This document shows, piece after piece, positions 1 to 64,000 of a stretch of 64,000 nucleotides of DNA. The DNA is from an uncultured Candidatus Saccharibacteria bacterium (GTDB lineage Bacteria > Patescibacteriota > Minisyncoccia > Phycocordibacterales > Phycocordibacteraceae). The notes under the pieces are model-generated. The model was not told where the DNA came from and searched no databases. It saw nothing but the letters and a program-made list of their open reading frames with translations. How positions within the stretch are numbered: position 1 is the first letter of the stretch; every line of letters begins with the position of its first letter. The translations under genes and the position numbers were made by a program. The DNA lies in contig CAYGGK010000001.1 of NCBI GenBank assembly GCA_964349555.1, positions 49,486 through 113,485 on the forward strand, given 5' to 3'.

Positions 1-138
1 ACAAGAGAAATATCCCAGCCGGGGAGTACGGTTTTCGCGATTTCAGAAAACACGCGTCGCTCTCCGACTGCCGGACGACGCGTGAAGTTTCGTATTGAAA
101 CGCCCGCCATTTTATAGTGAGCAACGTTGAACTAGCAT

Positions 139-396
139 TTAACGCTTGCGCGTCTTCTTCGCGGCAGGGTCAATCTTGCCGAGCTTCACAAGTTCGTTAT
201 ACGTCTCTCGGCGAACCTTGGAGATAAGCGCGCGCTTGTGGCCGACGTTCTTTGATCGTGTTCGTTCAAAATATCGGCGATTACGCATCTCACGCACGAG
301 ACCGAGTCCTTGTGCCCTCCTGGTAAATCGGCGAATAAGCGCGGTGGAACTCTCGTTCTTTCCGCGCTTCACCTCAACTCTCGTTCCTGCTGTCAT
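139..396 (-). CDS. rpsU: 30S ribosomal protein S21
   Basis: 85-aa basic protein; the RRFTRR...GLVREMRNRRYFERTRSK...GHKRAL pattern matches S21. Confidence 0.55.
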   Translation of the reverse strand: MTAGTRVEVKRGKNESSTALIRRFTRRAQGLGLVREMRNRRYFERTRSKNVGHKRALISKVRRETYNELVKLGKIDPAAKKTRKR

Positions 397-432
397 GATT
401 TTGCAACTCTAGCACACCGGCCATACAATTGT

Positions 433-1575
433 CTACGCGAATGATTTGAGGCGTTCGGCAAGGCCGGCGAGTGGAAGGACGGTTTCTTCGTGAGTCTGGC
501 GATTGCGTAGGATGGCTGAACCCTCAAGAGCTTCTTTGCGTCCCATGATAAGGAGGTACGGACTGCCTCGCCTCTCGGCGAGATGAATCTGCTCGGTGAG
601 CGACTCCACCCCTATGTCCTGCGCCAGAGAGACACGCGCCTTGCGGAAGTCCTCGGCAAGAATAATAGAGAGTCGTTTCGCCTCGTCGCCGATGTGAACA
701 AATGAGAAACGCAATCGCGGTGACGTTGCTTTTTTCACCACACTTCCCTCGCTTGCTATGTGTAGTACTGCGCCCGTGGCACTGAAGGGAGCTCCCGGGA
801 AGATGTGACGGACGAGGTCATTGTAGCGCGAACCCCACGCGATGCGACGTCCGCCAACGCTGATATCAAAACACGTATCGTTCCACATACTGCGGCTGAT
901 AAGCGTACGCGCGAGTTCGTAGGGCGTTTCGGTCATTTCCAGATACTCGAGAAGGTCTTCAAAACGTTTACGGCTCGCGTCCGAGAGATGTTCGGTCGGG
1001 GCGGGAAGGTCCTCCGCACATTCGCGCGCGATGATGAGCTCGGCGGCCAGTAGCACGTCCTGTTTGGCGCGCGTGAGGCATTCTTCAGGGAGCGTGCTTG
1101 AGCGCTTTTTGAAAAAGTTAGAGAGTTCGCGCGCGTAGCGCGCACGGGTTTCTTTATCACCCATTGAATTTATGCGCACAACCGGTTCTTCGTGGTAGAG
1201 GTCGCGAATGAGCGCGATGAGCGCGCGAATGACCACTGCGTCTGCTATCGCGCGGTCAGCGCCGAGCGCGTGGAATTGTATCGTGGCTTTTTTCTGTGCC
1301 GGTCGGCCCTGGGCGATGTTCGTATGCCAAATGAAGAGAGGCTGTTTTTGCGTAGGTGCACACGCGGCGTTCCTGCATTGTTTCAGAAAACTTACGACTG
1401 TTTCAGCGATCGGATCCAGGGAGACATTCGCGAGAGTGTCAGGATAATTCGTCTTTGCGCGAGCTGTTCCTCGCGCGGCGGCGGTGAGTGTCGATAGTGG
1501 AGTAAATCCATAATATTGACCAACCGCGCGCGCTTTATTCAAAAGTTCTTCAGCCGGTATGGTGTCGCGCATCAT
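433..1575 (-). CDS. hisS: Histidyl-tRNA synthetase (class II aaRS, HisRS/HisZ-like)
   Basis: GGRRIAWGSRYNDLV matches the HisRS motif-3 GGRYD box. The C-terminal LLIMGRKEALEGSAILRNRQTHEE matches the class II anticodon-binding domain. A 4-nt overlap with lepB suggests an operon. Confidence 0.6.
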   Translation of the reverse strand: MMRDTIPAEELLNKARAVGQYYGFTPLSTLTAAARGTARAKTNYPDTLANVSLDPIAETVVSFLKQCRNAACAPTQKQPLFIWHTNIAQGRPAQKKATIQFHALGADRAIADAVVIRALIALIRDLYHEEPVVRINSMGDKETRARYARELSNFFKKRSSTLPEECLTRAKQDVLLAAELIIARECAEDLPAPTEHLSDASRKRFEDLLEYLEMTETPYELARTLISRSMWNDTCFDISVGGRRIAWGSRYNDLVRHIFPGAPFSATGAVLHIASEGSVVKKATSPRLRFSFVHIGDEAKRLSIILAEDFRKARVSLAQDIGVESLTEQIHLAERRGSPYLLIMGRKEALEGSAILRNRQTHEETVLPLAGLAERLKSFA

Positions 1576-2129
1576 AGAAGGGAGTACGTTGTATCGCCCG
1601 GGAAGAATCCGCTCTTCTTAATGGGGAGTAGCCGCAGATCAACACGACCGATGATGTCACTCTCTGGTAGCGGACCCCAGGTTCGGCTGTCGGAGCTGTT
1701 GGGGCGGTTATCTCCCATGACAAAATATTCTTTAGGACGAAGGGAGACATTTTTAGTATACGTCGCGTCCTCGTTGACGATGTAGGGCTCGGCGAGGGAG
1801 AGTTTTTCTCCGAGAACAGTGGTGACGGTAACGACTCCGCGATTGATGGAGACGGTTTCTCCGGGAAGTCCAACGATACGCTTGATATAGAAAACAGATG
1901 GCTTATTCGGATACCGGAAGACGATGACATCGCCGCGGGAGGGCGGCGTAAAGCGGTACACGAGCGCGTCAACAATGAGATAGTCAAGATTTTCAAAGGT
2001 CGGGGACATGGAGGCGCCATCAACAATAAACGGCGATACTACAAAGGCGCGTATCGGGATAACCACGACAACAACAAGTAATGCGAGCGTGAAAAGATCC
2101 TTCAGAAGACCCTTCCAAGTATCAGACAT
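1572..2129 (-). CDS. lepB: Signal peptidase I
   Basis: N-terminal TM, SPase I boxes (VVSPFIVDGASMSPTF, IKRIVGLPGETV, GDNRPNSSDSR). Confidence 0.85.
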   Translation of the reverse strand: MSDTWKGLLKDLFTLALLVVVVVIPIRAFVVSPFIVDGASMSPTFENLDYLIVDALVYRFTPPSRGDVIVFRYPNKPSVFYIKRIVGLPGETVSINRGVVTVTTVLGEKLSLAEPYIVNEDATYTKNVSLRPKEYFVMGDNRPNSSDSRTWGPLPESDIIGRVDLRLLPIKKSGFFPGDTTYSLL

Positions 2130-2184
2130 ACGCGCATTGTACGCATCCGCTCCAAGAGTGCAACTTTTCTGTTACCATGTGTGC

Positions 2185-2811
2185 ATGAGTATCGTCATTG
2201 TCGGGCTCGGGAATCCAGGGAAAGAATATGAAAAGACGCGGCACAACGCTGGAAGAAGCGCTGTGGAGCTGGTGGCGAAGCAAGAAAGCTTTGATGAATT
2301 TGTTTTTAACAAAACGGCGAACGCGCGTGTAAGCAAGGGCGCTATCGCAGGTGAAAATACGACACTCGTCTTGCCGGAAACATTTATGAATGCCTCCGGC
2401 AAAGCCGTCAGTGCGTTTATTCCCGCCGGAGGCGGGTCCGCCTCCGGCGGAAAAGGCAAAAAAATGTTAAAGAATCTTCTCGTCATTCACGACGACTTGG
2501 ATTTACCGCTCGGTACGGTAAAAATGGTGTTCGGTCGCGGCTCGGGAGGGCACAAGGGCGTAGAGAGCATCATGCGCGCCGTGAAGACAGAGAACTTCGC
2601 TCGCATTCGCATCGGCATCTCGGGAATGGGGAAGAAGAATCAGGCGAAGAAAGTTTCAGGAGACGAAAAAGTGCTTAAGCACGTGATAGGGAAGTGGAAG
2701 CCCGGCGAAGAAGCCGCGCTGAAAAAGACTCTGAAAAAAGTCGCAGAAACCGTCCGCCTCTTCGCCGCCTCCGGCATCGACCCTGCAACAATGTTCGCCA
2801 ACACCCGCTAG
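2185..2811 (+). CDS. pth: Peptidyl-tRNA hydrolase
   Basis: IVGLGNPGKEY...HNAG, LVIHDDLDLPLG and GGHKGV motifs. The start was trimmed to the ATG at 2185 inside the longer ORF. Carries a Gly/Lys-rich insert. Confidence 0.85.
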   Translation: MSIVIVGLGNPGKEYEKTRHNAGRSAVELVAKQESFDEFVFNKTANARVSKGAIAGENTTLVLPETFMNASGKAVSAFIPAGGGSASGGKGKKMLKNLLVIHDDLDLPLGTVKMVFGRGSGGHKGVESIMRAVKTENFARIRIGISGMGKKNQAKKVSGDEKVLKHVIGKWKPGEEAALKKTLKKVAETVRLFAASGIDPATMFANTR

Positions 2812-2814
2812 TGG

Positions 2815-3981
2815 TTACTTCTTCTTGCCGGCGAAGGTGAGCGTCATGCGCTGTTCCTTCGGCTCAAAGAGCGCGATGGTGAATGGGTACGTCTTACCGA
2901 GCTCAAGTGTTTCGCGGAGCTCGGCAGGCGTCGCAAATTCGCTCACGTGCACGAGGCCGGCGATGCCTTCCTCGATGGAGGCGAGTGCGCCGTGTTTGTT
3001 GTACTTGATAACGACGCCCAATACCTCCATACCCTTCGTATAACGCTCGGCGGCGGTGTGCCACGGATTCTCCTTGAGCGCTTTGATGGAAAGAGAAATT
3101 TTTCCGTCCTTTATCTCGATCACCTTGACGCGCACCTTGTCGCCGACCGCACAGAACATACGAGGGTCTTCCACGAGGCCCCAATCCAGCTCGCTGATAT
3201 GTACGAGACCTTCCAATCCCGGCTCCACTTTTACAAAGACACCAAAATCTACGATACCCGTCACCTCGCCTTCTGCGGTATCGTCAACCTGATACTTATC
3301 AATGATGGATGCCTTTTCTTCGGTTTCGTCTCCTACACGTTCCGAGAAAATAAGCTTGCCCTCCTTCGGATCAGCGGTGATGATACGCACCGATAAGGGG
3401 CGTCCGACGAGATTCATGAGTTCGCCGAGAATTTTATCTTTATCGCCTTCCGGCACACGCGGGTAGTGCTCCTTGGACAGTTGTGAAGCAGGGAGAAACC
3501 CAGCGATACCTTGCCACGAGAGGATGAGTCCGCCCTTGTTCGCCTCTTCAACAACGAGCGAATACGGCGTCTGCGAGAGAATCGCCGTCTCCGCTTCGCC
3601 CCAAATAGCCGCTTGCCGCGCCTCCTTAAGCGACAGCTCTATGTAGCCGTCGCGCCCGGCAGAATCCACCACCTTCGCACTGATGAGGTCTCCGGGATTC
3701 GCCTTGCGCAACACGTCTGCGGCGTTTAGGTATTCACGACCATAGATAATGCCTGTCCCGAAGGGAGGGAGGTCAACGTACACACGACCGCGACTAATCG
3801 CAATAATCGTGCCTTCAACAAGGTCGCCAACCGACGGTGGCATCGCTATGGCGTCAAGCATTCTGGCCATCGGGTGGCCCTCTGGTAGATGAATTGTCGA
3901 TGGCGGAACAATCTTTTCTTCGGACTTCTCAGACATGGTGTATAACGGTGCGGATTTTCGAGAAACGTACTCCGACGACAC
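2815..3981 (-). CDS. rpsA: 30S ribosomal protein S1 (four S1 domains)
   Basis: Repeated S1-domain signatures (G.V..I...G.FV.L..G..GL.H.SE). Confidence 0.8.
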   Translation of the reverse strand: MSSEYVSRKSAPLYTMSEKSEEKIVPPSTIHLPEGHPMARMLDAIAMPPSVGDLVEGTIIAISRGRVYVDLPPFGTGIIYGREYLNAADVLRKANPGDLISAKVVDSAGRDGYIELSLKEARQAAIWGEAETAILSQTPYSLVVEEANKGGLILSWQGIAGFLPASQLSKEHYPRVPEGDKDKILGELMNLVGRPLSVRIITADPKEGKLIFSERVGDETEEKASIIDKYQVDDTAEGEVTGIVDFGVFVKVEPGLEGLVHISELDWGLVEDPRMFCAVGDKVRVKVIEIKDGKISLSIKALKENPWHTAAERYTKGMEVLGVVIKYNKHGALASIEEGIAGLVHVSEFATPAELRETLELGKTYPFTIALFEPKEQRMTLTFAGKKK

Positions 3982-4068
3982 CGTCGGAGGGTTAGCGTCT
4001 CTCTACTTCCCCAGCACGCAATAGAAATATGCTAGCATAAGGCGCTAAAAAATGCTAGAATATGTGGG

Positions 4069-4755
4069 ATGGTTATTACGCATCATGGCGGACAATGTTT
4101 CAAGGTTACCTTCGGCGATTTGACGCTTGTCTTTGACCCGATCAGTAAGAACGGTACTTTGCCTGGAGTGCGTTTTGGCGCTGACATCGCGCTCGTCTCA
4201 CGCGACCACCCTGATATGAACGGCATAGAAGAAGTAACGTATGCGGGGAAAGCGCCATTCGCCATCACTGGCCCAGGAGAATATGAGCGGCAGGGCGTTG
4301 TTATCCAAGGATTTTTATCGCACAGCGATTATCCTGCGAGGTCTTCGACGAAGCAGGACAAGGGTTCCTATGTCAACACAATATACAGTGTAAAGCTTGA
4401 GGGCATGACGCTCGTACATCTCGGTGCACTCTCCGACACCGAGCTTTCCCACGAAGCGAGAGAGAGCATTGACGAGATAGACGTTCTTTTTGTTCCTATT
4501 GGCGGCGACTCGCCCACGCAGGCGGGAGTTCTCTCTCCCGCGAAGGCGCACGAGCTCGCCGTGTCTCTTGAGCCGAAAATTATTGTTCCGATGCATTGGA
4601 GCCTGCCTGCGCAGGCAGGCGGCATGGGCGCGTCCACGGCGCTTCAAGCTTTTCTCAAAGAGGCGGGGAACGGGGGCGAAAAGGTTGATAAACTTACCTT
4701 AAAGAAAAAAGATCTCGCAGGCCAAGAAGGGAGTATACTAGTACTAACGCCATAA
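4069..4755 (+). CDS. MBL-fold metal-dependent hydrolase (UPF0173-like)
   Basis: MVITHHGGQCFKV...LVFDP plus downstream HxHxD-like and His-rich motifs typical of the metallo-beta-lactamase fold. Confidence 0.5.
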   Translation: MVITHHGGQCFKVTFGDLTLVFDPISKNGTLPGVRFGADIALVSRDHPDMNGIEEVTYAGKAPFAITGPGEYERQGVVIQGFLSHSDYPARSSTKQDKGSYVNTIYSVKLEGMTLVHLGALSDTELSHEARESIDEIDVLFVPIGGDSPTQAGVLSPAKAHELAVSLEPKIIVPMHWSLPAQAGGMGASTALQAFLKEAGNGGEKVDKLTLKKKDLAGQEGSILVLTP

Positions 4756-4761
4756 CCGCAT

Positions 4762-5106
4762 ATGAAAACCGTTTTTGAGCACATAGAACACGTGAGAGGG
4801 AAGCCCCATCATATTCGTAAACAGATTGCGTTTAGTGTGGCGGGAGCCGTTACCGGACTCATTGCGCTTGTCTGGCTCGCCGGTTCTGTCGGAGCGGGAG
4901 TATTCGCTCTCAAGGACACTTCATTCGCACAGAGCACAGGAGGAGAGGAGGTGCGCGCCGTTTCTGGAGACCCCGCGGGGCAGCTTGCTGGGGTTACGAG
5001 TGCCGTACTTCCGAGTTTGAGTGAGCCTTCGCGTATCCAAATAATTGACGCGACATCTTCCGCTATGTTAGAGAAGGAGACCGAACAAACGACGATACCT
5101 TTCTGA
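4762..5106 (+). CDS. Hypothetical membrane protein
   Basis: One predicted TM helix; no recognisable domain. Confidence 0.3.
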   Translation: MKTVFEHIEHVRGKPHHIRKQIAFSVAGAVTGLIALVWLAGSVGAGVFALKDTSFAQSTGGEEVRAVSGDPAGQLAGVTSAVLPSLSEPSRIQIIDATSSAMLEKETEQTTIPF

Positions 5107-5130
5107 CCAAAAATACGTAATTAAATTATC

Positions 5131-7617
5131 ATGGCGCGTGAGAAAGCAGATATAAAAGATGGAGAGGGTTCCCCCCTGGGGAACCCTATCGCCGCAAATG
5201 TCATCAATCAGCCGATCGTGTCGGAGATGCGGACGTCGTATGTGGATTACGCGATGTCGGTTATTACTGGCCGCGCTCTGCCGGACGTGCGCGACGGGCT
5301 GAAGCCCGTGCATCGCCGCATCCTCTACGCGATGAAAGAGCTGGGGCTTCTCCCGGGGGCGAAGTTTCGCAAGAGCGCTTTGGTGGTCGGCGACGTGCTC
5401 GGTAAGTACCATCCGCACGGCGACACCGCAGTTTACGACTCAATGACCAAGATGGCGCAAGAATTCTCACACCGGTACCCGCTCGTTCTTGGGCAGGGCA
5501 ACTTTGGCTCCATTGACGGCGACTCGCCGGCGGCGATGCGCTACACCGAAGCAAAGATTTCTCGTATCGCCGAGGCGCTTCTTGCCGATTTGGAAAAAGA
5601 CACCGTCGCGTGGAATCCCAACTACGACGCGACACGCGAAGAACCACGAGTGCTCCCCGCCGCGCTCCCAAACCTGCTTTTAAACGGCACGCTCGGCATC
5701 GCGGTCGGCATGGCGACTAATATTCCACCGCACAATCTCCGCGAAGTCGTTGCCGCAACCATCCATCTTATTGATAATCCGGAGGCAACGACCGATGATC
5801 TTTTACAATTCGTGAAGGGTCCCGACTTCCCGCTTGGCGGCGTCGCCTTCGGTCAGGCTGACATTAAGCACGCCTATGGGTCCGGCAAGGGCTCGCTTGT
5901 TGTGCGAGGCGAAGCGGAGATTGTTGACGATGGGAAAAAGGATACAAAAATTGTCATCACCTCTATTCCGTATCGCGTGAACAAGAGCGAGCTCATCAGC
6001 CGCATCGCTGACTTGGTACAAGAAAAAAAGATTGAAGGCATCCGCGACTTGCGCGACGAGTCAACCTCGGATATCCGCGTCGTGGTGGAGTTGAAGGGCA
6101 CCGCGCATCCGCAGGCCGTTTTGAATAATCTATACAAATACACCGAGCTGGAAAGCACGTTCCACTACAACATGCTCGCGCTCGTCGACGGCGTGCCGGA
6201 GATGCTTTCGCTTTCCGGTATGCTGGAGCACTTCGTGGAGCACCGCCGAGAGGTGGTGAAGCTCCGCACGGAGTACGACCTGCGTCAGGCGACTGCAAGG
6301 GAGCACATTCTTCTCGGTCTCTCCAAGGCGCTCGACCATATTGACGAGGTCATTGCGATTATTAAGAAGTCTGCCGACGTTTCTTCCGCGAGCCTCGCGC
6401 TTCAAAAGAAGTTCGGTTTCTCTGCGCTCCAGACTGCGGCGATTCTTGAAATGAAACTCTCCAAGCTCGCGGGGCTTGAGCGTAAGAAAATCGAGGACGA
6501 GTTATCCGAGGTGCAGGCGCTCATCAAGACGTTGAAAGAGATTCTCTCCTCAGCGAAAAATATTCTCGCCGTTGTCAAGAAAGAGCTTACGGAGCTCAGT
6601 GAAAAATACGGCGACGACCGTCGCACTAGAATCGTGAAAGGCGGCGTGCAGAATATTTCCGCAGAGGACCTCGTGCCGGACGAAGACTCGATGTTGGTGC
6701 TTACCCAAGGAGGATATGTGAAGAGGACGAACCCGAGCGAATACAAGATACAAAAACGCGGCGGTGTCGGCGTCGTGGATATTGCGACGAAAGAAGAAGA
6801 CATCGTGACGCACTTCCTCGTAACGAATGCGCACAGCGACCTGCTGTTCTTCACCAACTTTGGCAAAGTGTACCAGCTCAAGATGTACGAAATACCGGAA
6901 GGGAAGCGCGCGACTAAAGGCAAGAGCATTATGAACTTCCTACCGCTCTCCGCTGAGGAGTCGGTGACGAGCGTGCTTGCGGTGCCGAAAGGGGCGGCGC
7001 TCAACGCCTCATCTGTTATGTTCGTGACGGAAGCGGGCGCGGTGAAGAGGGTAGCGGCGAAGAGTTTCGCCGACGTGCGCCGTTCCGGTATCATCGCGAT
7101 TACTCTGAAGAAAGGCGACACGCTCGTCTCAGCCCATCTTGCAGGAGAGGGCGATACCGTGTCTATCGTCACCGCGAAGGGACAGTCAATCCGTTTTGAG
7201 GTTGATGATGTTCGCGAAATGGGTCGTACCGCCGGAGGTGTGCGCGGTATGAGTGTGAAGAAGGGAGATCGCGTGGTCTCGGCTGAAGTCATTTCTGCCA
7301 CGGCCTCCGATGCGTCTATCCTCGTTATCATGAGCAAGGGTTACGGTAAGCGCACAAAAATTTCAGAATATAAGGTACAAGGTCGCGGAGGCTCGGGTAT
7401 GAAAACAGCCAATATCACGCCGAAGACTGGCGAGATTATCGGCGCGAAGGTTGTTATCGGTAGCTTGGAAGGAGAAGAGCTTGTTGTCATTTCTAAAAAA
7501 GGACAGGTAATCCGTACTTCGGTCTCTGGGATTCCGCTTCTTTCTCGTGCCACTCAAGGCGTTCGCATTATGAAGCTCTATCCTGGCGACTCCATCGCCA
7601 GCATGGTGGCACTGTAG
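5131..7617 (+). CDS. gyrA: DNA gyrase subunit A
   Basis: [29 protein letters not shown], the active-site region, and C-terminal beta-pinwheel repeats. Confidence 0.95.
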
Positions 7618-7624
7618 AAAATTC

Positions 7625-7921
7625 ATGGAGCAGTGGCACATCTTGGATCGGAACGGTAACCCAGAGAAAGAAGAGGAGTTGCCGGAGCGACCAGCAGATT
7701 CGAATCCAGCAGAAGGACAGGCGTTTCGGCCTTGGTACAAACAAGAAGAACATTTACATATCGAAAGTAATGCCATCAAGGGTATTCATGCCCATGGGAT
7801 GTTACAAACAGTTCAAGAACGCTTGCATCACTACTTAAGCAAAGAACCTCAGATCCTTGCGGAATTTGGAGGGAGCGAAGATGTCCTTCTTCCTACTGTC
7901 GATAATTTCCTCGAACAATGA
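7625..7921 (+). CDS. Hypothetical acidic protein
   Basis: ORF only; 4-nt overlap (ATGA) with the next gene. Confidence 0.25.
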   Translation: MEQWHILDRNGNPEKEEELPERPADSNPAEGQAFRPWYKQEEHLHIESNAIKGIHAHGMLQTVQERLHHYLSKEPQILAEFGGSEDVLLPTVDNFLEQ

Positions 7922-8226
7922 AAAAGGTTGTTGTGACGGTGCCGGTGGGGCATGCAGACAAAGTTCGGCAGGCGATAGGCGAGGCGGGTGGCGGGAAAGT
8001 CGGGAAGTATTCTTTCTGTAGTTTCAGTGTGCGTGGCACTGGACGATTTTTACCGGGTGATGGAGCGAAGCCCGCGATTGGCAAGGTAGGAAAAATTGAA
8101 GAAGTTGAGGAAGAGCAAATTGAGATTAATTGCGACGATGTTCTCGTCGAGGATGTCGTAGGAGCCATCCGTCGCGTACACCCCTACGAAGAGCCATCAA
8201 TCGACATCTACCTACTCGAAAACTAA
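7918..8226 (+). CDS. Stand-alone PII-like domain protein resembling the insert domain of NIF3/YqfO (COG3323-like)
   Basis: Pattern VVV.VP..H...V..A...AGGGK.GKYS.CSF...GTG.F.P..GA.P.IG..G.IEEVEE..IE...HPYEEPSIDIY, as remembered for the YqfO insert domain. Confidence 0.45.
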   Translation: MKKVVVTVPVGHADKVRQAIGEAGGGKVGKYSFCSFSVRGTGRFLPGDGAKPAIGKVGKIEEVEEEQIEINCDDVLVEDVVGAIRRVHPYEEPSIDIYLLEN

Positions 8227-8251
8227 CGCAGTAAAATATCCTTATCCACAT

Positions 8252-8275
8252 CCGGTCGGTCAGAGATAAGAATAT
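8252..8275. repeat. Repeat R1a: CCGGTCGGTCAGAGATAAGAATAT upstream of PaaX-like gene 1; embedded in a short inverted repeat (CTTATC...GATAAG)
   Basis: Seen directly. A second copy lies at 8901-8924, downstream of the same gene. Confidence 0.7.
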
Positions 8276-8294
8276 TTGTTTTACGATATGAGAG

Positions 8295-8876
8295 ATGGGT
8301 AAGCTTGAGACAGCATCGCGTAAAAGAAGAAGGAAACAGAATATACAACATGCCGTACTTGCTGCCGTTGCGGTCGTTGGGCTGCTCGCATGGGCGGCAG
8401 TTGCTCCGAACACTCTGAAACTCCTACGGTATTTGCCTAAAGAAAAGTACAATCTCGGATATCGAGCTCGCACGGCTGCTGGACGCCTCGTTACTAAAGG
8501 CCAGGCAAAATGGGTTGAAAGAGGTGGTAAAAAATATTTGCGACTAACTCCGGCCGGTCACAAAGCGCTTGCGTTTGAACAAACAAAGGTTACTCTCAAA
8601 AATCAGAAAAAGAAGTGGGATTGTCGGTGGCGAATGGTTGTTTTTGATATTCCAGAACGGCGGCGGCGCATTAGGATTCGTTTGCGCACATATATGAGCG
8701 AAGTCGGTTTCGTACGACTGCAGGATAGCGTGTGGGTATATCCCTACGATTGCGAAGATTTTATCGCACTTCTTAAGGCAGAGCTAAAGATCGGTAAGGA
8801 CGTACTTTATGCGATTGCTGACACAATTGAACACGACCGAGACATTCGTAAGTACTTCCATCTGCCGGAGCAATAG
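8295..8876 (+). CDS. PaaX-like (Cas2-fold middle domain) putative transcriptional regulator, paralog 1
   Basis: N-terminal hydrophobic wHTH-like segment. The motif WDCRWRMVVFDIPERRRRIRIRLR...GFVRLQDSVWVYPY recalls the PaaX middle domain. It shares about 45% identity, judged by eye, with the ORF at 15663-16250. Confidence 0.55.
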   Translation: MGKLETASRKRRRKQNIQHAVLAAVAVVGLLAWAAVAPNTLKLLRYLPKEKYNLGYRARTAAGRLVTKGQAKWVERGGKKYLRLTPAGHKALAFEQTKVTLKNQKKKWDCRWRMVVFDIPERRRRIRIRLRTYMSEVGFVRLQDSVWVYPYDCEDFIALLKAELKIGKDVLYAIADTIEHDRDIRKYFHLPEQ

Positions 8877-8900
8877 ACCAGTCAACATTCTTATAATAAA

Positions 8901-8924
8901 CCGGTCGGTCAGAAATAAGAATGT
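8901..8924. repeat. Repeat R1b: CCGGTCGGTCAGAAATAAGAATGT downstream of PaaX-like gene 1; flanked by the inverted repeat CATTCTTAT...ATAAGAATG
   Basis: Seen directly; 22/24 identity to R1a. Confidence 0.7.
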
Positions 8925-8981
8925 ACAGAAGAAATAATAGTTTGTCGTTCGTTTCAGGTGTTTTCCTATTGAGGTGTTGAT

Positions 8982-9007
8982 TGCGCGGCCCGTCCACGGG
9001 CCGCGCA
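8982..9007 (+). terminator. GC-rich hairpin (11-bp stem TGCGCGGCCCG / CGGGCCGCGCA, 4-nt loop) followed by a T-rich run; candidate intrinsic terminator or regulatory hairpin
   Basis: Perfect inverted repeat seen directly. It lies between PaaX-like gene 1 and the methyltransferase start. Confidence 0.4.
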
Positions 9008-9022
9008 TGTTATTTTATAGGC

Positions 9023-9559
9023 ATGACGGCCCATTTCAGTTCTCCGAGAGAGAATGTGCTACACCTTGGCTTGCGCGAGGGAATGAAGGTTGGAGACCTT
9101 GGCGCTGGTAGCGGCCATTACGCGCGCGCGGCCGCCGCCATCGTGGGGCACGGCGGTAAGGTCTACGCAATTGATGTGCAAGAGGACGTCCTTAAGCACC
9201 TCAAACTCAACACGCACGACCACCACAAAAGCATCATTGACGTGCTCTGGGGCAACATTGAGAAGCCTGGCGGGACGCATCTGCGCGACGCATCGTTAGA
9301 TGCCGTTATCCTCGCTAACACACTCTTCCAGGTTGAGAATCGTGACGGGTTACTTGCAGAGATCAAACGCGTTCTGAAGCAGGGGGGAAAGTTTATGCTT
9401 ATCGATTGGGCGGGTAGCTATGGGGGTATGGGCCCCACACCCGACCAAATCGTGCCTGAACACGAAGCCGAAGCGCTTTTCATCAACGGCGGTTTCCACA
9501 AGGTGAAGTCATTTCGCGCCGGGCCGCACCATTACGGCATTATCTTTACCGCACCATGA
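9023..9559 (+). CDS. Class I SAM-dependent methyltransferase (Methyltransf_11/25-like)
   Basis: VGDLGAGSG (motif I), VYAIDV (motif II), LDAVILANTL, GGKFMLIDW. The start was trimmed to the ATG at 9023. Confidence 0.65.
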   Translation: MTAHFSSPRENVLHLGLREGMKVGDLGAGSGHYARAAAAIVGHGGKVYAIDVQEDVLKHLKLNTHDHHKSIIDVLWGNIEKPGGTHLRDASLDAVILANTLFQVENRDGLLAEIKRVLKQGGKFMLIDWAGSYGGMGPTPDQIVPEHEAEALFINGGFHKVKSFRAGPHHYGIIFTAP

Positions 9560-10854
9560 AAATCTCTCTCTTCCAGGGAATCTTAATTGGCGTATTTGGT
9601 CTCGGCGCGGTTATCGGCCTTTTTGTTTTCGCGACGTATACGAGTACGGGGGACGGTAACGATACGGGTCCGGTTGTCGTGTGGGGCGTTCTGCCAGAGA
9701 CGGAGATGCAGACATTTCTCGTTACCATGATGGAGCGCGACACGACGTTTAAAAACGTATCGTATATACAAAAGGATCGCGGTTCTCTGGCCAATGATCT
9801 CTCCACGGCAATAGCGACCAATAGCGCGCCAGACCTTATTCTCGCCTCACAGGAAGAGCTTCATGCACTCGCAAAATTCATCGTACCGATATCTTTTGAT
9901 ACAGTATCTCCAAAATCGTTTACACAAACATTCATTGACGGGGCCGGGATTTTTACGTCTCCGAATGGTTATTACGGAATACCGTTCCTTACTGATCCGC
10001 TCGTGCTTTTTTCAAATAAATCCATCCTCGCGAGTAACGGCGTCGCGAAGCCCCCGGCAACTTGGGAAGCCTTGAGCGGCCTCGTGCCGACTATCACGGT
10101 GCTCACACCGACGCGGCAGATTGCGCGCGGTCTCATCGCGCTCGGCGCATACCAGAACGTCAATAATGCGCGCGGGATACTCTCGTCGCTCTTCCTCCAG
10201 ACGGGCGTGCCGATCTCTTCATATTCAGCGACGGGCGTGCTCGGCGCAAATCTCGGTACTCAATCGCGAAGCGGCGTGCCGCCCGGGCCCTCCGTGGTCA
10301 GCTTCTACACGCAATTCGCCGATCCGGCAAAAAGCTCGTATACATGGAATACTTCGTTGCCGAACTCCAGGGACCTGTTCCTTGCCGGCGACCTCGCGCT
10401 TTATCTCGGGTACGTGTCCGAGGCGCGCGCTCTCCGCTTAGCGAATCCAAACCTGAACTTTAGCGTTGGCGCGCTCCCGCAGCCGGCAACCGCGCAGGTG
10501 AAGAGTGCGTACGGTCGCATCTATTCGTTCATGATTCCACGCGGGGCGAAGAACGCTGCCGGGGCGTACAGAGTCGCCGTTCTCCTCTCTAACCAGACCG
10601 AGCAAGCCGTCGCCGCGGCCGCGACCGGTCTCGTGCCCGTCAACCTTGGCGCGCTTGGTACGGCGCCTGTTGACCCCGTTGCCGCCGTCGCGTACGCCGA
10701 GGCGCTCTACACGCGCGGATGGCTGTCCCCAGCCCCCTCAGAGGTAGATGCCGTTTTTTCAAGTATGATTGAAAATGTGACAAGCGGCCGACTCACTTTG
10801 GAAGGAGCGCTCGGCTCCGCCGAGCGCTCCTTAGGCGCCCTCCTTCAACAGTAA
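9556..10854 (+). CDS. Membrane-anchored extracellular solute-binding protein (SBP family 1-like); no adjacent permease or ATPase
   Basis: N-terminal TM, then VVVWG...APDLILAS...GIFTSPNGYYGIPFLTDPLVLFSNKSIL...PPATWEAL, which is typical of SBP_bac_1. Confidence 0.5.
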   Translation: MKISLFQGILIGVFGLGAVIGLFVFATYTSTGDGNDTGPVVVWGVLPETEMQTFLVTMMERDTTFKNVSYIQKDRGSLANDLSTAIATNSAPDLILASQEELHALAKFIVPISFDTVSPKSFTQTFIDGAGIFTSPNGYYGIPFLTDPLVLFSNKSILASNGVAKPPATWEALSGLVPTITVLTPTRQIARGLIALGAYQNVNNARGILSSLFLQTGVPISSYSATGVLGANLGTQSRSGVPPGPSVVSFYTQFADPAKSSYTWNTSLPNSRDLFLAGDLALYLGYVSEARALRLANPNLNFSVGALPQPATAQVKSAYGRIYSFMIPRGAKNAAGAYRVAVLLSNQTEQAVAAAATGLVPVNLGALGTAPVDPVAAVAYAEALYTRGWLSPAPSEVDAVFSSMIENVTSGRLTLEGALGSAERSLGALLQQ

Positions 10855-10856
10855 CC

Positions 10857-11348
10857 ATGCGCACCTCTTTCGTTGCAGCAATCATGTTCTTCGCGCTCGC
10901 GTCTTCGGCACTCGCACTTGGTCCATCAGGCGGCGGGACCGTCACCCCTCCCCCTCCAACTGTAGATCCAGTGCTCCAAGCAGAACAAGAGGCGGCGGCT
11001 AATTCGGGGTCGATCAATAATATCCCTACGCAAATCTCGCCAAGTGTAAATAATGTTCCGGGTGGCTCCAACGTCACCCTCGTCAATCCGTTAAGAGGCG
11101 GCGGGGACTTGATGACCTTCCTTCAAAACATCCTTGATTTCGTCATTGAAATCGGCACGGTCGTCGTCGTCCTCATGCTGGTGTATGTCGGCTACCTCTT
11201 TGTTGCCGCACAAGGGAACGAGACAAAAATAACCGAAGCGCGCAACGCGCTCCTCTGGACCGTCGTCGGCGCACTCATCCTCCTCGGCTCCAAAGCGATA
11301 GCCATCGGTATAGAGGCGACGGCGCAGGCGCTCTCGGTTGGCGGCTGA
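10857..11348 (+). CDS. Pilin-like two-TM peptide P1 (VirB2/TrbC-like topology), signal peptide
   Basis: Signal peptide, Pro/Gly-rich linker, then hydrophobic helix, charged loop (QGNETKITEARNALLW) and a second hydrophobic helix. Most divergent member of the array. Confidence 0.45.
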   Translation: MRTSFVAAIMFFALASSALALGPSGGGTVTPPPPTVDPVLQAEQEAAANSGSINNIPTQISPSVNNVPGGSNVTLVNPLRGGGDLMTFLQNILDFVIEIGTVVVVLMLVYVGYLFVAAQGNETKITEARNALLWTVVGALILLGSKAIAIGIEATAQALSVGG

Positions 11349-11625
11349 TATGGCCACGTCGTTTAAAGAATTTATCGGGGACAGCACGACTGGCGTCGTA
11401 GGCGCCATCAACACCGTCATTGTACCCGTCATATTCGCGCTCGCGCTCGCCGCCTTCGTCTGGGGCATCTACAAATACTTCATCTTGGGAGCAGCGAACG
11501 AGTCAGAAAAAGCAGAGGGCCGCACGTTCGCCCTGTGGGGCCTCATCGGCATAGTGCTCCTCTTCTCCGTCTGGGGATTTGTTAATTTGTTGCTATCCAC
11601 GCTCGGCCTCACGGCCACCGGCTGA
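11338..11625 (+). CDS. Pilin-like two-TM peptide P2
   Basis: Core VIVPVIFALALAAFVWGIYKYFILGAANESEKAEGRTFALWGLIGIVLLFSVWGFVNLL. No signal peptide. Confidence 0.55.
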   Translation: MAADMATSFKEFIGDSTTGVVGAINTVIVPVIFALALAAFVWGIYKYFILGAANESEKAEGRTFALWGLIGIVLLFSVWGFVNLLLSTLGLTATG

Positions 11626-11644
11626 TGTGTCATACTTACGCTAT

Positions 11645-12100
11645 ATGAAATCCATCACGCGTCTCGCTCTTATTCTCACTGCTTCTTTAGTGTGCGTCGC
11701 GCCGTCATTTGCGCTCGCGCAGACTCAAATTTATTCAGACTCATCCGGCAACTTCCAATACAACAGCCCTAGCTTCTCAATCGGTTTCGGGAGCGGTGGC
11801 ATGTTTATGTGCGGGGCGAGCAACATCTGCCGTGTTGCGTCCACCATCATCTACGTCATCAACAACGTGCTCGTGCCGCTCCTCTTCGCCGCCGCCTTCA
11901 TCACGTTTCTCTACGGCGTCGTCTCCAAGTACATCTTCTCTTATGGGGACGCCGAGAAGGTGAAGGAGGGTCACAAACTCATTCTCTGGGGTATTCTCGC
12001 CTTTGTCATTATGATATCGCTTTGGGGCCTCGTGAATGTCGTCGCGAACACCTTCGGCCTCTACGGCATCTCCGCGCCGCCCCTGCCGAGCTCATTCTGA
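11645..12100 (+). CDS. Pilin-like two-TM peptide P3, signal peptide
   Basis: Signal peptide (MKSITRLALILTASLVCVAPSFALA). Core INNVLVPLLFAAAFITFLYG...GDAEKVKEGHKLILWGILAFVIMISLWGLVNVV. Confidence 0.55.
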   Translation: MKSITRLALILTASLVCVAPSFALAQTQIYSDSSGNFQYNSPSFSIGFGSGGMFMCGASNICRVASTIIYVINNVLVPLLFAAAFITFLYGVVSKYIFSYGDAEKVKEGHKLILWGILAFVIMISLWGLVNVVANTFGLYGISAPPLPSSF

Positions 12101-12112
12101 TAGAACAGAAAC

Positions 12113-12610
12113 ATGAAAAAATACCTCACAGCCCTCGCCCTTGCTTTCTTTGTCTTTGCGCCTTTGGCGCTGGCACAGCCCGCAGAAACTACTGAGATAC
12201 CATTCACTGGCACTACTGACCTGCAACCGTTCGGAGAAACTACTACCGACAATGACAACGTACAGTTCGACGACCAAATCTATAACGGCCTAACACAAAC
12301 ACAGGGAGGTACCGGAGGTGGCATCAACATAGGAGTCATCAAGCCGTATGCGGACAGCATTATCGGCATCATCAACTTCATCTTCCTCCCGGTTATCATG
12401 GCGGTTGCCTTCATCGTCTTCATCTGGGGCATCTACAAATACTTTATCTTGGGTGCGTCGAACGAATCAGAAAAAGCAGAGGGTCGTAAGTTTGCGATGT
12501 GGGGCATCATCGGCTTCGCCATCATCATCTCTATCTGGGGCCTTGTGAATACCTTTACGGGCGCCCTAAATCTGCAGGGTGGGCGCGCCCCGAGGATTCC
12601 AACCCTCTAA
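12113..12610 (+). CDS. Pilin-like two-TM peptide P4, signal peptide
   Basis: Signal peptide, then the core FLPVIMAVAFIVFIWGIYKYFILGASNESEKAEGRKFAMWGIIGFAIIISIWGLVNTF, which is nearly identical to P2. Confidence 0.55.
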   Translation: MKKYLTALALAFFVFAPLALAQPAETTEIPFTGTTDLQPFGETTTDNDNVQFDDQIYNGLTQTQGGTGGGINIGVIKPYADSIIGIINFIFLPVIMAVAFIVFIWGIYKYFILGASNESEKAEGRKFAMWGIIGFAIIISIWGLVNTFTGALNLQGGRAPRIPTL

Positions 12611-12691
12611 ATAGGGGGCTATCCACACGCCGAGATAAGGTATATTGACCAAGCCGGTAAAGACGTTACTATTAAGAGCAGTTAATCACTT

Positions 12692-13075
12692 ATGTATACT
12701 ATGAAAAAAGCACTTGCCCTCGCTACCGGAACGCTCGTCGCGCTCGCCCTGCCGCTTGTCTCGTCGGCCCAAACGGTGCGGAACCTTTCGGATGCCGGTT
12801 CGCTCATTATCAACGTTATCAATAATGTGCTAGTCCCCGTGCTCTTCGCTGTTGCTTTCATCGTCTTCCTTTGGGGAGCGTTCAATACTTTCATTCTAGG
12901 TCAGGGCTCCGAAGATGTGAAAGAGAAAGGCAAGAGTCTCATGTTGTACGGCCTTATCGGCTTCTTCGTCATGGTCTCCATCTGGGGCTTGGTGAACATC
13001 CTCACTGGCACCGTGAGCTTCGGTAATACGACGGGGCCAAGCAATACGCCTTCATCAGGCGTTCAGGTCAGATAA
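12692..13075 (+). CDS. Pilin-like two-TM peptide P5, signal peptide
   Basis: Signal peptide. Core INNVLVPVLFAVAFIVFLWG...GQGSEDVKEKGKSLMLYGLIGFFVMVSIWGLVNIL. Confidence 0.55.
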   Translation: MYTMKKALALATGTLVALALPLVSSAQTVRNLSDAGSLIINVINNVLVPVLFAVAFIVFLWGAFNTFILGQGSEDVKEKGKSLMLYGLIGFFVMVSIWGLVNILTGTVSFGNTTGPSNTPSSGVQVR

Positions 13076-13348
13076 ATGCCGGTTCTCCACGAATTCCTCG
13101 GGAAGGTTGTCGTAGAAATCGTCAACCCGCTCATCCTCCTTTTGGCGGCTGTCGCCTTTGTCCTCTTTCTCTGGGGAGTGTTTGAATTCGTGGCTCACGC
13201 TGGAGACGAGACGAAACGCACAGAGGGCAAGAGAGCCATTATGTGGGGCCTTGTCGGCCTCGTCGTTATCTTCGGTGTGTACGGCATTCTCAATATTTTG
13301 ACGGATACGTTTAATCTGGAGCGGGTTAAAAAGATAAGCGGCTTATAA
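13076..13348 (+). CDS. Pilin-like two-TM peptide P6
   Basis: Core LILLLAAVAFVLFLWG...HAGDETKRTEGKRAIMWGLVGLVVIFGVYGILNIL. No signal peptide. Confidence 0.5.
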   Translation: MPVLHEFLGKVVVEIVNPLILLLAAVAFVLFLWGVFEFVAHAGDETKRTEGKRAIMWGLVGLVVIFGVYGILNILTDTFNLERVKKISGL

Positions 13349-13352
13349 ATAA

Positions 13353-13392
13353 AAAAGGCCGGCGGGTTCTACCGCGCGGCCTTTTGTTGGAC
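13353..13392. terminator. Bidirectional hairpin between convergent genes (AAAAAGGCCGGCGGG...CGCGCGGCCTTTTG)
   Basis: GC stem flanked by an A-run and a T-run, seen directly. Confidence 0.45.
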
Positions 13393-13406
13393 GAACCAAC
13401 AAGAGT

Positions 13407-14234
13407 TTAATTCATCGGAGCATAGTAGTAGGATACGATGTTTTGATTTTTCGTATCCTTACTCGTTACATATACTGCAGCAAGCGGGCCGTCAGTACAT
13501 GATTCCGAACACTCGCTTCTATCCTGATACACGTTATGTACACGGAAGTTGTTTCCAATGAACATTGCATGCATATAGGGCGGAACCGGAATGTTCTCTG
13601 ACCTTCCGCCCGCCGGAATGACCAACTTCGGCCATTCCGACTGAGGCGAGCTCGCGAGCGGGATTTCAGAGCGCGCAGCCTGCTCTGGTGGTTTTGGCGG
13701 TTCGTTGAACCACCCGATGAAGGGCAGAACGACGAAGAGCAAAGTCATCGCCGCGACGAGTACTCCTTGCAGGGGTCTTGCCCACGGTGCCTTAACCATC
13801 GTCTGAACGATTGAGAGAGCCCCGGCCGAACCGCCGAGGATCAAAACAATCCAAAGCCAATGGTCCTTCACACACTCCCACACCGTCCCCAGCGATGGTG
13901 ACGGTGTTTTCAATAAAGACCCCACTTGTTGCCACGGCACCGACCACCAGACGATTAGTGCCACAACAGCCACGCCGACGACGGCGAAAATGGAGCTGAT
14001 AAGGTTGCCAGTATCACTTCCGGTACCACTTTCCGCACGAGCAGGAGTCTTGCCAGTTTCGGCGGAGGGAACCGGTCCTTTCTTTTGGTGTCCGATCTTC
14101 TGGTCGAGCCGGCTTTGTGCCGCAGCCCTCTTTTTTAAATGAGGCTTGTTAACTCGGTACAAGATGAATCCGAGCACAACTAATGACACAATAGCGACAA
14201 GTGCCGCCAGAAACCATATCCACATCATGCTCAT
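13407..14234 (-). CDS. Multi-TM membrane protein, Cys-containing C-terminal domain; possible NfeD-like partner of the SPFH protein
   Basis: Four to five hydrophobic helices. 4-nt overlap with the upstream SPFH gene. No motif recognised. Confidence 0.35.
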   Translation of the reverse strand: MSMMWIWFLAALVAIVSLVVLGFILYRVNKPHLKKRAAAQSRLDQKIGHQKKGPVPSAETGKTPARAESGTGSDTGNLISSIFAVVGVAVVALIVWWSVPWQQVGSLLKTPSPSLGTVWECVKDHWLWIVLILGGSAGALSIVQTMVKAPWARPLQGVLVAAMTLLFVVLPFIGWFNEPPKPPEQAARSEIPLASSPQSEWPKLVIPAGGRSENIPVPPYMHAMFIGNNFRVHNVYQDRSECSESCTDGPLAAVYVTSKDTKNQNIVSYYYAPMN

Positions 14235-15484
14235 TTTTCACCTCCTTTTCCAGCCAACGGAACGAACGGATTGTTCGCCCAGATGACTGTGTTGCCGGCA
14301 CCCTTTGAGGATTCCCGCATCGCATCGAGTTGTGCGAGTAGCATTCCCTCGGCGCCATGGTCTTTAATGACATCGAGCCGCACACGGAGAGCCTCCGCTT
14401 CTTTTTCGCCAATCATCCCGATGACATCTGCTTTCGCTTGGCCAGTTTTGAGTGTTGACCGAGCCTCTTGTTCGGCGGTATACACTGCCGCCGCGGCTTT
14501 TTGGGCTTCCGTTTTTGCGTCTCCGGAGAGTTCGACAGTTTGCAGATCGGCCGTGCGTATCTCTACGCCGTACCTTCCACGCAACCCCCTTGGCAGAGGG
14601 GCGTCGTCTTTCTCGTCGGCTAACAGGTCACTAAGGTCGATAATGGGTTTTGAGAACTCCTCAGACCATTGGCTCGATATACTCTTCATATCTCCATCTT
14701 TTTTGATGGAGATAAGATCATCGTATCCCTTACTTCCGACGAAGTTCCGCACTTGGCGGTTGATCGCGGCAGTGATACGCCGAATCCAGTCCTCACCGCT
14801 GAACAACGCGCGATACGGGTTGCGTATAGCGACTGTCACGAGCGTGAGCTCATCAGTTGGGAGACGATCATTTGTCTCCGCGCCGTCGGTCACGATCGCA
14901 TAGGTGAAGTCGGCGACATAGATGAAGTCAGTTACTTCGGCGCGCGGAAGGACTTTTTCTTTCCCTTCCTCACTTTCCGTGTACGTCTCGTTCCACTCGA
15001 ATTGGTAGACATACACGCTATTTGCCCACGGCCATCCGACCCAGTAGAGGCCGAGTTTTTTGAGTAGCCACGAACGGTCGTCATAATAACTATCCTCCGT
15101 CTCCTCAAAACCATTTGCGTTGTCTTTGCCGTGATAGAGAACCTCCCAGCTTGGGGAATCACTCTTGAAGCCTTTTTCCCCCTTCTTCGTCGGGTTGAGA
15201 TGGTATCCCTTAAAGGACATGATGAAGCGGTCGAACGACGAGCCGCGCATGATAGCCTTGGCGGTTCCTTCATTTACCTTCGTGAAGAGAATACTCTCTT
15301 CTGCGAGCCACGGGAAGCCGAACACCACGACAGCCGTAATAAGCGGTACGAGTACCGCCACTACGACAGCCGCAATAGGTGCGACAGCCACAATAAGCGG
15401 CCAGAATTCTGCTACGACGGCCGCAACGACGGCTAGAATGCCTAGCACAGCGAACAAACGTTTCATGATTATTCTCCCAGTCAA
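14231..15484 (-). CDS. SPFH/band-7 (stomatin/flotillin-like) membrane protein
   Basis: N-terminal TM helices, then a core ending in the Ala/Glu-rich coiled-coil GVEIRTADLQTVELSGDAKTEAQKAAAAVYTAEQEARS, typical of the SPFH C-terminus. Confidence 0.6.
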   Translation of the reverse strand: MTGRIIMKRLFAVLGILAVVAAVVAEFWPLIVAVAPIAAVVVAVLVPLITAVVVFGFPWLAEESILFTKVNEGTAKAIMRGSSFDRFIMSFKGYHLNPTKKGEKGFKSDSPSWEVLYHGKDNANGFEETEDSYYDDRSWLLKKLGLYWVGWPWANSVYVYQFEWNETYTESEEGKEKVLPRAEVTDFIYVADFTYAIVTDGAETNDRLPTDELTLVTVAIRNPYRALFSGEDWIRRITAAINRQVRNFVGSKGYDDLISIKKDGDMKSISSQWSEEFSKPIIDLSDLLADEKDDAPLPRGLRGRYGVEIRTADLQTVELSGDAKTEAQKAAAAVYTAEQEARSTLKTGQAKADVIGMIGEKEAEALRVRLDVIKDHGAEGMLLAQLDAMRESSKGAGNTVIWANNPFVPLAGKGGEK

Positions 15485-15617
15485 TGTTCATATCCAGCTC
15501 AGGATTGAGCCAGACTTCTGCCATACAGCATACACGAACCCAATCATTTGTCAAGTACCCCGCAACGGTTCAATTCTTTAGACAACACAACGTGTTGACC
15601 ACCCATCATCTACTCCG

Positions 15618-15669
15618 TGGGAAATCAACAATTCTTGCTATAGCAGAAGTTGTTGATAGTTGTTATTTA
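15618..15669. repeat. Repeat R2a: ~52-bp element containing the imperfect palindrome ATCAACAATTCTTGCTATAGCAGAAGTTGTTGAT
   Basis: Seen directly. Copies at 16268-16301 (same orientation) and 30199-30250 (reverse complement, 1 mismatch in the core). Confidence 0.8.
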
Positions 15670-16250
15670 AAAGGGAGGCCGAAATGTTTGCGTATCCACA
15701 CATCATTCTCTATTTCTTCCACAACCGCATAGAGCACGTCCTTGCCGATATGCAGGTCTGCTTTAAGGAGGGCAACAAATTCTTCACAGTTGTACGGATA
15801 AATCCACGCGCTGTCCTGTACACGGAGAAAACCGACCTCTTGTACGTGATGCCGTAATATTTCACGAGTCTTTTTCCGTTTTTCTGGAACGTCAAACAGT
15901 ATCAAGCGGTAACGCCGATCCCACTTGCGCGGTTTGTGCGCGAGAAGAGAGAGCCTCTGTTGTTCCATGGCTAAAGACTCTTCACCACGTCTTGTAAGGC
16001 GCACACAACGTTTCCCGTCATGTTCGACGAACTCAATCTCGCCCTTCATTTTCAATCGCGCGAGAATGCCTCTGGTCTGATACTTAAGTTTGGCAAGAAC
16101 GCCGCTCTTCCCAAGCATCTGAAACATGTTAGGTGCAATGGCCGCAACAGCGATAACTCCGGCTACACCTATCGTCATAAGCATCGCGCTGCGTACATTG
16201 CGGCGCCTACTCTTCTGCGCGGCACTCGCTTCAAGAGATTTCATGTACAC
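15663..16250 (-). CDS. PaaX-like (Cas2-fold middle domain) putative transcriptional regulator, paralog 2
   Basis: WDRRYRLILFDVPEKRKKTREILRHHVQEVGFLRVQDSAWIYPYNCEEFVALLKADLHIGKDVLYA aligns residue-for-residue with the ORF at 8295-8876. Confidence 0.55.
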   Translation of the reverse strand: MYMKSLEASAAQKSRRRNVRSAMLMTIGVAGVIAVAAIAPNMFQMLGKSGVLAKLKYQTRGILARLKMKGEIEFVEHDGKRCVRLTRRGEESLAMEQQRLSLLAHKPRKWDRRYRLILFDVPEKRKKTREILRHHVQEVGFLRVQDSAWIYPYNCEEFVALLKADLHIGKDVLYAVVEEIENDVWIRKHFGLPFK

Positions 16251-16267
16251 ACCCTACACCACCCATA

Positions 16268-16301
16268 ATCAACAATTCTTGCTATAGCAGAAGTTGTTGA
16301 T
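16268..16301. repeat. Repeat R2b (core palindrome copy) upstream of PaaX-like gene 2
   Basis: Identical 34-bp core to R2a. Confidence 0.8.
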
Positions 16302-16346
16302 ATCCGATTGGGCTACTCGCCTGGATTATTCGCCGCGTTATGTTTG

Positions 16347-16429
16347 TGCTGGGGAGAGGACTCGAACCTCCAATGGGTTGCCCCGCTAGCTCCTAAGGCT
16401 AGTGCGTCTACCAATTTCGCCACCCCAGC
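16347..16429 (-). tRNA. tRNA-Leu (anticodon TAG)
   Basis: Hand-folded cloverleaf: acceptor GCTGGGG/CCCCAGC, anticodon stem CTAGC/GCTAG, loop CTTAGGA, long variable arm, T-loop TTCGAGT. Confidence 0.8.
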
Positions 16430-16577
16430 CGGCTTCCATTGCCATACGCGATGGAGGACGACTTCCAAAGCATACTATGTTCTGTTATATTTTTCCTAAC
16501 GCGCCTGTATGATTACATACGAGCGTTCGTTCGGAGAGAGAATGAGCGAAGACGCTTATTCTCTCCTCCTCACCTCG

Positions 16578-16650
16578 CGCCTGTAGCTCAGTTGGTAGAG
16601 CAGCTCCCTCTTAAGGAGACGGTCCCTGGTTCAAGCCCAGGCAGGCGCAC
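16578..16650 (+). tRNA. tRNA-Lys (anticodon CTT)
   Basis: Acceptor GCGCCTG/CAGGCGC, D-loop AGTTGGTA, anticodon loop CTCTTAA, T-arm CCTGG TTCAAGC CCAGG. Confidence 0.8.
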
Positions 16651-16740
16651 AAACGAGCAAAGCGAAGTTTGTGCGAGCCGGAGCGCGACGGCGCGAGGCG
16701 GGGTCGCGGGCGTTTTCAGCAGAAAACGACCTGTGACCAC

Positions 16741-17574
16741 TTAGTGTGAGTCTGTATGTTGTGCGAAACTTTTCATGAGGTCGCGCGTGACGGGGCCGGG
16801 CGATCCCGACCCGATAGCCTTCGCGTCCACCGAGGCGACCGGTATGATGTCTTTAAACGACGAGGTGATAAAGACCTCATCCGCGCCGAGAAGCTCATCG
16901 ATAGAAACGGCCCGCTCTTCTGTCGGGTGGGACTTGCGCGCGATATCGAGCACGACCTTGCGCGTAATACCGAGCAGGATGTTTTCTTTCGGCGTGATAA
17001 CGCTACCGTTCTGTACGATGAAAACATTGCTGGTGGTGCATTCAAGCGCCATGCCTCCTGCAACATACAGACCCTCGATAGCGCCAGCAGCTTCCAACTT
17101 CTTTTGAAGAAGGACTGCCGTTATGTAATTCGTCGTTTTATACGCGGGGAAGGCCCGCTGGTGTTCGTGAGTGAGTAGCGGAGCACCATTGGCGTATAAC
17201 ACTTCCGGGAGCATCGTTGCCGGCTCGGCAGTGATGAAGAATGTTTCGCGACCAGCAACATGCTTGATGCCCTCTCTCGCTTCACCTCCTGTGAGGACCA
17301 TCCGGATATGCGCGCGGCGACCGGATGAATTTTCTTCAATGACCGCACGCATCATCTCAAGGGATTCTTTTTCAGAAAAGGGGAGAACGAGGCCCAGAGC
17401 ATCTGCAGATATTTTGAACCGTTCCCAGTGGTCGCTGAAATGAAACGGCTCGCCAGCGAATGCGGCAAGTCCCTCGTAGATACCGAAGCCGCGGAGCACC
17501 CCGAGGTCAAGCACGCCAACCCTCGCCTGGCTCAAGGGAACAATCGAGCCATTTAAGTTGCAGACGGGGTCCAT
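16741..17574 (-). CDS. Class IV aminotransferase (branched-chain amino acid / D-amino acid aminotransferase family)
   Basis: Fold-type IV PLP enzyme signatures (LHYGQGVFEGLKAYR-like, E.F..SS, TRK). Confidence 0.7.
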   Translation of the reverse strand: MDPVCNLNGSIVPLSQARVGVLDLGVLRGFGIYEGLAAFAGEPFHFSDHWERFKISADALGLVLPFSEKESLEMMRAVIEENSSGRRAHIRMVLTGGEAREGIKHVAGRETFFITAEPATMLPEVLYANGAPLLTHEHQRAFPAYKTTNYITAVLLQKKLEAAGAIEGLYVAGGMALECTTSNVFIVQNGSVITPKENILLGITRKVVLDIARKSHPTEERAVSIDELLGADEVFITSSFKDIIPVASVDAKAIGSGSPGPVTRDLMKSFAQHTDSH

Positions 17575-17596
17575 ATTTTTATTATCTTACCACGAG

Positions 17597-17686
17597 TGCC
17601 GAGGGTGGGAATCGAACCCACATGAGGGTTTTTAGGCCCTCTCAGGATTTTAAGTCCTGTGCGTCTACCAGTTCCGCCACCTCGGC
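17597..17686 (-). tRNA. tRNA-Leu (anticodon TAA)
   Basis: Acceptor GCCGAGG/CCTCGGC, anticodon stem CAGGA/TCCTG, loop CTTAAAA, long variable arm, T-arm GTGGG TTCGATT CCCAC. Confidence 0.8.
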
Positions 17687-17762
17687 TTGTTTTCAGTGTA
17701 GCAAACGAACATCGCTGTGGCATTCAATTCCCGCTGGCGGATGCGAAGCATCCTCCTTCTTG

Positions 17763-17834
17763 AGGCCCGAGCGGGAATTGAACCCGCGCGTAACGGTTTT
17801 GCAGACCGTCGTGTTACCACTTCACCATCGGGCC
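17763..17834 (-). tRNA. tRNA-Cys (anticodon GCA)
   Basis: Acceptor GGCCCGA/TCGGGCC, anticodon stem ACGGT/ACCGT, loop CTGCAAA, T-arm GCGGG TTCAATT CCCGC, discriminator U. Confidence 0.8.
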
Positions 17835-17848
17835 GTCCGCTGATGATA

Positions 17849-18181
17849 CTAGTTTTTATGAGATTCGCCCAGCGGCTCATTGTTGTCGAGGAGGAAGTCA
17901 ATGCGAGGAAGGCGCAGACGCGAGTGGCTCTTCAGATAATCTGAGAATGCCTCACGCTTGCGCGCGAGGAAGGCGAGCGCGGCGCGAGCCTTCTCTACGG
18001 GGAAGACGCTGACGAAGATCACTATACGCTCCCCGTGCGATACGCCCTCTGCCCGAATGACGGTGATGAGCGAGTCAGTCCCCGCTTCTCTCGCGATAAA
18101 CTGCGCCGCTTCGCGCGCGACAATTTCGACGGCTCGACCGGCCTGTTTCCGCGGGCTTCGACTCCGTGCGTCTGGGTTCAT
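17849..18181 (-). CDS. rbfA: Ribosome-binding factor A
   Basis: 110-aa protein immediately downstream of infB, the conserved infB-rbfA order. Has an RbfA-like KH-domain pattern and 4-nt overlap with infB. Confidence 0.6.
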   Translation of the reverse strand: MNPDARSRSPRKQAGRAVEIVAREAAQFIAREAGTDSLITVIRAEGVSHGERIVIFVSVFPVEKARAALAFLARKREAFSDYLKSHSRLRLPRIDFLLDNNEPLGESHKN

Positions 18182-19647
18182 GATTCGGTAACGACAAAGG
18201 CAACGAGTTCGTCGCCGTACGCCGCGTTCTCGCGCGCCTCAATCTCCACGCCGAAGTCGCCTTCGGTCTTTATCTCCTTCACGTCTGCGCGCGCTTGCTG
18301 AAGATTTTTAATACTGCCTCGCGTGAGCTCATCCTCTCGGCGGAGCACCTTCACGCGATTCCCAACAGTGAACATACCTGACACATAGCGCGCGCCCAGA
18401 ACCTGCTTTTTCGCTCCGAGCGAAAAAGTTTTGAGCACCATTGCGCGCCCAAGCTCTTTCTCCACCGCGACGGTGGGCACTTTTGCGTCCAGAAGGGTTC
18501 TCACCTTTTCAGATAATTCGTAAATGATAGAGAAAGAAAGCACCGGAATATTCTCTCGTTCAGCGAGGTCGCGCGCGACGGCGTCGGTCCCGACGTTGAA
18601 GGCGATTATTGTTCCGCCGCCAGCCTTTGCCGTCTTCACGTCCGTTTCCGACACACTCCCGACGCCGGAAGAAATGACGCGGACGGATGCGCTCTCGTGA
18701 GTAATTTTGGACAGTTCGTGGGCGATAGCGTCAATGGAGCCGGCGACGTCGGCCTTCACGACGAGTGGGAGTTCGGCTATTCCCTCGACCGAAACGCCTC
18801 GCTCCGGCGCTTCGCCAAATGATGTTGCGTTTTTCCGTGCGAGCGCCTCCGCCTCTTTTTTATTTTTTACCACGCTGAAGAGCGCGCCCGCCGTCGGCAA
18901 CTTGCTGAATCCTGAAATACGAGCCGGCTCCGATGGCCCAGCGTGTGGGACACGTGTGCCGCGAAAGTCCTCAATGAAGCGTATGGGCGCATAGGCGTCG
19001 CCCGCGACGACGAACCCGTCCAGAGAGAGAGTGCCGTCTTTCACGATGAGTGTTGCGGAGGCACCGCGCCTCGGGTCCTGTGTTGATTCCAGCACAAAAC
19101 CGGTTGCGCTTACTGAAGGGTCTGCGGTAATCTCGGCTAGGTCGGCCGCGAGTAGGACGAGGTCCAGAAGCTCAGAAATACCCTCGCCAGTCTTGGAAGA
19201 TATTTGCGCATACGCGATTTCTCCGCCCATTCCTTCAATAAATATTTCATTCTCAATAAGCGAATTTTTCGTGCGGGCGATGTCCGCGTTATTTTTATCA
19301 ATCTTTGTAATCGCGATTATGAAAGGGATGCTGGCCTCTTTAATCGCCGTAAGTGCGTCGAGCGTCTGTGGCATCACTCCTTCGTCCGCGGCAACGACTA
19401 GAATGGCGATATCCGCGGCCGCCGCCCCGCGCGTGCGGAGCGCCTTAAACGCCTCGTGTCCCGGCGTGTCAAGAAAGGTGATCGGCCGCTCGCTGTGGAG
19501 CGCGATATACGCGGCAACGTGCTGGGTAATACCGCCAGCCTCGCCCGCGACGATATTTTCCTTCCGGATGTAATCCAGAAGAGAAGACTTCCCGTGGTCT
19601 ATGTGACCCATCACCGCGATGACGGGCGGTCGTGCGGTCCGCGCCAT
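18178..19647 (-). CDS. infB: Translation initiation factor IF-2 (short form)
   Basis: G-domain VIAVMGHIDHGKSSLLD, DTPGHEAF, TKID. C-terminal IF-2 beta-barrel. Lacks the long N-terminal region. Confidence 0.9.
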   Translation of the reverse strand: MARTARPPVIAVMGHIDHGKSSLLDYIRKENIVAGEAGGITQHVAAYIALHSERPITFLDTPGHEAFKALRTRGAAAADIAILVVAADEGVMPQTLDALTAIKEASIPFIIAITKIDKNNADIARTKNSLIENEIFIEGMGGEIAYAQISSKTGEGISELLDLVLLAADLAEITADPSVSATGFVLESTQDPRRGASATLIVKDGTLSLDGFVVAGDAYAPIRFIEDFRGTRVPHAGPSEPARISGFSKLPTAGALFSVVKNKKEAEALARKNATSFGEAPERGVSVEGIAELPLVVKADVAGSIDAIAHELSKITHESASVRVISSGVGSVSETDVKTAKAGGGTIIAFNVGTDAVARDLAERENIPVLSFSIIYELSEKVRTLLDAKVPTVAVEKELGRAMVLKTFSLGAKKQVLGARYVSGMFTVGNRVKVLRREDELTRGSIKNLQQARADVKEIKTEGDFGVEIEARENAAYGDELVAFVVTES

Positions 19648-19716
19648 AATGGCTCTATTTCATCACAAAAATCACTTTGCCGCAATCTTTTGCGCAATTT
19701 TTGTTAGAATGAACGG

Positions 19717-20892
19717 ATGTTTTGGAAACGAAGGTCTTACTTTGATTATGCCGCTGGCGCGAGCGGGAACCCTTCATCGCCGCACGAAGAGGGGAGGCGG
19801 GCAAAGAAAATGTTGGAAGATGCGCGTACGAGTATTGCGCGACTCGTTGAAGTACAGTCCGATGATGTGCTCTTCACGAGCGGCGCAACTGAGGCAAACG
19901 CGCTTGCTATCCTCGGACACGTGCGGGCCCTGCGTGCTGAAGGAAGGAACGACATTCATATATTGTATCTGCCAAGCGCACACGCGTCGGTGGTGGAAAA
20001 TGCAAAGATATTGGAGACGGAGAACGTTTCGGTTGAAGCTCTGCCGATTAAAGATTGCCGCGTTGATACCGAAGCGCTCGCGAAGGCGCTTCGCTCAGAG
20101 ACGGCGCTCATAACAATGGACGCGGTCTGCGGCGAGACGGGAGTTATATGGAATACGCGCGAGGTGGCAAATACGATTCAGGCCGCTTCGAAAATACCGT
20201 TTTCGCGCTCGCTCGAGGCACGGCAGCCACTCGCAACGAAAACGGCATTTCCGTCGCGGCCCCTGCTGCATGTAGACGCAAGTCAGGCGCCCCTGACCGA
20301 GAAAATAACGCGCGCGCATTTCGGTGCGGATATGTTGACATTGGACGCATCAAAAGTCGGTGAGGTTCGCGGTATCGGTAGCCTCGTTGCGCACAGAACA
20401 ATTCCACTCGCTCCTCTGTATGGCGGCGGAGGGCAGGAGCGCGGACTGCGCCCTGGGAGCGAGACCCCAGAGCTTGCGAAGGAGTTCGCAGAGAGTCTAC
20501 ACGCCGCTACGCACGGTCGCGAAGCGTTTCGCGCATCCGCCACGCGCGCGCGAGCAGGGCTCGTACGTCATCTCACCCCTTCTATTCAGAATATTTTTAT
20601 AAACGAATCTCGTACACAAGCTCCGCACATCCTTAACCTCTCCCTCCCCGGCCGCGACACCGACTACCTCGTCGCGCTTATGGACGGAGAGGGCTTCGCC
20701 GTCTCTACGCGTAGCGCGTGCGAGACCGACTCAGAGGAAGGTTCACGGGCGGTTCTCGCTCTCTCCGGCAACCTGGAGCGCGCGCGAGCGACACTGCGCA
20801 TATCGTGGGGTCCTCGTGCGCGCGCGAGCGAATTCTCCCGTTTCGCACATACGCTTGTGCGAGCAGTCGCATTTATTGACAACAAGGGTTGA
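19717..20892 (+). CDS. Cysteine desulfurase (NifS/IscS-like, class V aminotransferase)
   Basis: FTSGATEANALA, a PLP-lysine region (LDASKVGEVRGIGSL), C-terminal active-site Cys region. Confidence 0.75.
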   Translation: MFWKRRSYFDYAAGASGNPSSPHEEGRRAKKMLEDARTSIARLVEVQSDDVLFTSGATEANALAILGHVRALRAEGRNDIHILYLPSAHASVVENAKILETENVSVEALPIKDCRVDTEALAKALRSETALITMDAVCGETGVIWNTREVANTIQAASKIPFSRSLEARQPLATKTAFPSRPLLHVDASQAPLTEKITRAHFGADMLTLDASKVGEVRGIGSLVAHRTIPLAPLYGGGGQERGLRPGSETPELAKEFAESLHAATHGREAFRASATRARAGLVRHLTPSIQNIFINESRTQAPHILNLSLPGRDTDYLVALMDGEGFAVSTRSACETDSEEGSRAVLALSGNLERARATLRISWGPRARASEFSRFAHTLVRAVAFIDNKG

Positions 20893-20910
20893 CGGTAGCA
20901 TCATGGTTGT

Positions 20911-21666
20911 ATGAACATAGAAGAACTCTCCAAATCCCAACTCATTCTGCTCACGATTCTCGTGAACTTCGTCACCTCCGTCGCGACTGGAATCTTGACG
21001 GTTTCCCTACTTGACCGCGCGCCGTCATTTGTCACTCAAACAGTCAATCGCGTCGTGGAGCACACCATTGAGACCATTGCGCAGGCAACGCCTACGATTA
21101 TTCAAGCCCCCGCACCCTCCAACCAGGACCTGGTCACTGCGGCGATAGGATCGGCGGCCATTCGCGCAGTCGCCATTTATTCCGCAGAAACCGGCACCTC
21201 AACGCCGGCTCTTTCCGTCGGTACGTATATTCCCAAAGCGCGCGCCATCGCCACCGCCACGCAAGGCGCTTTGCCCAAAGAGGCACTTATAGAATTTCCG
21301 GGCGGTCTCTATATTCCCGCATCACTTGCGCAGGAGGGCGGCGGCGTCGCTATTTACGGTTTCGCAGATGATGCCATTCTGCCAAAGGGTACGTCGCCTG
21401 TTTTGGTGGCCGCGAGCGACTTAAAGCTCGGAGAGACCGTTCTTGCTCTTGGTGCCGATGGTTCGGCTTCTACCGGCATAGTCGCGCGGGTGGGCGGCGA
21501 GAACATTTACACGACACTGCCGGACATAGGCGCGGGAAGCGGCGCGGTGAACCTCTCCGGCAATCTCATCGGCATCGGTGTCGGAGTGAAGCCTGGGCTC
21601 CTCATTTCCGCGGGTAGGATCAGCGCACTTCTCACGGCGACCACGACTTCAGCACAATCGCGTTAA
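20911..21666 (+). CDS. Membrane-anchored protein with degenerate trypsin-like fold (probably non-catalytic)
   Basis: N-terminal TM. GAGSGAVNLSGNLIGIGV echoes the GDSGGP...G.VIGI motif of trypsin-like proteases, but the Ser and His positions are not conserved. Confidence 0.3.
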   Translation: MNIEELSKSQLILLTILVNFVTSVATGILTVSLLDRAPSFVTQTVNRVVEHTIETIAQATPTIIQAPAPSNQDLVTAAIGSAAIRAVAIYSAETGTSTPALSVGTYIPKARAIATATQGALPKEALIEFPGGLYIPASLAQEGGGVAIYGFADDAILPKGTSPVLVAASDLKLGETVLALGADGSASTGIVARVGGENIYTTLPDIGAGSGAVNLSGNLIGIGVGVKPGLLISAGRISALLTATTTSAQSR

Positions 21667-21678
21667 GACATACCACAC

Positions 21679-24390
21679 ATGCCTCCATTCAATAATTTCA
21701 CCACAAAAGCAAAAGAGGCCGTGCGTCGAGCGCATGAGCTCGCGATAGAACGCGGACAAAACCACGTCTCGCCGCTCCACTTGCTCGCCGCTCTCGTTCT
21801 CCAAGAGGAATCGCTCGTCTTCTCGATGCTCGACCGTATGGAAATTGACACCGTTGCACTTGCAGACTCGGTACTTGAACACTTGGAGACGCCCGAGACC
21901 GCCACCGTGCTCTCACCCTCATACCAGATATATCTCACACCGGATCTTGCGCAGGCACTTGAAGCATCGGGGAAAATAGCCGCGCGCATGAACGACACCT
22001 TCGTCGGCACCGAGCATCTTTTCCTAGCGGTCATTGAGCACCCCGGACAAGCCGCTGATATTTTCACGCGTTTTTCCATAGGTAGAGACGCGGCGCTTGC
22101 CATCCTCAAGGAACTCAAGAGCTCAAAGGACGGACAAACGGCGGAGCCGAAACGTTTCCGCGCGCTCGCCAAGTACGCCCGCAACCTCACCAAGCTCGCT
22201 TCAGAGAACAAACTGGACCCGGTTATCGGTCGCGATGTTGAGATTAACAGAGTCATTCAAATCCTCGCGCGCCGAACCAAGAATAATCCAATACTTATCG
22301 GCGAAGCGGGAGTAGGGAAGACCGCCATTGCCGAAGGTCTTGCCGCGCGCATGGCCACCGGCGATGTCCCGCAATCACTAAAAGGAAAAGAGCTTCTCTC
22401 GCTCGATCTTGGGCTTATGGTCGCTGGTACGAAGTATCGCGGCGAATTTGAAGAACGGATGAAAAGTGTGATGAAGGAAGTTGAGCGATCAGAAGGGAAG
22501 GCGATCCTCTTCATTGACGAACTCCATACACTTGTCGGTGCCGGAGGCGCCGAGGGTTCTCTAGACGCCTCAAATATGCTGAAGCCCGCGCTTTCGCGCG
22601 GAGATATCCGTGTCATCGGCGCAACCACACTCAAGGAATATCAAAAATATATAGAAAAAGACGCCGCGCTTACCCGCCGCTTCCAGTCAGTGTTCGTACA
22701 GGAGCCGTCGATAGAGGACGGTATCGCCATTTTGCGCGGACTTCGCGACAAGTATGAGCTCTTTCACGGCGTGCGTATCACCGATGGCGCTATCGTTGCG
22801 GCCGTTGAGCTCTCGGCGCGCTACATTAGCGATCGATTTTTACCGGACAAGGCTATTGACCTCATTGATGAAGCGGCCTCCGGACTGCGCATCGCGCTTG
22901 AGAACAAGCCGCCGCTTCTTGATGAAACCGACCGAAAAATTCGCCGTCTGGAAATTGAGCGGCAGGCGCTCCAGAAGGACGCAGAGCTCGCGTCCGCCGG
23001 AGGCGCTACCGCTTCGGGTGGAAAGGAAATCAAAGAGCGTATCAAAGAGATAGATACTGAAGTCGCCGACTTGAAGGAGACAACGAGCGAACTTGAGCTC
23101 AAGTGGAAGAATGAAAAAGAAGTACTTGAAGGTATTCGTGCGGATAAGACCGAGCTTGAGAAGTTGAAAATACAAGCGGACAACGCCGAGATGACGGCCG
23201 ACCTCGGGACGGTCGCAGAGATACGGTATGGCAAGATGCCCCACTTACAAAAAGATTTAGAAACCAAGCTCAAGCGTTTAAAGACGCTCCAAAAGTCGCG
23301 GCGCGTGCTGAACGAAGAGGTGGCTGAGCAGGACATCGCGTCGGTTGTGAGCCGTTGGACCGGCATTCCTGTTGCGCGGATGCTTGAGGAAGAGGCGTCA
23401 AAGCTCTCGCGTATGGAGGAGTGGCTCAGAAACAGCATTATCGGACAGGACAGCGCGGTGAAAAAAGTCACCGATGCCGTGAAGCGCTCCAGAGTGGGCA
23501 TCTCTGACCCGAACCGTCCGATTGGCTCGTTCCTCTTCCTCGGTCCCACTGGCGTGGGGAAGACTGAACTCTCCAAGAAACTTGCGGAGTTTATGTTTAA
23601 TGATGTGGATGCGCTTGTCCGCGTTGATATGAGCGAATTTATGGAGAAACACTCGGTTGCGAAGCTTATTGGCGCGCCGCCGGGCTACGTTGGATATGAA
23701 GAAGCGGGTACCTTGACCGAGCGCATACGACATCGTCCGTACGCGGTAGTGCTCTTTGACGAGATAGAAAAGGCGCACCCGGAAGTATTCAATATTCTCC
23801 TCCAGGTGCTCGACTCCGGCCACCTCACCGACGGCAAGGGTCGCAAGATTAATTTCAAGAACACTATTATCGTGCTCACTTCAAATATCGGCGGTGAGTT
23901 CATAGACCGCCTCGCGCACATCGGTTTTGGGAAGGCTGGTGCGACCGACGCGACGCGTTACGAGGAGACGAAGGAGAAGGTGATGGGAGCGCTTAAAGAA
24001 CACTTCCGACCCGAGTTTCTTAATCGCCTTGATGACATTATTATCTTTGATGTGCTCGCGAAGGAGGCACTCGCGCGCATTGTTGATACGCAGATTGAAG
24101 AGGTGATGAAACGGCTCACGCAGAAGCGCATCGCGCTTGTTATAGAACCGCCCGTGCGAACATGGCTCGCAGAGAAGGGATATAATCCACAGTACGGCGC
24201 CCGCCCCCTACGTCGCACTATCCAGGACAAGATACTGACGCCGCTTGCCTCAATGATGGTTGAACAGGGCCTCATGGAAGGCGGCACCGTCACGGTCTCC
24301 ATTAAAAATGACGAGCCGCATTTTGACGTGAAGAAGAAGTTGACTAGAACGAAACCCAAAAGCGCGAAAAAAGAGACCAGCATTGCCTAA
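21679..24390 (+). CDS. clpB: ATP-dependent chaperone ClpB
   Basis: N-domain, two AAA+ modules ([30 protein letters not shown]), long M-domain coiled coil, sensor-2. Confidence 0.95.
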
Positions 24391-24417
24391 ACCTTTAGTT
24401 TCTGTTAGATTCTTTGT

Positions 24418-24573
24418 ATGTCACAAGACCGCCTACTCCGGCTCAAGTCCACGAAGTCCAGCCACGTCGTCTGGACTCGCAAGAATAAGAAAAAGGTGGA
24501 ACGGAAAATAGAACTTATGAAGTTCGACCCCACGCTCCGCAAACGCGTACTCTTTAAAGAAACGAAGAAGTAA
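24418..24573 (+). CDS. rpmG: 50S ribosomal protein L33 (Cys-less form)
   Basis: 51-aa ORF, below the ORF-track cutoff and translated by hand: MSQDRLLRLKSTKSSHVVWTRKNKKKVERKIELMKFDPTLRKRVLFKETKK. Matches the L33 pattern without the zinc ribbon. Confidence 0.7.
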   Translation: MSQDRLLRLKSTKSSHVVWTRKNKKKVERKIELMKFDPTLRKRVLFKETKK

Positions 24574-24597
24574 TCTAGTGTGCTATCGTTTTGTCGA

Positions 24598-24668
24598 GGG
24601 CCTATAGTTTAGCGGTAAAACAGCGGTCTCCAAAACCGCCGTCCCAGGTTCGAGTCCTGGTGGGCCCG
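24598..24668 (+). tRNA. tRNA-Trp (anticodon CCA)
   Basis: Acceptor GGGCCTA/TGGGCCC, anticodon stem GCGGT/ACCGC, loop CTCCAAA, T-arm CCAGG TTCGAGT CCTGG. Confidence 0.8.
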
Positions 24669-24719
24669 CACGGTGGGGAAAATCATATTCTCCCTCTAGA
24701 TACGCGGTATACTATCTCT

Positions 24720-25733
24720 ATGCGTTCCCGCACAGCTCTGTTTGCACTCTTGCTCGTCGCGGGCTCTCTCGCGTTGCCTCTCGTCGCGCAGGCGGGCATC
24801 CCATTCTTCGGTCCAATCATCGAGCCTAATATTTCGAACATTGCAACGAATTCCCAGTATTGTCCTCTGGGTTGGGGTGCAGTCATCGTCGTTATCAATA
24901 ACATAATCAGCCTCCTTATAACGCTCGCTATCGTCTTTGTTGCGCCACTGATGATCGCATGGGCCGGTTTTCTTCTTGTCGTAAATCCGGTGAATGCGGG
25001 CGGGAAAGAAGAAGCGAAAAAGATTCTTACTAATACCGTTGTCGGCATCGTTCTCGCGCTTGCGGGTTACATGATAGTGGCCGCGCTCATGGCAGTTCTC
25101 TACGATTCTAGGGAGGTGGGTAAAACATGGACACAACTCATTACCTCAGGTGGCCTAGACCCCTGCATGGAGATTGCCGGGAGCCTCAACCAAGCTCAGC
25201 AGGAAGCCGGAGCTCCGACTCCAGGTGTTGCCGTAGCCCCAGGCGCGTGTCCGGCGCCGCTTTCGTCGCTTACCGACCCGTCCGCGACTCAAATGGAAGG
25301 AGGGCAGACTGTGATATGGACTAATACCGACCCTCGGCTACAAGCATGCGCAAACAAATTCATAAGAGACGCAGGTGGCGGCAGTGTTACTTCTGCATAC
25401 AGGCCGCAATCGTATCAGACGCATTTATGGGAGATACATGACCGATGGTGTACGCAGGGTTTGAAATCTAATTCGGACCCAGTATGCAGTTCTCTCAGAG
25501 ATACTGTTTCTCAGGAAGTGGCAAAGCACGGCCTTTCCTCCTGTGGCTCCGTTGCTCAAAATGCCTCTAATCATGGCAATCCACAGGGCGCGAGCATTGG
25601 AGTCGATATTAGTCTTACCAGTGGTGATTATAGCGGGACACAAACGTTGGCGTCGCAATCGTGTCTTACATGGGCAAATTATCCAGGAGATCAATGGCAC
25701 TACAACCTTAAATCTAGCTGTTCGTGCCAATAA
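24720..25733 (+). CDS. Secreted or membrane fusion protein: N-terminal pilin-like two-TM module plus C-terminal Cys-rich M15 (VanY-like) peptidoglycan peptidase domain
   Basis: Signal peptide. Two TM helices around the loop NPVNAGGKEEAKKIL. The C-terminus has SAYRPQSYQ (SxYRS...Q), GASIGVDIS (G.A.DI) and DQWHYN (WHY), matching the three M15 zinc-binding signatures; many Cys. The start was trimmed to 24720, downstream of tRNA-Trp. Confidence 0.55.
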   Translation: MRSRTALFALLLVAGSLALPLVAQAGIPFFGPIIEPNISNIATNSQYCPLGWGAVIVVINNIISLLITLAIVFVAPLMIAWAGFLLVVNPVNAGGKEEAKKILTNTVVGIVLALAGYMIVAALMAVLYDSREVGKTWTQLITSGGLDPCMEIAGSLNQAQQEAGAPTPGVAVAPGACPAPLSSLTDPSATQMEGGQTVIWTNTDPRLQACANKFIRDAGGGSVTSAYRPQSYQTHLWEIHDRWCTQGLKSNSDPVCSSLRDTVSQEVAKHGLSSCGSVAQNASNHGNPQGASIGVDISLTSGDYSGTQTLASQSCLTWANYPGDQWHYNLKSSCSCQ

Positions 25734-25743
25734 AAGACAGAAG

Positions 25744-26634
25744 TTAAGACACTGTGTGTCCTAGCTTACGGAGCCAAGCCTTCTGGCGGCGGGCGTACTG
25801 CCAGAGTTTTGCTGAGAGGGTGGGGAAGAGAGATTCTTCGGCGCGCTCCTTTCGTAGAAATTCGCCGATGATTTTGTACTCAAGACCAAGCTCGTTCAGA
25901 CGCTCATCGCCCACCTCTTCGCGTACGCGGCGCACCTCGTCAATAAGCCCCCGCTCAAGCGCGCTTTTGAGACGTGTGTCTATCCGCGCGCGCAGTTCCT
26001 CGCGCGAGGGGTCAATTACAATCCATTCAATCAGGTATCTCAAAGATATGCCTATAGGTACGTCTTTGGGACACCTCAACGGAACAGTGCCGAGGAACTC
26101 GATGATTTCGAGCGCGCGGATGAGGCGTCGGCGGTTCTGCGGGTCAAGCTCGCTTGCGCGCCGCGGGTCTACTTCTCTAATTCGCGCGAATAGTTCCTCA
26201 GTGGGGAGTGCCTCAAGCTCCTCGCGTAGTGCAGGATTAGCATCAACTCCCGTCGGGAGGCCGCGGAGCAAGGCGTCAAAATAAAAGTGCGTCCCACCGA
26301 CAAGGATCGGGAGTTTCCCGCGAGACGATATTTCCTCAATCAGGCGCGTCGCATCGGCCACGAAATCTCCGGCGGAGTACTTCTCGCTCGCGCCACGGAT
26401 ATCAATAAGGTGATGCGGAACCCCCTGCATTTCTTCAAGCGTTATTTTCTCAGTGCCGATATCAAGCCCGCGATATACCTGTCGTGAGTCAACCGAGATC
26501 ACCTCGCTCATGAAGGGTTTCGTAAATCCTTCATTTGATGAAGGATTTACGAAACCCTTCAAAGCAATTTCAACGGCCCGAGAGGATTTACCCGAGGCGG
26601 TGGGGCCGGCTATGCAGAGGATTTGTGTTGCCAT
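25744..26634 (-). CDS. miaA: tRNA dimethylallyltransferase
   Basis: P-loop ILCIAGPTASGKSS and ISVDSRQVYRGLDIGTEK, HHLIDI. Carries a 16-aa in-frame insertion right after the P-loop. Confidence 0.85.
   Translation of the reverse strand: MATQILCIAGPTASGKSSRAVEIALKGFVNPSSNEGFTKPFMSEVISVDSRQVYRGLDIGTEKITLEEMQGVPHHLIDIRGASEKYSAGDFVADATRLIEEISSRGKLPILVGGTHFYFDALLRGLPTGVDANPALREELEALPTEELFARIREVDPRRASELDPQNRRRLIRALEIIEFLGTVPLRCPKDVPIGISLRYLIEWIVIDPSREELRARIDTRLKSALERGLIDEVRRVREEVGDERLNELGLEYKIIGEFLRKERAEESLFPTLSAKLWQYARRQKAWLRKLGHTVS
26511..26561. repeat. Perfect palindrome (23-bp arms TGAAGGGTTTCGTAAATCCTTCA / TGAAGGATTTACGAAACCCTTCA, 5-nt spacer) inserted in-frame within miaA
   Basis: Seen directly; it encodes the extra GFVNPSSNEGFTKPF segment. 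Confidence 0.85.
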
Positions 26635-26676
26635 TAAGCGCGATGGTATCATGATAGTGAGGTAACCAATACACAT

Positions 26677-27336
26677 ATGAAAGAGACCAAAAGTAATTAT
26701 TGCGGGCACTGCGGAGAGTTCCACGACACGGTTCGTGACTACTCCTCAATGGTGAAGGTTGGAGAACCCGTACCAGACTTTGAATTTGAAGTGTTCCATA
26801 AAGACACGATTACAACGATGAGCTTGTTGCAACTGCGCGGGAAATGGGCGATCATCGTTTTCTATCCGGCCGACTTCACCTTCATCTGCCCGACTGAACT
26901 TGAAGAATTGGCGGAGCTGTATCCGAAGTTCCAAGGGCTGAACGCAGAAATCATCTCTGTCTCGACCGACACCGTCTTCACGCACAAGGCGTGGCATGAT
27001 GCGTCGAGCGGTATTAAGGCGATCAAGTATCCGATGGCGGCCGACCCTTCGGGTAAACTCGCTCGCGCGTTCGGCGTTCTCATTGAAGGAGAGGAGACGG
27101 CACTTGCGCCGGACGAAGGTCTTGCTCTCCGCGGGACATTCATCATTGACCCTGCGGGCATTCTGCGCGGAGCGGAGATTAACGACAACTCAATCGGCCG
27201 CAAAGGCTCGGAGACTTTGCGTAAGCTCCAGGCGGCGCAGTACGTGGAAACGCACAAGGGCCAAGTCTGTCCGGCTTCGTGGGAGCCAGGTTCCGACACA
27301 CTCGAACCGGGCCTGGACTTAGTGGGGAAGTTATAA
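26677..27336 (+). CDS. Typical 2-Cys peroxiredoxin (AhpC/TSA family) with N-terminal CxxC-containing extension
   Basis: FYPADFTFICPTELE peroxidatic Cys motif and resolving Cys near the C-terminus (VCP). An alternative start at 26749 is possible. Confidence 0.85.
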   Translation: MKETKSNYCGHCGEFHDTVRDYSSMVKVGEPVPDFEFEVFHKDTITTMSLLQLRGKWAIIVFYPADFTFICPTELEELAELYPKFQGLNAEIISVSTDTVFTHKAWHDASSGIKAIKYPMAADPSGKLARAFGVLIEGEETALAPDEGLALRGTFIIDPAGILRGAEINDNSIGRKGSETLRKLQAAQYVETHKGQVCPASWEPGSDTLEPGLDLVGKL

Positions 27337-27380
27337 GATAAGAGTCATTCGACGAACAATATGCTAATCTGCACCTCATT

Positions 27381-27462
27381 GCCGGGGTGGCGGAATCGGT
27401 AGACGCAAGGGATTCAAAACCCCTCGTCGCAAGACGTGAGAGTTCGAGTCTCTCCCCCGGCA
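27381..27462 (+). tRNA. tRNA-Leu (anticodon CAA)
   Basis: Acceptor GCCGGGG/CCCCGGC, anticodon loop TTCAAAA, long variable arm, T-arm GAGAG TTCGAGT CTCTC. Confidence 0.75.
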
Positions 27463-27525
27463 CACGAACCAGTAGAAGTTCGCATGGGTACATGCTCCCC
27501 CGGCACCTGTGTTAAAATATTTTGT

Positions 27526-28500
27526 ATGAACGAAGAGGCGCGTTACATACCGACAAAATACGATTCGGTTTTTTGGATTGACGTTGATCGTATACAGCCG
27601 AACCCCTACCAACCGAGGAAGGAGTTCAGCGAGGCGGGACTCGCGTCCCTTGCTGAGAGCATACGCCAATACGGCGTACTCCAGCCGCTCGTCGTGAGTC
27701 GCGTTGACGTCGAGAAGCCGGATGGCGGGCTCGGGAGCGTATACGAGCTTATCGCCGGTGAGCGGCGCCTGCGTGCGAGCAAGCTCGCCGGTCTCAAACA
27801 AGTACCGGTTGTTATCCGACAGGGCGAGAGCAATCTTACGAAACTCGAGCTCGCCATTATTGAAAATCTCCAGAGAGAAGATTTAAACGCGATTGATCGG
27901 GCGAAGGCTCTGCAAAAGCTTATTGACGAGTTCGGCATATCTCACGTTGAGTGTGCGGCAAAGATAGGGAAGAGCCGCGAGTACGTTTCAAACAGCATTC
28001 GATTACTCGCACTGCCGGAGCACATGCAGAATGCCATTGTTGCCAAGGAGCTCACCGAGGGCCACGCGCGCGCGGTTATGGCCCTGAATGATCGTCCGGA
28101 AGAGCGCGAAACTCTTTTTAAGGAAATTGTTTTAAAGCGGATGTCGGTACGTGCCGCTGAACGCATCGCGCGCTCTATCGCGCAGGAGCGCGTACGCAAG
28201 TATCATAGAAAATCGCCTGAAATGGCAGAGCTTGAAAAATCGCTTACCGAGACCCTCGGCACGCGCGTCATTATCGAGACGAACGCCGAAGGCGGCCGTC
28301 TCCTCATAGATTTTTTCTCTCCCGAGGACCTCTCAACCATCGCGGCCGCTCTCGTGGCACACGAGTTCCAGAACGTGAACACGCCCGTCTTCAAGAACAC
28401 CACACAACTCTCACCCGACTCCGACCCCGCGCCTTACCAGACCGACGTCGAAAAGCCGGACGACGACGATCTATACTCGGTAAAAAACTTCACCGTTTAG
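27526..28500 (+). CDS. parB: Chromosome partitioning protein ParB/Spo0J (no adjacent parA)
   Basis: IQPNPYQPRKEF, GVLQPLVV, LIAGERRLRASKLAG, HTH; the start was trimmed to 27526. Confidence 0.85.
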   Translation: MNEEARYIPTKYDSVFWIDVDRIQPNPYQPRKEFSEAGLASLAESIRQYGVLQPLVVSRVDVEKPDGGLGSVYELIAGERRLRASKLAGLKQVPVVIRQGESNLTKLELAIIENLQREDLNAIDRAKALQKLIDEFGISHVECAAKIGKSREYVSNSIRLLALPEHMQNAIVAKELTEGHARAVMALNDRPEERETLFKEIVLKRMSVRAAERIARSIAQERVRKYHRKSPEMAELEKSLTETLGTRVIIETNAEGGRLLIDFFSPEDLSTIAAALVAHEFQNVNTPVFKNTTQLSPDSDPAPYQTDVEKPDDDDLYSVKNFTV

Positions 28501-30110
28501 TTTTTTTTGAACATTGAGTGCCCTCTCCACTTCCCTCCATGGTGTTTGTGGCGACGGGACGGCTTAGCCGGCTCGGTGAGCCCGAGCGCCGCGCGGATAT
28601 GTCGGCGAGCGAGCGAAGTCTTGGCGATATCAAGCCACTTCGGCGACGGGTGTGCAGAGTCGCGCCGTATTATCTCAACAACTTCTCCGTTGCCGAGGAC
28701 GGTGTCGAATGGGACCAATTTTCCGTTCACTTTCGCACCTTGAATGTGGTTCCCCAAGTCGCTATGTATCGCGTACGCGAAATCAATCGGCGTTGACGCC
28801 ACCGGCAGGTCTATAACGTCCCCGTCGGGAGTGAAGACGAACACGCGATGTGAGAAGAAATCTTCTTTAAGTCCTTCTATGAATTCTTCAGAGCCGGCCA
28901 TGTCAGTATGCGCCTCGACGAGGTCGGCAAGCCATGGTGGGGCCTTTGCTGCGGTCCTTGCCAACCCGTCTTTCTTTGAAAACTTCATGAGTGATGGGAT
29001 AAGTGAGGAGATCCACGTAAGAGAAAGCGAGGAGAATTTGTTTTTTTGGGCACCTTTATCTAATTTCTCCACCTCTTTGCCGAGTTGTTTATAGGACATG
29101 TGTGACGCTATGCCGAACCGCGCACGACGATGCATTTCCTCGTCGCGAATCTGAATTTCCACTATGCCGGCGTCAGAGGTTACGACCGTCGTGTGAAGCG
29201 ATTGGTATCCGTTCGGTTTTGGAAAGGCGATGTAATCCTTGAACTCTCCCGGGAGTGGCTTATATAGAGCATGCACGACGCCAAGCGTCGCGTAACAATC
29301 TTCAATGGTCGGGACAATAATTCGCAAGGCGGCGATGTCGTGAATGAGGCTTATGTCGTCACGCTTTCTCTTTAACTTTTGATGCAAGCTCCAAATTCCT
29401 TTTATACGAATATCGGTATGGAAATTCTTGAGCCCCTTTCTTGCCAACTCCCGTTTCAGTTCTTTCTGCACCTTTAAGAGACCGCTTTCGGTCTCTTTCG
29501 TTTTTAGAGTACGCATTTCAGCAGTATGGCTGGCGGCGTCAGGGTCGACGAAAGGGAAGGAGAGGTCCTCAATCTCACGTTTCATTCTTCCCATCCCAAG
29601 CCGGTCGGCGATGGGGGCGTAAATTTCCAATGTTTCAAGCGCGATACGTCGGCGCTTATGTTCCGGCACGTACTCAAGCGTTTCCATGTTGTGCTTGCGA
29701 TCTGCGAGCTTCACGATGAGCACGCGAATATCACTCGCGGTCGCCACCAACAGCCGGCGCAGAGACTCCGCGTGGCGCTCAGCACCGCGGTATTTATGCG
29801 TACCAAGCTTGGTTACTCCCTCAACAATAAAAAGCAACTCTTTCCCGAATTCTTTTTCCATTTCTTCGCGCGTGATGCGGCCGTCCTCAACAGCGTCATG
29901 CAGAAGGCCCGCGGCGACAGTCGTCGCGTCCATGCCGTACTCGGCGAGCGTTTTCGCGGTGGCTGAAGGATGAACGAAATAGGGTTCTCCAGAATAGCGC
30001 TTTTGTCCCTCATGCGCCTTCCTGGAGAATTCATACGCTTTCTCCACGAGAGCGACGTCTTCGGGCGTTGCACCCTCCATCTTGGCGATAATCTCCTTGA
30101 CGGTGGTCAT
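28497..30110 (-). CDS. rel: RelA/SpoT-family (p)ppGpp synthetase/hydrolase, ACT-less (HD + synthetase + TGS)
   Basis: HD motifs (HPSATAKTLAEYGMDATTVAAGLLHDAVED), synthetase region (DIAALRIIV), TGS (VFTPDGDVIDLPVASTPIDFAYAIHSDLG); ends after the TGS domain. Confidence 0.85.
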   Translation of the reverse strand: MTTVKEIIAKMEGATPEDVALVEKAYEFSRKAHEGQKRYSGEPYFVHPSATAKTLAEYGMDATTVAAGLLHDAVEDGRITREEMEKEFGKELLFIVEGVTKLGTHKYRGAERHAESLRRLLVATASDIRVLIVKLADRKHNMETLEYVPEHKRRRIALETLEIYAPIADRLGMGRMKREIEDLSFPFVDPDAASHTAEMRTLKTKETESGLLKVQKELKRELARKGLKNFHTDIRIKGIWSLHQKLKRKRDDISLIHDIAALRIIVPTIEDCYATLGVVHALYKPLPGEFKDYIAFPKPNGYQSLHTTVVTSDAGIVEIQIRDEEMHRRARFGIASHMSYKQLGKEVEKLDKGAQKNKFSSLSLTWISSLIPSLMKFSKKDGLARTAAKAPPWLADLVEAHTDMAGSEEFIEGLKEDFFSHRVFVFTPDGDVIDLPVASTPIDFAYAIHSDLGNHIQGAKVNGKLVPFDTVLGNGEVVEIIRRDSAHPSPKWLDIAKTSLARRHIRAALGLTEPAKPSRRHKHHGGKWRGHSMFKKN

Positions 30111-30198
30111 AGGTAACCACTATACACCCAACAGTTTATTTTTGCTTTTTAATGAAAATCTCAGCGTAACTATGAGAATCGAATTGGCCTCCCTCTCA

Positions 30199-30250
30199 AA
30201 TAAACACTATCAACAACTTTTGCTATAGCAAGAATTGTTGATTTCCCAGG
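30199..30250. repeat. Repeat R2c: reverse-complement copy of the R2 palindromic element in the topA-rel intergenic region
   Basis: The core ATCAACAACTTTTGCTATAGCAAGAATTGTTGAT is the reverse complement of the R2a core with 1 mismatch; the flanking ~10 bp on each side also match R2a. Confidence 0.8.
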
Positions 30251-30295
30251 AGATAGATGGAGATGAGTGACCAACACAGACGCGGAGGCAGTAAG

Positions 30296-32770
30296 TTATT
30301 TCAAGTACTCGGCGGCTGAGGTGGGAGTGAGGGACTCCGGAGAAACTGTATCGGGCAGATAGATGCGGCGAAGGCCTTTTTTTAAGAAAACGCCTTGTTT
30401 TGATTTGTAGAGCACAAGTTGTTTGCCGGTGCGCGGGTGTGCGCCGATCTCTTTTACTATCTCAACGCCCTTGGGTGGCCGCTTGGGCTCGGCAAGCAGA
30501 GTGAGGGCTTCGTCCAGCGTAATAGTATATGGGTCGCCGACCTTTGCCTTCAGAGAACGAAACTCTCCGTCGCTTCCCACATACGGCCCGAATCTTCCGG
30601 TTGAGGCGAACACCGGCTTGTCGGTGGAAGGATGCATTCCCAACTCGCGCGGAAGCGAGAGGTATTTAATTGCGTCTGCGAGCGTTATCTGCAAGAGGTC
30701 GGTACCGGCGGGAATGCTCGCACGTTTGGCGGCCGTCTTCGGCCGCCCCTTCCCACGCTTCTTTTCGCCGCTTTTTGCGGCGCCCCGCGGAGCCTTGGCG
30801 GAGTGGGGTTCTTTATCCAGCGCCCCCTCCACCGAAGCTTCGGAGGGCAACGGCATCTCCACGTACGGTCCGAATCGTCCAGTCTTTATATAAATTGGCG
30901 CACCGGTCTCCGGATGGGTGCCGATAGGTTCGTCATTTTTAAGTTCAGCACCATCTTCAGTCCGTATACCGAGGCATTCTGGATATTTTTTACAACTCAT
31001 AAAGACCCCGCCGCGGCCGAGCTTGTTCTCCATAGGGCTTCCGCAGAGCGGACATGGGAATTCTTTTGAAACGTCGCCGAGCGAAGTCGCCTTTGGGAGC
31101 TTATCCTTTGCCCGTACAGCTTTATCAAATGGACCATAAAATGCAGTCAGTGTTTCGGTATATCCGCGTTCGCCGCGAGCGATTTCATCGAGTTCGTCCT
31201 CCATTTCTGCAGTGAAAGTATCACTTACGTAATTTGGAAAGTTTTCCTCGAGCCACCCGGAGACGACCATGCCGGTGGCCGTTGGTTTAAGCGCGCGCGC
31301 AAGTTTCTCCACATATCCGCGATCCTGGATGGTTTTCATAATAGAAGCATAGGTTGACGGACGACCAATACCGCGTTTTTCCAATTCCTTGATAAGTCCG
31401 GCTTCAGTGTAGCGGTTCGGAGGCTCAGTCTGCTTTTCTTCCGCACCGAGTGAGAGGAGCGAGAGGGGGTCGCCAGTGGAGAGCTTCGGCAACTCCACGT
31501 CCTCTCCTCGCGCCGCCGTATCGAGCGCGAGCCATCCGGGGAAGATCACGCGAGAACCGTTTGCGGTAAAAAGAGGGATATCGATGTCGGCTTTTGCCGC
31601 AACGTTCGTACGCATAATCTTCGCCGAAGACATTTGTGAAGCGAGCGCACGCGTCCGGATTAAATTATATAGATGCACTTCATCCGGCGTAGACCCGGCG
31701 TGTGCGCGAGCCGAGTCGGTCGGGCGTATCGCTTCATGCGCCTCCTGGGCATTCTTACTCGTCGTTTTATACACGCGCACATGCAGATACTCCTTACCGA
31801 ATTCTTTTTCAACAACGCCCGCCATTTTCGCGACCGCCTCTGTTGAGAGACTCACGGAATCCGTTCTCATGTAGGTAATATGTCCGGCCTCGTAGAGTTT
31901 CTGCGCGGCGCGCATCGCTCGGGAGGGCGCGAAGCCAAGGCGCGTCGAGGCCGTCTGTTGGAGCGTTGAGGTGGTAAAGGGAGGGCGAGGGTTACGCTCC
32001 TCGGCTTTTTCAGTGACGCTCGCCACGCTCCACTTCGCCACTCTGCCGGCATCCACTATCTTGTCCGCTTCTTCTCGCGTTGCGGGCTGTTCGGTACATG
32101 TCGTTTGCAATTCCGACTTTCTGCCGGAGGCGGATCCGCCTTTGGCGGAAAAGAGCGCTGAGAGTACGAAGTAGGTTACGGGTATAAAAGCTTTTATTTC
32201 CCGTTCGCGTTCTGCAAGTATCCGGAGCGCCGGCGACTGTACCCTCCCGGCTGACAGGCCGTACCGCACCTTTTTCCAGATCAGGCCGGAGAGATCATAG
32301 CCAACGATGCGATCAAGAACGCGTCGCGCTTCTTGCGCGCGACGCAGATTCTCGTCTATATCTCTCGGATGCTCTATCGCATCCTTGATGGCACTCTCCG
32401 TAATTTCATGATAGACAACGCGTTTAATCAGTTTGGAATTTCGAGTTTGATGCTTCTCGCTTCCCAAGCCATCCCTGATGATTTGGGCGATATGCCACGC
32501 AATCGCTTCGCCCTCGCGGTCAGGGTCGGTCGCGAGGTATATCTCGTCTGCCGACGCCGCCGCGCGCTGTATTTTTTCTATCACGTCGCGTTTATCGGCA
32601 GATATGACATAGCGCGGTATAAAACCACCTTCAATGTCTACCGCGTCTTTATTGCTCTTCGGCAGGTCGCGCACGTGTCCGACCGAAGCGAGAACTTCGT
32701 AGTCCTTGCCGAGATATTTTCCTATGGTTCTCGCCTTGGTTGGCGACTCTACAATCAATAGCCTCTTCAT
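30296..32770 (-). CDS. topA: DNA topoisomerase I
   Basis: Toprim (KRLLIVESPTKARTI), the active-site Tyr region, C-terminal zinc-ribbon and Lys-rich repeats. Confidence 0.95.
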   Translation of the reverse strand: MKRLLIVESPTKARTIGKYLGKDYEVLASVGHVRDLPKSNKDAVDIEGGFIPRYVISADKRDVIEKIQRAAASADEIYLATDPDREGEAIAWHIAQIIRDGLGSEKHQTRNSKLIKRVVYHEITESAIKDAIEHPRDIDENLRRAQEARRVLDRIVGYDLSGLIWKKVRYGLSAGRVQSPALRILAEREREIKAFIPVTYFVLSALFSAKGGSASGRKSELQTTCTEQPATREEADKIVDAGRVAKWSVASVTEKAEERNPRPPFTTSTLQQTASTRLGFAPSRAMRAAQKLYEAGHITYMRTDSVSLSTEAVAKMAGVVEKEFGKEYLHVRVYKTTSKNAQEAHEAIRPTDSARAHAGSTPDEVHLYNLIRTRALASQMSSAKIMRTNVAAKADIDIPLFTANGSRVIFPGWLALDTAARGEDVELPKLSTGDPLSLLSLGAEEKQTEPPNRYTEAGLIKELEKRGIGRPSTYASIMKTIQDRGYVEKLARALKPTATGMVVSGWLEENFPNYVSDTFTAEMEDELDEIARGERGYTETLTAFYGPFDKAVRAKDKLPKATSLGDVSKEFPCPLCGSPMENKLGRGGVFMSCKKYPECLGIRTEDGAELKNDEPIGTHPETGAPIYIKTGRFGPYVEMPLPSEASVEGALDKEPHSAKAPRGAAKSGEKKRGKGRPKTAAKRASIPAGTDLLQITLADAIKYLSLPRELGMHPSTDKPVFASTGRFGPYVGSDGEFRSLKAKVGDPYTITLDEALTLLAEPKRPPKGVEIVKEIGAHPRTGKQLVLYKSKQGVFLKKGLRRIYLPDTVSPESLTPTSAAEYLK

Positions 32771-32805
32771 TATGAGTCAGTCATAGCGCGCGCGCCTATG
32801 CGCCG

Positions 32806-33585
32806 TCAAGACACCTCCACGCGTATCGGGTTATGGTCGGAACCGACTTTGTCCGAAATAACCTCCGCGTTTTTGATGGAAAAAGAGTGCGAGACGAGTA
32901 TATGATCAAGCTGTGAACGCGAGAGTGGGTGCGTTATAGAGCCGGCGAGCGTGTTAACCAGCTCGTACTCAACGAAGCGCTGTTCTATATGCATGCGTTC
33001 CCGCTTATGGAAGAAAACGTCGCCCGCGCGCCCGCCGAGAAGCCAGTTTAATATTGAAATATGCGGCGCCTCAATGGTGTTGAAATCCCCGCAGACAATA
33101 GTCGGACGAGAAGGGTCGCGCTTCGTCATCGCGAGTTCAAATTCTTTCAGTCGCCACGCCGGCTGAGCGAGTATGAGGTGCAGATTGAACACGCGGACGA
33201 TTCCACGAGGTGTCTCTATGTCGGCATATACGGCGTGTCGCTTGCCGACTCCTTTCGCCCAGAGCCGTAGGGCGAACATGAGTCGGGTAAACAGTCTCCC
33301 GCGAGGTGGCAGGTTAACGCCGCTGTACGAGAGGGGGATCGCCTCGAATGTTCGTATCGGATATCGTGAGAGTACGACGACGTACTGTGTTGATCGTACC
33401 CCCTTGAACAGGCGGTCGGTCTCCGGAGCCGCCGCAACGGATAGAGGGAGCGACTTAAGTCGTGTCAGAAAATCTTCCGGCACCTCCTGCAGGCAGAAGA
33501 TATCAAAGTCGCTTCGCGCGATAAACTCAAATGCGCGATCCAGTTCACGATTGCGAAACAAGATGTTCCAAGAATAGATTTTCAT
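32806..33585 (-). CDS. Endonuclease/exonuclease/phosphatase (EEP) family protein
   Basis: KIYSWNIL, CLQEV, GDFN, SDHNPI motifs. The start was trimmed to avoid overlap with dprA. Confidence 0.75.
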   Translation of the reverse strand: MKIYSWNILFRNRELDRAFEFIARSDFDIFCLQEVPEDFLTRLKSLPLSVAAAPETDRLFKGVRSTQYVVVLSRYPIRTFEAIPLSYSGVNLPPRGRLFTRLMFALRLWAKGVGKRHAVYADIETPRGIVRVFNLHLILAQPAWRLKEFELAMTKRDPSRPTIVCGDFNTIEAPHISILNWLLGGRAGDVFFHKRERMHIEQRFVEYELVNTLAGSITHPLSRSQLDHILVSHSFSIKNAEVISDKVGSDHNPIRVEVS

Positions 33586-33634
33586 GTTATTTATAGTGAG
33601 CGATTTATCCTGAGCTTGGTCGAAGGAAGTCGAA

Positions 33635-34498
33635 CTACACTCGGTGCCACGCGCCAAACTCTTCTCTAATTAATCCGCGGAGTTCCAGTGCAACGAGTGC
33701 CGTAAGGAGCTCGCCAGTACCACTGTCTGGCGAAGTCGAAGCACGCAGGATTTCATCGCGGGTCTTTGGCTCTTCTAGCATATTCCACACGAGCAGTTCT
33801 GTGTCCTCAAGGTCGGTCGGTGCTGACATTGCGGCGGTCTCTCGCGGGACGATATGGAGCGCTTCGAGAATGTGGAGAGGGTCGCTGACAAGTGCGGCAC
33901 CCAACCGTATGAAAAGGTGCGGGCCGAAGGCGTGCGGGTCGCCAATGCGGTGAGGGATGCAGAGCAGGTCGCGGTTGTACTCGCTCGCGAGACGGGCGGT
34001 GATGAGCGTACCGGACTTCGGCCCCGCTTCAATAACGAGCACGGCGTCGGCGAGAGCCACCATAAGACGGTTGCGTTCGGGGAAGAAGTGCACGCGTGAG
34101 GCGGTGCTCGGTGCATATTCAGAGAGGAGTCCGCCGCCAGCTTTTAGAATTTCCTTTGCGAAGCCGCGATTACTCCGCGGATAGAGCACCTCGTCGTCGA
34201 GTCCCGATCCCGGTACCACGAGCGTGTGGAGCCCTGCGGCGAGCGCCGCCTTATGCGCGCAGGTATCCACGCCAAGCGCGAGGCCGCTGACAATAGATAT
34301 AGGATAGCCGGCGAGGCCGGTAATTAGCTTCTCGCAGGCCTCCTGCCCGTAGCGCGTCATCGCGCGGCTCCCGACAACCGTGAGCAACTTCGTTCCCTCC
34401 GGCGGCAGGGCCCCGCGCACCCACAGCCGCTCCGGCGGCTGGGGTATCTCCAACAGTTGTGCAGGCCACTCACTTTTCGGCAATTCCCGTACCTCCAT
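33635..34498 (-). CDS. dprA: DNA processing protein DprA (Smf)
   Basis: VVGSRAMTRYGQE...IVSGLALGVD Rossmann-like DprA core. The conserved topA-dprA pairing is present. Confidence 0.8.
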   Translation of the reverse strand: MEVRELPKSEWPAQLLEIPQPPERLWVRGALPPEGTKLLTVVGSRAMTRYGQEACEKLITGLAGYPISIVSGLALGVDTCAHKAALAAGLHTLVVPGSGLDDEVLYPRSNRGFAKEILKAGGGLLSEYAPSTASRVHFFPERNRLMVALADAVLVIEAGPKSGTLITARLASEYNRDLLCIPHRIGDPHAFGPHLFIRLGAALVSDPLHILEALHIVPRETAAMSAPTDLEDTELLVWNMLEEPKTRDEILRASTSPDSGTGELLTALVALELRGLIREEFGAWHRV

Positions 34499-34522
34499 GG
34501 GTGCAGTATACTACTCAGTATC

Positions 34523-35815
34523 ATGCTCGATATACATTTTATTCGGGAGAATGCGGAAATAATAAAAGCGGGGGCGCTGAAGAAACGTGTAGAGGTTGAT
34601 ATCGACCGCCTCATTGTTGTTGACGACGAGCGGAAGCTCTTGCGGCAAGAGCTGGACAATAAGCGTTTTGAGCAGACGCGCCGCAGTAGCGAGATGCAGT
34701 ATGTCAAAGACCTTGATCGCGAGAAGTTGCTTGAAGCGATGCGCCACCTGAAGAACGGCATGCTTGAGAGCGAAGAAAGGCTGAAGTTAGTAATGGAGGA
34801 GTGGCAGAGACTCATGCTCGCGGTACCGAATATTCCCGACATGTCGGTGCCCGACGGCGTAAGCGATGCTGATAATGTTGAGATAAAAAAGTGGCCTGTA
34901 TCAAGTGTGAACGAAGGTGGAACGCCGAAGAAGTTTGATTTCAAACCGAAGGATCATGTGGAGCTGATGACGGTACTTGATATCGCCGACTTTGAGCGCG
35001 GTGCGAAGGTCGCCGGCTTCCGCGGCTACTTCCTCAAGGGCGACGGCGTGCTTCTTATGAACGCCGTATGGCAATTGGCGCTCGCGCATTTTTCTAAAAA
35101 AGGGCTGACGCCTATAAGCGTGCCGAGCCTGGTGCGCCGGGAGGCCTTTATGGGCACTGGATACCTCCCGCAGGGCGAAGAGGATCTCTACAAGACGCAG
35201 GACGGCGAGTATCTAGCAGGCACCGGCGAGGTGGCGGCGATGGGCTACTACATGAATGAGACGTTGGACATGAGTGCATTCCCTGTACAATTTCTCGCAT
35301 TTTCGCCCTGCTTCCGCAGAGAGGCAGGGGCGCACGGGAAGGATGTGCGAGGACTTGTTCGCGTACATGAGTTTTTCAAATGGGAACAAGTGGTTCTCTG
35401 CAAGGCGGAGCATGATGAGTCAGTCCGTCTGCATGAGTGGCTGAATCGTAATACAGAAGAATTTATTGAACTTCTAAACATTCCGTACCGTACCGTTGTG
35501 AACTGCGGGGGCGACCTTGGGCTCGGTCAAGTGAAGAAATACGATATCGAGCTTTGGGTGCCGGGTGAAGACACGTATAGAGAGATAAGCTCCGCGTCGT
35601 ACTTCCATGACTTTCAGACACGCAGGCTGAATATCCGCTATCGCGATGCGGAGGGGAATATGCGCTTTCCTCATTCGTTAAACGCAACGGCGATACCGAC
35701 TCCGCGTATTCTGGTTTCCATTATTGAAAATTACCAACAGGCGGACGGCTCCATCAAGGTGCCTGACGCTCTCGTCCCGTATGTTGGGAAGAGCATCATC
35801 GGCAGGGCGCAGTAG
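34523..35815 (+). CDS. serS: Seryl-tRNA synthetase
   Basis: N-terminal coiled coil and class II motifs (FRREAGAHGKDVRGLVRVHEF, GLGQ, SSASYFHDFQTRRL). The start was trimmed to 34523. Confidence 0.9.
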   Translation: MLDIHFIRENAEIIKAGALKKRVEVDIDRLIVVDDERKLLRQELDNKRFEQTRRSSEMQYVKDLDREKLLEAMRHLKNGMLESEERLKLVMEEWQRLMLAVPNIPDMSVPDGVSDADNVEIKKWPVSSVNEGGTPKKFDFKPKDHVELMTVLDIADFERGAKVAGFRGYFLKGDGVLLMNAVWQLALAHFSKKGLTPISVPSLVRREAFMGTGYLPQGEEDLYKTQDGEYLAGTGEVAAMGYYMNETLDMSAFPVQFLAFSPCFRREAGAHGKDVRGLVRVHEFFKWEQVVLCKAEHDESVRLHEWLNRNTEEFIELLNIPYRTVVNCGGDLGLGQVKKYDIELWVPGEDTYREISSASYFHDFQTRRLNIRYRDAEGNMRFPHSLNATAIPTPRILVSIIENYQQADGSIKVPDALVPYVGKSIIGRAQ

Positions 35816-36698
35816 CTCGCCCGGCCAGGGCGAGCGCCTGGCGGAGCGGCGCCGAGGGCGGCGCCGCAAAGCCCGTATCGCGCTTTGCGTTCTCTCACTG
35901 CTAGTAATCGGCACGCTCATCTGGGGGCTTTGGCAAAGCGCGGTACGAATCTCTCAAGTAGAAATATTCGGTCCCACTACCGACCAAAGGGCAGTGGTCG
36001 CTGATATCGCGACACGAGCGATGCTGGGAAACTACCTCGGCATCGTTCCGCGCGACTCCATACTCTTCTTTCCAGAAGAGCGTATGCGTGTCGACATTCT
36101 TTCTGTTGACAGTGCTATCGCCGCGGTTTCCATCCTCCGTAGTAGCCTCACCAGTATTTCAATAAAGGTGGACTATCGTGTCCCTATCGCGCGCTGGTGT
36201 GGTTCGACGGACTCAGGGCAGGCAAGCTCATCACAAGTGGTCTTGTCCGACGAAAATTGTTACGTTTTTGACTCAAGCGGCGTTATTTACGCGGTCGCCG
36301 CGACGACGACGGAGACTATCAACACTTTTATGCTCTACGCGCCCCTCGACTCTCCTCGACAAAGCTCGGAACAAGCCACTCGGGACGAACCGCCTGTGGT
36401 GAGCGTAGTCGAACCACTCCGTGCGCACATCAAGGGCGCAGAGAAACTATCCGCGACGTTTGACTTCGCGAGGCGACTCGCCACTTTCGGCTCCCCGGTC
36501 GCCTCAATCGCTATCTCCGGTGATGAAGTGAATCACACGCTCGTAAGCGGGACGCGCGTCACCTACGTGCTTGGGAACGAGCAAAACGCTTTTACCGCAC
36601 TTGTTTCTTCCCGCGAGAATATAAATTTCACGGACGGTTCGGTTGACTATGTTGACCTGCGCTTTGATGGAAAGGTGTATCTGAAGAAGAAGGAGTGA
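35724..36698 (+). CDS. FtsQ/DivIB-like membrane protein (POTRA-like); the true start is probably downstream of the serS stop at a non-ATG codon
   Basis: Single TM, then VSQVEIFG...LFFPEERMRVDIL, resembling the POTRA region of FtsQ; weak. Confidence 0.3.
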   Translation: MKITNRRTAPSRCLTLSSRMLGRASSAGRSSSPGQGERLAERRRGRRRKARIALCVLSLLVIGTLIWGLWQSAVRISQVEIFGPTTDQRAVVADIATRAMLGNYLGIVPRDSILFFPEERMRVDILSVDSAIAAVSILRSSLTSISIKVDYRVPIARWCGSTDSGQASSSQVVLSDENCYVFDSSGVIYAVAATTTETINTFMLYAPLDSPRQSSEQATRDEPPVVSVVEPLRAHIKGAEKLSATFDFARRLATFGSPVASIAISGDEVNHTLVSGTRVTYVLGNEQNAFTALVSSRENINFTDGSVDYVDLRFDGKVYLKKKE

Positions 36699-36710
36699 TA
36701 AGGTTGAGAA

Positions 36711-37703
36711 ATGTCTCTCTGGAGCAATCTGCCGAAACCGTTTTTTGTTATGGCGCCGATGGCGGACGTGACCGACAGAGCGTTCCGCGCGCTTGTCGCG
36801 AAGAGAGGGAAGCCGGACGTGTTTTGGACTGAGTTCGTGTCGGCTGACGGGCTGTACCACCTCAACGAGGTCGCCAGCGCAACAGAAAAATCAAGGAATA
36901 ACCCTTTGATGCGCGACCTTGCTTTTGAAGAAGACCAGCGGCCGATTGTCGCGCAGATATTCTCCAGCAAACCGGAGATGATTGCGTACGCGACGGAACT
37001 TGTCGCTCGGTTGGGATTTGATGGCGTTGACATTAATATGGGCTGTCCCGATCGCACGATTGAGAAGCAGGGTTGTGGAGCGGCGATGATTAAAAACCCA
37101 AAACTCGCGGTAGGCATTATTCGCGCGGCACAAGGGGCGAGCGCGTTGCCGGTGTCGGTGAAGACGAGGGTTGGGTATAACAATGAATCACTTGATGAAT
37201 GGCTCCCCGCGCTTTTATCGGCGAATCCTGCCGTCCTCACGCTTCATTTGCGTACGCGTAAAGAGATGTCCGCTGTGCCGGCCGATTGGGAACTGATGAA
37301 GAAGGCGGTAGAAATCAGGAACCGCGAGAACCCAAACGTGCTCCTTATCGGGAATGGCGACGTGCGAGACTTGAGAGACGCGCAAACGAAGGTTGCGCAG
37401 TCCGGCTGTGACGGCGCGATGATTGGCCGCGCGATGTTCGGCAACCCATGGGTGTTTACCGACCGCCGACCTGAAACAATCGGCCTTCAAGAAAAGCTTG
37501 ATGCTCTAGTAGAACTTGCTCATGATTTTGAAAAGCTCTCCCCGCCAAAAAATTTCGCTATTCTGAAAAAACACATTAAAGCATTCGTCACTGGCTTCGC
37601 TGGCGCCGCCGAGCTCCGCGCGGAACTCATGTCAGCCGAGAGTGCCAGCGAACTCGCGTCCATCATGCGCCTGCACGAGCGCGCTCTAGTGCCTAAGGCC
37701 TAG
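36711..37703 (+). CDS. dus: tRNA-dihydrouridine synthase
   Basis: APMADVTDRAFR, DINMGCP, the FMN-binding TIM-barrel pattern. Confidence 0.85.
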   Translation: MSLWSNLPKPFFVMAPMADVTDRAFRALVAKRGKPDVFWTEFVSADGLYHLNEVASATEKSRNNPLMRDLAFEEDQRPIVAQIFSSKPEMIAYATELVARLGFDGVDINMGCPDRTIEKQGCGAAMIKNPKLAVGIIRAAQGASALPVSVKTRVGYNNESLDEWLPALLSANPAVLTLHLRTRKEMSAVPADWELMKKAVEIRNRENPNVLLIGNGDVRDLRDAQTKVAQSGCDGAMIGRAMFGNPWVFTDRRPETIGLQEKLDALVELAHDFEKLSPPKNFAILKKHIKAFVTGFAGAAELRAELMSAESASELASIMRLHERALVPKA

Positions 37704-37722
37704 CGCCTATATACTAGCTGAT

Positions 37723-38796
37723 ATGGCGCACCAGTCTTTATACCGGACACATCGGCCAGCGACTTTTGCGGATGTGATAGGGCAGGAGCAGGTGACGAAG
37801 CCCTTGGAAGAAGCGGCTACGTCAAAGAAGATTGGCCATGCCTACCTCTTCGCCGGCTCGCGCGGCTTAGGGAAGACATCGGTCGCGCGCATATTCGCCG
37901 CCGCTATCGGTTGTAAAGAAAATGATTTATATGAAATTGATGCGGCGAGCAACAACAGCGTCGACGACATCCGTGCTCTTACCGAAGGTGTCTATACACT
38001 GCCATTCGAGTCGCCCTATAAGGTGTATATCCTTGACGAAGCACACATGCTTTCTAAGAGTGCTTGGAACGCGTTTCTGAAGACACTTGAAGAACCTCCC
38101 GCATACGCGGTTTTCATTCTCGCGACGACCGAACTTGAGAAAGTGCCCGAGACCGTGCAATCACGTTGTCAGGTGTTTGAATTCAAGAAACCAACGCGCG
38201 CCGTGCTCGCAAAAATGACGACAACAGTCGCGGAGAAGGAGGGATACACGCTCGCGAGCGACGCCGCCGAACTTATCGCTATGCTCGCCGAGGGGTCGTA
38301 TCGCGATGCGCTCTCCATCTTGCAAAAAGTATGCGTCGCGACAGAAGGGAAGCCATCTCGCCCGAGTGGAGCCCCCTTGGGACGCGAAGAGGTAGAGATA
38401 GCGACCGGCGCACCGCGGCGTGAGCAGGTGCATGCGCTTATACACGCGCTTGCAAAGGGCGAGCGCGGGAAGGCGCTCACGGCTGTCGAACAAGCGGCAA
38501 GTACCGACGTTGATATGAAGCTCTTTTTGGCGCTCGTGCTTGAGGCGCTCCGCGCCACCCTTCTTATCCGCTACGCGCCCGAACTCCGCACCTCGCTCCA
38601 GGATGAGCTCGGCGCGGACGAATTCTCCGCACTAGAAAAGTTTGCAGAAGGGAACCCCTCGACAAAACTCGGGGCAGGAGGGATTACCCACGCGACTATG
38701 CTCGCCTTCCTCACTGCCGCCGAGCGCATTCGCTACGCGCCCATTTCCGCGCTCCCGCTCGAGCTCGCCGTCTTGGAATTGTTCCAAGGCGAGTGA
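37723..38796 (+). CDS. dnaX: DNA polymerase III subunit gamma/tau (short form, no zinc module)
   Basis: YRTHRPATFADVIGQEQV, GSRGLGKTSVARIFA, DEAHMLS, the sensor motifs; 357 aa. Confidence 0.85.
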   Translation: MAHQSLYRTHRPATFADVIGQEQVTKPLEEAATSKKIGHAYLFAGSRGLGKTSVARIFAAAIGCKENDLYEIDAASNNSVDDIRALTEGVYTLPFESPYKVYILDEAHMLSKSAWNAFLKTLEEPPAYAVFILATTELEKVPETVQSRCQVFEFKKPTRAVLAKMTTTVAEKEGYTLASDAAELIAMLAEGSYRDALSILQKVCVATEGKPSRPSGAPLGREEVEIATGAPRREQVHALIHALAKGERGKALTAVEQAASTDVDMKLFLALVLEALRATLLIRYAPELRTSLQDELGADEFSALEKFAEGNPSTKLGAGGITHATMLAFLTAAERIRYAPISALPLELAVLELFQGE

Positions 38797-38826
38797 TACA
38801 GTACAAAAGTGCGTTACAAGTCAGTA

Positions 38827-38897
38827 TTGCCAGGTCGTCTAACGGTAGGACAGCGGCCTTTGAAGCCGTGAATTGGGGTTCGATTCCCTACCTGGCA
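38827..38897 (+). tRNA. tRNA-Gln (anticodon TTG)
   Basis: Acceptor TGCCAGG/CCTGGCA, anticodon stem GCGGC/GCCGT, loop CTTTGAA, T-loop TTCGATT. Confidence 0.75.
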
Positions 38898-39074
38898 GCC
38901 GACGAACGAAGGTGAGGAGGTACTGAGACCAGTAGGACGAACGTGCAAGGAGCGAAGCGACGCAGTCCTGAGGAGTCCGCGACGAAGGGCAGATGAGAAG
39001 GTACTGAGGCCAACAGGCAAGCGGTGCTCAAATATTCCGAGATTAATAAAAACGGCTTGTAGTATACTTACCGT

Positions 39075-40511
39075 ATGCAAACGCACATCTCATTTACAAA
39101 AAGGAATGTGCTCTATGGAATCGGCATCGCGGCGCTCATCGTAGGAGGATTCTTGCTCTTCTCGGGCGGCACCGACACCAAGGAGGAGCTTCTTACTGTT
39201 GTGCCGGAGCCGTTTATCCAACAAATCAGCACCTCCGGCAGGGTCGTGGCGGTGCGTGAGGTCGATCTGGCATTCTCCGAGACAGGGCGCGTAGTCTCAC
39301 TACCGGTGCGAGTGGGCAGTACGGTCGTCATAGGGCAGGCGCTCGCCTCGCTCGCCTCGGAGACTCTCGTGTCTGATCTGCGCTCCGCGGAGGCGAGCCT
39401 TGCCCTTCGCCGGGCTCAGGGCTACAACACAGCGATTACTCTCGACGAGGTGCGCCGCGAGCAAGACGGACTCGTCGCAAGTGCCTACCGCAAGATGCTC
39501 TCGAGCGACTTGGCCGCGGTGCCAGAGGACTCCACTCTCACCGTGGAGCCGCCCCAGATTACCGGAGCATATGATGGCGCCGAGGGCGTATACCGGATAT
39601 CGATTGATCGGCGCAACTCCTTTGGCGCAGGCGATTCTGACCTCGACACCTTCGGGCTAGAGCTCGCGCGCTATGTGCCGATTGCCGACAGCGAGCCCAC
39701 CAAGCTTGGCACCCGCGGGCTCTATGTCTCGTTCCCCGATGCTATAGACGCATATGACGAGACCGTCTGGAATATCACGATACCGAATCGGAAGAGCTCT
39801 TCGTACCTTGCAAACTATAATGCGTACCAGGAGGCGCTCCGTACGCGCGACCGTGCGGTTGCAGCCGCAGAAACTGAGCTACGGAGCGGGCAGGCCGGGA
39901 GCGTCTCTGCCGCCGAGATACGACAGGCAGAAGCAGAGATAGAACGCATACAAGCGGCGCTCGCAGAGCGCACGCTCTATGCGCCCTTCAACGGTATCAT
40001 CACCGCTATCGACGCGAAGCTGGGAGGTGTCGCGGCGGCAAATGAGACCGCCGTCTCGCTCATCAGCGCCGGCACGCTCCAGATAGAGAGCTATGTGCCG
40101 GAGATACATCTGCCCTTCATCGCCGTTGGCGACCGCGCAGACATAACGCTCGACGCCTATGGTCCCGACACTCACTTCAGCGCAATAATCGCCTCTATCG
40201 ATCCTGCCGAGACCGTACGAGACGGCGTCTCGACCTACCGTGCGGTGCTGCAATTTGTCGGGGATGATACGCGGGTCAGGTCTGGCATGACCGCCAATGT
40301 GACGATCACTACCGACGAACGCGAGAATGTGCTCACGGTCCCCCAGGGAGTCATTATCGAACGCGACGGCAAGAAGTACGTCCTGGTGCAGCAGGGTGCC
40401 GACCGGGAGGAGAGCGATGTAACCACCGGCGCCGTTTCCTCGCTGGGCCGCATCGAGATCAAGAGCGGCCTCTCCTCCGGCGAGACGGTCGTGTTGTCGC
40501 TCCCGCGATGA
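39075..40511 (+). CDS. HlyD-family periplasmic adaptor (membrane fusion protein)
   Basis: N-terminal TM, a biotinyl/lipoyl-like hairpin, long coiled coil, C-terminal beta-barrel (GETVVLS). Confidence 0.75.
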   Translation: MQTHISFTKRNVLYGIGIAALIVGGFLLFSGGTDTKEELLTVVPEPFIQQISTSGRVVAVREVDLAFSETGRVVSLPVRVGSTVVIGQALASLASETLVSDLRSAEASLALRRAQGYNTAITLDEVRREQDGLVASAYRKMLSSDLAAVPEDSTLTVEPPQITGAYDGAEGVYRISIDRRNSFGAGDSDLDTFGLELARYVPIADSEPTKLGTRGLYVSFPDAIDAYDETVWNITIPNRKSSSYLANYNAYQEALRTRDRAVAAAETELRSGQAGSVSAAEIRQAEAEIERIQAALAERTLYAPFNGIITAIDAKLGGVAAANETAVSLISAGTLQIESYVPEIHLPFIAVGDRADITLDAYGPDTHFSAIIASIDPAETVRDGVSTYRAVLQFVGDDTRVRSGMTANVTITTDERENVLTVPQGVIIERDGKKYVLVQQGADREESDVTTGAVSSLGRIEIKSGLSSGETVVLSLPR

Positions 40512-41758
40512 TGCCCCTCAACATCCGTGTCGGCTTCTTCTTGGCGCTACGGGCGCTGCGTCGTGCGTCGCCCTGGACCACAAGTCTGATCATCTTCGTC
40601 ATGGTGCTGACGTTCCTCAACCTGGTGGTGATCTCTGGCATCCTCGTCGGCCTCTTGCAGGGAGCGGTCGATGCCGTGCGCACCAAGTACACGAGCGATG
40701 TTATTATCTCGACCCTCTCTGACAAACAATACATCGAGAACAGCCAGAATCTCCTCGCCATCATCAGAGCGCCCCAGGAGGTCGAGGCGGTTACCGCGCG
40801 CTACCGCGAGGGCGGTATCCTCGAAGCGAACTACAAGACGCGCAAGGAGTCGGACAAGCCGAACACGGCCGCCGCACAGCTGGTCGGCGTGAATCCTCTC
40901 GACGAGGAGCAGGTAACGCACATCTCAGAAGATATTGTCGAAGGGTCGTTCCTCTCTCCCGGCGACTACGACCAGATCGTGCTGGGGAACTATCTCCTGA
41001 AGCAGTACATCCCCATAGAGTCTCCCGCCTTCTCGACACTGGAGGATGTGGGTGTCGGGACGAAGATCCGCGTCAAGGTGGGAGAGGTAACCAGGGAGAT
41101 GACGGTCAAGGGGATCTTGAAGACGAAGGTAGACGAGGTGGCGCTCCGCGCCTTTATGGTCGACTCCCAGTTCCGGAGTATGATCGGGCGCAACGACGGC
41201 AACGTTACCGAGATATCCGTCAAGCTCGTCGAGGGAGCAGACCCAGTTGCGTTGCGCGAGAAACTGATGCTCAGTGGTGTCGACGCTTATGCGAAGGTGC
41301 AGACCTTCGAGGACGCGCAGCCCCAGGCGTTTAAGGACATCATCAATACGTTCAATATGCTCGGCACGATGTTCTCCTCTATCGGTCTCGTGGTCGCCTC
41401 GGTAACGATCTTCATCGTTATCTTCGTTAACGCGCTCACACGCAGAAAGTTTATCGGTATCCTCAAGGGTATCGGCATCCACGGGCGCGCAATCGAGATC
41501 TCATACGTTTTCCAGTCCATTTTCTACGCCGTGATCGGCTCGGGAATTGGCCTGCTCCTGGTCTACGGCTTCCTGGTACCCTACTTCCTCGCCCACCCGA
41601 TTGACTTCCCCTTTAGCGACGGCATCCTCGTCGCACCCGCAGCACAGACGATGCAGCGCGTCGGGCTCCTGGTAGTGTCTACTATTATCGCGGGATACAT
41701 CCCCGCGTGGATGATTATCCGCCGCAACACGCTCGATTCGATCCTCGGCAGAAACTGA
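40508..41758 (+). CDS. ABC transporter permease, FtsX/MacB-like
   Basis: N-terminal TM, a large extracytoplasmic domain, then three C-terminal TM helices with an FtsX-like pattern. 4-nt overlap with the adaptor gene. Confidence 0.75.
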   Translation: MMPLNIRVGFFLALRALRRASPWTTSLIIFVMVLTFLNLVVISGILVGLLQGAVDAVRTKYTSDVIISTLSDKQYIENSQNLLAIIRAPQEVEAVTARYREGGILEANYKTRKESDKPNTAAAQLVGVNPLDEEQVTHISEDIVEGSFLSPGDYDQIVLGNYLLKQYIPIESPAFSTLEDVGVGTKIRVKVGEVTREMTVKGILKTKVDEVALRAFMVDSQFRSMIGRNDGNVTEISVKLVEGADPVALREKLMLSGVDAYAKVQTFEDAQPQAFKDIINTFNMLGTMFSSIGLVVASVTIFIVIFVNALTRRKFIGILKGIGIHGRAIEISYVFQSIFYAVIGSGIGLLLVYGFLVPYFLAHPIDFPFSDGILVAPAAQTMQRVGLLVVSTIIAGYIPAWMIIRRNTLDSILGRN

Positions 41759-41760
41759 AT

Positions 41761-42444
41761 ATGGCACCACTCATTACCACAAGAGGGCTGACGAGATCGT
41801 TCCGCAACGGCGATGTCGTAACCGAGGTGTTGCGCGGCATCGACTTTAGCGTGGACGAGGGAGAATGGGTGGTGATCATGGGGAGGAGCGGCGCCGGCAA
41901 ATCGACCTTTCTCTACCAGATAAGCCTTTTAGACGATCCTACGGGCGGCGAGATTAGCATCGACGGTCATGATACGCACACAATGAGCGCGCACGAGAAG
42001 ATGCACTTCCGCCTCTCACAGTTTGGATTCGTGTTTCAGGATTATGCTCTCCTGCCCGAGCTCACAGCGCTCGAGAATGTCGCGTTGCCGCTCTTCATGC
42101 AGGGAGTGCCGAAGCTTGAGAGCTATCGGCGCGCGACCGCCTCGCTTGAGCGTGCCGGCCTTATCCACCGGGTACACAACCTCCCGAGCCAGCTCTCCGG
42201 CGGGGAGCAGCAGCGCGTCTCGATTGTGCGGGCGGTCGTTCATGCCCCCAAGGTCCTCTTTGCTGACGAGCCGACCGCAAACCTCGACAACGAGTCGTCG
42301 AGGCTGATCATGGACATATTTAAAGAGCTCCACCGAGAGGGGCAGACCATCCTCATGGTTACCCACGAGGAGCAGTACGCGAAACTCGCCGAGCGCATTG
42401 TCGTCCTAGACGACGGGAGGGTCGTCTCTGATACCCTGGCCTAG
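41761..42444 (+). CDS. ABC transporter ATP-binding protein (MacB/LolD-like)
   Basis: Walker A GRSGAGKST, signature LSGGEQQRVSIVRA, Walker B LFADEPT. The start was trimmed to 41761. Confidence 0.85.
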   Translation: MAPLITTRGLTRSFRNGDVVTEVLRGIDFSVDEGEWVVIMGRSGAGKSTFLYQISLLDDPTGGEISIDGHDTHTMSAHEKMHFRLSQFGFVFQDYALLPELTALENVALPLFMQGVPKLESYRRATASLERAGLIHRVHNLPSQLSGGEQQRVSIVRAVVHAPKVLFADEPTANLDNESSRLIMDIFKELHREGQTILMVTHEEQYAKLAERIVVLDDGRVVSDTLA

Positions 42445-42488
42445 TGGCGCGCATCGTGCTCCCTTCTTCGTTGGTATAATACAGTAGT

Positions 42489-43289
42489 ATGAATAAGTTA
42501 CTGTTAATTGTCATAACTCTGGCGGTTGTGGCGGCTGGTGCAGGATACGTCTTTTATAAAGGTTATTTTAACGACGATCGTATGAAAAATGCGCAGATGA
42601 TGAAGAACGACAATGCGACGAAAGTCGTCATAGAAGACACGGTCGAATATTTTGCCGGGGCGAAAGGATATTTCGTTCGACCAGAGGCTCCCGGTACGTA
42701 TCCCGGTGTCGTGCTGATTCATGAGAACCGCGGCTTACGGCCGGAGATCCGCGAGACGGCGGAGACGCTTGCCAAAGAAGGGTACCTGGTACTCGCGGTG
42801 GATCTCTTGGGAGGAGTTGCTGAAGATCAGGTCGGCGCGCACGAGCTCACGGCAAATTTCAAACAAGAAACGGGTGTTGAAAACATGCGGGCGGCAGTTG
42901 CTTATCTTAAAGAAAGGGGGGCCGGAAAGATTGCTTCGCTCGGTTGGTGTTTTGGCGGGAGACAATCTATAGAACTCGCCATTTCGGGTGAGAAGTTAGA
43001 CGCAACGGTTGTGTACTACGGAGGCGGCATAGCCACAACAACGGAAAAACTTGCGCCCATCACCTGGCCGGTCTTAGGAATCTTCGCTGATCAAGATCAG
43101 TTTATACCGGTCGAAACGGTACTCGCGTTTGAAGCGTCCTTGAATACGCTTGGAGTCCCCAATGAAATCCATATCTACCCCGGAGTTGGGCATGCTTTTG
43201 CTAACCCTTCCGGCGTGAACTACGCTCCGAACGAAACGATGGATGCGTGGAAGAAGACGCTCGCCTTTCTAAATAAGTATCTCAAATAA
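42489..43289 (+). CDS. Dienelactone hydrolase family protein (membrane-anchored)
   Basis: VVLIHENRGL, GWCFGG nucleophile elbow, C-terminal His (GHAF). Confidence 0.75.
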   Translation: MNKLLLIVITLAVVAAGAGYVFYKGYFNDDRMKNAQMMKNDNATKVVIEDTVEYFAGAKGYFVRPEAPGTYPGVVLIHENRGLRPEIRETAETLAKEGYLVLAVDLLGGVAEDQVGAHELTANFKQETGVENMRAAVAYLKERGAGKIASLGWCFGGRQSIELAISGEKLDATVVYYGGGIATTTEKLAPITWPVLGIFADQDQFIPVETVLAFEASLNTLGVPNEIHIYPGVGHAFANPSGVNYAPNETMDAWKKTLAFLNKYLK

Positions 43290-43397
43290 AAGATAGTACG
43301 ATAGGGAAATTTAACTGCTGGCTTTTCGGCTGTCTGGGTGTATAAACAGAGGAGATCTGCACCTTTTTGTCCTTTAACTTAACAACGGGAGGGCGAT

Positions 43398-43928
43398 ATG
43401 CTCTATCAGAGAATCGTGTGGAGTATTCTTGGGCTAGCACTGGCCTTGATGATGGTTAATCCGGCCGATGCTAAAGAGAGCACCAACAAGCTCTTTTTTC
43501 AAAAAGAATTCAGAGGAAGATTACTCTTCGTAGAGGCAACAACCGACCCAGACAAAGGCGTGGGAGATCCCACCGCATCTCACTTGAGACACGATTATAC
43601 CAGTCTTTTGGAGAAATCCGGCTGGCAAAAAGCCCCCGATGAATATCGGAACGCCGCCATCTCGTGCCTTATTTACGAGAAGAAAGATAGCGTACTCGTG
43701 GGGTGCTGGAACAATAATCCTGGCGATGACCTCTTGGCGCTCGTGGTCATCCTCATGGACAACGAGATTGATTCCCTCATCAACAAAGCAATAGAGTTGA
43801 TGATTGATAAGATGATTGCCCCTCCGTCTCCTCGGGAACCGTCGCGTGATTCTTTGTACTGTGCCTTTTGGCCCCGCGCTCTAAACAGCGCGGGGTCCAT
43901 GTTTTGGAGTGATACAATAAAGTCATGA
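43398..43928 (+). CDS. Secreted hypothetical protein
   Basis: Signal peptide; no domain recognised. Confidence 0.3.
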   Translation: MLYQRIVWSILGLALALMMVNPADAKESTNKLFFQKEFRGRLLFVEATTDPDKGVGDPTASHLRHDYTSLLEKSGWQKAPDEYRNAAISCLIYEKKDSVLVGCWNNNPGDDLLALVVILMDNEIDSLINKAIELMIDKMIAPPSPREPSRDSLYCAFWPRALNSAGSMFWSDTIKS

Positions 43929-44569
43929 AATTTAAGGCGATGGACACATTAAATCTTCGCTTTGGCCCGAGCGTTGATAGCCCTAAAACGGGAAGCATTC
44001 CAGCAGGGACTATTGTGGAGAGCGATGAATACTCGTGGAAGGCCGTTACGTTGCCCGACGGTAAAAAAGGATTCTGCGCGGCGACGTATCTGCAGGCAGT
44101 GCCTGCGAGTAAGTGGTCGGTACCAATCAGAATTGACAAATTTAAAGTGACTCAGAAATTTTTAAATCAAGACCCTGTCACTTATCCTAAAACAGGGCAC
44201 CACCCGGGTACCGACTACGGCACAAAGGGGGAAGTCAACGTACCTCTTTATTTTTGTGCGGATGGGGAAGTTATAGAGAGAGGCTCCCACAGTTCTTTTG
44301 GAAATTATTTTTTCTACTATGTTCCAGAGGTAGATCGCACCTTCGTATATTTTCATTTGCGAGACGCCGCCCCTGCGAAAGGGCACTATACAGTCGGGGG
44401 GCCATGCGGCATCGCGGGGGAAACAGGTCTCTCGCACGGCATTCATCTGCACTTGGAGTGCATGAAAGGTAAGAAAACATCTGCAAACCGCGCTCTCTTG
44501 TATACTTCAAAAGAAGCTCTGGTCGTCTCTGCGGAGGACGCAGACGCGTTTATCAAAGCGCGTCTTTAA
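43925..44569 (+). CDS. SH3b-domain plus M23 (lysostaphin-like) peptidase
   Basis: The N-terminal pattern (LNLRFGPSVDSPKTGSIPAGTIV...WKAVTLPDGKKGFCAATYL) resembles SH3b. M23 motifs HHPGTDY (HxxxD) and SHGIHLHLE (HxH). Confidence 0.7.
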   Translation: MKFKAMDTLNLRFGPSVDSPKTGSIPAGTIVESDEYSWKAVTLPDGKKGFCAATYLQAVPASKWSVPIRIDKFKVTQKFLNQDPVTYPKTGHHPGTDYGTKGEVNVPLYFCADGEVIERGSHSSFGNYFFYYVPEVDRTFVYFHLRDAAPAKGHYTVGGPCGIAGETGLSHGIHLHLECMKGKKTSANRALLYTSKEALVVSAEDADAFIKARL

Positions 44570-44571
44570 AT

Positions 44572-45648
44572 ATGTTTACTATGTTCACCATACTACGGAG
44601 TGCTGGGATAGGCGCGGGGACGCTTGCGCTCGTCTACGTCTTCGGCTACTCCGGTCTCGTCGCGACGGAGTATCGTTCGGAAGCATACGGCGTACCGGAG
44701 CGCTTCATTCCCATACCCGAGCTGGATAAGGATGACTACAATGCGCGGCTCCTCGCGCTCGCGCATGCGAGCGCCTCTACCACACTCGCCTTCACCGGCA
44801 AAATACCGCCCGCCTCTACTACGCCCTTCATTTGGCCGGTCAAGACGGCGTATCCGAACGCGCGCGCGATTCTGCCATTTAAACGCATCGTCGCGTATTA
44901 CGGGAACTTTTATTCCAAAGGCATGGGAGTGCTCGGCGAATATCCGACCGATCAGATGCTCGCCATGCTCGCGAGCACGAGCCTGATGTGGACTGCCGCC
45001 GACCCAACCACTCCCGCAGTGCCCGCCATCCACTACATCGCGGTCGTCGCGCAGGCAACCGCGGGGAAGGAAGGGAAGTATATCCTCCGGATGCCGGACG
45101 ACCAGATAGAACACGCGCTTACTCTTGCGAACCAGATACAGGGAATCGTCTTTCTCGACGTACAAGTGGGGCTTAGCACTCTGCAACACGAACTCCCGCA
45201 ACTTGAAAAATACTTGAGGATGCCACAGGTGCATCTCGGCATTGACCCGGAGTTTTCCATGAAATACGGCAACCGACCGGGCACGGTTATCGGCACCTTT
45301 GACGCGGCCGACGTAAACTATGCGATAGAATATCTCGCGGGTCTCGTGCGTGACGCGAGTGTGCCGCCGAAGATTCTCGTCATACACCGCTTTACAAAGG
45401 ATATGGTGACCAACTATAAAAATATTCAGCCGTTGCCTGAGGTCCAGGTTGTGATGGACATGGACGGCTTCGGATCTAAGGAAAAGAAGTACGGCACGTA
45501 TACGAGAGTCATCGTGCCGGAGCCGGTGCAGTTCACCGGTATCAAACTCTTTTATAAAAATGACACGCGCTCGCCGGCAAACGGCCTTCTCACGCCCGCA
45601 GAAGTGCTCAGGCTCACACCGATTCCCATCTATATTCAGTATCAATAA
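44572..45648 (+). CDS. Membrane-anchored hypothetical protein (extracytoplasmic)
   Basis: N-terminal TM; no motif recognised. Chosen over the 410-aa antisense ORF. Confidence 0.35.
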   Translation: MFTMFTILRSAGIGAGTLALVYVFGYSGLVATEYRSEAYGVPERFIPIPELDKDDYNARLLALAHASASTTLAFTGKIPPASTTPFIWPVKTAYPNARAILPFKRIVAYYGNFYSKGMGVLGEYPTDQMLAMLASTSLMWTAADPTTPAVPAIHYIAVVAQATAGKEGKYILRMPDDQIEHALTLANQIQGIVFLDVQVGLSTLQHELPQLEKYLRMPQVHLGIDPEFSMKYGNRPGTVIGTFDAADVNYAIEYLAGLVRDASVPPKILVIHRFTKDMVTNYKNIQPLPEVQVVMDMDGFGSKEKKYGTYTRVIVPEPVQFTGIKLFYKNDTRSPANGLLTPAEVLRLTPIPIYIQYQ

Positions 45649-45651
45649 GTT

Positions 45652-46230
45652 ATGAACCACACACCACAGATAAAGAGAGCGATACAGTTTGCCGCAAAGA
45701 AGCATCACGGACAGATGCGCCGCGAGGCGGACCCTCTGCCCTATATCACACACCTCTTCTCGGTTGCCTTGTTGGTCGCCGAGGATGGTGCAGACGACGA
45801 CACGGTCACCGCGGCTCTTCTGCACGACACTCTTGAGGACACACGTACGACGCGCGAAGAAATCGTGACCGCGTTTAACGAGAGAGTCGCGGAGTTGGTC
45901 GAGTCGGTAAGCGAAGTAAAGGAGGAGGGCGGTAAAAAGGTAGAGTGGAAAGAGCGCAAGGTTCGCTATCTTGCCAATCTCGAGAATGCGAGTGGCGACG
46001 CCGTTCTTATCGCCATCGCGGACAAAGTAGATAACCTTGAGAGTTGGAACGAGGGGTTTGAAAAAGAGGGAGAGGATTTCTTAAATCACTGGAAGCGGTC
46101 GAAGGAGGAGTATAGGTGGTTCTATAGTGAAGCGCTTCGTATCGCGCAAAATAAACTGCCGGAACATTCGCTCACCAAACGATATACCGAGGCCTACCAG
46201 ATTTTCGCGCGGTCCTTTGGTTTTCGGTAG
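45652..46230 (+). CDS. Stand-alone HD-domain (p)ppGpp hydrolase-like protein (small alarmone hydrolase, Mesh1/SpoT-like)
   Basis: HHGQMRREADPLPYITHLFSVALLVAEDGADDDTVTAALLHDTLEDT matches the RelA/SpoT hydrolase-domain motif pattern. Confidence 0.65.
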   Translation: MNHTPQIKRAIQFAAKKHHGQMRREADPLPYITHLFSVALLVAEDGADDDTVTAALLHDTLEDTRTTREEIVTAFNERVAELVESVSEVKEEGGKKVEWKERKVRYLANLENASGDAVLIAIADKVDNLESWNEGFEKEGEDFLNHWKRSKEEYRWFYSEALRIAQNKLPEHSLTKRYTEAYQIFARSFGFR

Positions 46231-48173
46231 AGGCGGTCGCCTTTTTTAACACGAAAGGCTTCGTAGAATTCGGGGAGATTTGAAGAGGGGCCGTTGATGC
46301 GGTAGATGCCGGGAGAGTGAGGGTCGGTGAGTACCTGTGCTTTTTCCGCCTCGGGACGGCGGTTCTCGCGTTCAAAAAGCGCAAAACCGAGGAAAAAGCG
46401 CTGTTCGGGAGTGAATCCTCCAATGTCTCTGCGTCCCGTTTTTGCAAGGCGGAGTTTAAGCGCGTCGTAGGCGATAGAGGCGCCACCAAGGTCGGCGATG
46501 TTTTCTCCAAGTGTCAGCTGTCCGTTCACCCTGAGTCCGTCCGCCACGGTGTAACGATTGAATTGTTTGACGAGCCTCTTGGCCTTTGTATTGAAACGCG
46601 CATTGTCCCTTTTCGTCCACCAAGACTTTCTGTTTCCCTTGCCGTCGAATTTTGACCCTTGGTCGTCAAAGCCGTGCGTGATTTCGTGCCCAATGACCGA
46701 GCCTATTGAACCGTAGTTGACCGCATCGTCGGCGTTCGGCGAAAAAAATGGCGGTTGAAGTATCGCGGCGGGGAAGACGACATCGTTCAACCCATGGCTA
46801 TAGTACGCGTTTACCGTCTGCGGAGTCATAAACCATTCCTTGCGATCAACCGATTTTCTCAAACGGCGCATCTGGCGCATATGTTCAAATAGGGTAGTGC
46901 GAATCATGTTGCCGAAATATTCGTCAGGTTTGATGACGAGGCCACGATAGGTGCGCCATTTGTCCGGATATCCAAGCTTGCGGTTCATCTGGCCAAGTTT
47001 TTTCAAAGCCTTCTTTTTTGTCGCGGCACTCATCCAATCAAGGTTCTTGATGCGCGCCTCGTACGCCTCAAAGAGGTCGTCAACAATCGTCACAATTCTC
47101 TTTTTTGCTTCGGGGCTAAAGTACGCTTGCACATACAGCTTGCCGAGCGCCTCGCCCACGCTCCCGTTCACCGTGCTGAGGACACGGCGCCACAGTGGCT
47201 TCATGACTCTCGTCCCGGAGAGTGTCGTCCCATAGAACGCGAAGTTTTGTCTTTCAAATGCCGACGAAAGATAACGCGCCGACCCGCCGACGAGGTGCCA
47301 CGTCAAATATGTTTTCCAGTCTTCAAGCGGCTCCCTATTCAGCATCGCGTTCACCGCTTTAAGAAATTTCGGTTGCATGACGATTACCTCGCGTACACTT
47401 CTCGCGCCAACCTCGCGCAAGAAGGTACTCCAGTCTATGTTGCTGGTGAGGCGAGAGAGCGCACGAATGCGCCTCTTGTGATAGGTCTTATCAACCTCGC
47501 GCAGATCCTCCTTCGGCATGGAAGCTTTTGCTATTTTTGTCTCTATTCGCATAACGGTCTCGCGATTTTTCTTTGCCTCAATCTTTGACTTACCCATAAG
47601 CGCGAATATGGCCTCGAGATGTTTTTGGTATGCGGTGCGCACGCGTACCGACTCAGCGTCATTTTTAAGATAGTAATCGCGGTCGGGCATCCCGAGACCG
47701 CTTTGGTAGATATGCACAACATACTTCTCGCTGTTTTTCATGTCCTGGTCAACACCGAGTCCCCACGGTCCGCCTCCACCGATTTTCTCCAAGTGAGCAA
47801 ATGTTGAAACAAGCGAGCGAATGTCTTTGATGTTCGCAATGCGGTTCATCCACGGACGGAGCGGCTCCAGCTTTAGCGCGTTTCGTTTCTGCATATCCAA
47901 GCCGGAACGATACAAGTCGCGAACCATCTGCCCTGGACTCCCGACGCGAGGGCGCTTCGCGCGTTCGATCTTGGTAAGGACGGTACGAAGTTTTTTCTCC
48001 GTATCGTAGCGGAGCATAAGGAAAGAGCCCCAGCGCGACTCGTGCGGCGGGACGGGGTTCCTCTTCAACCAGCCGCCATTTACATAGTGATAGAAGTCAT
48101 TCTGCGGTCGAACGGACGTGTCCATATCGCGCACAGCAAGCCCCAACGCTTTTTTGTCTCCGGACTTCCTCAT
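46194..48173 (-). CDS. pepO: M13 family zinc metallopeptidase (PepO / neprilysin-like)
   Basis: VIGHEITHGFDDQG (HExxH) and the downstream E...D zinc ligand region, ~660 aa. Confidence 0.85.
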   Translation of the reverse strand: MRKSGDKKALGLAVRDMDTSVRPQNDFYHYVNGGWLKRNPVPPHESRWGSFLMLRYDTEKKLRTVLTKIERAKRPRVGSPGQMVRDLYRSGLDMQKRNALKLEPLRPWMNRIANIKDIRSLVSTFAHLEKIGGGGPWGLGVDQDMKNSEKYVVHIYQSGLGMPDRDYYLKNDAESVRVRTAYQKHLEAIFALMGKSKIEAKKNRETVMRIETKIAKASMPKEDLREVDKTYHKRRIRALSRLTSNIDWSTFLREVGARSVREVIVMQPKFLKAVNAMLNREPLEDWKTYLTWHLVGGSARYLSSAFERQNFAFYGTTLSGTRVMKPLWRRVLSTVNGSVGEALGKLYVQAYFSPEAKKRIVTIVDDLFEAYEARIKNLDWMSAATKKKALKKLGQMNRKLGYPDKWRTYRGLVIKPDEYFGNMIRTTLFEHMRQMRRLRKSVDRKEWFMTPQTVNAYYSHGLNDVVFPAAILQPPFFSPNADDAVNYGSIGSVIGHEITHGFDDQGSKFDGKGNRKSWWTKRDNARFNTKAKRLVKQFNRYTVADGLRVNGQLTLGENIADLGGASIAYDALKLRLAKTGRRDIGGFTPEQRFFLGFALFERENRRPEAEKAQVLTDPHSPGIYRINGPSSNLPEFYEAFRVKKGDRLYRKPKDRAKIW

Positions 48174-48221
48174 GAGTCTATAGTATATGAATCTGTAATC
48201 TCATGCTATCTTTTTCTTATT

Positions 48222-50057
48222 ATGACCGTTAGCGAGGTACGAAAACGCTATTTGGATTTTTTCAAGGCGCGCGGGCACGCGATTATCCCGTCCTCTCCAC
48301 TTGTGCCACAGAACGACCCGACGACACTTTTTACCAGTAGCGGTATGCAACCGCTCGTCCCGTATCTTCTCGGACAGGGACATCCTTCCGGCTCTCGCCT
48401 CTGCAATTCTCAACTTTCGTTCCGCGCCGAGGACATTGAAGAAGTAGGGGACAACCGTCACACGACTTTTTTTGAAATGCTTGGCAACTGGTCGCTCGGT
48501 GATTATTTTAAAAAAGAGCAGTTGCCGTGGGTCTACGAGTTTTTGACCAAGGAGCTTAAACTCCCGAAAGAGCGCCTTTGGGTTACCTGCTTTGAGGGCG
48601 ACGAGGAGTTTCGCCTACCCAAGGACACAGAGTCGGCGCAGATATGGAAGAGCCTCGGCGTACCCGAAGATAAAATCAGTTTCTACGGCGCGAAGAAGAA
48701 TTGGTGGAGCCGCTCGGGCACTCCGGGGAAGATGCCCTCGGGAGAACCGGGCGGTCCCGACTCTGAAATCTTTTTTGACTTCGGCACGGCGCACGACGAA
48801 AAATTTGGAGAGACCTGCCACCCAAACTGCGACTGCGGACGCTTTATGGAGGTCGGCAACTCGGTGTTTATGGAATATGTTAAGCTCGACCCTTCGACCT
48901 CTTCGACAGGCTCAGGGCAAGCAAGCTCAGGGCAAATGGCCTTCGGCAAGCTCCCGAAGCAAAACGTTGACTTCGGCGGTGGGCTTGAGCGTCTCACCGC
49001 GGCCTCTTGCGATAATCCGGACGTATTCCTCATTGACGTGTTTGATGAAGCGCGCGCGGAACTTGAGAAGTTCTCTGGCAAGAAGTATGGAGAAGACTCT
49101 CGTATGACTCGTTCGTTTAGAATCATTCTTGACCACGGACGCGCGGCAGGGTTTATGATCGCGGACGGCGTGCGCCCCTCAAACACCGACCAAGGATACG
49201 TACTGCGCCGGCTCATTCGTCGAGCCGTTTTTGAGATCGACCGGCTTGGTATTAAAGACATGACATTCGCCGATTTGAAGTTCGCCTCCGCTTATAAAGA
49301 CCAGTACTCGCATCTTCTCGCACATAAAGAAACAATAGAAAAAGAAATCAATGACGAGGATGTGCGCTTCCGTAAGACGCTCGAGCAGGGTGAGCGCGAG
49401 CTCAAGAAGATGGGGCAGAACATTGACGCCTTCATGCTCTTTACCACCTACGGATTCCCGATAGAGCTCACCGAAGAAATCGCGAAAGAACGCGGCGTCA
49501 TACTTGATATGGATTCGGTAAGGGCGAAGATGTCAGAGCATCAGACGCTCTCGCGCGCCGGCGGCGCGCAGAAGTTCGCCGGCGGCCTCTCAGATCACGC
49601 TGAGCAGACTATTAAATATCACACAGCGCATCACCTGCTCTTAAAAGCTCTCCAAACGGTGCTTGGTAAAGACGTGCACCAGAGGGGAAGTAACATCACG
49701 AGCGAGCGCCTGCGCATGGACTTTTCTTACGGACAGAAAGTAACGCCCGAACAGCTTAAAGAGGTGGAAAGTATTGTGAATGAGAAGATAAGGGAAAACA
49801 TCCCAGTCATTCGCACGGATATGAAAAAAGAAGAGGCGGAAAAACTTGGTGCTGAGCACGAGTTCGGCACCACCTATCCCGAGGTGGTAAGCGTGTACTC
49901 GGTGGGACCTCTCGAGAATGCTTTCTCAATAGAATTCTGCGGCGGCCCGCACATCAAGAACACGAGCGAGCTTAGCGAGGGAGGCAAGAAGTTCAAAATT
50001 CAAAAAGAAGAAGCCTCTTCCGCCGGCGTTCGTCGTATCAAGGCGGTGTTAGAATAA
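48222..50057 (+). CDS. alaS: Alanyl-tRNA synthetase, compact form (catalytic, tRNA-recognition and editing domains; no C-Ala domain)
   Basis: FTSSGMQPLVPY, FFEMLGNWSLGDYFK, the editing-domain HHLLLKAL (HxxxH) and CGGPH. The start was trimmed to 48222. Has a low-complexity Ser/Gly insert. Confidence 0.85.
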   Translation: MTVSEVRKRYLDFFKARGHAIIPSSPLVPQNDPTTLFTSSGMQPLVPYLLGQGHPSGSRLCNSQLSFRAEDIEEVGDNRHTTFFEMLGNWSLGDYFKKEQLPWVYEFLTKELKLPKERLWVTCFEGDEEFRLPKDTESAQIWKSLGVPEDKISFYGAKKNWWSRSGTPGKMPSGEPGGPDSEIFFDFGTAHDEKFGETCHPNCDCGRFMEVGNSVFMEYVKLDPSTSSTGSGQASSGQMAFGKLPKQNVDFGGGLERLTAASCDNPDVFLIDVFDEARAELEKFSGKKYGEDSRMTRSFRIILDHGRAAGFMIADGVRPSNTDQGYVLRRLIRRAVFEIDRLGIKDMTFADLKFASAYKDQYSHLLAHKETIEKEINDEDVRFRKTLEQGERELKKMGQNIDAFMLFTTYGFPIELTEEIAKERGVILDMDSVRAKMSEHQTLSRAGGAQKFAGGLSDHAEQTIKYHTAHHLLLKALQTVLGKDVHQRGSNITSERLRMDFSYGQKVTPEQLKEVESIVNEKIRENIPVIRTDMKKEEAEKLGAEHEFGTTYPEVVSVYSVGPLENAFSIEFCGGPHIKNTSELSEGGKKFKIQKEEASSAGVRRIKAVLE

Positions 50058-50061
50058 GGCG

Positions 50062-51114
50062 ATGAATTTCCTGAGCAATTTTTTCCATTCAAAACAGGCG
50101 GAGTCAGTTCTATTCATAGACATCAGCGCGGGGTCGGTCGCCGGAGCATATGTGCATTATAAAAAAGAAGAGTTACCCGCCCTTCTCTACACACGCCGTC
50201 TCCCTATAGACGCGAGAGAGGGGGAGCCGCAGGAACGCGCGATGCAACGAGCCTTGGAAATTCTCGGTTCTTTCCTTATTCGCGAAGGAGCGCCCGCGCT
50301 CGTGCGCTATGCGGGAAGAGGGAGTGTTGACACCATCCTCGTGTCGGTAGATGCGCCGTGGCAAAAAACCGATGTGCATACTGAACGCTTTGAACGAAAG
50401 GACCCCTTTGTCTTTACCAGGGCAATGGTTGACGCCGCACTGGAAAAAACGAGCGTTGTGCCGCCCGGGAAACTTCTCGCAGACGAAAGTATCATAGGGA
50501 CTATTCTCAATGGATACGAAATGCGCAGGCCGTACGGCAAGAAAGTTCACCGCGCCTCCGTCCTCGTCCTCACCTCGTTCATAGACGAGAAAATCTCAAA
50601 AAGCATCGTGACGACCCTCAAGAGCCTTTTTCATACAAAGAACATCCTCTCCATCGCCGGCAGTTCTCTACGCTACCAAGCGATGCGCTCCATATTTCCA
50701 CACGAGAGAAACGTTCTCGTGTTAGACATTATTGGACCGCTCATATCCATCGCTCTTGTGCGCAAAGATCTTCTCGTCGCCGTAACAGAAGTGACAGACA
50801 TTGATATAAGAAATGATACCGGCGCGTGGTTGAAAAAAGTAGTTGATGAATTCGTCAAACTCGCAGAGAAATATCCCTTACCGCGAACCATATTCTTGCT
50901 TGCGCAAGAACCCGAGATCTCTTCTCTTGGGCAGGCACTTGATGCGGCAAAGCTCGGCGGATTATGGCTCTCGGACAACCCGCCGAAGGTCACCCCTGTT
51001 CTCGCGAGCCATCTCGTCGGCTCCGTACGGCAGATAACGACCACCTCTCCAGACTTACCCCTCCTCCTTATGACGTTGTACTGGCAACACCGCGTTTCCG
51101 AGAAAGAAACGTAA
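50062..51114 (+). CDS. Actin-like ATPase fold protein (PilM/FtsA-like)
   Basis: LFIDISAGSVAGAYV (phosphate-1-like) and VLVLDIIGPLISIALV (phosphate-2-like), spaced as in PilM/FtsA; 350 aa. Confidence 0.35.
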   Translation: MNFLSNFFHSKQAESVLFIDISAGSVAGAYVHYKKEELPALLYTRRLPIDAREGEPQERAMQRALEILGSFLIREGAPALVRYAGRGSVDTILVSVDAPWQKTDVHTERFERKDPFVFTRAMVDAALEKTSVVPPGKLLADESIIGTILNGYEMRRPYGKKVHRASVLVLTSFIDEKISKSIVTTLKSLFHTKNILSIAGSSLRYQAMRSIFPHERNVLVLDIIGPLISIALVRKDLLVAVTEVTDIDIRNDTGAWLKKVVDEFVKLAEKYPLPRTIFLLAQEPEISSLGQALDAAKLGGLWLSDNPPKVTPVLASHLVGSVRQITTTSPDLPLLLMTLYWQHRVSEKET

Positions 51115-51164
51115 TACACAGGAGACGGATAAAAACTGGTTGTGGTAGATGGTATACTTTTCTC

Positions 51165-52364
51165 ATGCGTACACTAAATGACATCATACCGCCGTCTCGC
51201 AGAAAGGAGACGGAGCCTCTTACCAGTTCTTCTGTCAGGATTCCCACCGATAAACCGCGTAGGTTCCCCTACACGACGCTCGGCATCGCCGCACTTATCA
51301 TCGTGATCTCCATCGGCGCGCTCTTTTACTTCTCCGTCGCGAAGGTCGAGGTAACGCCGAACTCCGTCTCGGTCGCGGTGCAAGACTCATTCTCGGCGAA
51401 CAAGGGCACCGGCTCTCTGCCTTTTGAAATCATAACGGCACAGAAGGTCGCGTCTCAAAGCGTAAAAGGGAGCGGGACGAAGACCGTAAACTCTTCCGCC
51501 TCCGGTACCATCACCATCTACAACACACAGTCGAAACCGCAAACGCTCGTTGCCAACACCCGTTTTGCGACTGCCGCGGGGCTCGTCTTCAAAATCTCCG
51601 CCAGAGTGACCATACCGAGCGGTACGGCCGAAAAACCCGGGAGCATAACAGCGAAAGTCACGGCCGCTCAACCCGGCGACTCGTACAACATTGCGGCGAC
51701 ATCTTTCACTCTCCCCGGTCTTGCTGGAACGCCCGAGGCAAGTAAGGTGTACGCGCGCTCGACAAGCGCGATGACCGGTGGCGCCTCTGGGAACGTTCCG
51801 GTCGTAGACACGGTACTTGAAACAGAAGCGCGTAGTGCCTTAAAGACCGCGCTCGCTCCGGACCTTCTTGCCGACATACAAACGCAGATTCCATCGGGGT
51901 ATCTTCTTGTGCCGGGATCCGCAACAACGAAATACGAAGACCTTGCTCTCGTACCCTCTTCGGACGGAATGGTTGACGTGAAAGAGCAGGGCACTATCAC
52001 GGCAGTTGTTTTTCCGAATGCGGCGCTCGCGAAGGCGATCGCATCATCAGCCACCACTCTCGGGTACCAGGGAGAACACCTCACACTCGTTTCAGCAGAC
52101 AGTCTCTCGCTCTCGACGGTTGACACGCTGAGTTTGGATGCCGAAACCTTCTCATTCTCGCTCTCTGGTACGGCTTCGCTTGTGTATACTGTTGATCCGA
52201 GCCGTATCGCTGCCGCTGTCGCCGGGAAGACACGCTCGAATGCCGAAGTCGCTGTGTCCGGCTACCCGGAGGTCAAGCGCGCGCTTATCGTCCTGCGACC
52301 GTTCTGGAGACAGACATTCCCTCAAGACCCCTCCTCCATCTCAGTCGTAGTAACCACTCCGTAG
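51165..52364 (+). CDS. Bitopic membrane protein with a short cytoplasmic N-terminus (MRTLNDIIPP) and a large Ser/Thr/Ala-rich extracytoplasmic region; possible PilN/PilO-like partner
   Basis: Single TM after ~45 residues. The start was trimmed to 51165. Confidence 0.35.
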   Translation: MRTLNDIIPPSRRKETEPLTSSSVRIPTDKPRRFPYTTLGIAALIIVISIGALFYFSVAKVEVTPNSVSVAVQDSFSANKGTGSLPFEIITAQKVASQSVKGSGTKTVNSSASGTITIYNTQSKPQTLVANTRFATAAGLVFKISARVTIPSGTAEKPGSITAKVTAAQPGDSYNIAATSFTLPGLAGTPEASKVYARSTSAMTGGASGNVPVVDTVLETEARSALKTALAPDLLADIQTQIPSGYLLVPGSATTKYEDLALVPSSDGMVDVKEQGTITAVVFPNAALAKAIASSATTLGYQGEHLTLVSADSLSLSTVDTLSLDAETFSFSLSGTASLVYTVDPSRIAAAVAGKTRSNAEVAVSGYPEVKRALIVLRPFWRQTFPQDPSSISVVVTTP

Positions 52365-52452
52365 TGCGGTTGAGCTTGACAATTACACACCATAGTCTAT
52401 GACAGAAAGGGGTCCAGTTTCCGACTCTCAACAATGAAAGAAAGGACAGAGA

Positions 52453-52647
52453 ATGGACGCGAGAGAGTACGTAGAAAACAAGGTCGCCCATATGCGAAGG
52501 ATGGGAATCCTTGCCGAGGTTAGCCGCGATACGGGGGCAGCCTGTCCGGTCTGGTTAAAAATCCTGCGGGCTGAAGGGAAGAGGCACCAGGGTATGCCGT
52601 CATTACGGCGACAGCTTGATCTTGAAGCGGCCGACACCGACTCGTAA
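52453..52647 (+). CDS. Small hypothetical protein (64 aa)
   Basis: AAAGGA Shine-Dalgarno 7 nt upstream; a strong intrinsic terminator 35 nt downstream. Confidence 0.25.
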   Translation: MDAREYVENKVAHMRRMGILAEVSRDTGAACPVWLKILRAEGKRHQGMPSLRRQLDLEAADTDS

Positions 52648-52681
52648 CATCGGCGTTGCAGGATATCATTGGGGGCCAGCC

Positions 52682-52715
52682 ACGTGCTGGCCCCTTTATT
52701 TTTATACGATGCCAC
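52682..52715 (+). terminator. Intrinsic terminator (GGGGCCAGC-loop-GCTGGCCCC followed by TTTATTTTTAT)
   Basis: Perfect 9-bp GC stem plus a U-tract, seen directly. Confidence 0.6.
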
Positions 52716-52742
52716 AAATCCTTTTTAGTTCCGATTACATAA

Positions 52743-52765
52743 GTACCGAGGGCCGCCCTCGGTAC
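52743..52765. repeat. Palindromic element P-a: GTACCGAGGGCCGCCCTCGGTAC (perfect palindrome), intergenic
   Basis: Seen directly; copies at 52874-52894 and 59515-59535. Confidence 0.8.
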
Positions 52766-52873
52766 CCACGACGATGGGCGATTGGCAACGAAGCGTGTGC
52801 CACAGAACGGCTTATCTACAACGTGAAATAGGACAAGGTTTAACCTTGTTAGATCACGCGTAATCACCAGTAA

Positions 52874-52894
52874 TACCGAGGGCCACCCTCGGTA
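52874..52894. repeat. Palindromic element P-b: TACCGAGGGCCACCCTCGGTA (1 mismatch), intergenic
   Basis: Seen directly. Confidence 0.75.
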
Positions 52895-52999
52895 ACCTCG
52901 GTAAGCATCTGTTGAACCGTGCGGTTGACCGATTGACTTTATCGTAATAAAAGGTATTTTAAACATGGCTAGTTGTTTGAACAAGGGGAGGCAGAAAAA

Positions 53000-53290
53000 A
53001 TGGGTTATGAAAAGAGCAAGGCGCTTAAACTTGCCGCTCGCCAGGCAAGAGTCGACGGCCATTTTGGGGCTCGATTCGCAAGTTCACAGCCTTCTTCGTT
53101 TGAAGAGGGAGAGACCGTTCGTATCAAAAAGAGCGGCGAAGAAGGAGTTGTGGTAAGCAGGGCCTCTTGGGGCGACTATGTTCTTAATGGCAAAGAAGGA
53201 CTCTACTTTTCGCCCAAGAATCTAGAAAAAGTTATCAAAGGACGAGCCCCAAAGCTCGTCTTCTTCGTTTTTATGCGCGTGGTTGTCTGA
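53000..53290 (+). CDS. Hypothetical protein (96 aa)
   Basis: Strong Shine-Dalgarno AAGGGGAGG 9 nt upstream of the second ATG of the ORF. Confidence 0.3.
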   Translation: MGYEKSKALKLAARQARVDGHFGARFASSQPSSFEEGETVRIKKSGEEGVVVSRASWGDYVLNGKEGLYFSPKNLEKVIKGRAPKLVFFVFMRVVV

Positions 53291-53463
53291 CGAAAGTTAG
53301 TAATATCAGTCTTGTACCTCCTGTGCTTTTCTAGCATTGACTGAGGGGGTTCACCCCACAGCGAGGAGTGCTAAATGTGGTGGACTCGTACAGCACGTTG
53401 ACGATATACCGGGTATCTGCTAGATTTACAATACACTTGCATGAGAATGGTGGCGACAGATAA

Positions 53464-53709
53464 ATGAGCGACGGCGAAGAGACTAAAACGACAACGGTCG
53501 GTACCGTTGAAGAGGTGTTGCCCAACTCATTATTTAGAGTCCGTCTGCAGGCGACAGAGGAGGAGGAAGGAGTGGAGAAACCGCTCGTGCTCGCCTACCT
53601 CGCAGGGAAGATGCGCCTCCACCGTATTCGGGTCTTGGTAGGCGATCAGGTTGATATGGTTCTCGACCCGTACGGCGGCAAGGCGAGAATAGTGCGCAGA
53701 TTAACGTAA
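53464..53709 (+). CDS. infA: Translation initiation factor IF-1 (with acidic insertion)
   Basis: VGTVEEVLPNSLFRVRL...GKMRLHRIRVLVGDQVDMVLDPY...GRIVRR matches IF-1; carries an extra ATEEEEGVEKP loop. Confidence 0.8.
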   Translation: MSDGEETKTTTVGTVEEVLPNSLFRVRLQATEEEEGVEKPLVLAYLAGKMRLHRIRVLVGDQVDMVLDPYGGKARIVRRLT

Positions 53710-53727
53710 GGTAACTATAATACTAAG

Positions 53728-53844
53728 ATGAAAGTTCGTGCATCAATAAAAGTACAACAGCCGGGAGACCAGCTCGTCCGCAGAGGCGGACGCTTGTACC
53801 GTATTAATAAGAAGAATCCGCGACGCAAAGCTCGACAAGGCTAA
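53728..53844 (+). CDS. rpmJ: 50S ribosomal protein L36 (Cys-less form)
   Basis: 38-aa ORF, below the cutoff and translated by hand: [38 protein letters not shown], in the canonical infA-rpmJ-rpsM position. Confidence 0.7.
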
Positions 53845-53880
53845 CACTACCAATCAACAAAAAACTTTACAGTAACAACT

Positions 53881-54261
53881 ATGAGAATCGCAGGAGTCAC
53901 CATCCCGGATAACAAGCAGTTGGCGTACTCGTTGCCGATTATTTTCGGTATTGGGCCGACGCGCGCGCGCGACATCCTCAAACAGGTTAATGTGCCAGCG
54001 ACCAAGAAGGGAAGCGAGCTCACCAGTGAGGAGGAACAAAAAATTCGCTCGCTCGCCGAGGGGTTCACTATTGAGGGCGAACTGCGCCGCGAGATAGGAC
54101 AGAACGTTAAGCGGTTGAAAGACATCCGCTCAATTCGGGGAGACCGCCATGCGCGCGGACTCCCGGTGCGCGGACAGCGCACTAAGACCAACTCACGCAC
54201 GCGCCGTGGCAACGTGAGGAAGACGATGACCTCCGGTCGCCGTACGCTTGAAAAAACATAA
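53881..54261 (+). CDS. rpsM: 30S ribosomal protein S13
   Basis: MRIAGVTIPDNK...GIGPTRARDIL...GLPVRGQRTKTNSRTRRG. Confidence 0.9.
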   Translation: MRIAGVTIPDNKQLAYSLPIIFGIGPTRARDILKQVNVPATKKGSELTSEEEQKIRSLAEGFTIEGELRREIGQNVKRLKDIRSIRGDRHARGLPVRGQRTKTNSRTRRGNVRKTMTSGRRTLEKT

Positions 54262-54264
54262 TCT

Positions 54265-54699
54265 ATGGGAAAGAAACGTATTATCAAGAAAAGTGGAAAA
54301 GGCCTCGACCAGGGGCGTAAGGAGCGCGCCCTCTCTAAGGCGACCAAGCGCCATCTCGAGAAGGGCATTCTGCACATTGAGGCGACCTTCAACAACACAA
54401 AAGCGATTCTCACCGATGAAAAGGGAAATGCTATTGTTTCTTCGAGCGCCGGCGCACTCGGTTTCTCCGGTGCGAGAAAGTCTACACCGTATGCCGCGGC
54501 GAAGGTCGGTGAATTTCTCGGAGAGAAGGGCATGATGATCGGGCTTAAAGAAGCGACCGTCGTTATTCGCGGCGTCGGCGCAGGTCGCGAGTCGGTATTG
54601 CGCGCTTTCTCCGGGAAGGGAGTCCAAATCAAATCCATCAAGGATGTAACGCCGATACCGCACAACGGCCCGCGACCACCGAAGCCGAGGAGGGTGTAG
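54265..54699 (+). CDS. rpsK: 30S ribosomal protein S11
   Basis: GILHIEATFNNT...SSAGALGFSGARKSTPYAA...IRGVGAGRES. Confidence 0.9.
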   Translation: MGKKRIIKKSGKGLDQGRKERALSKATKRHLEKGILHIEATFNNTKAILTDEKGNAIVSSSAGALGFSGARKSTPYAAAKVGEFLGEKGMMIGLKEATVVIRGVGAGRESVLRAFSGKGVQIKSIKDVTPIPHNGPRPPKPRRV

Positions 54700-54713
54700 C
54701 GTAATAAAACACT

Positions 54714-55328
54714 ATGATTACCGGACCACGATATAAAATAGCAAAGCGCCTCGGCGCGTCAGTCTTTGAAAAAGCGCAGACGCAGAAGTTTGCGCTTTCC
54801 GCCGATCGCTCTGCCAAAAACAAAAAGCGCAGCCGCGGGCGCCAGAGCGAATACGGCAAACAGATGTTGGAGAAGCAGAAGGTGCGCATCACCTACGGTC
54901 TGCCCGAAAGGCAGTTCCGTAATTATGTGAATAAAGCGCTCGCCACTGTGCACACTCAGAGGCCGAGCGATCGCCTCCACGAACTTCTTGAGCTCCGGTT
55001 GGACAACGTTGTGTGGCGTCTCGGCTTGGCAATGACTCGCCGTGGCGCGCGCCAGATGGTCGCGCACGGCCACGTAGTGGTTAATGGAAAGAAGTCCCGT
55101 GTGCCGTCGCAGTCCCTCTTCGTCGGAGATCGCATTTCCGTGCGCGAGGGTTCGAAAGAGCACGGCGTCCTTGTCGGCTTCGCCGAGCGATTCCTAGAGC
55201 GCCCGCTACCGTCATGGCTCTTGTGGGACCCGAAGAAGATGGAGGGCTCGGTAAAGGAGAGACCGACCTCCGCCTCCTCCGACGTGGCGGGCGATCTTGC
55301 GTCGGTGCTCTCGTTCTATACGAGGTAG
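54714..55328 (+). CDS. rpsD: 30S ribosomal protein S4
   Basis: GPRYKIAKRLG, S4 RNA-binding domain (RLDNVVWRLGLAMTRRGARQMVAHGHVVVNGK). Confidence 0.9.
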   Translation: MITGPRYKIAKRLGASVFEKAQTQKFALSADRSAKNKKRSRGRQSEYGKQMLEKQKVRITYGLPERQFRNYVNKALATVHTQRPSDRLHELLELRLDNVVWRLGLAMTRRGARQMVAHGHVVVNGKKSRVPSQSLFVGDRISVREGSKEHGVLVGFAERFLERPLPSWLLWDPKKMEGSVKERPTSASSDVAGDLASVLSFYTR

Positions 55329-55370
55329 TTTTTATTCATTGTTTTATTAATTGGTAACTACGATTGCGTT

Positions 55371-56309
55371 ATGGAATACCACATCACCCTACCCAGTAAG
55401 CCCCGTATTGTTTCTGAAGAAGGATTGCAGGGCGTGTACGAAATAGATTCTCTGTATCCGGGCTATGGCCACACTCTTGGCAACAGTCTTCGCCGCATTA
55501 TTCTCTCTTCGCTTCCCGGCGCGACCGTCACGCAGGTGAAGATTGAGGGCGTCCCGCACGAGTTCAGTACGATAGAAGGTTCTCGCGAGACGGTTATGGA
55601 AATTCTCTTGAATTTGAAGCGCGTGCATTTCGTTCTCCACGGCGATGAGCCGCAGACCGTCTCGCTCGTCGCGAAGGGTTCAGGCGAGATAACCGCGAAA
55701 GACTTCAAGTGTCCGAGTCAAGTTGAAATAAAGAATCCCGAACAGCACATCTGTGACCTCTCCGGAAAGGCGAGTCTAGAGCTGGAGGCGACGATTGAGC
55801 GCGGTCTCGGGTATGTCGCGCGTGAGGCGCTCACCAAGGACAAGGTGGACATCGGCACCATCGCGCTTGACGCGACGTTCACGCCGATTCGCCGCGTCAA
55901 TTATGAGGTAGAAAACATGCGTGTCGGAGACCGCACCGACTTCAATCGCCTGCGTATCCTTATTGAAACGAACGGCACCATCGCCCCGCGCGAAGCTTTG
56001 GAGAAGTCGATCGAGACAATGATCCACCAACTGAAGGCGGTTATAGGATTCCAAGAAAGCGCTTCTCCTTCCGCTGAAAGTACCTCTGCGGAGGGAAGTG
56101 CCGTCTCCGGCGGGAAGATCAAGGTTGCGGAGCTCGGCCTTCCAGCTCGTGTGACGTCCGCTCTTGAAGATTCGGGCATCAAGAGCGCGGCTGGTCTCGC
56201 CAGAAAAACTGCGAGCGCGCTCAAGGAGCTTGATGGGATAGGAGAGAAGGCGATTGAAGAAATCTCAGTTGCGCTCGCCGGTCACGGCCTCACCTTAAAA
56301 TCCGATTAA
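55371..56309 (+). CDS. rpoA: DNA-directed RNA polymerase subunit alpha
   Basis: N-terminal dimerisation domain (GYGHTLGNSLRRILLSS) and C-terminal alpha-CTD (LGLPARVTSALEDSGI). Confidence 0.9.
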   Translation: MEYHITLPSKPRIVSEEGLQGVYEIDSLYPGYGHTLGNSLRRIILSSLPGATVTQVKIEGVPHEFSTIEGSRETVMEILLNLKRVHFVLHGDEPQTVSLVAKGSGEITAKDFKCPSQVEIKNPEQHICDLSGKASLELEATIERGLGYVAREALTKDKVDIGTIALDATFTPIRRVNYEVENMRVGDRTDFNRLRILIETNGTIAPREALEKSIETMIHQLKAVIGFQESASPSAESTSAEGSAVSGGKIKVAELGLPARVTSALEDSGIKSAAGLARKTASALKELDGIGEKAIEEISVALAGHGLTLKSD

Positions 56310-56329
56310 AGTTGTGATTTTAAACTGAT

Positions 56330-56683
56330 ATGGCGTACACCACCAAAGGACAGACATTCCACCGAAAGGCCGGCCAACGCCGGGCGCTTATAAAGTCGCT
56401 CGCGCGGTCTCTTGTTCTCGAGGAGCGTATCTCGACGACCGAGGCAAAGGCGAAGGCACTGCGCCCTTTTGTTGAGCGACTCGTAACCTACGCGAAGAAA
56501 AATACGCTCGCGAGTCGCCGGCTCGCCCAAACGCGTCTCGGCGATAAGGAGGCGGTAAAGAAACTCTTTGATTCAATCGGGCCTCGGTACACCAAGAGAG
56601 ACGGCGGGTACACGCGTGTCGTGAAGCGTACGAAGCGCGGGTTTAATGATGCCCGCAAGCTTGCATATATCTCTTTTACCTAG
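56330..56683 (+). CDS. rplQ: 50S ribosomal protein L17
   Basis: FHRKAGQRRALIKSLARSLVLEERISTT...YTRV. Confidence 0.9.
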   Translation: MAYTTKGQTFHRKAGQRRALIKSLARSLVLEERISTTEAKAKALRPFVERLVTYAKKNTLASRRLAQTRLGDKEAVKKLFDSIGPRYTKRDGGYTRVVKRTKRGFNDARKLAYISFT

Positions 56684-56695
56684 TATTCATATCTT

Positions 56696-57067
56696 ATGAC
56701 CCTCAACACGAAGCCGACCCACACCGAGCACCTCATCGACGCGACTGACCGTACGCTCGGGAGAGTGGCGAGCGAGGCGGCGCACGCGCTGCTCGGCAAG
56801 CGCTCGGTTCACTTCGCGAAAAACCAAGCGGTCCCCATCACCGTTACGGTCAACAATGCCAGCAAGCTACACTTGCCTGCGCGCCGTACGAAAGGGAAGG
56901 TGTATACGCGGTACACCGGCTACCCGGGAGGCCTCTACTCCATGACGATGGAGGAAATGATCGCGAAGAAGGGCATCGCCGAGGTCGTAAAGAAGACCGT
57001 TGACGGCATGATTCCGCGCAACAAACTACGCAAGCCGCGCATGAAGAATCTGGTAGTCAACGCATAA
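56696..57067 (+). CDS. rplM: 50S ribosomal protein L13
   Basis: HLIDATDRTLGRVASEAAHALLGK...TGYPGGL...MIPRNKL. Confidence 0.85.
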   Translation: MTLNTKPTHTEHLIDATDRTLGRVASEAAHALLGKRSVHFAKNQAVPITVTVNNASKLHLPARRTKGKVYTRYTGYPGGLYSMTMEEMIAKKGIAEVVKKTVDGMIPRNKLRKPRMKNLVVNA

Positions 57068-57076
57068 CGGTACGAT

Positions 57077-57472
57077 ATGGCAACAAAATTCATCACTGCA
57101 GTCGGGCGCCGCAAAACCGCAATCGCAACGGTACGCATGAGTGTCGCGCCAAAGTCGAGCGTCATGGTTAACGGCAAGAATCTAAAGGATTATTTCAAGA
57201 CAGATCTACGCGCGAAAATAGCCGAAGAAGCGCTCTCAACAGCGGAGAGCGCCGAGAATTACCAAGTGACTGCGCATGTCGAAGGAGGTGGTATCGCGGC
57301 ACAGGCCGACGCGCTTCGTCACGCTATCTCCCGCGCTCTTATCAAGGTAGAACCGAATACGCGCAAGGTATTAAAGGCCGCGCATTTTCTCAAGCGCGAC
57401 TCGCGCGCCAAGGAACGCAAGAAGCCCGGTCTCGTCAAGGCTCGCAAAGCAAAGCAGTGGAGCAAACGCTAG
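57077..57472 (+). CDS. rpsI: 30S ribosomal protein S9
   Basis: GRRKTAIATVR...GGGIAAQADALRHAISRAL...KKPGLVKARKAKQWSKR. Confidence 0.9.
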   Translation: MATKFITAVGRRKTAIATVRMSVAPKSSVMVNGKNLKDYFKTDLRAKIAEEALSTAESAENYQVTAHVEGGGIAAQADALRHAISRALIKVEPNTRKVLKAAHFLKRDSRAKERKKPGLVKARKAKQWSKR

Positions 57473-57492
57473 TTTTATAAAAAGAGCCAATC

Positions 57493-57855
57493 ATGAACAT
57501 CACGATCAGGGCGACGAAGTACAAGCTCTCCCCAGAAACTGAAGCGCTGATTGAGAAGAAGCTCGCGGCGCCGCTCCGTCTTCTTGGGAAGGACGGCGAC
57601 CGTGCGTTGTTGGAGATAGAGATAGAGGAGGCGCCGCCGGAAGGACGCTCGTCAGAACCCTGCCGGCTCGTCGCGAGGCTTGTGATAAACGACAACGTTT
57701 TTCATGCCGAAGCGGTGAAGCCGACGCCCGAGAGCGCGGCCGATAAGGTCCGCAGTGAGCTCGAGGCCGAGATACGACGTTCACGCGGTCGCGCCCGCCG
57801 ACTCTTTAGGTACGGTGGCGCGGCGCTCAAGCGGATGTTGCGTTTCGGTCGTTAG
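57493..57855 (+). CDS. hpf: Ribosome hibernation promoting factor / ribosomal subunit interface protein (HPF/RaiA-like)
   Basis: MNITIRATKYKLSPETEALIEKKL...FHAEAV pattern of the S30AE family. Confidence 0.65.
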   Translation: MNITIRATKYKLSPETEALIEKKLAAPLRLLGKDGDRALLEIEIEEAPPEGRSSEPCRLVARLVINDNVFHAEAVKPTPESAADKVRSELEAEIRRSRGRARRLFRYGGAALKRMLRFGR

Positions 57856-58391
57856 GTCCTCAGATAGGAAAGCATCGTACCGGCGCCAGAAACCTCAAAT
57901 GGGTCGTCTGGGCAGTTGTCCACATATCCGGGTTCGATAAAAAGCTTTTTGATAACTCCGTCTTCCACAAACATTGAGTAGCGCCATGAGCGCTCGCCGA
58001 AGCCAAGGTTCTCTTTTTTTACAAGCATTCCCATCCCGCGTGTGAACGCGGCATTGCCGTCGGGAAGCATCTTCACGTTCTTCACGCCCTGCTTGTCCGC
58101 CCACTGCTTCATAACAAAGGCGTCATTGACCGAGAGGCAGTAGACTTCGTCAACACCTAATGCCTTAAACTCGTCATACGCCACCTCAAAGCCCGGGAGG
58201 TGCGTCGAGGAGCAGGTGGGCGTAAAGGCGCCCGGCAGGCTGAAGACAACCACCTTTTTGCCCTTGAAGACGTCGTCTGTGGTAATGTCCTGCCATCGGT
58301 ATGGGTTCTCTCCACCGACCGATTCATCCCGCACTCGCGTCTTGAACACGACTTCCGGTACCTTCTCACCTTCTTTTGTATGTGTAGTCAT
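57852..58391 (-). CDS. Peroxiredoxin, Prx5-like (AhpC/TSA family)
   Basis: LPGAFTPTCSSTHLPGF peroxidatic Cys context. Confidence 0.8.
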   Translation of the reverse strand: MTTHTKEGEKVPEVVFKTRVRDESVGGENPYRWQDITTDDVFKGKKVVVFSLPGAFTPTCSSTHLPGFEVAYDEFKALGVDEVYCLSVNDAFVMKQWADKQGVKNVKMLPDGNAAFTRGMGMLVKKENLGFGERSWRYSMFVEDGVIKKLFIEPGYVDNCPDDPFEVSGAGTMLSYLRT

Positions 58392-58406
58392 AATGGCAGA
58401 AGCATA

Positions 58407-59756
58407 TCAAGCCAGCTTTTTATAATCAACCTCGCGTTTGCCTTCAGGGATGACGCGCTCAATAACGAATTTTCCATTCTTGAAAGACGCCTCAGTAATT
58501 TTTATGCGTTTCCCATTTTCAAAAAAATACGTGCCGATAGAGTCAGCATAGGCGCGATACTTGTTCCAATTCTCTTCGGCGGGAGCGTCAAGCGAGAGAA
58601 GACCGTCTTCTTTTTTGATTTTATACGCGCGCGTTGCCTGCGAAGTGTCCTGCGGAGTCGGCGCGAGGTTTCCTTCCAAATATTCCGGGAGCGTTTCAAC
58701 AAGAAGCTTCGCGCCCATCTCGACAAGACGAGGCCGAAGTTCTCGCACAGTTTCATCTGGCCTGATAGGTGTCGCCTCCTGCGCGAGCACGTCGCCTGCA
58801 TCGAGTTCTTTTGCCATTTTCTGTATCGTCACTCCCGTTTCACTTTCTCCCGCGAGAAGAGCAGTTTCGAGAGGTGTTGCTCCTCGATATTTCGGCAGAA
58901 GCGAATAATGCACGTTTAGGACGCCGCTCGGGAATGCGTCTATAAGCGTCTCGGGAAATATTTTCCCATAAGCGACGACGAGGGCGTAGTCGCATCCGAG
59001 TGCGCCAATCGTCCTAATGGTCTCTGAGTCCAGCTTTTCTGGAGTCATGACCGGAATGTCGTGCTCGAGGGCGAGAGTCTTCGTTTCTGAGGGAGTGAGA
59101 GCGAGACCTCGGCCTCTCGGAGCGTCTGGAGAGGTGACGACGACCGAGGGCACGAATCCGCGCTCTATGAGAAGAACGAGCGTGTCGCTCGCGACCTTCG
59201 GCGTGCCGAAGTAGGCGAACGAGTGCGCCAGCCCATGCGGGATACGAATAAGATGTGTCGCGTGGTCGGTAAAGAGAATGCCGTTCAAATGATCCACCTC
59301 ATGTTCAAATATCTGCGCCATGAGCCCGCCGCCGCCGCGTTGAAAGTGAGAGCCGTCAATGCGCCTCGCCTTGATAGTGGCACGCTCGTGTCTCTTTGTT
59401 GTGCCGTAGACGCCGTGCACCGAGAGGCACCCTTCGTCCGTAGTCGCTCTTTTACGCGAGGTTTTTACAATCTCAGGGTTCACATACACCTCCACTTCAG
59501 GAGGGAGCACTTCATACCGAGGGCCGCCCTCGGTAGGTTTAGGCGGGGGAAGAGTTCTGTCTTTGCGCACGATGAACACGCGATATGAGACGCCTATTTG
59601 TGGCGCGGCGATAGCGACCCCTTCCGGGGAGCGGTCAAGCGCTTCGCTCATGTCGTTAACCAGGCGCACGAGCTCCGGCGAGCCGAAGAGATTCTCCGGC
59701 ACCGGTTTCGCGACTTCCCGCAGTATGGGCGCACCGTCCTGCACAATTTCTTTCAT
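58407..59756 (-). CDS. def-fmt: Fused peptide deformylase (N-terminus) plus methionyl-tRNA formyltransferase (C-terminus)
   Basis: The N-terminal half has Def motifs GVAIAAPQIG, EGCLS, EHEVDHLNG. The C-terminal half has the Fmt core: HYSLLPKYRGATP and the Fmt C-terminal domain. Single uninterrupted 449-aa ORF. Confidence 0.8.
   Translation of the reverse strand: MKEIVQDGAPILREVAKPVPENLFGSPELVRLVNDMSEALDRSPEGVAIAAPQIGVSYRVFIVRKDRTLPPPKPTEGGPRYEVLPPEVEVYVNPEIVKTSRKRATTDEGCLSVHGVYGTTKRHERATIKARRIDGSHFQRGGGGLMAQIFEHEVDHLNGILFTDHATHLIRIPHGLAHSFAYFGTPKVASDTLVLLIERGFVPSVVVTSPDAPRGRGLALTPSETKTLALEHDIPVMTPEKLDSETIRTIGALGCDYALVVAYGKIFPETLIDAFPSGVLNVHYSLLPKYRGATPLETALLAGESETGVTIQKMAKELDAGDVLAQEATPIRPDETVRELRPRLVEMGAKLLVETLPEYLEGNLAPTPQDTSQATRAYKIKKEDGLLSLDAPAEENWNKYRAYADSIGTYFFENGKRIKITEASFKNGKFVIERVIPEGKREVDYKKLA
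59515..59535. repeat. Palindromic element P-c: TACCGAGGGCCGCCCTCGGTA inserted in-frame within the def portion of def-fmt
   Basis: Seen directly; encodes part of the extra PKPTEGGPRYEV segment. Confidence 0.8.
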
Positions 59757-59877
59757 TCAACGAATTACAGCACATATATGGGTCTATTCAAAAGTATTGA
59801 CAAATATAAATCTATGGTATATCATAAAAGCAGACCGTATCCGCCCTTGGTCAGGGCATTGAAGTAGGGGGCTGAAC

Positions 59878-60561
59878 ATGTCGAACGCAAGTGCCGCTTT
59901 GGCGGCTTCGTCACCTTTCACCGTTCTTGAACGGAAGATGTTGTGGGTGGGCGGTGTAATTGAAATTACAGTGCCAGAGACAGCAAACGAAGGAAGTTAC
60001 CCTTCCGACGCGGGTCCCCAGAGGTTCGTTAGATTTGCCCAGAGCGTTAAGGGCGGTGTGGTGAACTTCTTTGTTCACGACGCAGAACCGACCAGGCTTC
60101 TCGGGAAAAAGATCATTGCTGACGTCAAGATCTGGGAGAAGAGGTTGGCTGATGGAAGGAAATTCCTCTATGTTGACTTCCACCCCACCGCGAATACCTC
60201 GTCCGCCGTACATCGCATGTCGGTAATGAACGCACAGAAAAAGGACATCGTGATGGAAGAAGGGTTTGCGGCGTTCGAAACGCCGGCGCCCTTTGTCGGT
60301 GTCGTCGTGGTTGCTCCAGTCGGGAGTAAGATCCTGATTAAAGCGCCGCTTGCGTTTGCCGGTACGCAAAAGCCGAAGTTCTTGACTATTCCGTCACCTG
60401 TCTCGACTGGCGATCGGAAACTTGATCAACTGATCAAGGATGGTTGGAAGATTAACCACGAGAACGACAAGTGTGTGTACCTCTGGAAGATGAAGGGCGG
60501 CAAGGAGAAACATCTCGTGCATTACAAGCCGCAACTGGCAAAAAAACAAAAACCACGCTAA
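59878..60561 (+). CDS. Hypothetical protein
   Basis: ORF followed by a clear intrinsic terminator; no domain recognised. Confidence 0.35.
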   Translation: MSNASAALAASSPFTVLERKMLWVGGVIEITVPETANEGSYPSDAGPQRFVRFAQSVKGGVVNFFVHDAEPTRLLGKKIIADVKIWEKRLADGRKFLYVDFHPTANTSSAVHRMSVMNAQKKDIVMEEGFAAFETPAPFVGVVVVAPVGSKILIKAPLAFAGTQKPKFLTIPSPVSTGDRKLDQLIKDGWKINHENDKCVYLWKMKGGKEKHLVHYKPQLAKKQKPR

Positions 60562-60581
60562 TTTGCGGCGGCAGACATCGG

Positions 60582-60616
60582 GGCCCGTTCAAGGTAAAAC
60601 CTTGCGGGCCTTTTTT
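60582..60616. terminator. Intrinsic terminator, bidirectional context (GGCCCGTTCAAGG-TAAAA-CCTTGCGGGCC + TTTTTTATT)
   Basis: 13-bp interrupted GC stem plus a T6 run, between convergent genes. Confidence 0.65.
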
Positions 60617-60623
60617 ATTGGGG

Positions 60624-60908
60624 TTAATGTTTTGTCGGGTCGAGTTCCCACCAGAATTTTTTGCTGAAATTTTTTGCCTGACTGCAGACGCTTTTTAAAT
60701 AATACAAGTCCTGCGTCGGTATCTTCTCAAGGACCGTGCCGAGGTGCGCCATCGTCATCGGCGCGAGACCGTCGTGTTTGCGGGAATAATTCAGATGGCG
60801 CAAAAAGAAACGCATCAGCTCGCCGCGCTCGGTCTGGCGTTTTCGTCCCTTTGGCGCTTCTTCCGCCTTTTTTCGTATATCGGGGACCAATTCGTGAATA
60901 GACTTCAT
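60624..60908 (-). CDS. Hypothetical small protein
   Basis: ORF only. Confidence 0.3.
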   Translation of the reverse strand: MKSIHELVPDIRKKAEEAPKGRKRQTERGELMRFFLRHLNYSRKHDGLAPMTMAHLGTVLEKIPTQDLYYLKSVCSQAKNFSKKFWWELDPTKH

Positions 60909-60926
60909 GTGATTTAGCAGAGTCGC

Positions 60927-62234
60927 CTATGAGGAGACTTCTATTGAGGCGCCGAGGCGCTTCAGGCGACTCACGATATCTTCGTAGCCGCGGTTGATGC
61001 TGTAGACGTTGCGGAGCATCGAGCGCCCCTTAGCGGCAAGCATGGCGACGAGAATGATGGTCGCTGGACGGAGCGCGGGCGGGCAGATGACCTCGGCGGC
61101 CTTGAGGTGCGTCGGCCCCTCAATCGAGATGCGATGAGGATCGTGCAGGACCGTTCTCGCTCCAAGGCGGTCAAGCTCGGTGTAGTAAATGGCGCGTTTC
61201 TCGTACGACCAATCATGGATAAGCGTCGTGCCTACGGCCTGGGTCGCGATGACCGCGAAGAACGGCAAGTTGTCGATGTTGAGCGCGGGGTAGGGCCGCG
61301 CATGAATTTTTTCCGGGAAGGAGACGAGCTCGGACGCCTCAAGGTGAATGTCAGCGAGCTTGGTGATACCATTTTCTGATACTCCCGCGTCGGTAACGGT
61401 AAAGCGCGCTCCCATTTTCTCGAGTACGAAGAGTTCCACCTCGAGAAATTCAATGGGCGCTTTCGCAATAGTAAGCGTGCTTCCAGTCACAAGGGCGGCC
61501 GTAATAAAAAACATCGCATCGGTCGGATCTTCGGCGACCGCGTATTCGATATCTTTCCGTATCTCCTCGACACCCGTAACGACAAGGGTGCTCGTGCCGA
61601 CTCCCTCGATACGCACGCCAAGCGCTATGAGGAAGCCGCAGAGTTCCTGTACCGCATAATTGGCCGAACAGTATTTAATGGTGCTCTCGCCAGGGATGCG
61701 CGCGGCCGCGAGGAGAGCGTTCTCGGTCGCCGTGTCGCTCGCTTCATATAATATGACGGTTGCGCTCGTGAGCACGTCGCGGGTTACTCGGTAACGGTCG
61801 ACGAGTGTCTCGATAGTGACACCGAATTTTTCAAGTACCCAGAGATGCGGTCGTACCGAACGGAGTCCGAGCGTACAGCCGCCCGATTGAGGAAGTTCAA
61901 ATGTTTTGAATACGTGCACAAGCGAACCGATGAACATCAAGATACTGCGTGTCTTGGTCGCCGCAACATGGTCGATGGTATCAATTGAAATTTTTTCGGG
62001 CGGCTGTATGACGACGCTTGACCCTTGCCACTCTACCGAGACGCCTATCGAGCGGAGAACTTCTATGAGGCGATTAACCTCTTCAATTTTGGGAACGTTT
62101 TTAAGCGTCGTGCGGCCCGCATTCAGGAGTGAGGCGGCCAAGAGGGCGACGGCGCCGTTTTTAGACCGGCTCGTCTCCACCACCCCCGAGAGCTTCTTCC
62201 CGCCGTCAATCACGAAATTCATCTCTCCTTGCAT
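60927..62234 (-). CDS. murA: UDP-N-acetylglucosamine 1-carboxyvinyltransferase
   Basis: EPSP-synthase fold repeats; the catalytic-loop Cys region (…CTLGLRSVRPH…). Confidence 0.8.
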   Translation of the reverse strand: MQGEMNFVIDGGKKLSGVVETSRSKNGAVALLAASLLNAGRTTLKNVPKIEEVNRLIEVLRSIGVSVEWQGSSVVIQPPEKISIDTIDHVAATKTRSILMFIGSLVHVFKTFELPQSGGCTLGLRSVRPHLWVLEKFGVTIETLVDRYRVTRDVLTSATVILYEASDTATENALLAAARIPGESTIKYCSANYAVQELCGFLIALGVRIEGVGTSTLVVTGVEEIRKDIEYAVAEDPTDAMFFITAALVTGSTLTIAKAPIEFLEVELFVLEKMGARFTVTDAGVSENGITKLADIHLEASELVSFPEKIHARPYPALNIDNLPFFAVIATQAVGTTLIHDWSYEKRAIYYTELDRLGARTVLHDPHRISIEGPTHLKAAEVICPPALRPATIILVAMLAAKGRSMLRNVYSINRGYEDIVSRLKRLGASIEVSS

Positions 62235-62263
62235 GGGAGTATCGTACCACTTATGATGCGTCT

Positions 62264-63289
62264 ATGTCTTTCTTCTCTCCCAAGCTCGGTATAGATCTCG
62301 GCACGACCAATGTGCTTGTTTTCGTGCCCGGGAAGGGAGTCATTATCAATGAACCCTCGGTTGTCGCCGCGAGTAAGACGCACGGCAGGCGTGGCGGCAA
62401 CAAGATACTCGCTATAGGAATGGAAGCGAAGAACATGATCGGCAAGACTCCCGACGATATTATTGCGTATCGTCCGATGAAGGACGGCGTTATCGCAGAC
62501 TACCGTATCACCGAGGCAATGCTCCGCTATTTTATGAAAAAGGCGCTCGGCAGAAACCCGTTCAAGCCGACCGTGTTGATCTCCGTCCCCGCGGGGGTGA
62601 CATCAACCGAGAAGCGCGCCGTCATTGAAGCGGCGCTTAAGGCCGGAGCCAAGAATGCGTACGTGGTGAAGGAGCCGATACTCGCCGCCATTGGCGCGGG
62701 TATTCCTATTCACGAAGCGATGGGGCACATGGTCGTGGACATCGGCGGCGGAACGATAGATGTTGCGGTGATTTCTCTCGGCGGTATCGTCGCCTCAACA
62801 AGTGTGAAGTGTGCGGGCGACCGCCTGGACCACGCGATTATTGATCACGTAAAAAAACACCACAATCTCGCCATAGGCGGGAAAACAGCCGAAGAGCTGA
62901 AGATAAGGGTCGGAGCCGCCGTGCCGATGAACGAGGAACTCTCCATGGCGGTCAAAGGACGCGACCTCATGAGCGGTCTGCCGCGCACGGTTGAGATCTC
63001 AACAAACGAGCTTGTGCAGGCGATAGCGCGAGAGCTCCGCGAGATGACACAGGCGATACGCAAGGTGCTTCAGGACACGCCGCCGGAGCTCGCCGCTGAT
63101 ATTATTGACAACGGCATTATTCTCACAGGGGGCTCTTCCCAACTCCGTCAAATGTCCGAGCTCGTATATCGCCGCACCGGCGTCGTCGCCAAGCTTGGGA
63201 AAGATCCGTACTTTTGTGTGGCGCGCGGAACCGGCGTCGCGCTCCAGCACCTGGACACCTACCAAAAAAGCATCCTCGCAAAACAATGA
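62264..63289 (+). CDS. mreB: Rod shape-determining protein MreB
   Basis: GIDLGTTNVLVFV, VVDIGGGTIDVAV, the actin-fold motifs. Confidence 0.9.
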   Translation: MSFFSPKLGIDLGTTNVLVFVPGKGVIINEPSVVAASKTHGRRGGNKILAIGMEAKNMIGKTPDDIIAYRPMKDGVIADYRITEAMLRYFMKKALGRNPFKPTVLISVPAGVTSTEKRAVIEAALKAGAKNAYVVKEPILAAIGAGIPIHEAMGHMVVDIGGGTIDVAVISLGGIVASTSVKCAGDRLDHAIIDHVKKHHNLAIGGKTAEELKIRVGAAVPMNEELSMAVKGRDLMSGLPRTVEISTNELVQAIARELREMTQAIRKVLQDTPPELAADIIDNGIILTGGSSQLRQMSELVYRRTGVVAKLGKDPYFCVARGTGVALQHLDTYQKSILAKQ

Positions 63290-63969
63290 GAAATCACGCG
63301 TTTGTAGTAGAGGCGGAAGCAGAGGAGGGGATACGAGCGGCCGAAGCGTGGGCCGAAAAAGAGTTGAAAATTAAGATACAGGGGAACCCGGACGTCGTCG
63401 TTTTGCGCTACGGGCTCTTTTCGGTTGAGGACGCGCGGCGAGTAACGGAGCTCGCCGCGAGCGCACCTTTCGCAGGCGAACACAAAGTAGTGATTATTGC
63501 CGCAAGTCGCGCGTATCACGAAGCGCAGAATGCGCTTCTAAAACTCTTTGAGGAACCACCACAAGGAACCTATATGTTCCTTGTGCTTCCGACTCTGGGG
63601 TCTCTGCTTCCCACGTTAAGGTCGCGCATGCAAGTCTTGAGAAGTGCAGTCCCTCGACTGGACTCGGGACGACAAGAAATTCCAGAAGTTGCAAAGCAAT
63701 TTCTTGCCGCGAGTAAGGAGAAGCGGAGCGCGATTATTAAAAAATTGACCAGCGGGAAGGACGAAGAAGAGAAGAGAGAGAATCGCGAGGAGGCGATAGC
63801 TATCGTAAACGGCATCGAGCAAGTGGCTTACCGAAGTCTGACTTCGGCAGGAAATACGGCACTCTTGTCGGATATCGCAACTCTGCGCGGGTACCTCTAC
63901 GACCGTAGCGCACCGGTGCGTATGATTATGGAGCACCTCTCACTAGTGATTCCTCGGAATTTGCTATAA
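63286..63969 (+). CDS. holB: DNA polymerase III delta-prime-like clamp-loader subunit
   Basis: ALLKLFEEPP and SRC-like TLRSRMQVL motifs. 4-nt overlap with mreB. Confidence 0.6.
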   Translation: MRNHAFVVEAEAEEGIRAAEAWAEKELKIKIQGNPDVVVLRYGLFSVEDARRVTELAASAPFAGEHKVVIIAASRAYHEAQNALLKLFEEPPQGTYMFLVLPTLGSLLPTLRSRMQVLRSAVPRLDSGRQEIPEVAKQFLAASKEKRSAIIKKLTSGKDEEEKRENREEAIAIVNGIEQVAYRSLTSAGNTALLSDIATLRGYLYDRSAPVRMIMEHLSLVIPRNLL

Positions 63970-64000
63970 ACTATTACCTATAACCTACCAACTACTTCAT

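Follow-up and report, generated by a model that had tools for sequence, protein, structure and literature searches.

REP/REPIN-RAYT systems are reportedly known in E. coli, Pseudomonas and Stenotrophomonas, through work said to be that of Nunvar in 2010, Bertels and Rainey in 2011 and Ton-Hoang in 2012, and to our knowledge they have been studied almost only in Proteobacteria. A second kind of repeat, the Rickettsia palindromic element (RPE), which Ogata is said to have described in 2000, reportedly lies in frame within functional, often essential genes. REP super-families are defined by a GTAG or CGTC tetranucleotide tag at one hairpin end, and intragenic REPs are documented in other phyla, for example in Opitutus terrae and Thauera (Di Nocera 2013, PMC3733652). 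We focus here on three palindromes from a Kaiserbacteria (Patescibacteria) genome. They are most probably REP-type hairpin copies, members of a Patescibacteria-wide family that is paired, as its cognate repeat, with a RAYT-like tyrosine transposase of the HUH/Y1 type.

A 9-3-9 palindrome, TACCGAGGG-NNN-CCCTCGGTA, occurs three times in the window (the whole stretch of 64,000 nt analysed here), as the initial annotation had stated. The exact 21-mer is present as copies 1 and 3, which lie 6.7 kb apart and agree at 21/21 positions, loop included. Copy 2 differs from it by one base, CCA for CCG, within the 3-nt loop, and all three copies thus have perfect 9-bp stems; a flanking G/C pair lengthens that of copy 1 to 10 bp (52743-52765). 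Beyond the 21 nt, the flanks of the three copies show no similarity to one another. Dinucleotide-preserving shuffles of the window gave 0 matches to the palindrome against the three observed, with 0 expected by chance, and the copies are identical in independent assemblies from three samples (L001-L003), so that they are not an assembly artefact. Folded as single-stranded DNA, the palindromes form stable hairpins of -9 to -11 kcal/mol, copy 1 reaching -11 kcal/mol with a z score of -4.5. An Rfam scan at gathering thresholds and a tRNA scan of the window returned 7 tRNAs only and nothing at the palindromes.

Copies 1 and 2 are placed between a terminator and the next promoter-like site, which is the usual position of a REP, between co-directional genes. 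The 600-bp noncoding stretch in which they had been located turns out to hold a called 64-aa ORF together with its own terminator, and the ORF-free spacer is therefore only ~350 bp long. Copy 2 is followed by an extra right half-site, and such satellite half-sites beside palindrome copies are common in other loci. A further palindrome, of 7-3-7 type, also lies in this spacer. Its core, AAGGT/ACCTT, is found again in relatives within their def loops, and the palindrome resembles the REP that flanks the RAYT-like gene of locus L035. Going by these resemblances of sequence, it may be connected with those loops or with that REP.

Table 1. Features of the window discussed in the text (positions count from the first base of the window).
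Feature	Position	Strand	Remarks
64-aa ORF	52453-52647		called ORF inside the supposed noncoding stretch
Intrinsic-terminator-like hairpin and T-run	52671..52705	+	ends the upstream 64-aa ORF; left edge of spacer
REP-like palindrome copy 1	52744..52764	.	TACCGAGGG-CCG-CCCTCGGTA; extragenic
7-3-7 palindrome ACAAGGT-TTA-ACCTTGT	52832..52850	.	unrelated; between copies 1 and 2
REP-like palindrome copy 2	52874..52894	.	TACCGAGGG-CCA-CCCTCGGTA; extragenic; same orientation as copy 1
Extra right half-site CCTCGGTA	52896..52903	+	directly after copy 2
Promoter-like site	52933..52960	+	consensus match only; upstream of 96-aa ORF (53000-53290); right edge of spacer
def-fmt fusion gene, 449 aa	58407..59756	-	Pfam PF01327, PF00551 and PF02911
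Hypervariable Def loop, residues 69-86, LPPPKPTEGGPRYEVLPP	59499..59552	-	between conserved RKDRT and EVEVYVNPE
REP-like palindrome copy 3	59515..59535	-	in frame in def

That these palindromes form a family of elements, as first supposed, is borne out by 23 further metagenome loci of 35-57% GC, in which the stems are identical and at least 14 different loops occur. The element is thus a 9-bp stem around a free 3-nt loop. Within a contig that holds several copies the loops are the same once orientation is taken into account, but they differ from contig to contig. Most copies are extragenic. Some follow stop codons, others lie within ORFs, where three frames are represented, and tandem arrays also occur; the genes near them share no function (tatD/rpsF, a Ham1-family gene, an exonuclease, comF, recO, def and rpsJ). 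A search for further in-frame occurrences, which the initial annotation had proposed, found a ComF-like ORF (L024) and a RecO ORF (L026), read in the two frames other than that used in def, as well as other perfect palindromes in the def loop of other lineages. The density is low, with 3 copies in ~79 kb of the window genome. Among GTDB genomes the exact 21-mer has a single match, in a Patescibacteria MAG from Hainich groundwater, which by itself proves nothing since ~0.3 matches are expected by chance in 596 Gb; a scan of viral contigs for the motif gave 0 matches. A GTAG/CGTC tag is not conserved outside the stem. GTA belongs to the stem itself, and the following base is G at one or the other end in 13 of 29 copies, against 44% by chance; as its frequency is at chance level, the tag was dropped as a criterion for the family.

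In other genomes the element brackets a transposase gene in inverted orientation, and solo and clustered copies also occur. On five contigs (L007 with L023, L010, L017, L019 and L020) the palindrome flanks a gene for a protein of ~220 aa, lying 50-65 nt upstream of it and/or over its stop codon. The criteria for an HUH/Y1 transposase were assessed in these related loci, which lie outside the window. First of all, four palindrome-adjacent proteins match Pfam PF01797 (Y1_Tnp) at 31.8-38.8 bits (cutoff 23), and the best NCBIfam match, NF047646 REP_Tyr_transpos, gives 41-44 bits (cutoff 80), IS200 giving 17 bits. Second, the NHFH (HUH) motif and the Tyr of a Y-I-H-L-N-P-V-K block are conserved among 86 homologues, N78, H79, H81, Y139, N143, P144 and K146 being invariant and F80, I140, H141 and L142 at least 90% conserved. 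Third, a fold search with an AlphaFold model (pLDDT 89.8) has as its best match 4ER8_A, the E. coli RAYT in complex with a REP hairpin (E 9.7e-6, TM 0.62 normalised by target length), followed by IS200/IS605 TnpA; the RAYT-like alignment, run as a profile against PDB sequences, gave no match, and 4ER8 was reached through the fold search only. Finally, the flanking copies are inverted with their loops included, as in L010 (copies at 6000 and 6700, CTC/GAG) and on contig Ga0163151_10000815 (L023 and L007, TAG/CTA), and inverted doublets flank the homologues of L034 and L035 on either side, built from different palindromes with 8-bp arms around a 5-nt centre (8-5-8). The RAYT-like proteins are 37-62% identical among genomes whose palindrome stems are identical, and at a threshold of E <= 1e-10 a protein search finds ~8,000 homologues. 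No RAYT-like ORF is near any of the three window copies or near the palindrome in 17 of the 23 metagenome loci. In the window genome, tblastn and HMM searches of six-frame translations found no such ORF or remnant between or around the extragenic copies, and none in the ~79 kb covered by the window, L001 and L036 (the window with flanks of 5.7 kb and 9.6 kb).

By analogy with the E. coli RAYT and IS200/IS605 TnpA, the transposase would bind the hairpin on single-stranded DNA and cut and rejoin it, and its activity may have seeded copies around the genome or may keep existing copies homogenised; the window palindromes would then reflect mobilisation of a REP-like family. The stems are free of stop codons in every frame and 21 nt equal seven codons, and a copy that enters an unconstrained surface loop would thus simply add seven residues. 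Counting against a REP, the density of copies is far below that of classical REP-rich genomes, and the failure to find a RAYT-like ORF in the ~79 kb, the NCBIfam score under the cutoff, the tag at chance level and the want of a clean empty site among orthologues point the same way.

The def-fmt fusion gene carries copy 3 in its def half and retains, in translation, intact catalytic motifs (GVAIAAPQ, EGCLS and HEVDH). The sense strand of copy 3, ACC GAG GGC GGC CCT CGG TAt, encodes T75 E76 G77 G78 P79 R80 Y81 (TEGGPRY, residues 75-81). In the model of Def the loop is coil, and 74-80 is among only two segments with pLDDT below 50; copy 3 thus occupies a floppy surface loop of an essential deformylase. 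The loop had been taken for an extra one to which the palindrome contributes. The palindrome is indeed part of it, but supplies only 7 of its 18 residues, and an enlarged loop is present at this position in all Kaiserbacteria orthologues; among 120 orthologues the loop varies from ~7 to 34 residues in length, and in sequence. As for the wider suggestion that such elements tolerate or favour in-frame insertion into essential genes, tolerance is shown by def and by the ComF-like and RecO ORFs, but a preference is not.

The comparison of orthologues is in keeping with an element at this site, as the loop is not conserved and the only relative with the loop type of the window, the non-sister lineage L022, has also kept the palindromic DNA. 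Between the two genes 18/18 stem bases are identical while overall DNA identity is only 73%, and identical codons are used at 6/6 stem positions compared with 43 of the 89 positions with the same amino acid; in the palindrome loop 2 of the 3 bases differ. The L022 protein P0006 is, on the other hand, 91% identical to P0048 of L031, whose loop is completely different, and the history of the loop cassette is discordant with that of the rest of the gene, so that inheritance of the palindrome from a common ancestor of both carriers is doubtful. In further orthologues this loop holds other perfect palindromes, and across lineages it carries at least three different ones. A second is identical in L032 and L038 and has undergone in L039 a compensatory double change that replaces two amino acids; covariation is also seen in a neighbouring 10-3-10 hairpin, which has G-U pairs on the sense strand. 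No clean empty site, differing by exactly 21 nt, was present among the def orthologues.

These data bear on a further reading, in which the hairpins are kept for host use, as a stem-loop in the def-fmt mRNA or intergenic transcript with a regulatory effect on translation, pausing or the stability of the mRNA. One strong hairpin would then serve as well as another, hence the different palindromes in one loop across lineages, and such a role is compatible with a REP origin, as an exaptation. The stem bases and codons shared with L022 across divergent DNA argue for it, as do the L039 change made at the cost of two residues, the covarying hairpin and the RNA folding of def loops, with z of -3 to -5 in 4 of the 10 orthologues folded. 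However, the loops of L031, L033 and L029 are unstructured (z > 0) and many orthologue loops have only 7-9 residues, so that a hairpin is not required and a universal need for one in the Def loop is rejected. The window loop segment as a whole is furthermore not unusually stable (z -0.5), each hairpin type is represented by only two or three DNA sequences, and compensatory changes in palindromes can arise mechanically without selection. We thus regard host use as unlikely.

It is very unlikely that the def palindrome, instead of being inserted, formed on the spot from a pre-existing half-site through strand-switching or templated (quasi-palindrome) mutation. Palindromes self-correct by intrastrand templating, and the def loops of L028 and L032 contain T ACG GAG GGC, one mismatch from the left arm, with the right arm missing; six other def loop types contain K-A/V-T-E/K-G, those of L029 and L033 being more diverged. 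Such loops with one half may just as well be decayed copies, however, and the def palindrome matches at 18/18 positions the one that flanks RAYT-like genes in unrelated contigs and, loop included, an extragenic copy 6.7 kb away. Less credible again is the reading of the extragenic copies as plain intrinsic terminators of transcription. In L004/L016 (a Hainich groundwater MAG contig), L007, L012 and L023 the hairpin does come immediately behind a stop codon and has a T-run after it, but the window copies all lack a T-run, a terminator scan picks out nothing but the separate hairpin ahead of copies 1 and 2, and intragenic copies and the bracketing of RAYT-like genes are left unexplained, on which grounds this reading is rejected. 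The least credible is that the palindrome, instead of being a mobile repeat, is an operator for a dimeric regulator (9-bp half-sites around a free 3-bp spacer), a reading which the symmetric conserved arms and unconstrained centre typical of a dimer site, the adjoining isolated half-sites and the position of two window sites upstream of a promoter-like element would suit, and which is rejected because neighbouring genes lack a common function, copies also follow stop codons, form tandem arrays and lie within ORFs in each of three frames, the sole recurrent neighbour is the RAYT-like gene, bracketed on both sides, and related RAYT-like genes are bracketed by different palindromes.

With the palindromes read as REP/RAYT-like elements, a large related family is indicated in the ultra-small genomes of Patescibacteria, with a hairpin whose conservation between such dissimilar genomes is unusual. 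The odd short peptides inserted in the essential genes def, recO and comF would be explained as repeat-derived, which is useful for annotation and for reading protein alignments from Patescibacteria. The interesting remainder is the hotspot of hairpins in the def loop, a compact natural test case for the entry of a hairpin into coding sequence and its later retention, or not, at the nucleic-acid level. Perfect stem identity across 27% divergence, the compensatory double substitution and at least three unrelated palindromes in one loop raise the idea, which we advance tentatively and consider rather improbable, that the Kaiserbacteria Def loop is a recurrent landing pad for hairpin elements, whose stems are then maintained as nucleic acid even where this costs amino-acid changes. 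If so, def-fmt would contain a functional stem-loop that lies between the two enzymes of the formyl-methionine cycle and serves for regulation or as a place where translation pauses. The alternative would be that a RAYT-like enzyme actively and site-specifically targets or homogenises this site.

Among known systems, the DUS of Neisseria and USS of Haemophilus are similarly short motifs, found as inverted pairs after genes and in frame in coding regions, but they occur at ~1 per kb, whereas the motif here occurs at ~1 per 25 kb, is always a complete palindrome and brackets a transposase gene. IS200/IS605 elements (TnpA Y1; 2A6O, 2XM3) share the fold and the HUH and Tyr chemistry, and their enzyme recognises the subterminal hairpins at the element ends; there, however, the whole element including its gene is multi-copy, with imperfect end hairpins in one orientation, whereas here solo hairpins are dispersed and flanking copies are inverted. 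As in RPE and intragenic REPs, an in-frame palindromic repeat adds a peptide segment at a tolerant position, although here one def loop holds at least three different palindromes across lineages. RPE are 100-150 bp long, follow a consensus specific to each family and have no known transposase; with a unit of 21 bp and no similarity in the flanks, the palindrome is not an RPE, and the likeness is one of consequence only. REP/RAYT systems are closest. The differences are the host phylum, Patescibacteria, for which we found no literature linking it with REP or RAYT; the protein, which at ~220 aa is longer, has a helical extension at its C-terminus and stays under the NCBIfam cutoff for RAYT; the lack of a GTAG/CGTC tag outside the stem; the very low copy number compared with REP-rich genomes; and stems that are identical in genomes of 35-57% GC although the RAYT-like proteins have diverged. 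Shared with REP/RAYT, on the other hand, are a short GC-rich hairpin repeat with conserved stems, a transposase gene bracketed by inverted copies or doublets, mostly extragenic copies between co-directional genes, repeat populations specific to each genome and an HUH/Y1 protein whose best structural match is the E. coli RAYT with REP; as intragenic REPs have already been described, the def palindrome is a new example of a known phenomenon.

The 21-bp palindrome claimed in the initial annotation at three sites of the window is real. The exact 21-mer TACCGAGGGCCGCCCTCGGTA occurs in copies 1 and 3 (see table), and copy 2 differs from it by one base in the 3-nt loop (CCA versus CCG); the 9-bp stems are thus perfect in all three copies, and that of copy 1 extends to 10 bp. 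No such matches are expected from dinucleotide-preserving shuffles of the sequence, and three assemblies made independently from the same organism (L001–L003) carry identical copies. The hairpin structure that the initial annotation proposed to predict is stable in each copy when folded as single-stranded DNA (−9 to −11 kcal/mol). An extra half-site directly follows copy 2. In the approximately 79 kb of genome read, no further copies with up to 4 mismatches were found, and the palindrome is sparse by the standards of classical REP-rich genomes. Copies 1 and 2 lie in a spacer of approximately 350 bp, with the terminator of a 64-aa ORF on one side and a promoter-like site on the other. Both lack a T-run and were rejected as canonical terminators; certain other genomes have this hairpin right after a stop codon, with a T-run following it.

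Coordinates of palindromes, hairpins and neighbouring features in the window and in related loci
Feature	Sequence	Positions	Strand	Remark
TACCGAGGG palindrome, copy 1	window	52744-52764		extragenic
TACCGAGGG palindrome, copy 2	window	52874-52894		extragenic
TACCGAGGG palindrome, copy 3	window	59515-59535		in frame in def-fmt (58407-59756, minus)
Terminator of 64-aa ORF	window	52671-52705		bounds spacer of copies 1 and 2
Promoter-like site	window	52933-52960		ahead of 96-aa ORF
TTCCCGCCGGAGGCGG-NN-CCGCCTCCGGCGGAAA palindrome	window	2420-2453		in long ORF 1984-2808 (plus)
TTCCCGCCGGAGGCGG-NN-CCGCCTCCGGCGGAAA palindrome	window	32118-32151		in long ORF 30299-32776 (minus)
Perfect 24-3-24 palindrome	window	26511-26561		inside 333-aa ORF 25747-26745 (minus); encodes KGFVNPSSNEGFTKPF
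ATCAACAATTCTTGCTATAGCAGAAGTTGTTGAT, imperfect palindrome of ~34 bp	window	15624-15657, 16268-16301, 30209-30242		two of three copies adjoin tRNA cluster at 16.3-17.8 kb
Peptidase_M50 in-ORF hairpin	L001	4532-4558		gene just past window end
Peptidase_M50 in-ORF hairpin	L032	4342-4366		apparently same position
Peptidase_M50 3' end hairpin	L001	4039-4063		TACATAGGA-CTG-TCCTATGTA
Peptidase_M50 3' end hairpin	L030	3938-3958		same stems, flipped loop CAG
DNA pol III delta' palindrome	window	63520-63538		8-3-8
DNA pol III delta' palindrome	L030	5445-5475		14-3-14
DNA pol III delta' palindrome	L032	5798-5836		18-3-18
GIY-YIG nuclease-like ORF	L022	343-627	minus	immediately upstream of def
rve-type (IS30-like) integrase ORF	L006	6179-7072	minus	begins directly at TACCGAGGG palindrome

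On five other contigs, the palindrome adjoins a gene of about 220 aa, lying 50–65 nt upstream of the gene start and/or across the stop codon, in which case the ORF terminates ...TEGSPR* within the repeat. In the metagenome locus L010, the copies on either side of the gene have loops CTC and GAG; on contig Ga0163151_10000815 (L023 and L007), they have TAG and CTA. The bracketing copies are therefore mutually inverted, loops included. The protein scores above the Pfam Y1_Tnp (IS200-like) threshold, and its best NCBIfam match is the REP-associated tyrosine transposase (RAYT), with a score under the curated cutoff. It has about 8,000 homologues at E <= 1e-10, those with names being labelled ‘transposase’ and found in Wildermuth-, Pace-, Yanofsky- and Parcubacteria MAGs; across 86 homologues, the HUH motif (NHFH) and the Tyr in the Y-I-H-L-N-P-V-K block show no or almost no variation. 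The best PDB match of its confident predicted model (pLDDT 89.8) is 4ER8, in which Escherichia coli RAYT is bound to a REP hairpin; IS200/IS605 TnpA structures come next. Two more homologues, on long Parcubacteria/Paceibacterota contigs, have inverted palindrome doublets on both sides (TACACAGG-GTAGT-CCTGTGTA and TTACAAGG-GGAGT-CCTTGTAA), similar in build and different in sequence. No RAYT-like gene was found in the approximately 79 kb read of the window organism's genome; its copies could be orphans, or a gene located elsewhere could act on them in trans.

The palindrome stems were found at 23 loci in JGI metagenomes by a search that fixed the stems and left the loop free, so that stem identity among the loci is imposed by design. 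The G+C content of these loci ranges from 35% to 57%, and a GC-rich 18-nt match therefore cannot be a composition effect. Satellite half-sites are frequent, and there are at least 14 different loop values, which agree inside every multi-copy contig (orientation allowed for) and differ from contig to contig, the pattern expected for repeat populations propagating or homogenizing inside a genome. In L006, the palindrome at which the integrase ORF begins is itself preceded by a terminator-like hairpin; an IS may have inserted here at a REP, a situation known for Pseudomonas.

The suggestion of the initial annotation that palindromic elements tolerate in-frame insertion holds, with in-frame copies not only in def but also, on other contigs, in a ComF-like ORF (YRGRPSV, with a half-site besides) and in a RecO ORF, where two copies stand in tandem (LPRAALG NRGRPSG). 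All three reading frames are represented among these copies, and the stems contain a stop codon in no frame. Its miaA case is indeed another in-frame palindrome of the window genome, belonging to the TTCCCGCCGGAGGCGG-NN-CCGCCTCCGGCGGAAA family (16-bp arms), both copies of which encode ...GGSASG(G/R)K....

In def, copy 3 encodes residues 75–81 of Def-Fmt (TEGGPRY) and leaves the catalytic motifs intact. The closest Def-Fmt homologues are 70–79% identical, and the names they carry in their sources indicate that the window organism is a Candidatus Kaiserbacteria / Paceibacterota (Patescibacteria) bacterium. Among 120 such orthologues, the stretch that separates RKDRT from EVEVYVNPE cannot be aligned, its length ranging from about 7 to 34 residues. 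In the AlphaFold model the loop is a coil between two strands, and pLDDT falls below 50 in just two segments, one of them residues 74–80; the loop is thus a permissive site. An exact 21-nt empty site was found in no orthologue; without the seven palindrome residues, the loop would resemble the short, proline-rich ones that several relatives have.

Apart from the window gene, the palindrome is present in a single orthologue, P0006 (DNA in L022). The two def-fmt genes are 73% identical in DNA and use identical codons at 43 of the 89 positions with the same amino acid, but at six of six in the stems (chance about 0.01), while two of the three loop bases differ (CGG versus CAT). The two carriers are not sisters: P0006 shares 91% identity with P0048, which has an unrelated loop, IDAKRDESGKLSTPHQ; the L022 loop cassette is 72–77% like that of the window and 33% like that of its close relative. 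These relationships do not fit a relic handed down by vertical descent alone. Either a cassette was transferred between lineages, or the site was independently hit or homogenized; the def copy and extragenic copy 1 of the window have the same loop bases. The nuclease-like ORF upstream of def in L022 has no counterpart there in the window. Separately, the def loops of L028, L029, L032 and L033 (K-A/V-T-E/K-G types) contain near-left-arm sequence without a right arm, that of L028 and L032 (T ACG GAG GGC) being one mismatch from the left arm; they could be copies that have decayed, or could have seeded the palindrome.

Other hairpins recur in the same loop. The perfect ACGCGCCGC-GAA-GCGGCGCGT, encoding APRSGAS, is common to L032 and L038, which share only about 52% of same-amino-acid codons in the rest of the gene. 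The L039 hairpin (ACGCGACGC-CAA-GCGTCGCGT) carries a compensatory double change in its stem, by which two amino acids are replaced (P by T, G by V), and a 10-3-10 hairpin adjoining this type of palindrome also covaries. Two AAGGT-NNN-ACCTT units occur in the commonest loop type (QGSTL...QGQTL). In RNA folding of ten orthologue loops, strong structure is predicted for four (z −3 to −5) and none at all for three, so a hairpin is not universally required. The def loop is a hotspot for hairpins that are recurrent and apparently maintained, and these are the part of the finding worth pursuing. For each hairpin type, two or three sequences underlie the conservation seen in def at the nucleic-acid level, which could reflect mechanical self-correction of palindromes instead of selection.

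Perfect hairpins (stem >=8 bp, loop 1–6 nt) are 4–9 times commoner in the whole window than in shuffled sequence, and those with a 3-nt loop number 9 against 1.05 expected. The M50 in-ORF hairpins of two species, TCGCGACGCCCG-CAG-CGGGCGTCGCGA versus CGCAACGCCCG-CTG-CGGGCGTTGCG, have A/G in one arm paired by T/C in the other; those at the 3' end of the gene occupy the same syntenic site and have the TAC...GTA build of the RAYT-flanking palindromes. The DNA pol III delta' gene, with perfect palindromes of different sequence in three relatives, is a candidate for another hotspot of intragenic hairpins.

We compare this system with REP/RAYT. First of all, the GTAG/CGTC tag that defines the published super-families, a criterion for REPs, shows no conservation among the palindrome copies. 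Second, in-frame intragenic REPs and Rickettsia RPEs have already been described (PMC3733652); our literature search found no paper tying REP or RAYT to CPR, Patescibacteria or Parcubacteria. Third, the extragenic copies of the window share the typical REP placement between co-directional genes (PMC3733652). Finally, the palindrome and the 220-aa gene match REP/RAYT in putative mechanism and in layout, a gene bracketed by inverted repeat doublets being the published REP/REPIN-RAYT arrangement (PMC5581495; PMC3733652), and we infer mobilization of the palindrome family from homology. Given the unconserved tag and the protein score below the curated cutoff, a RAYT-like/REP-like system of Patescibacteria is the most fitting name for them.
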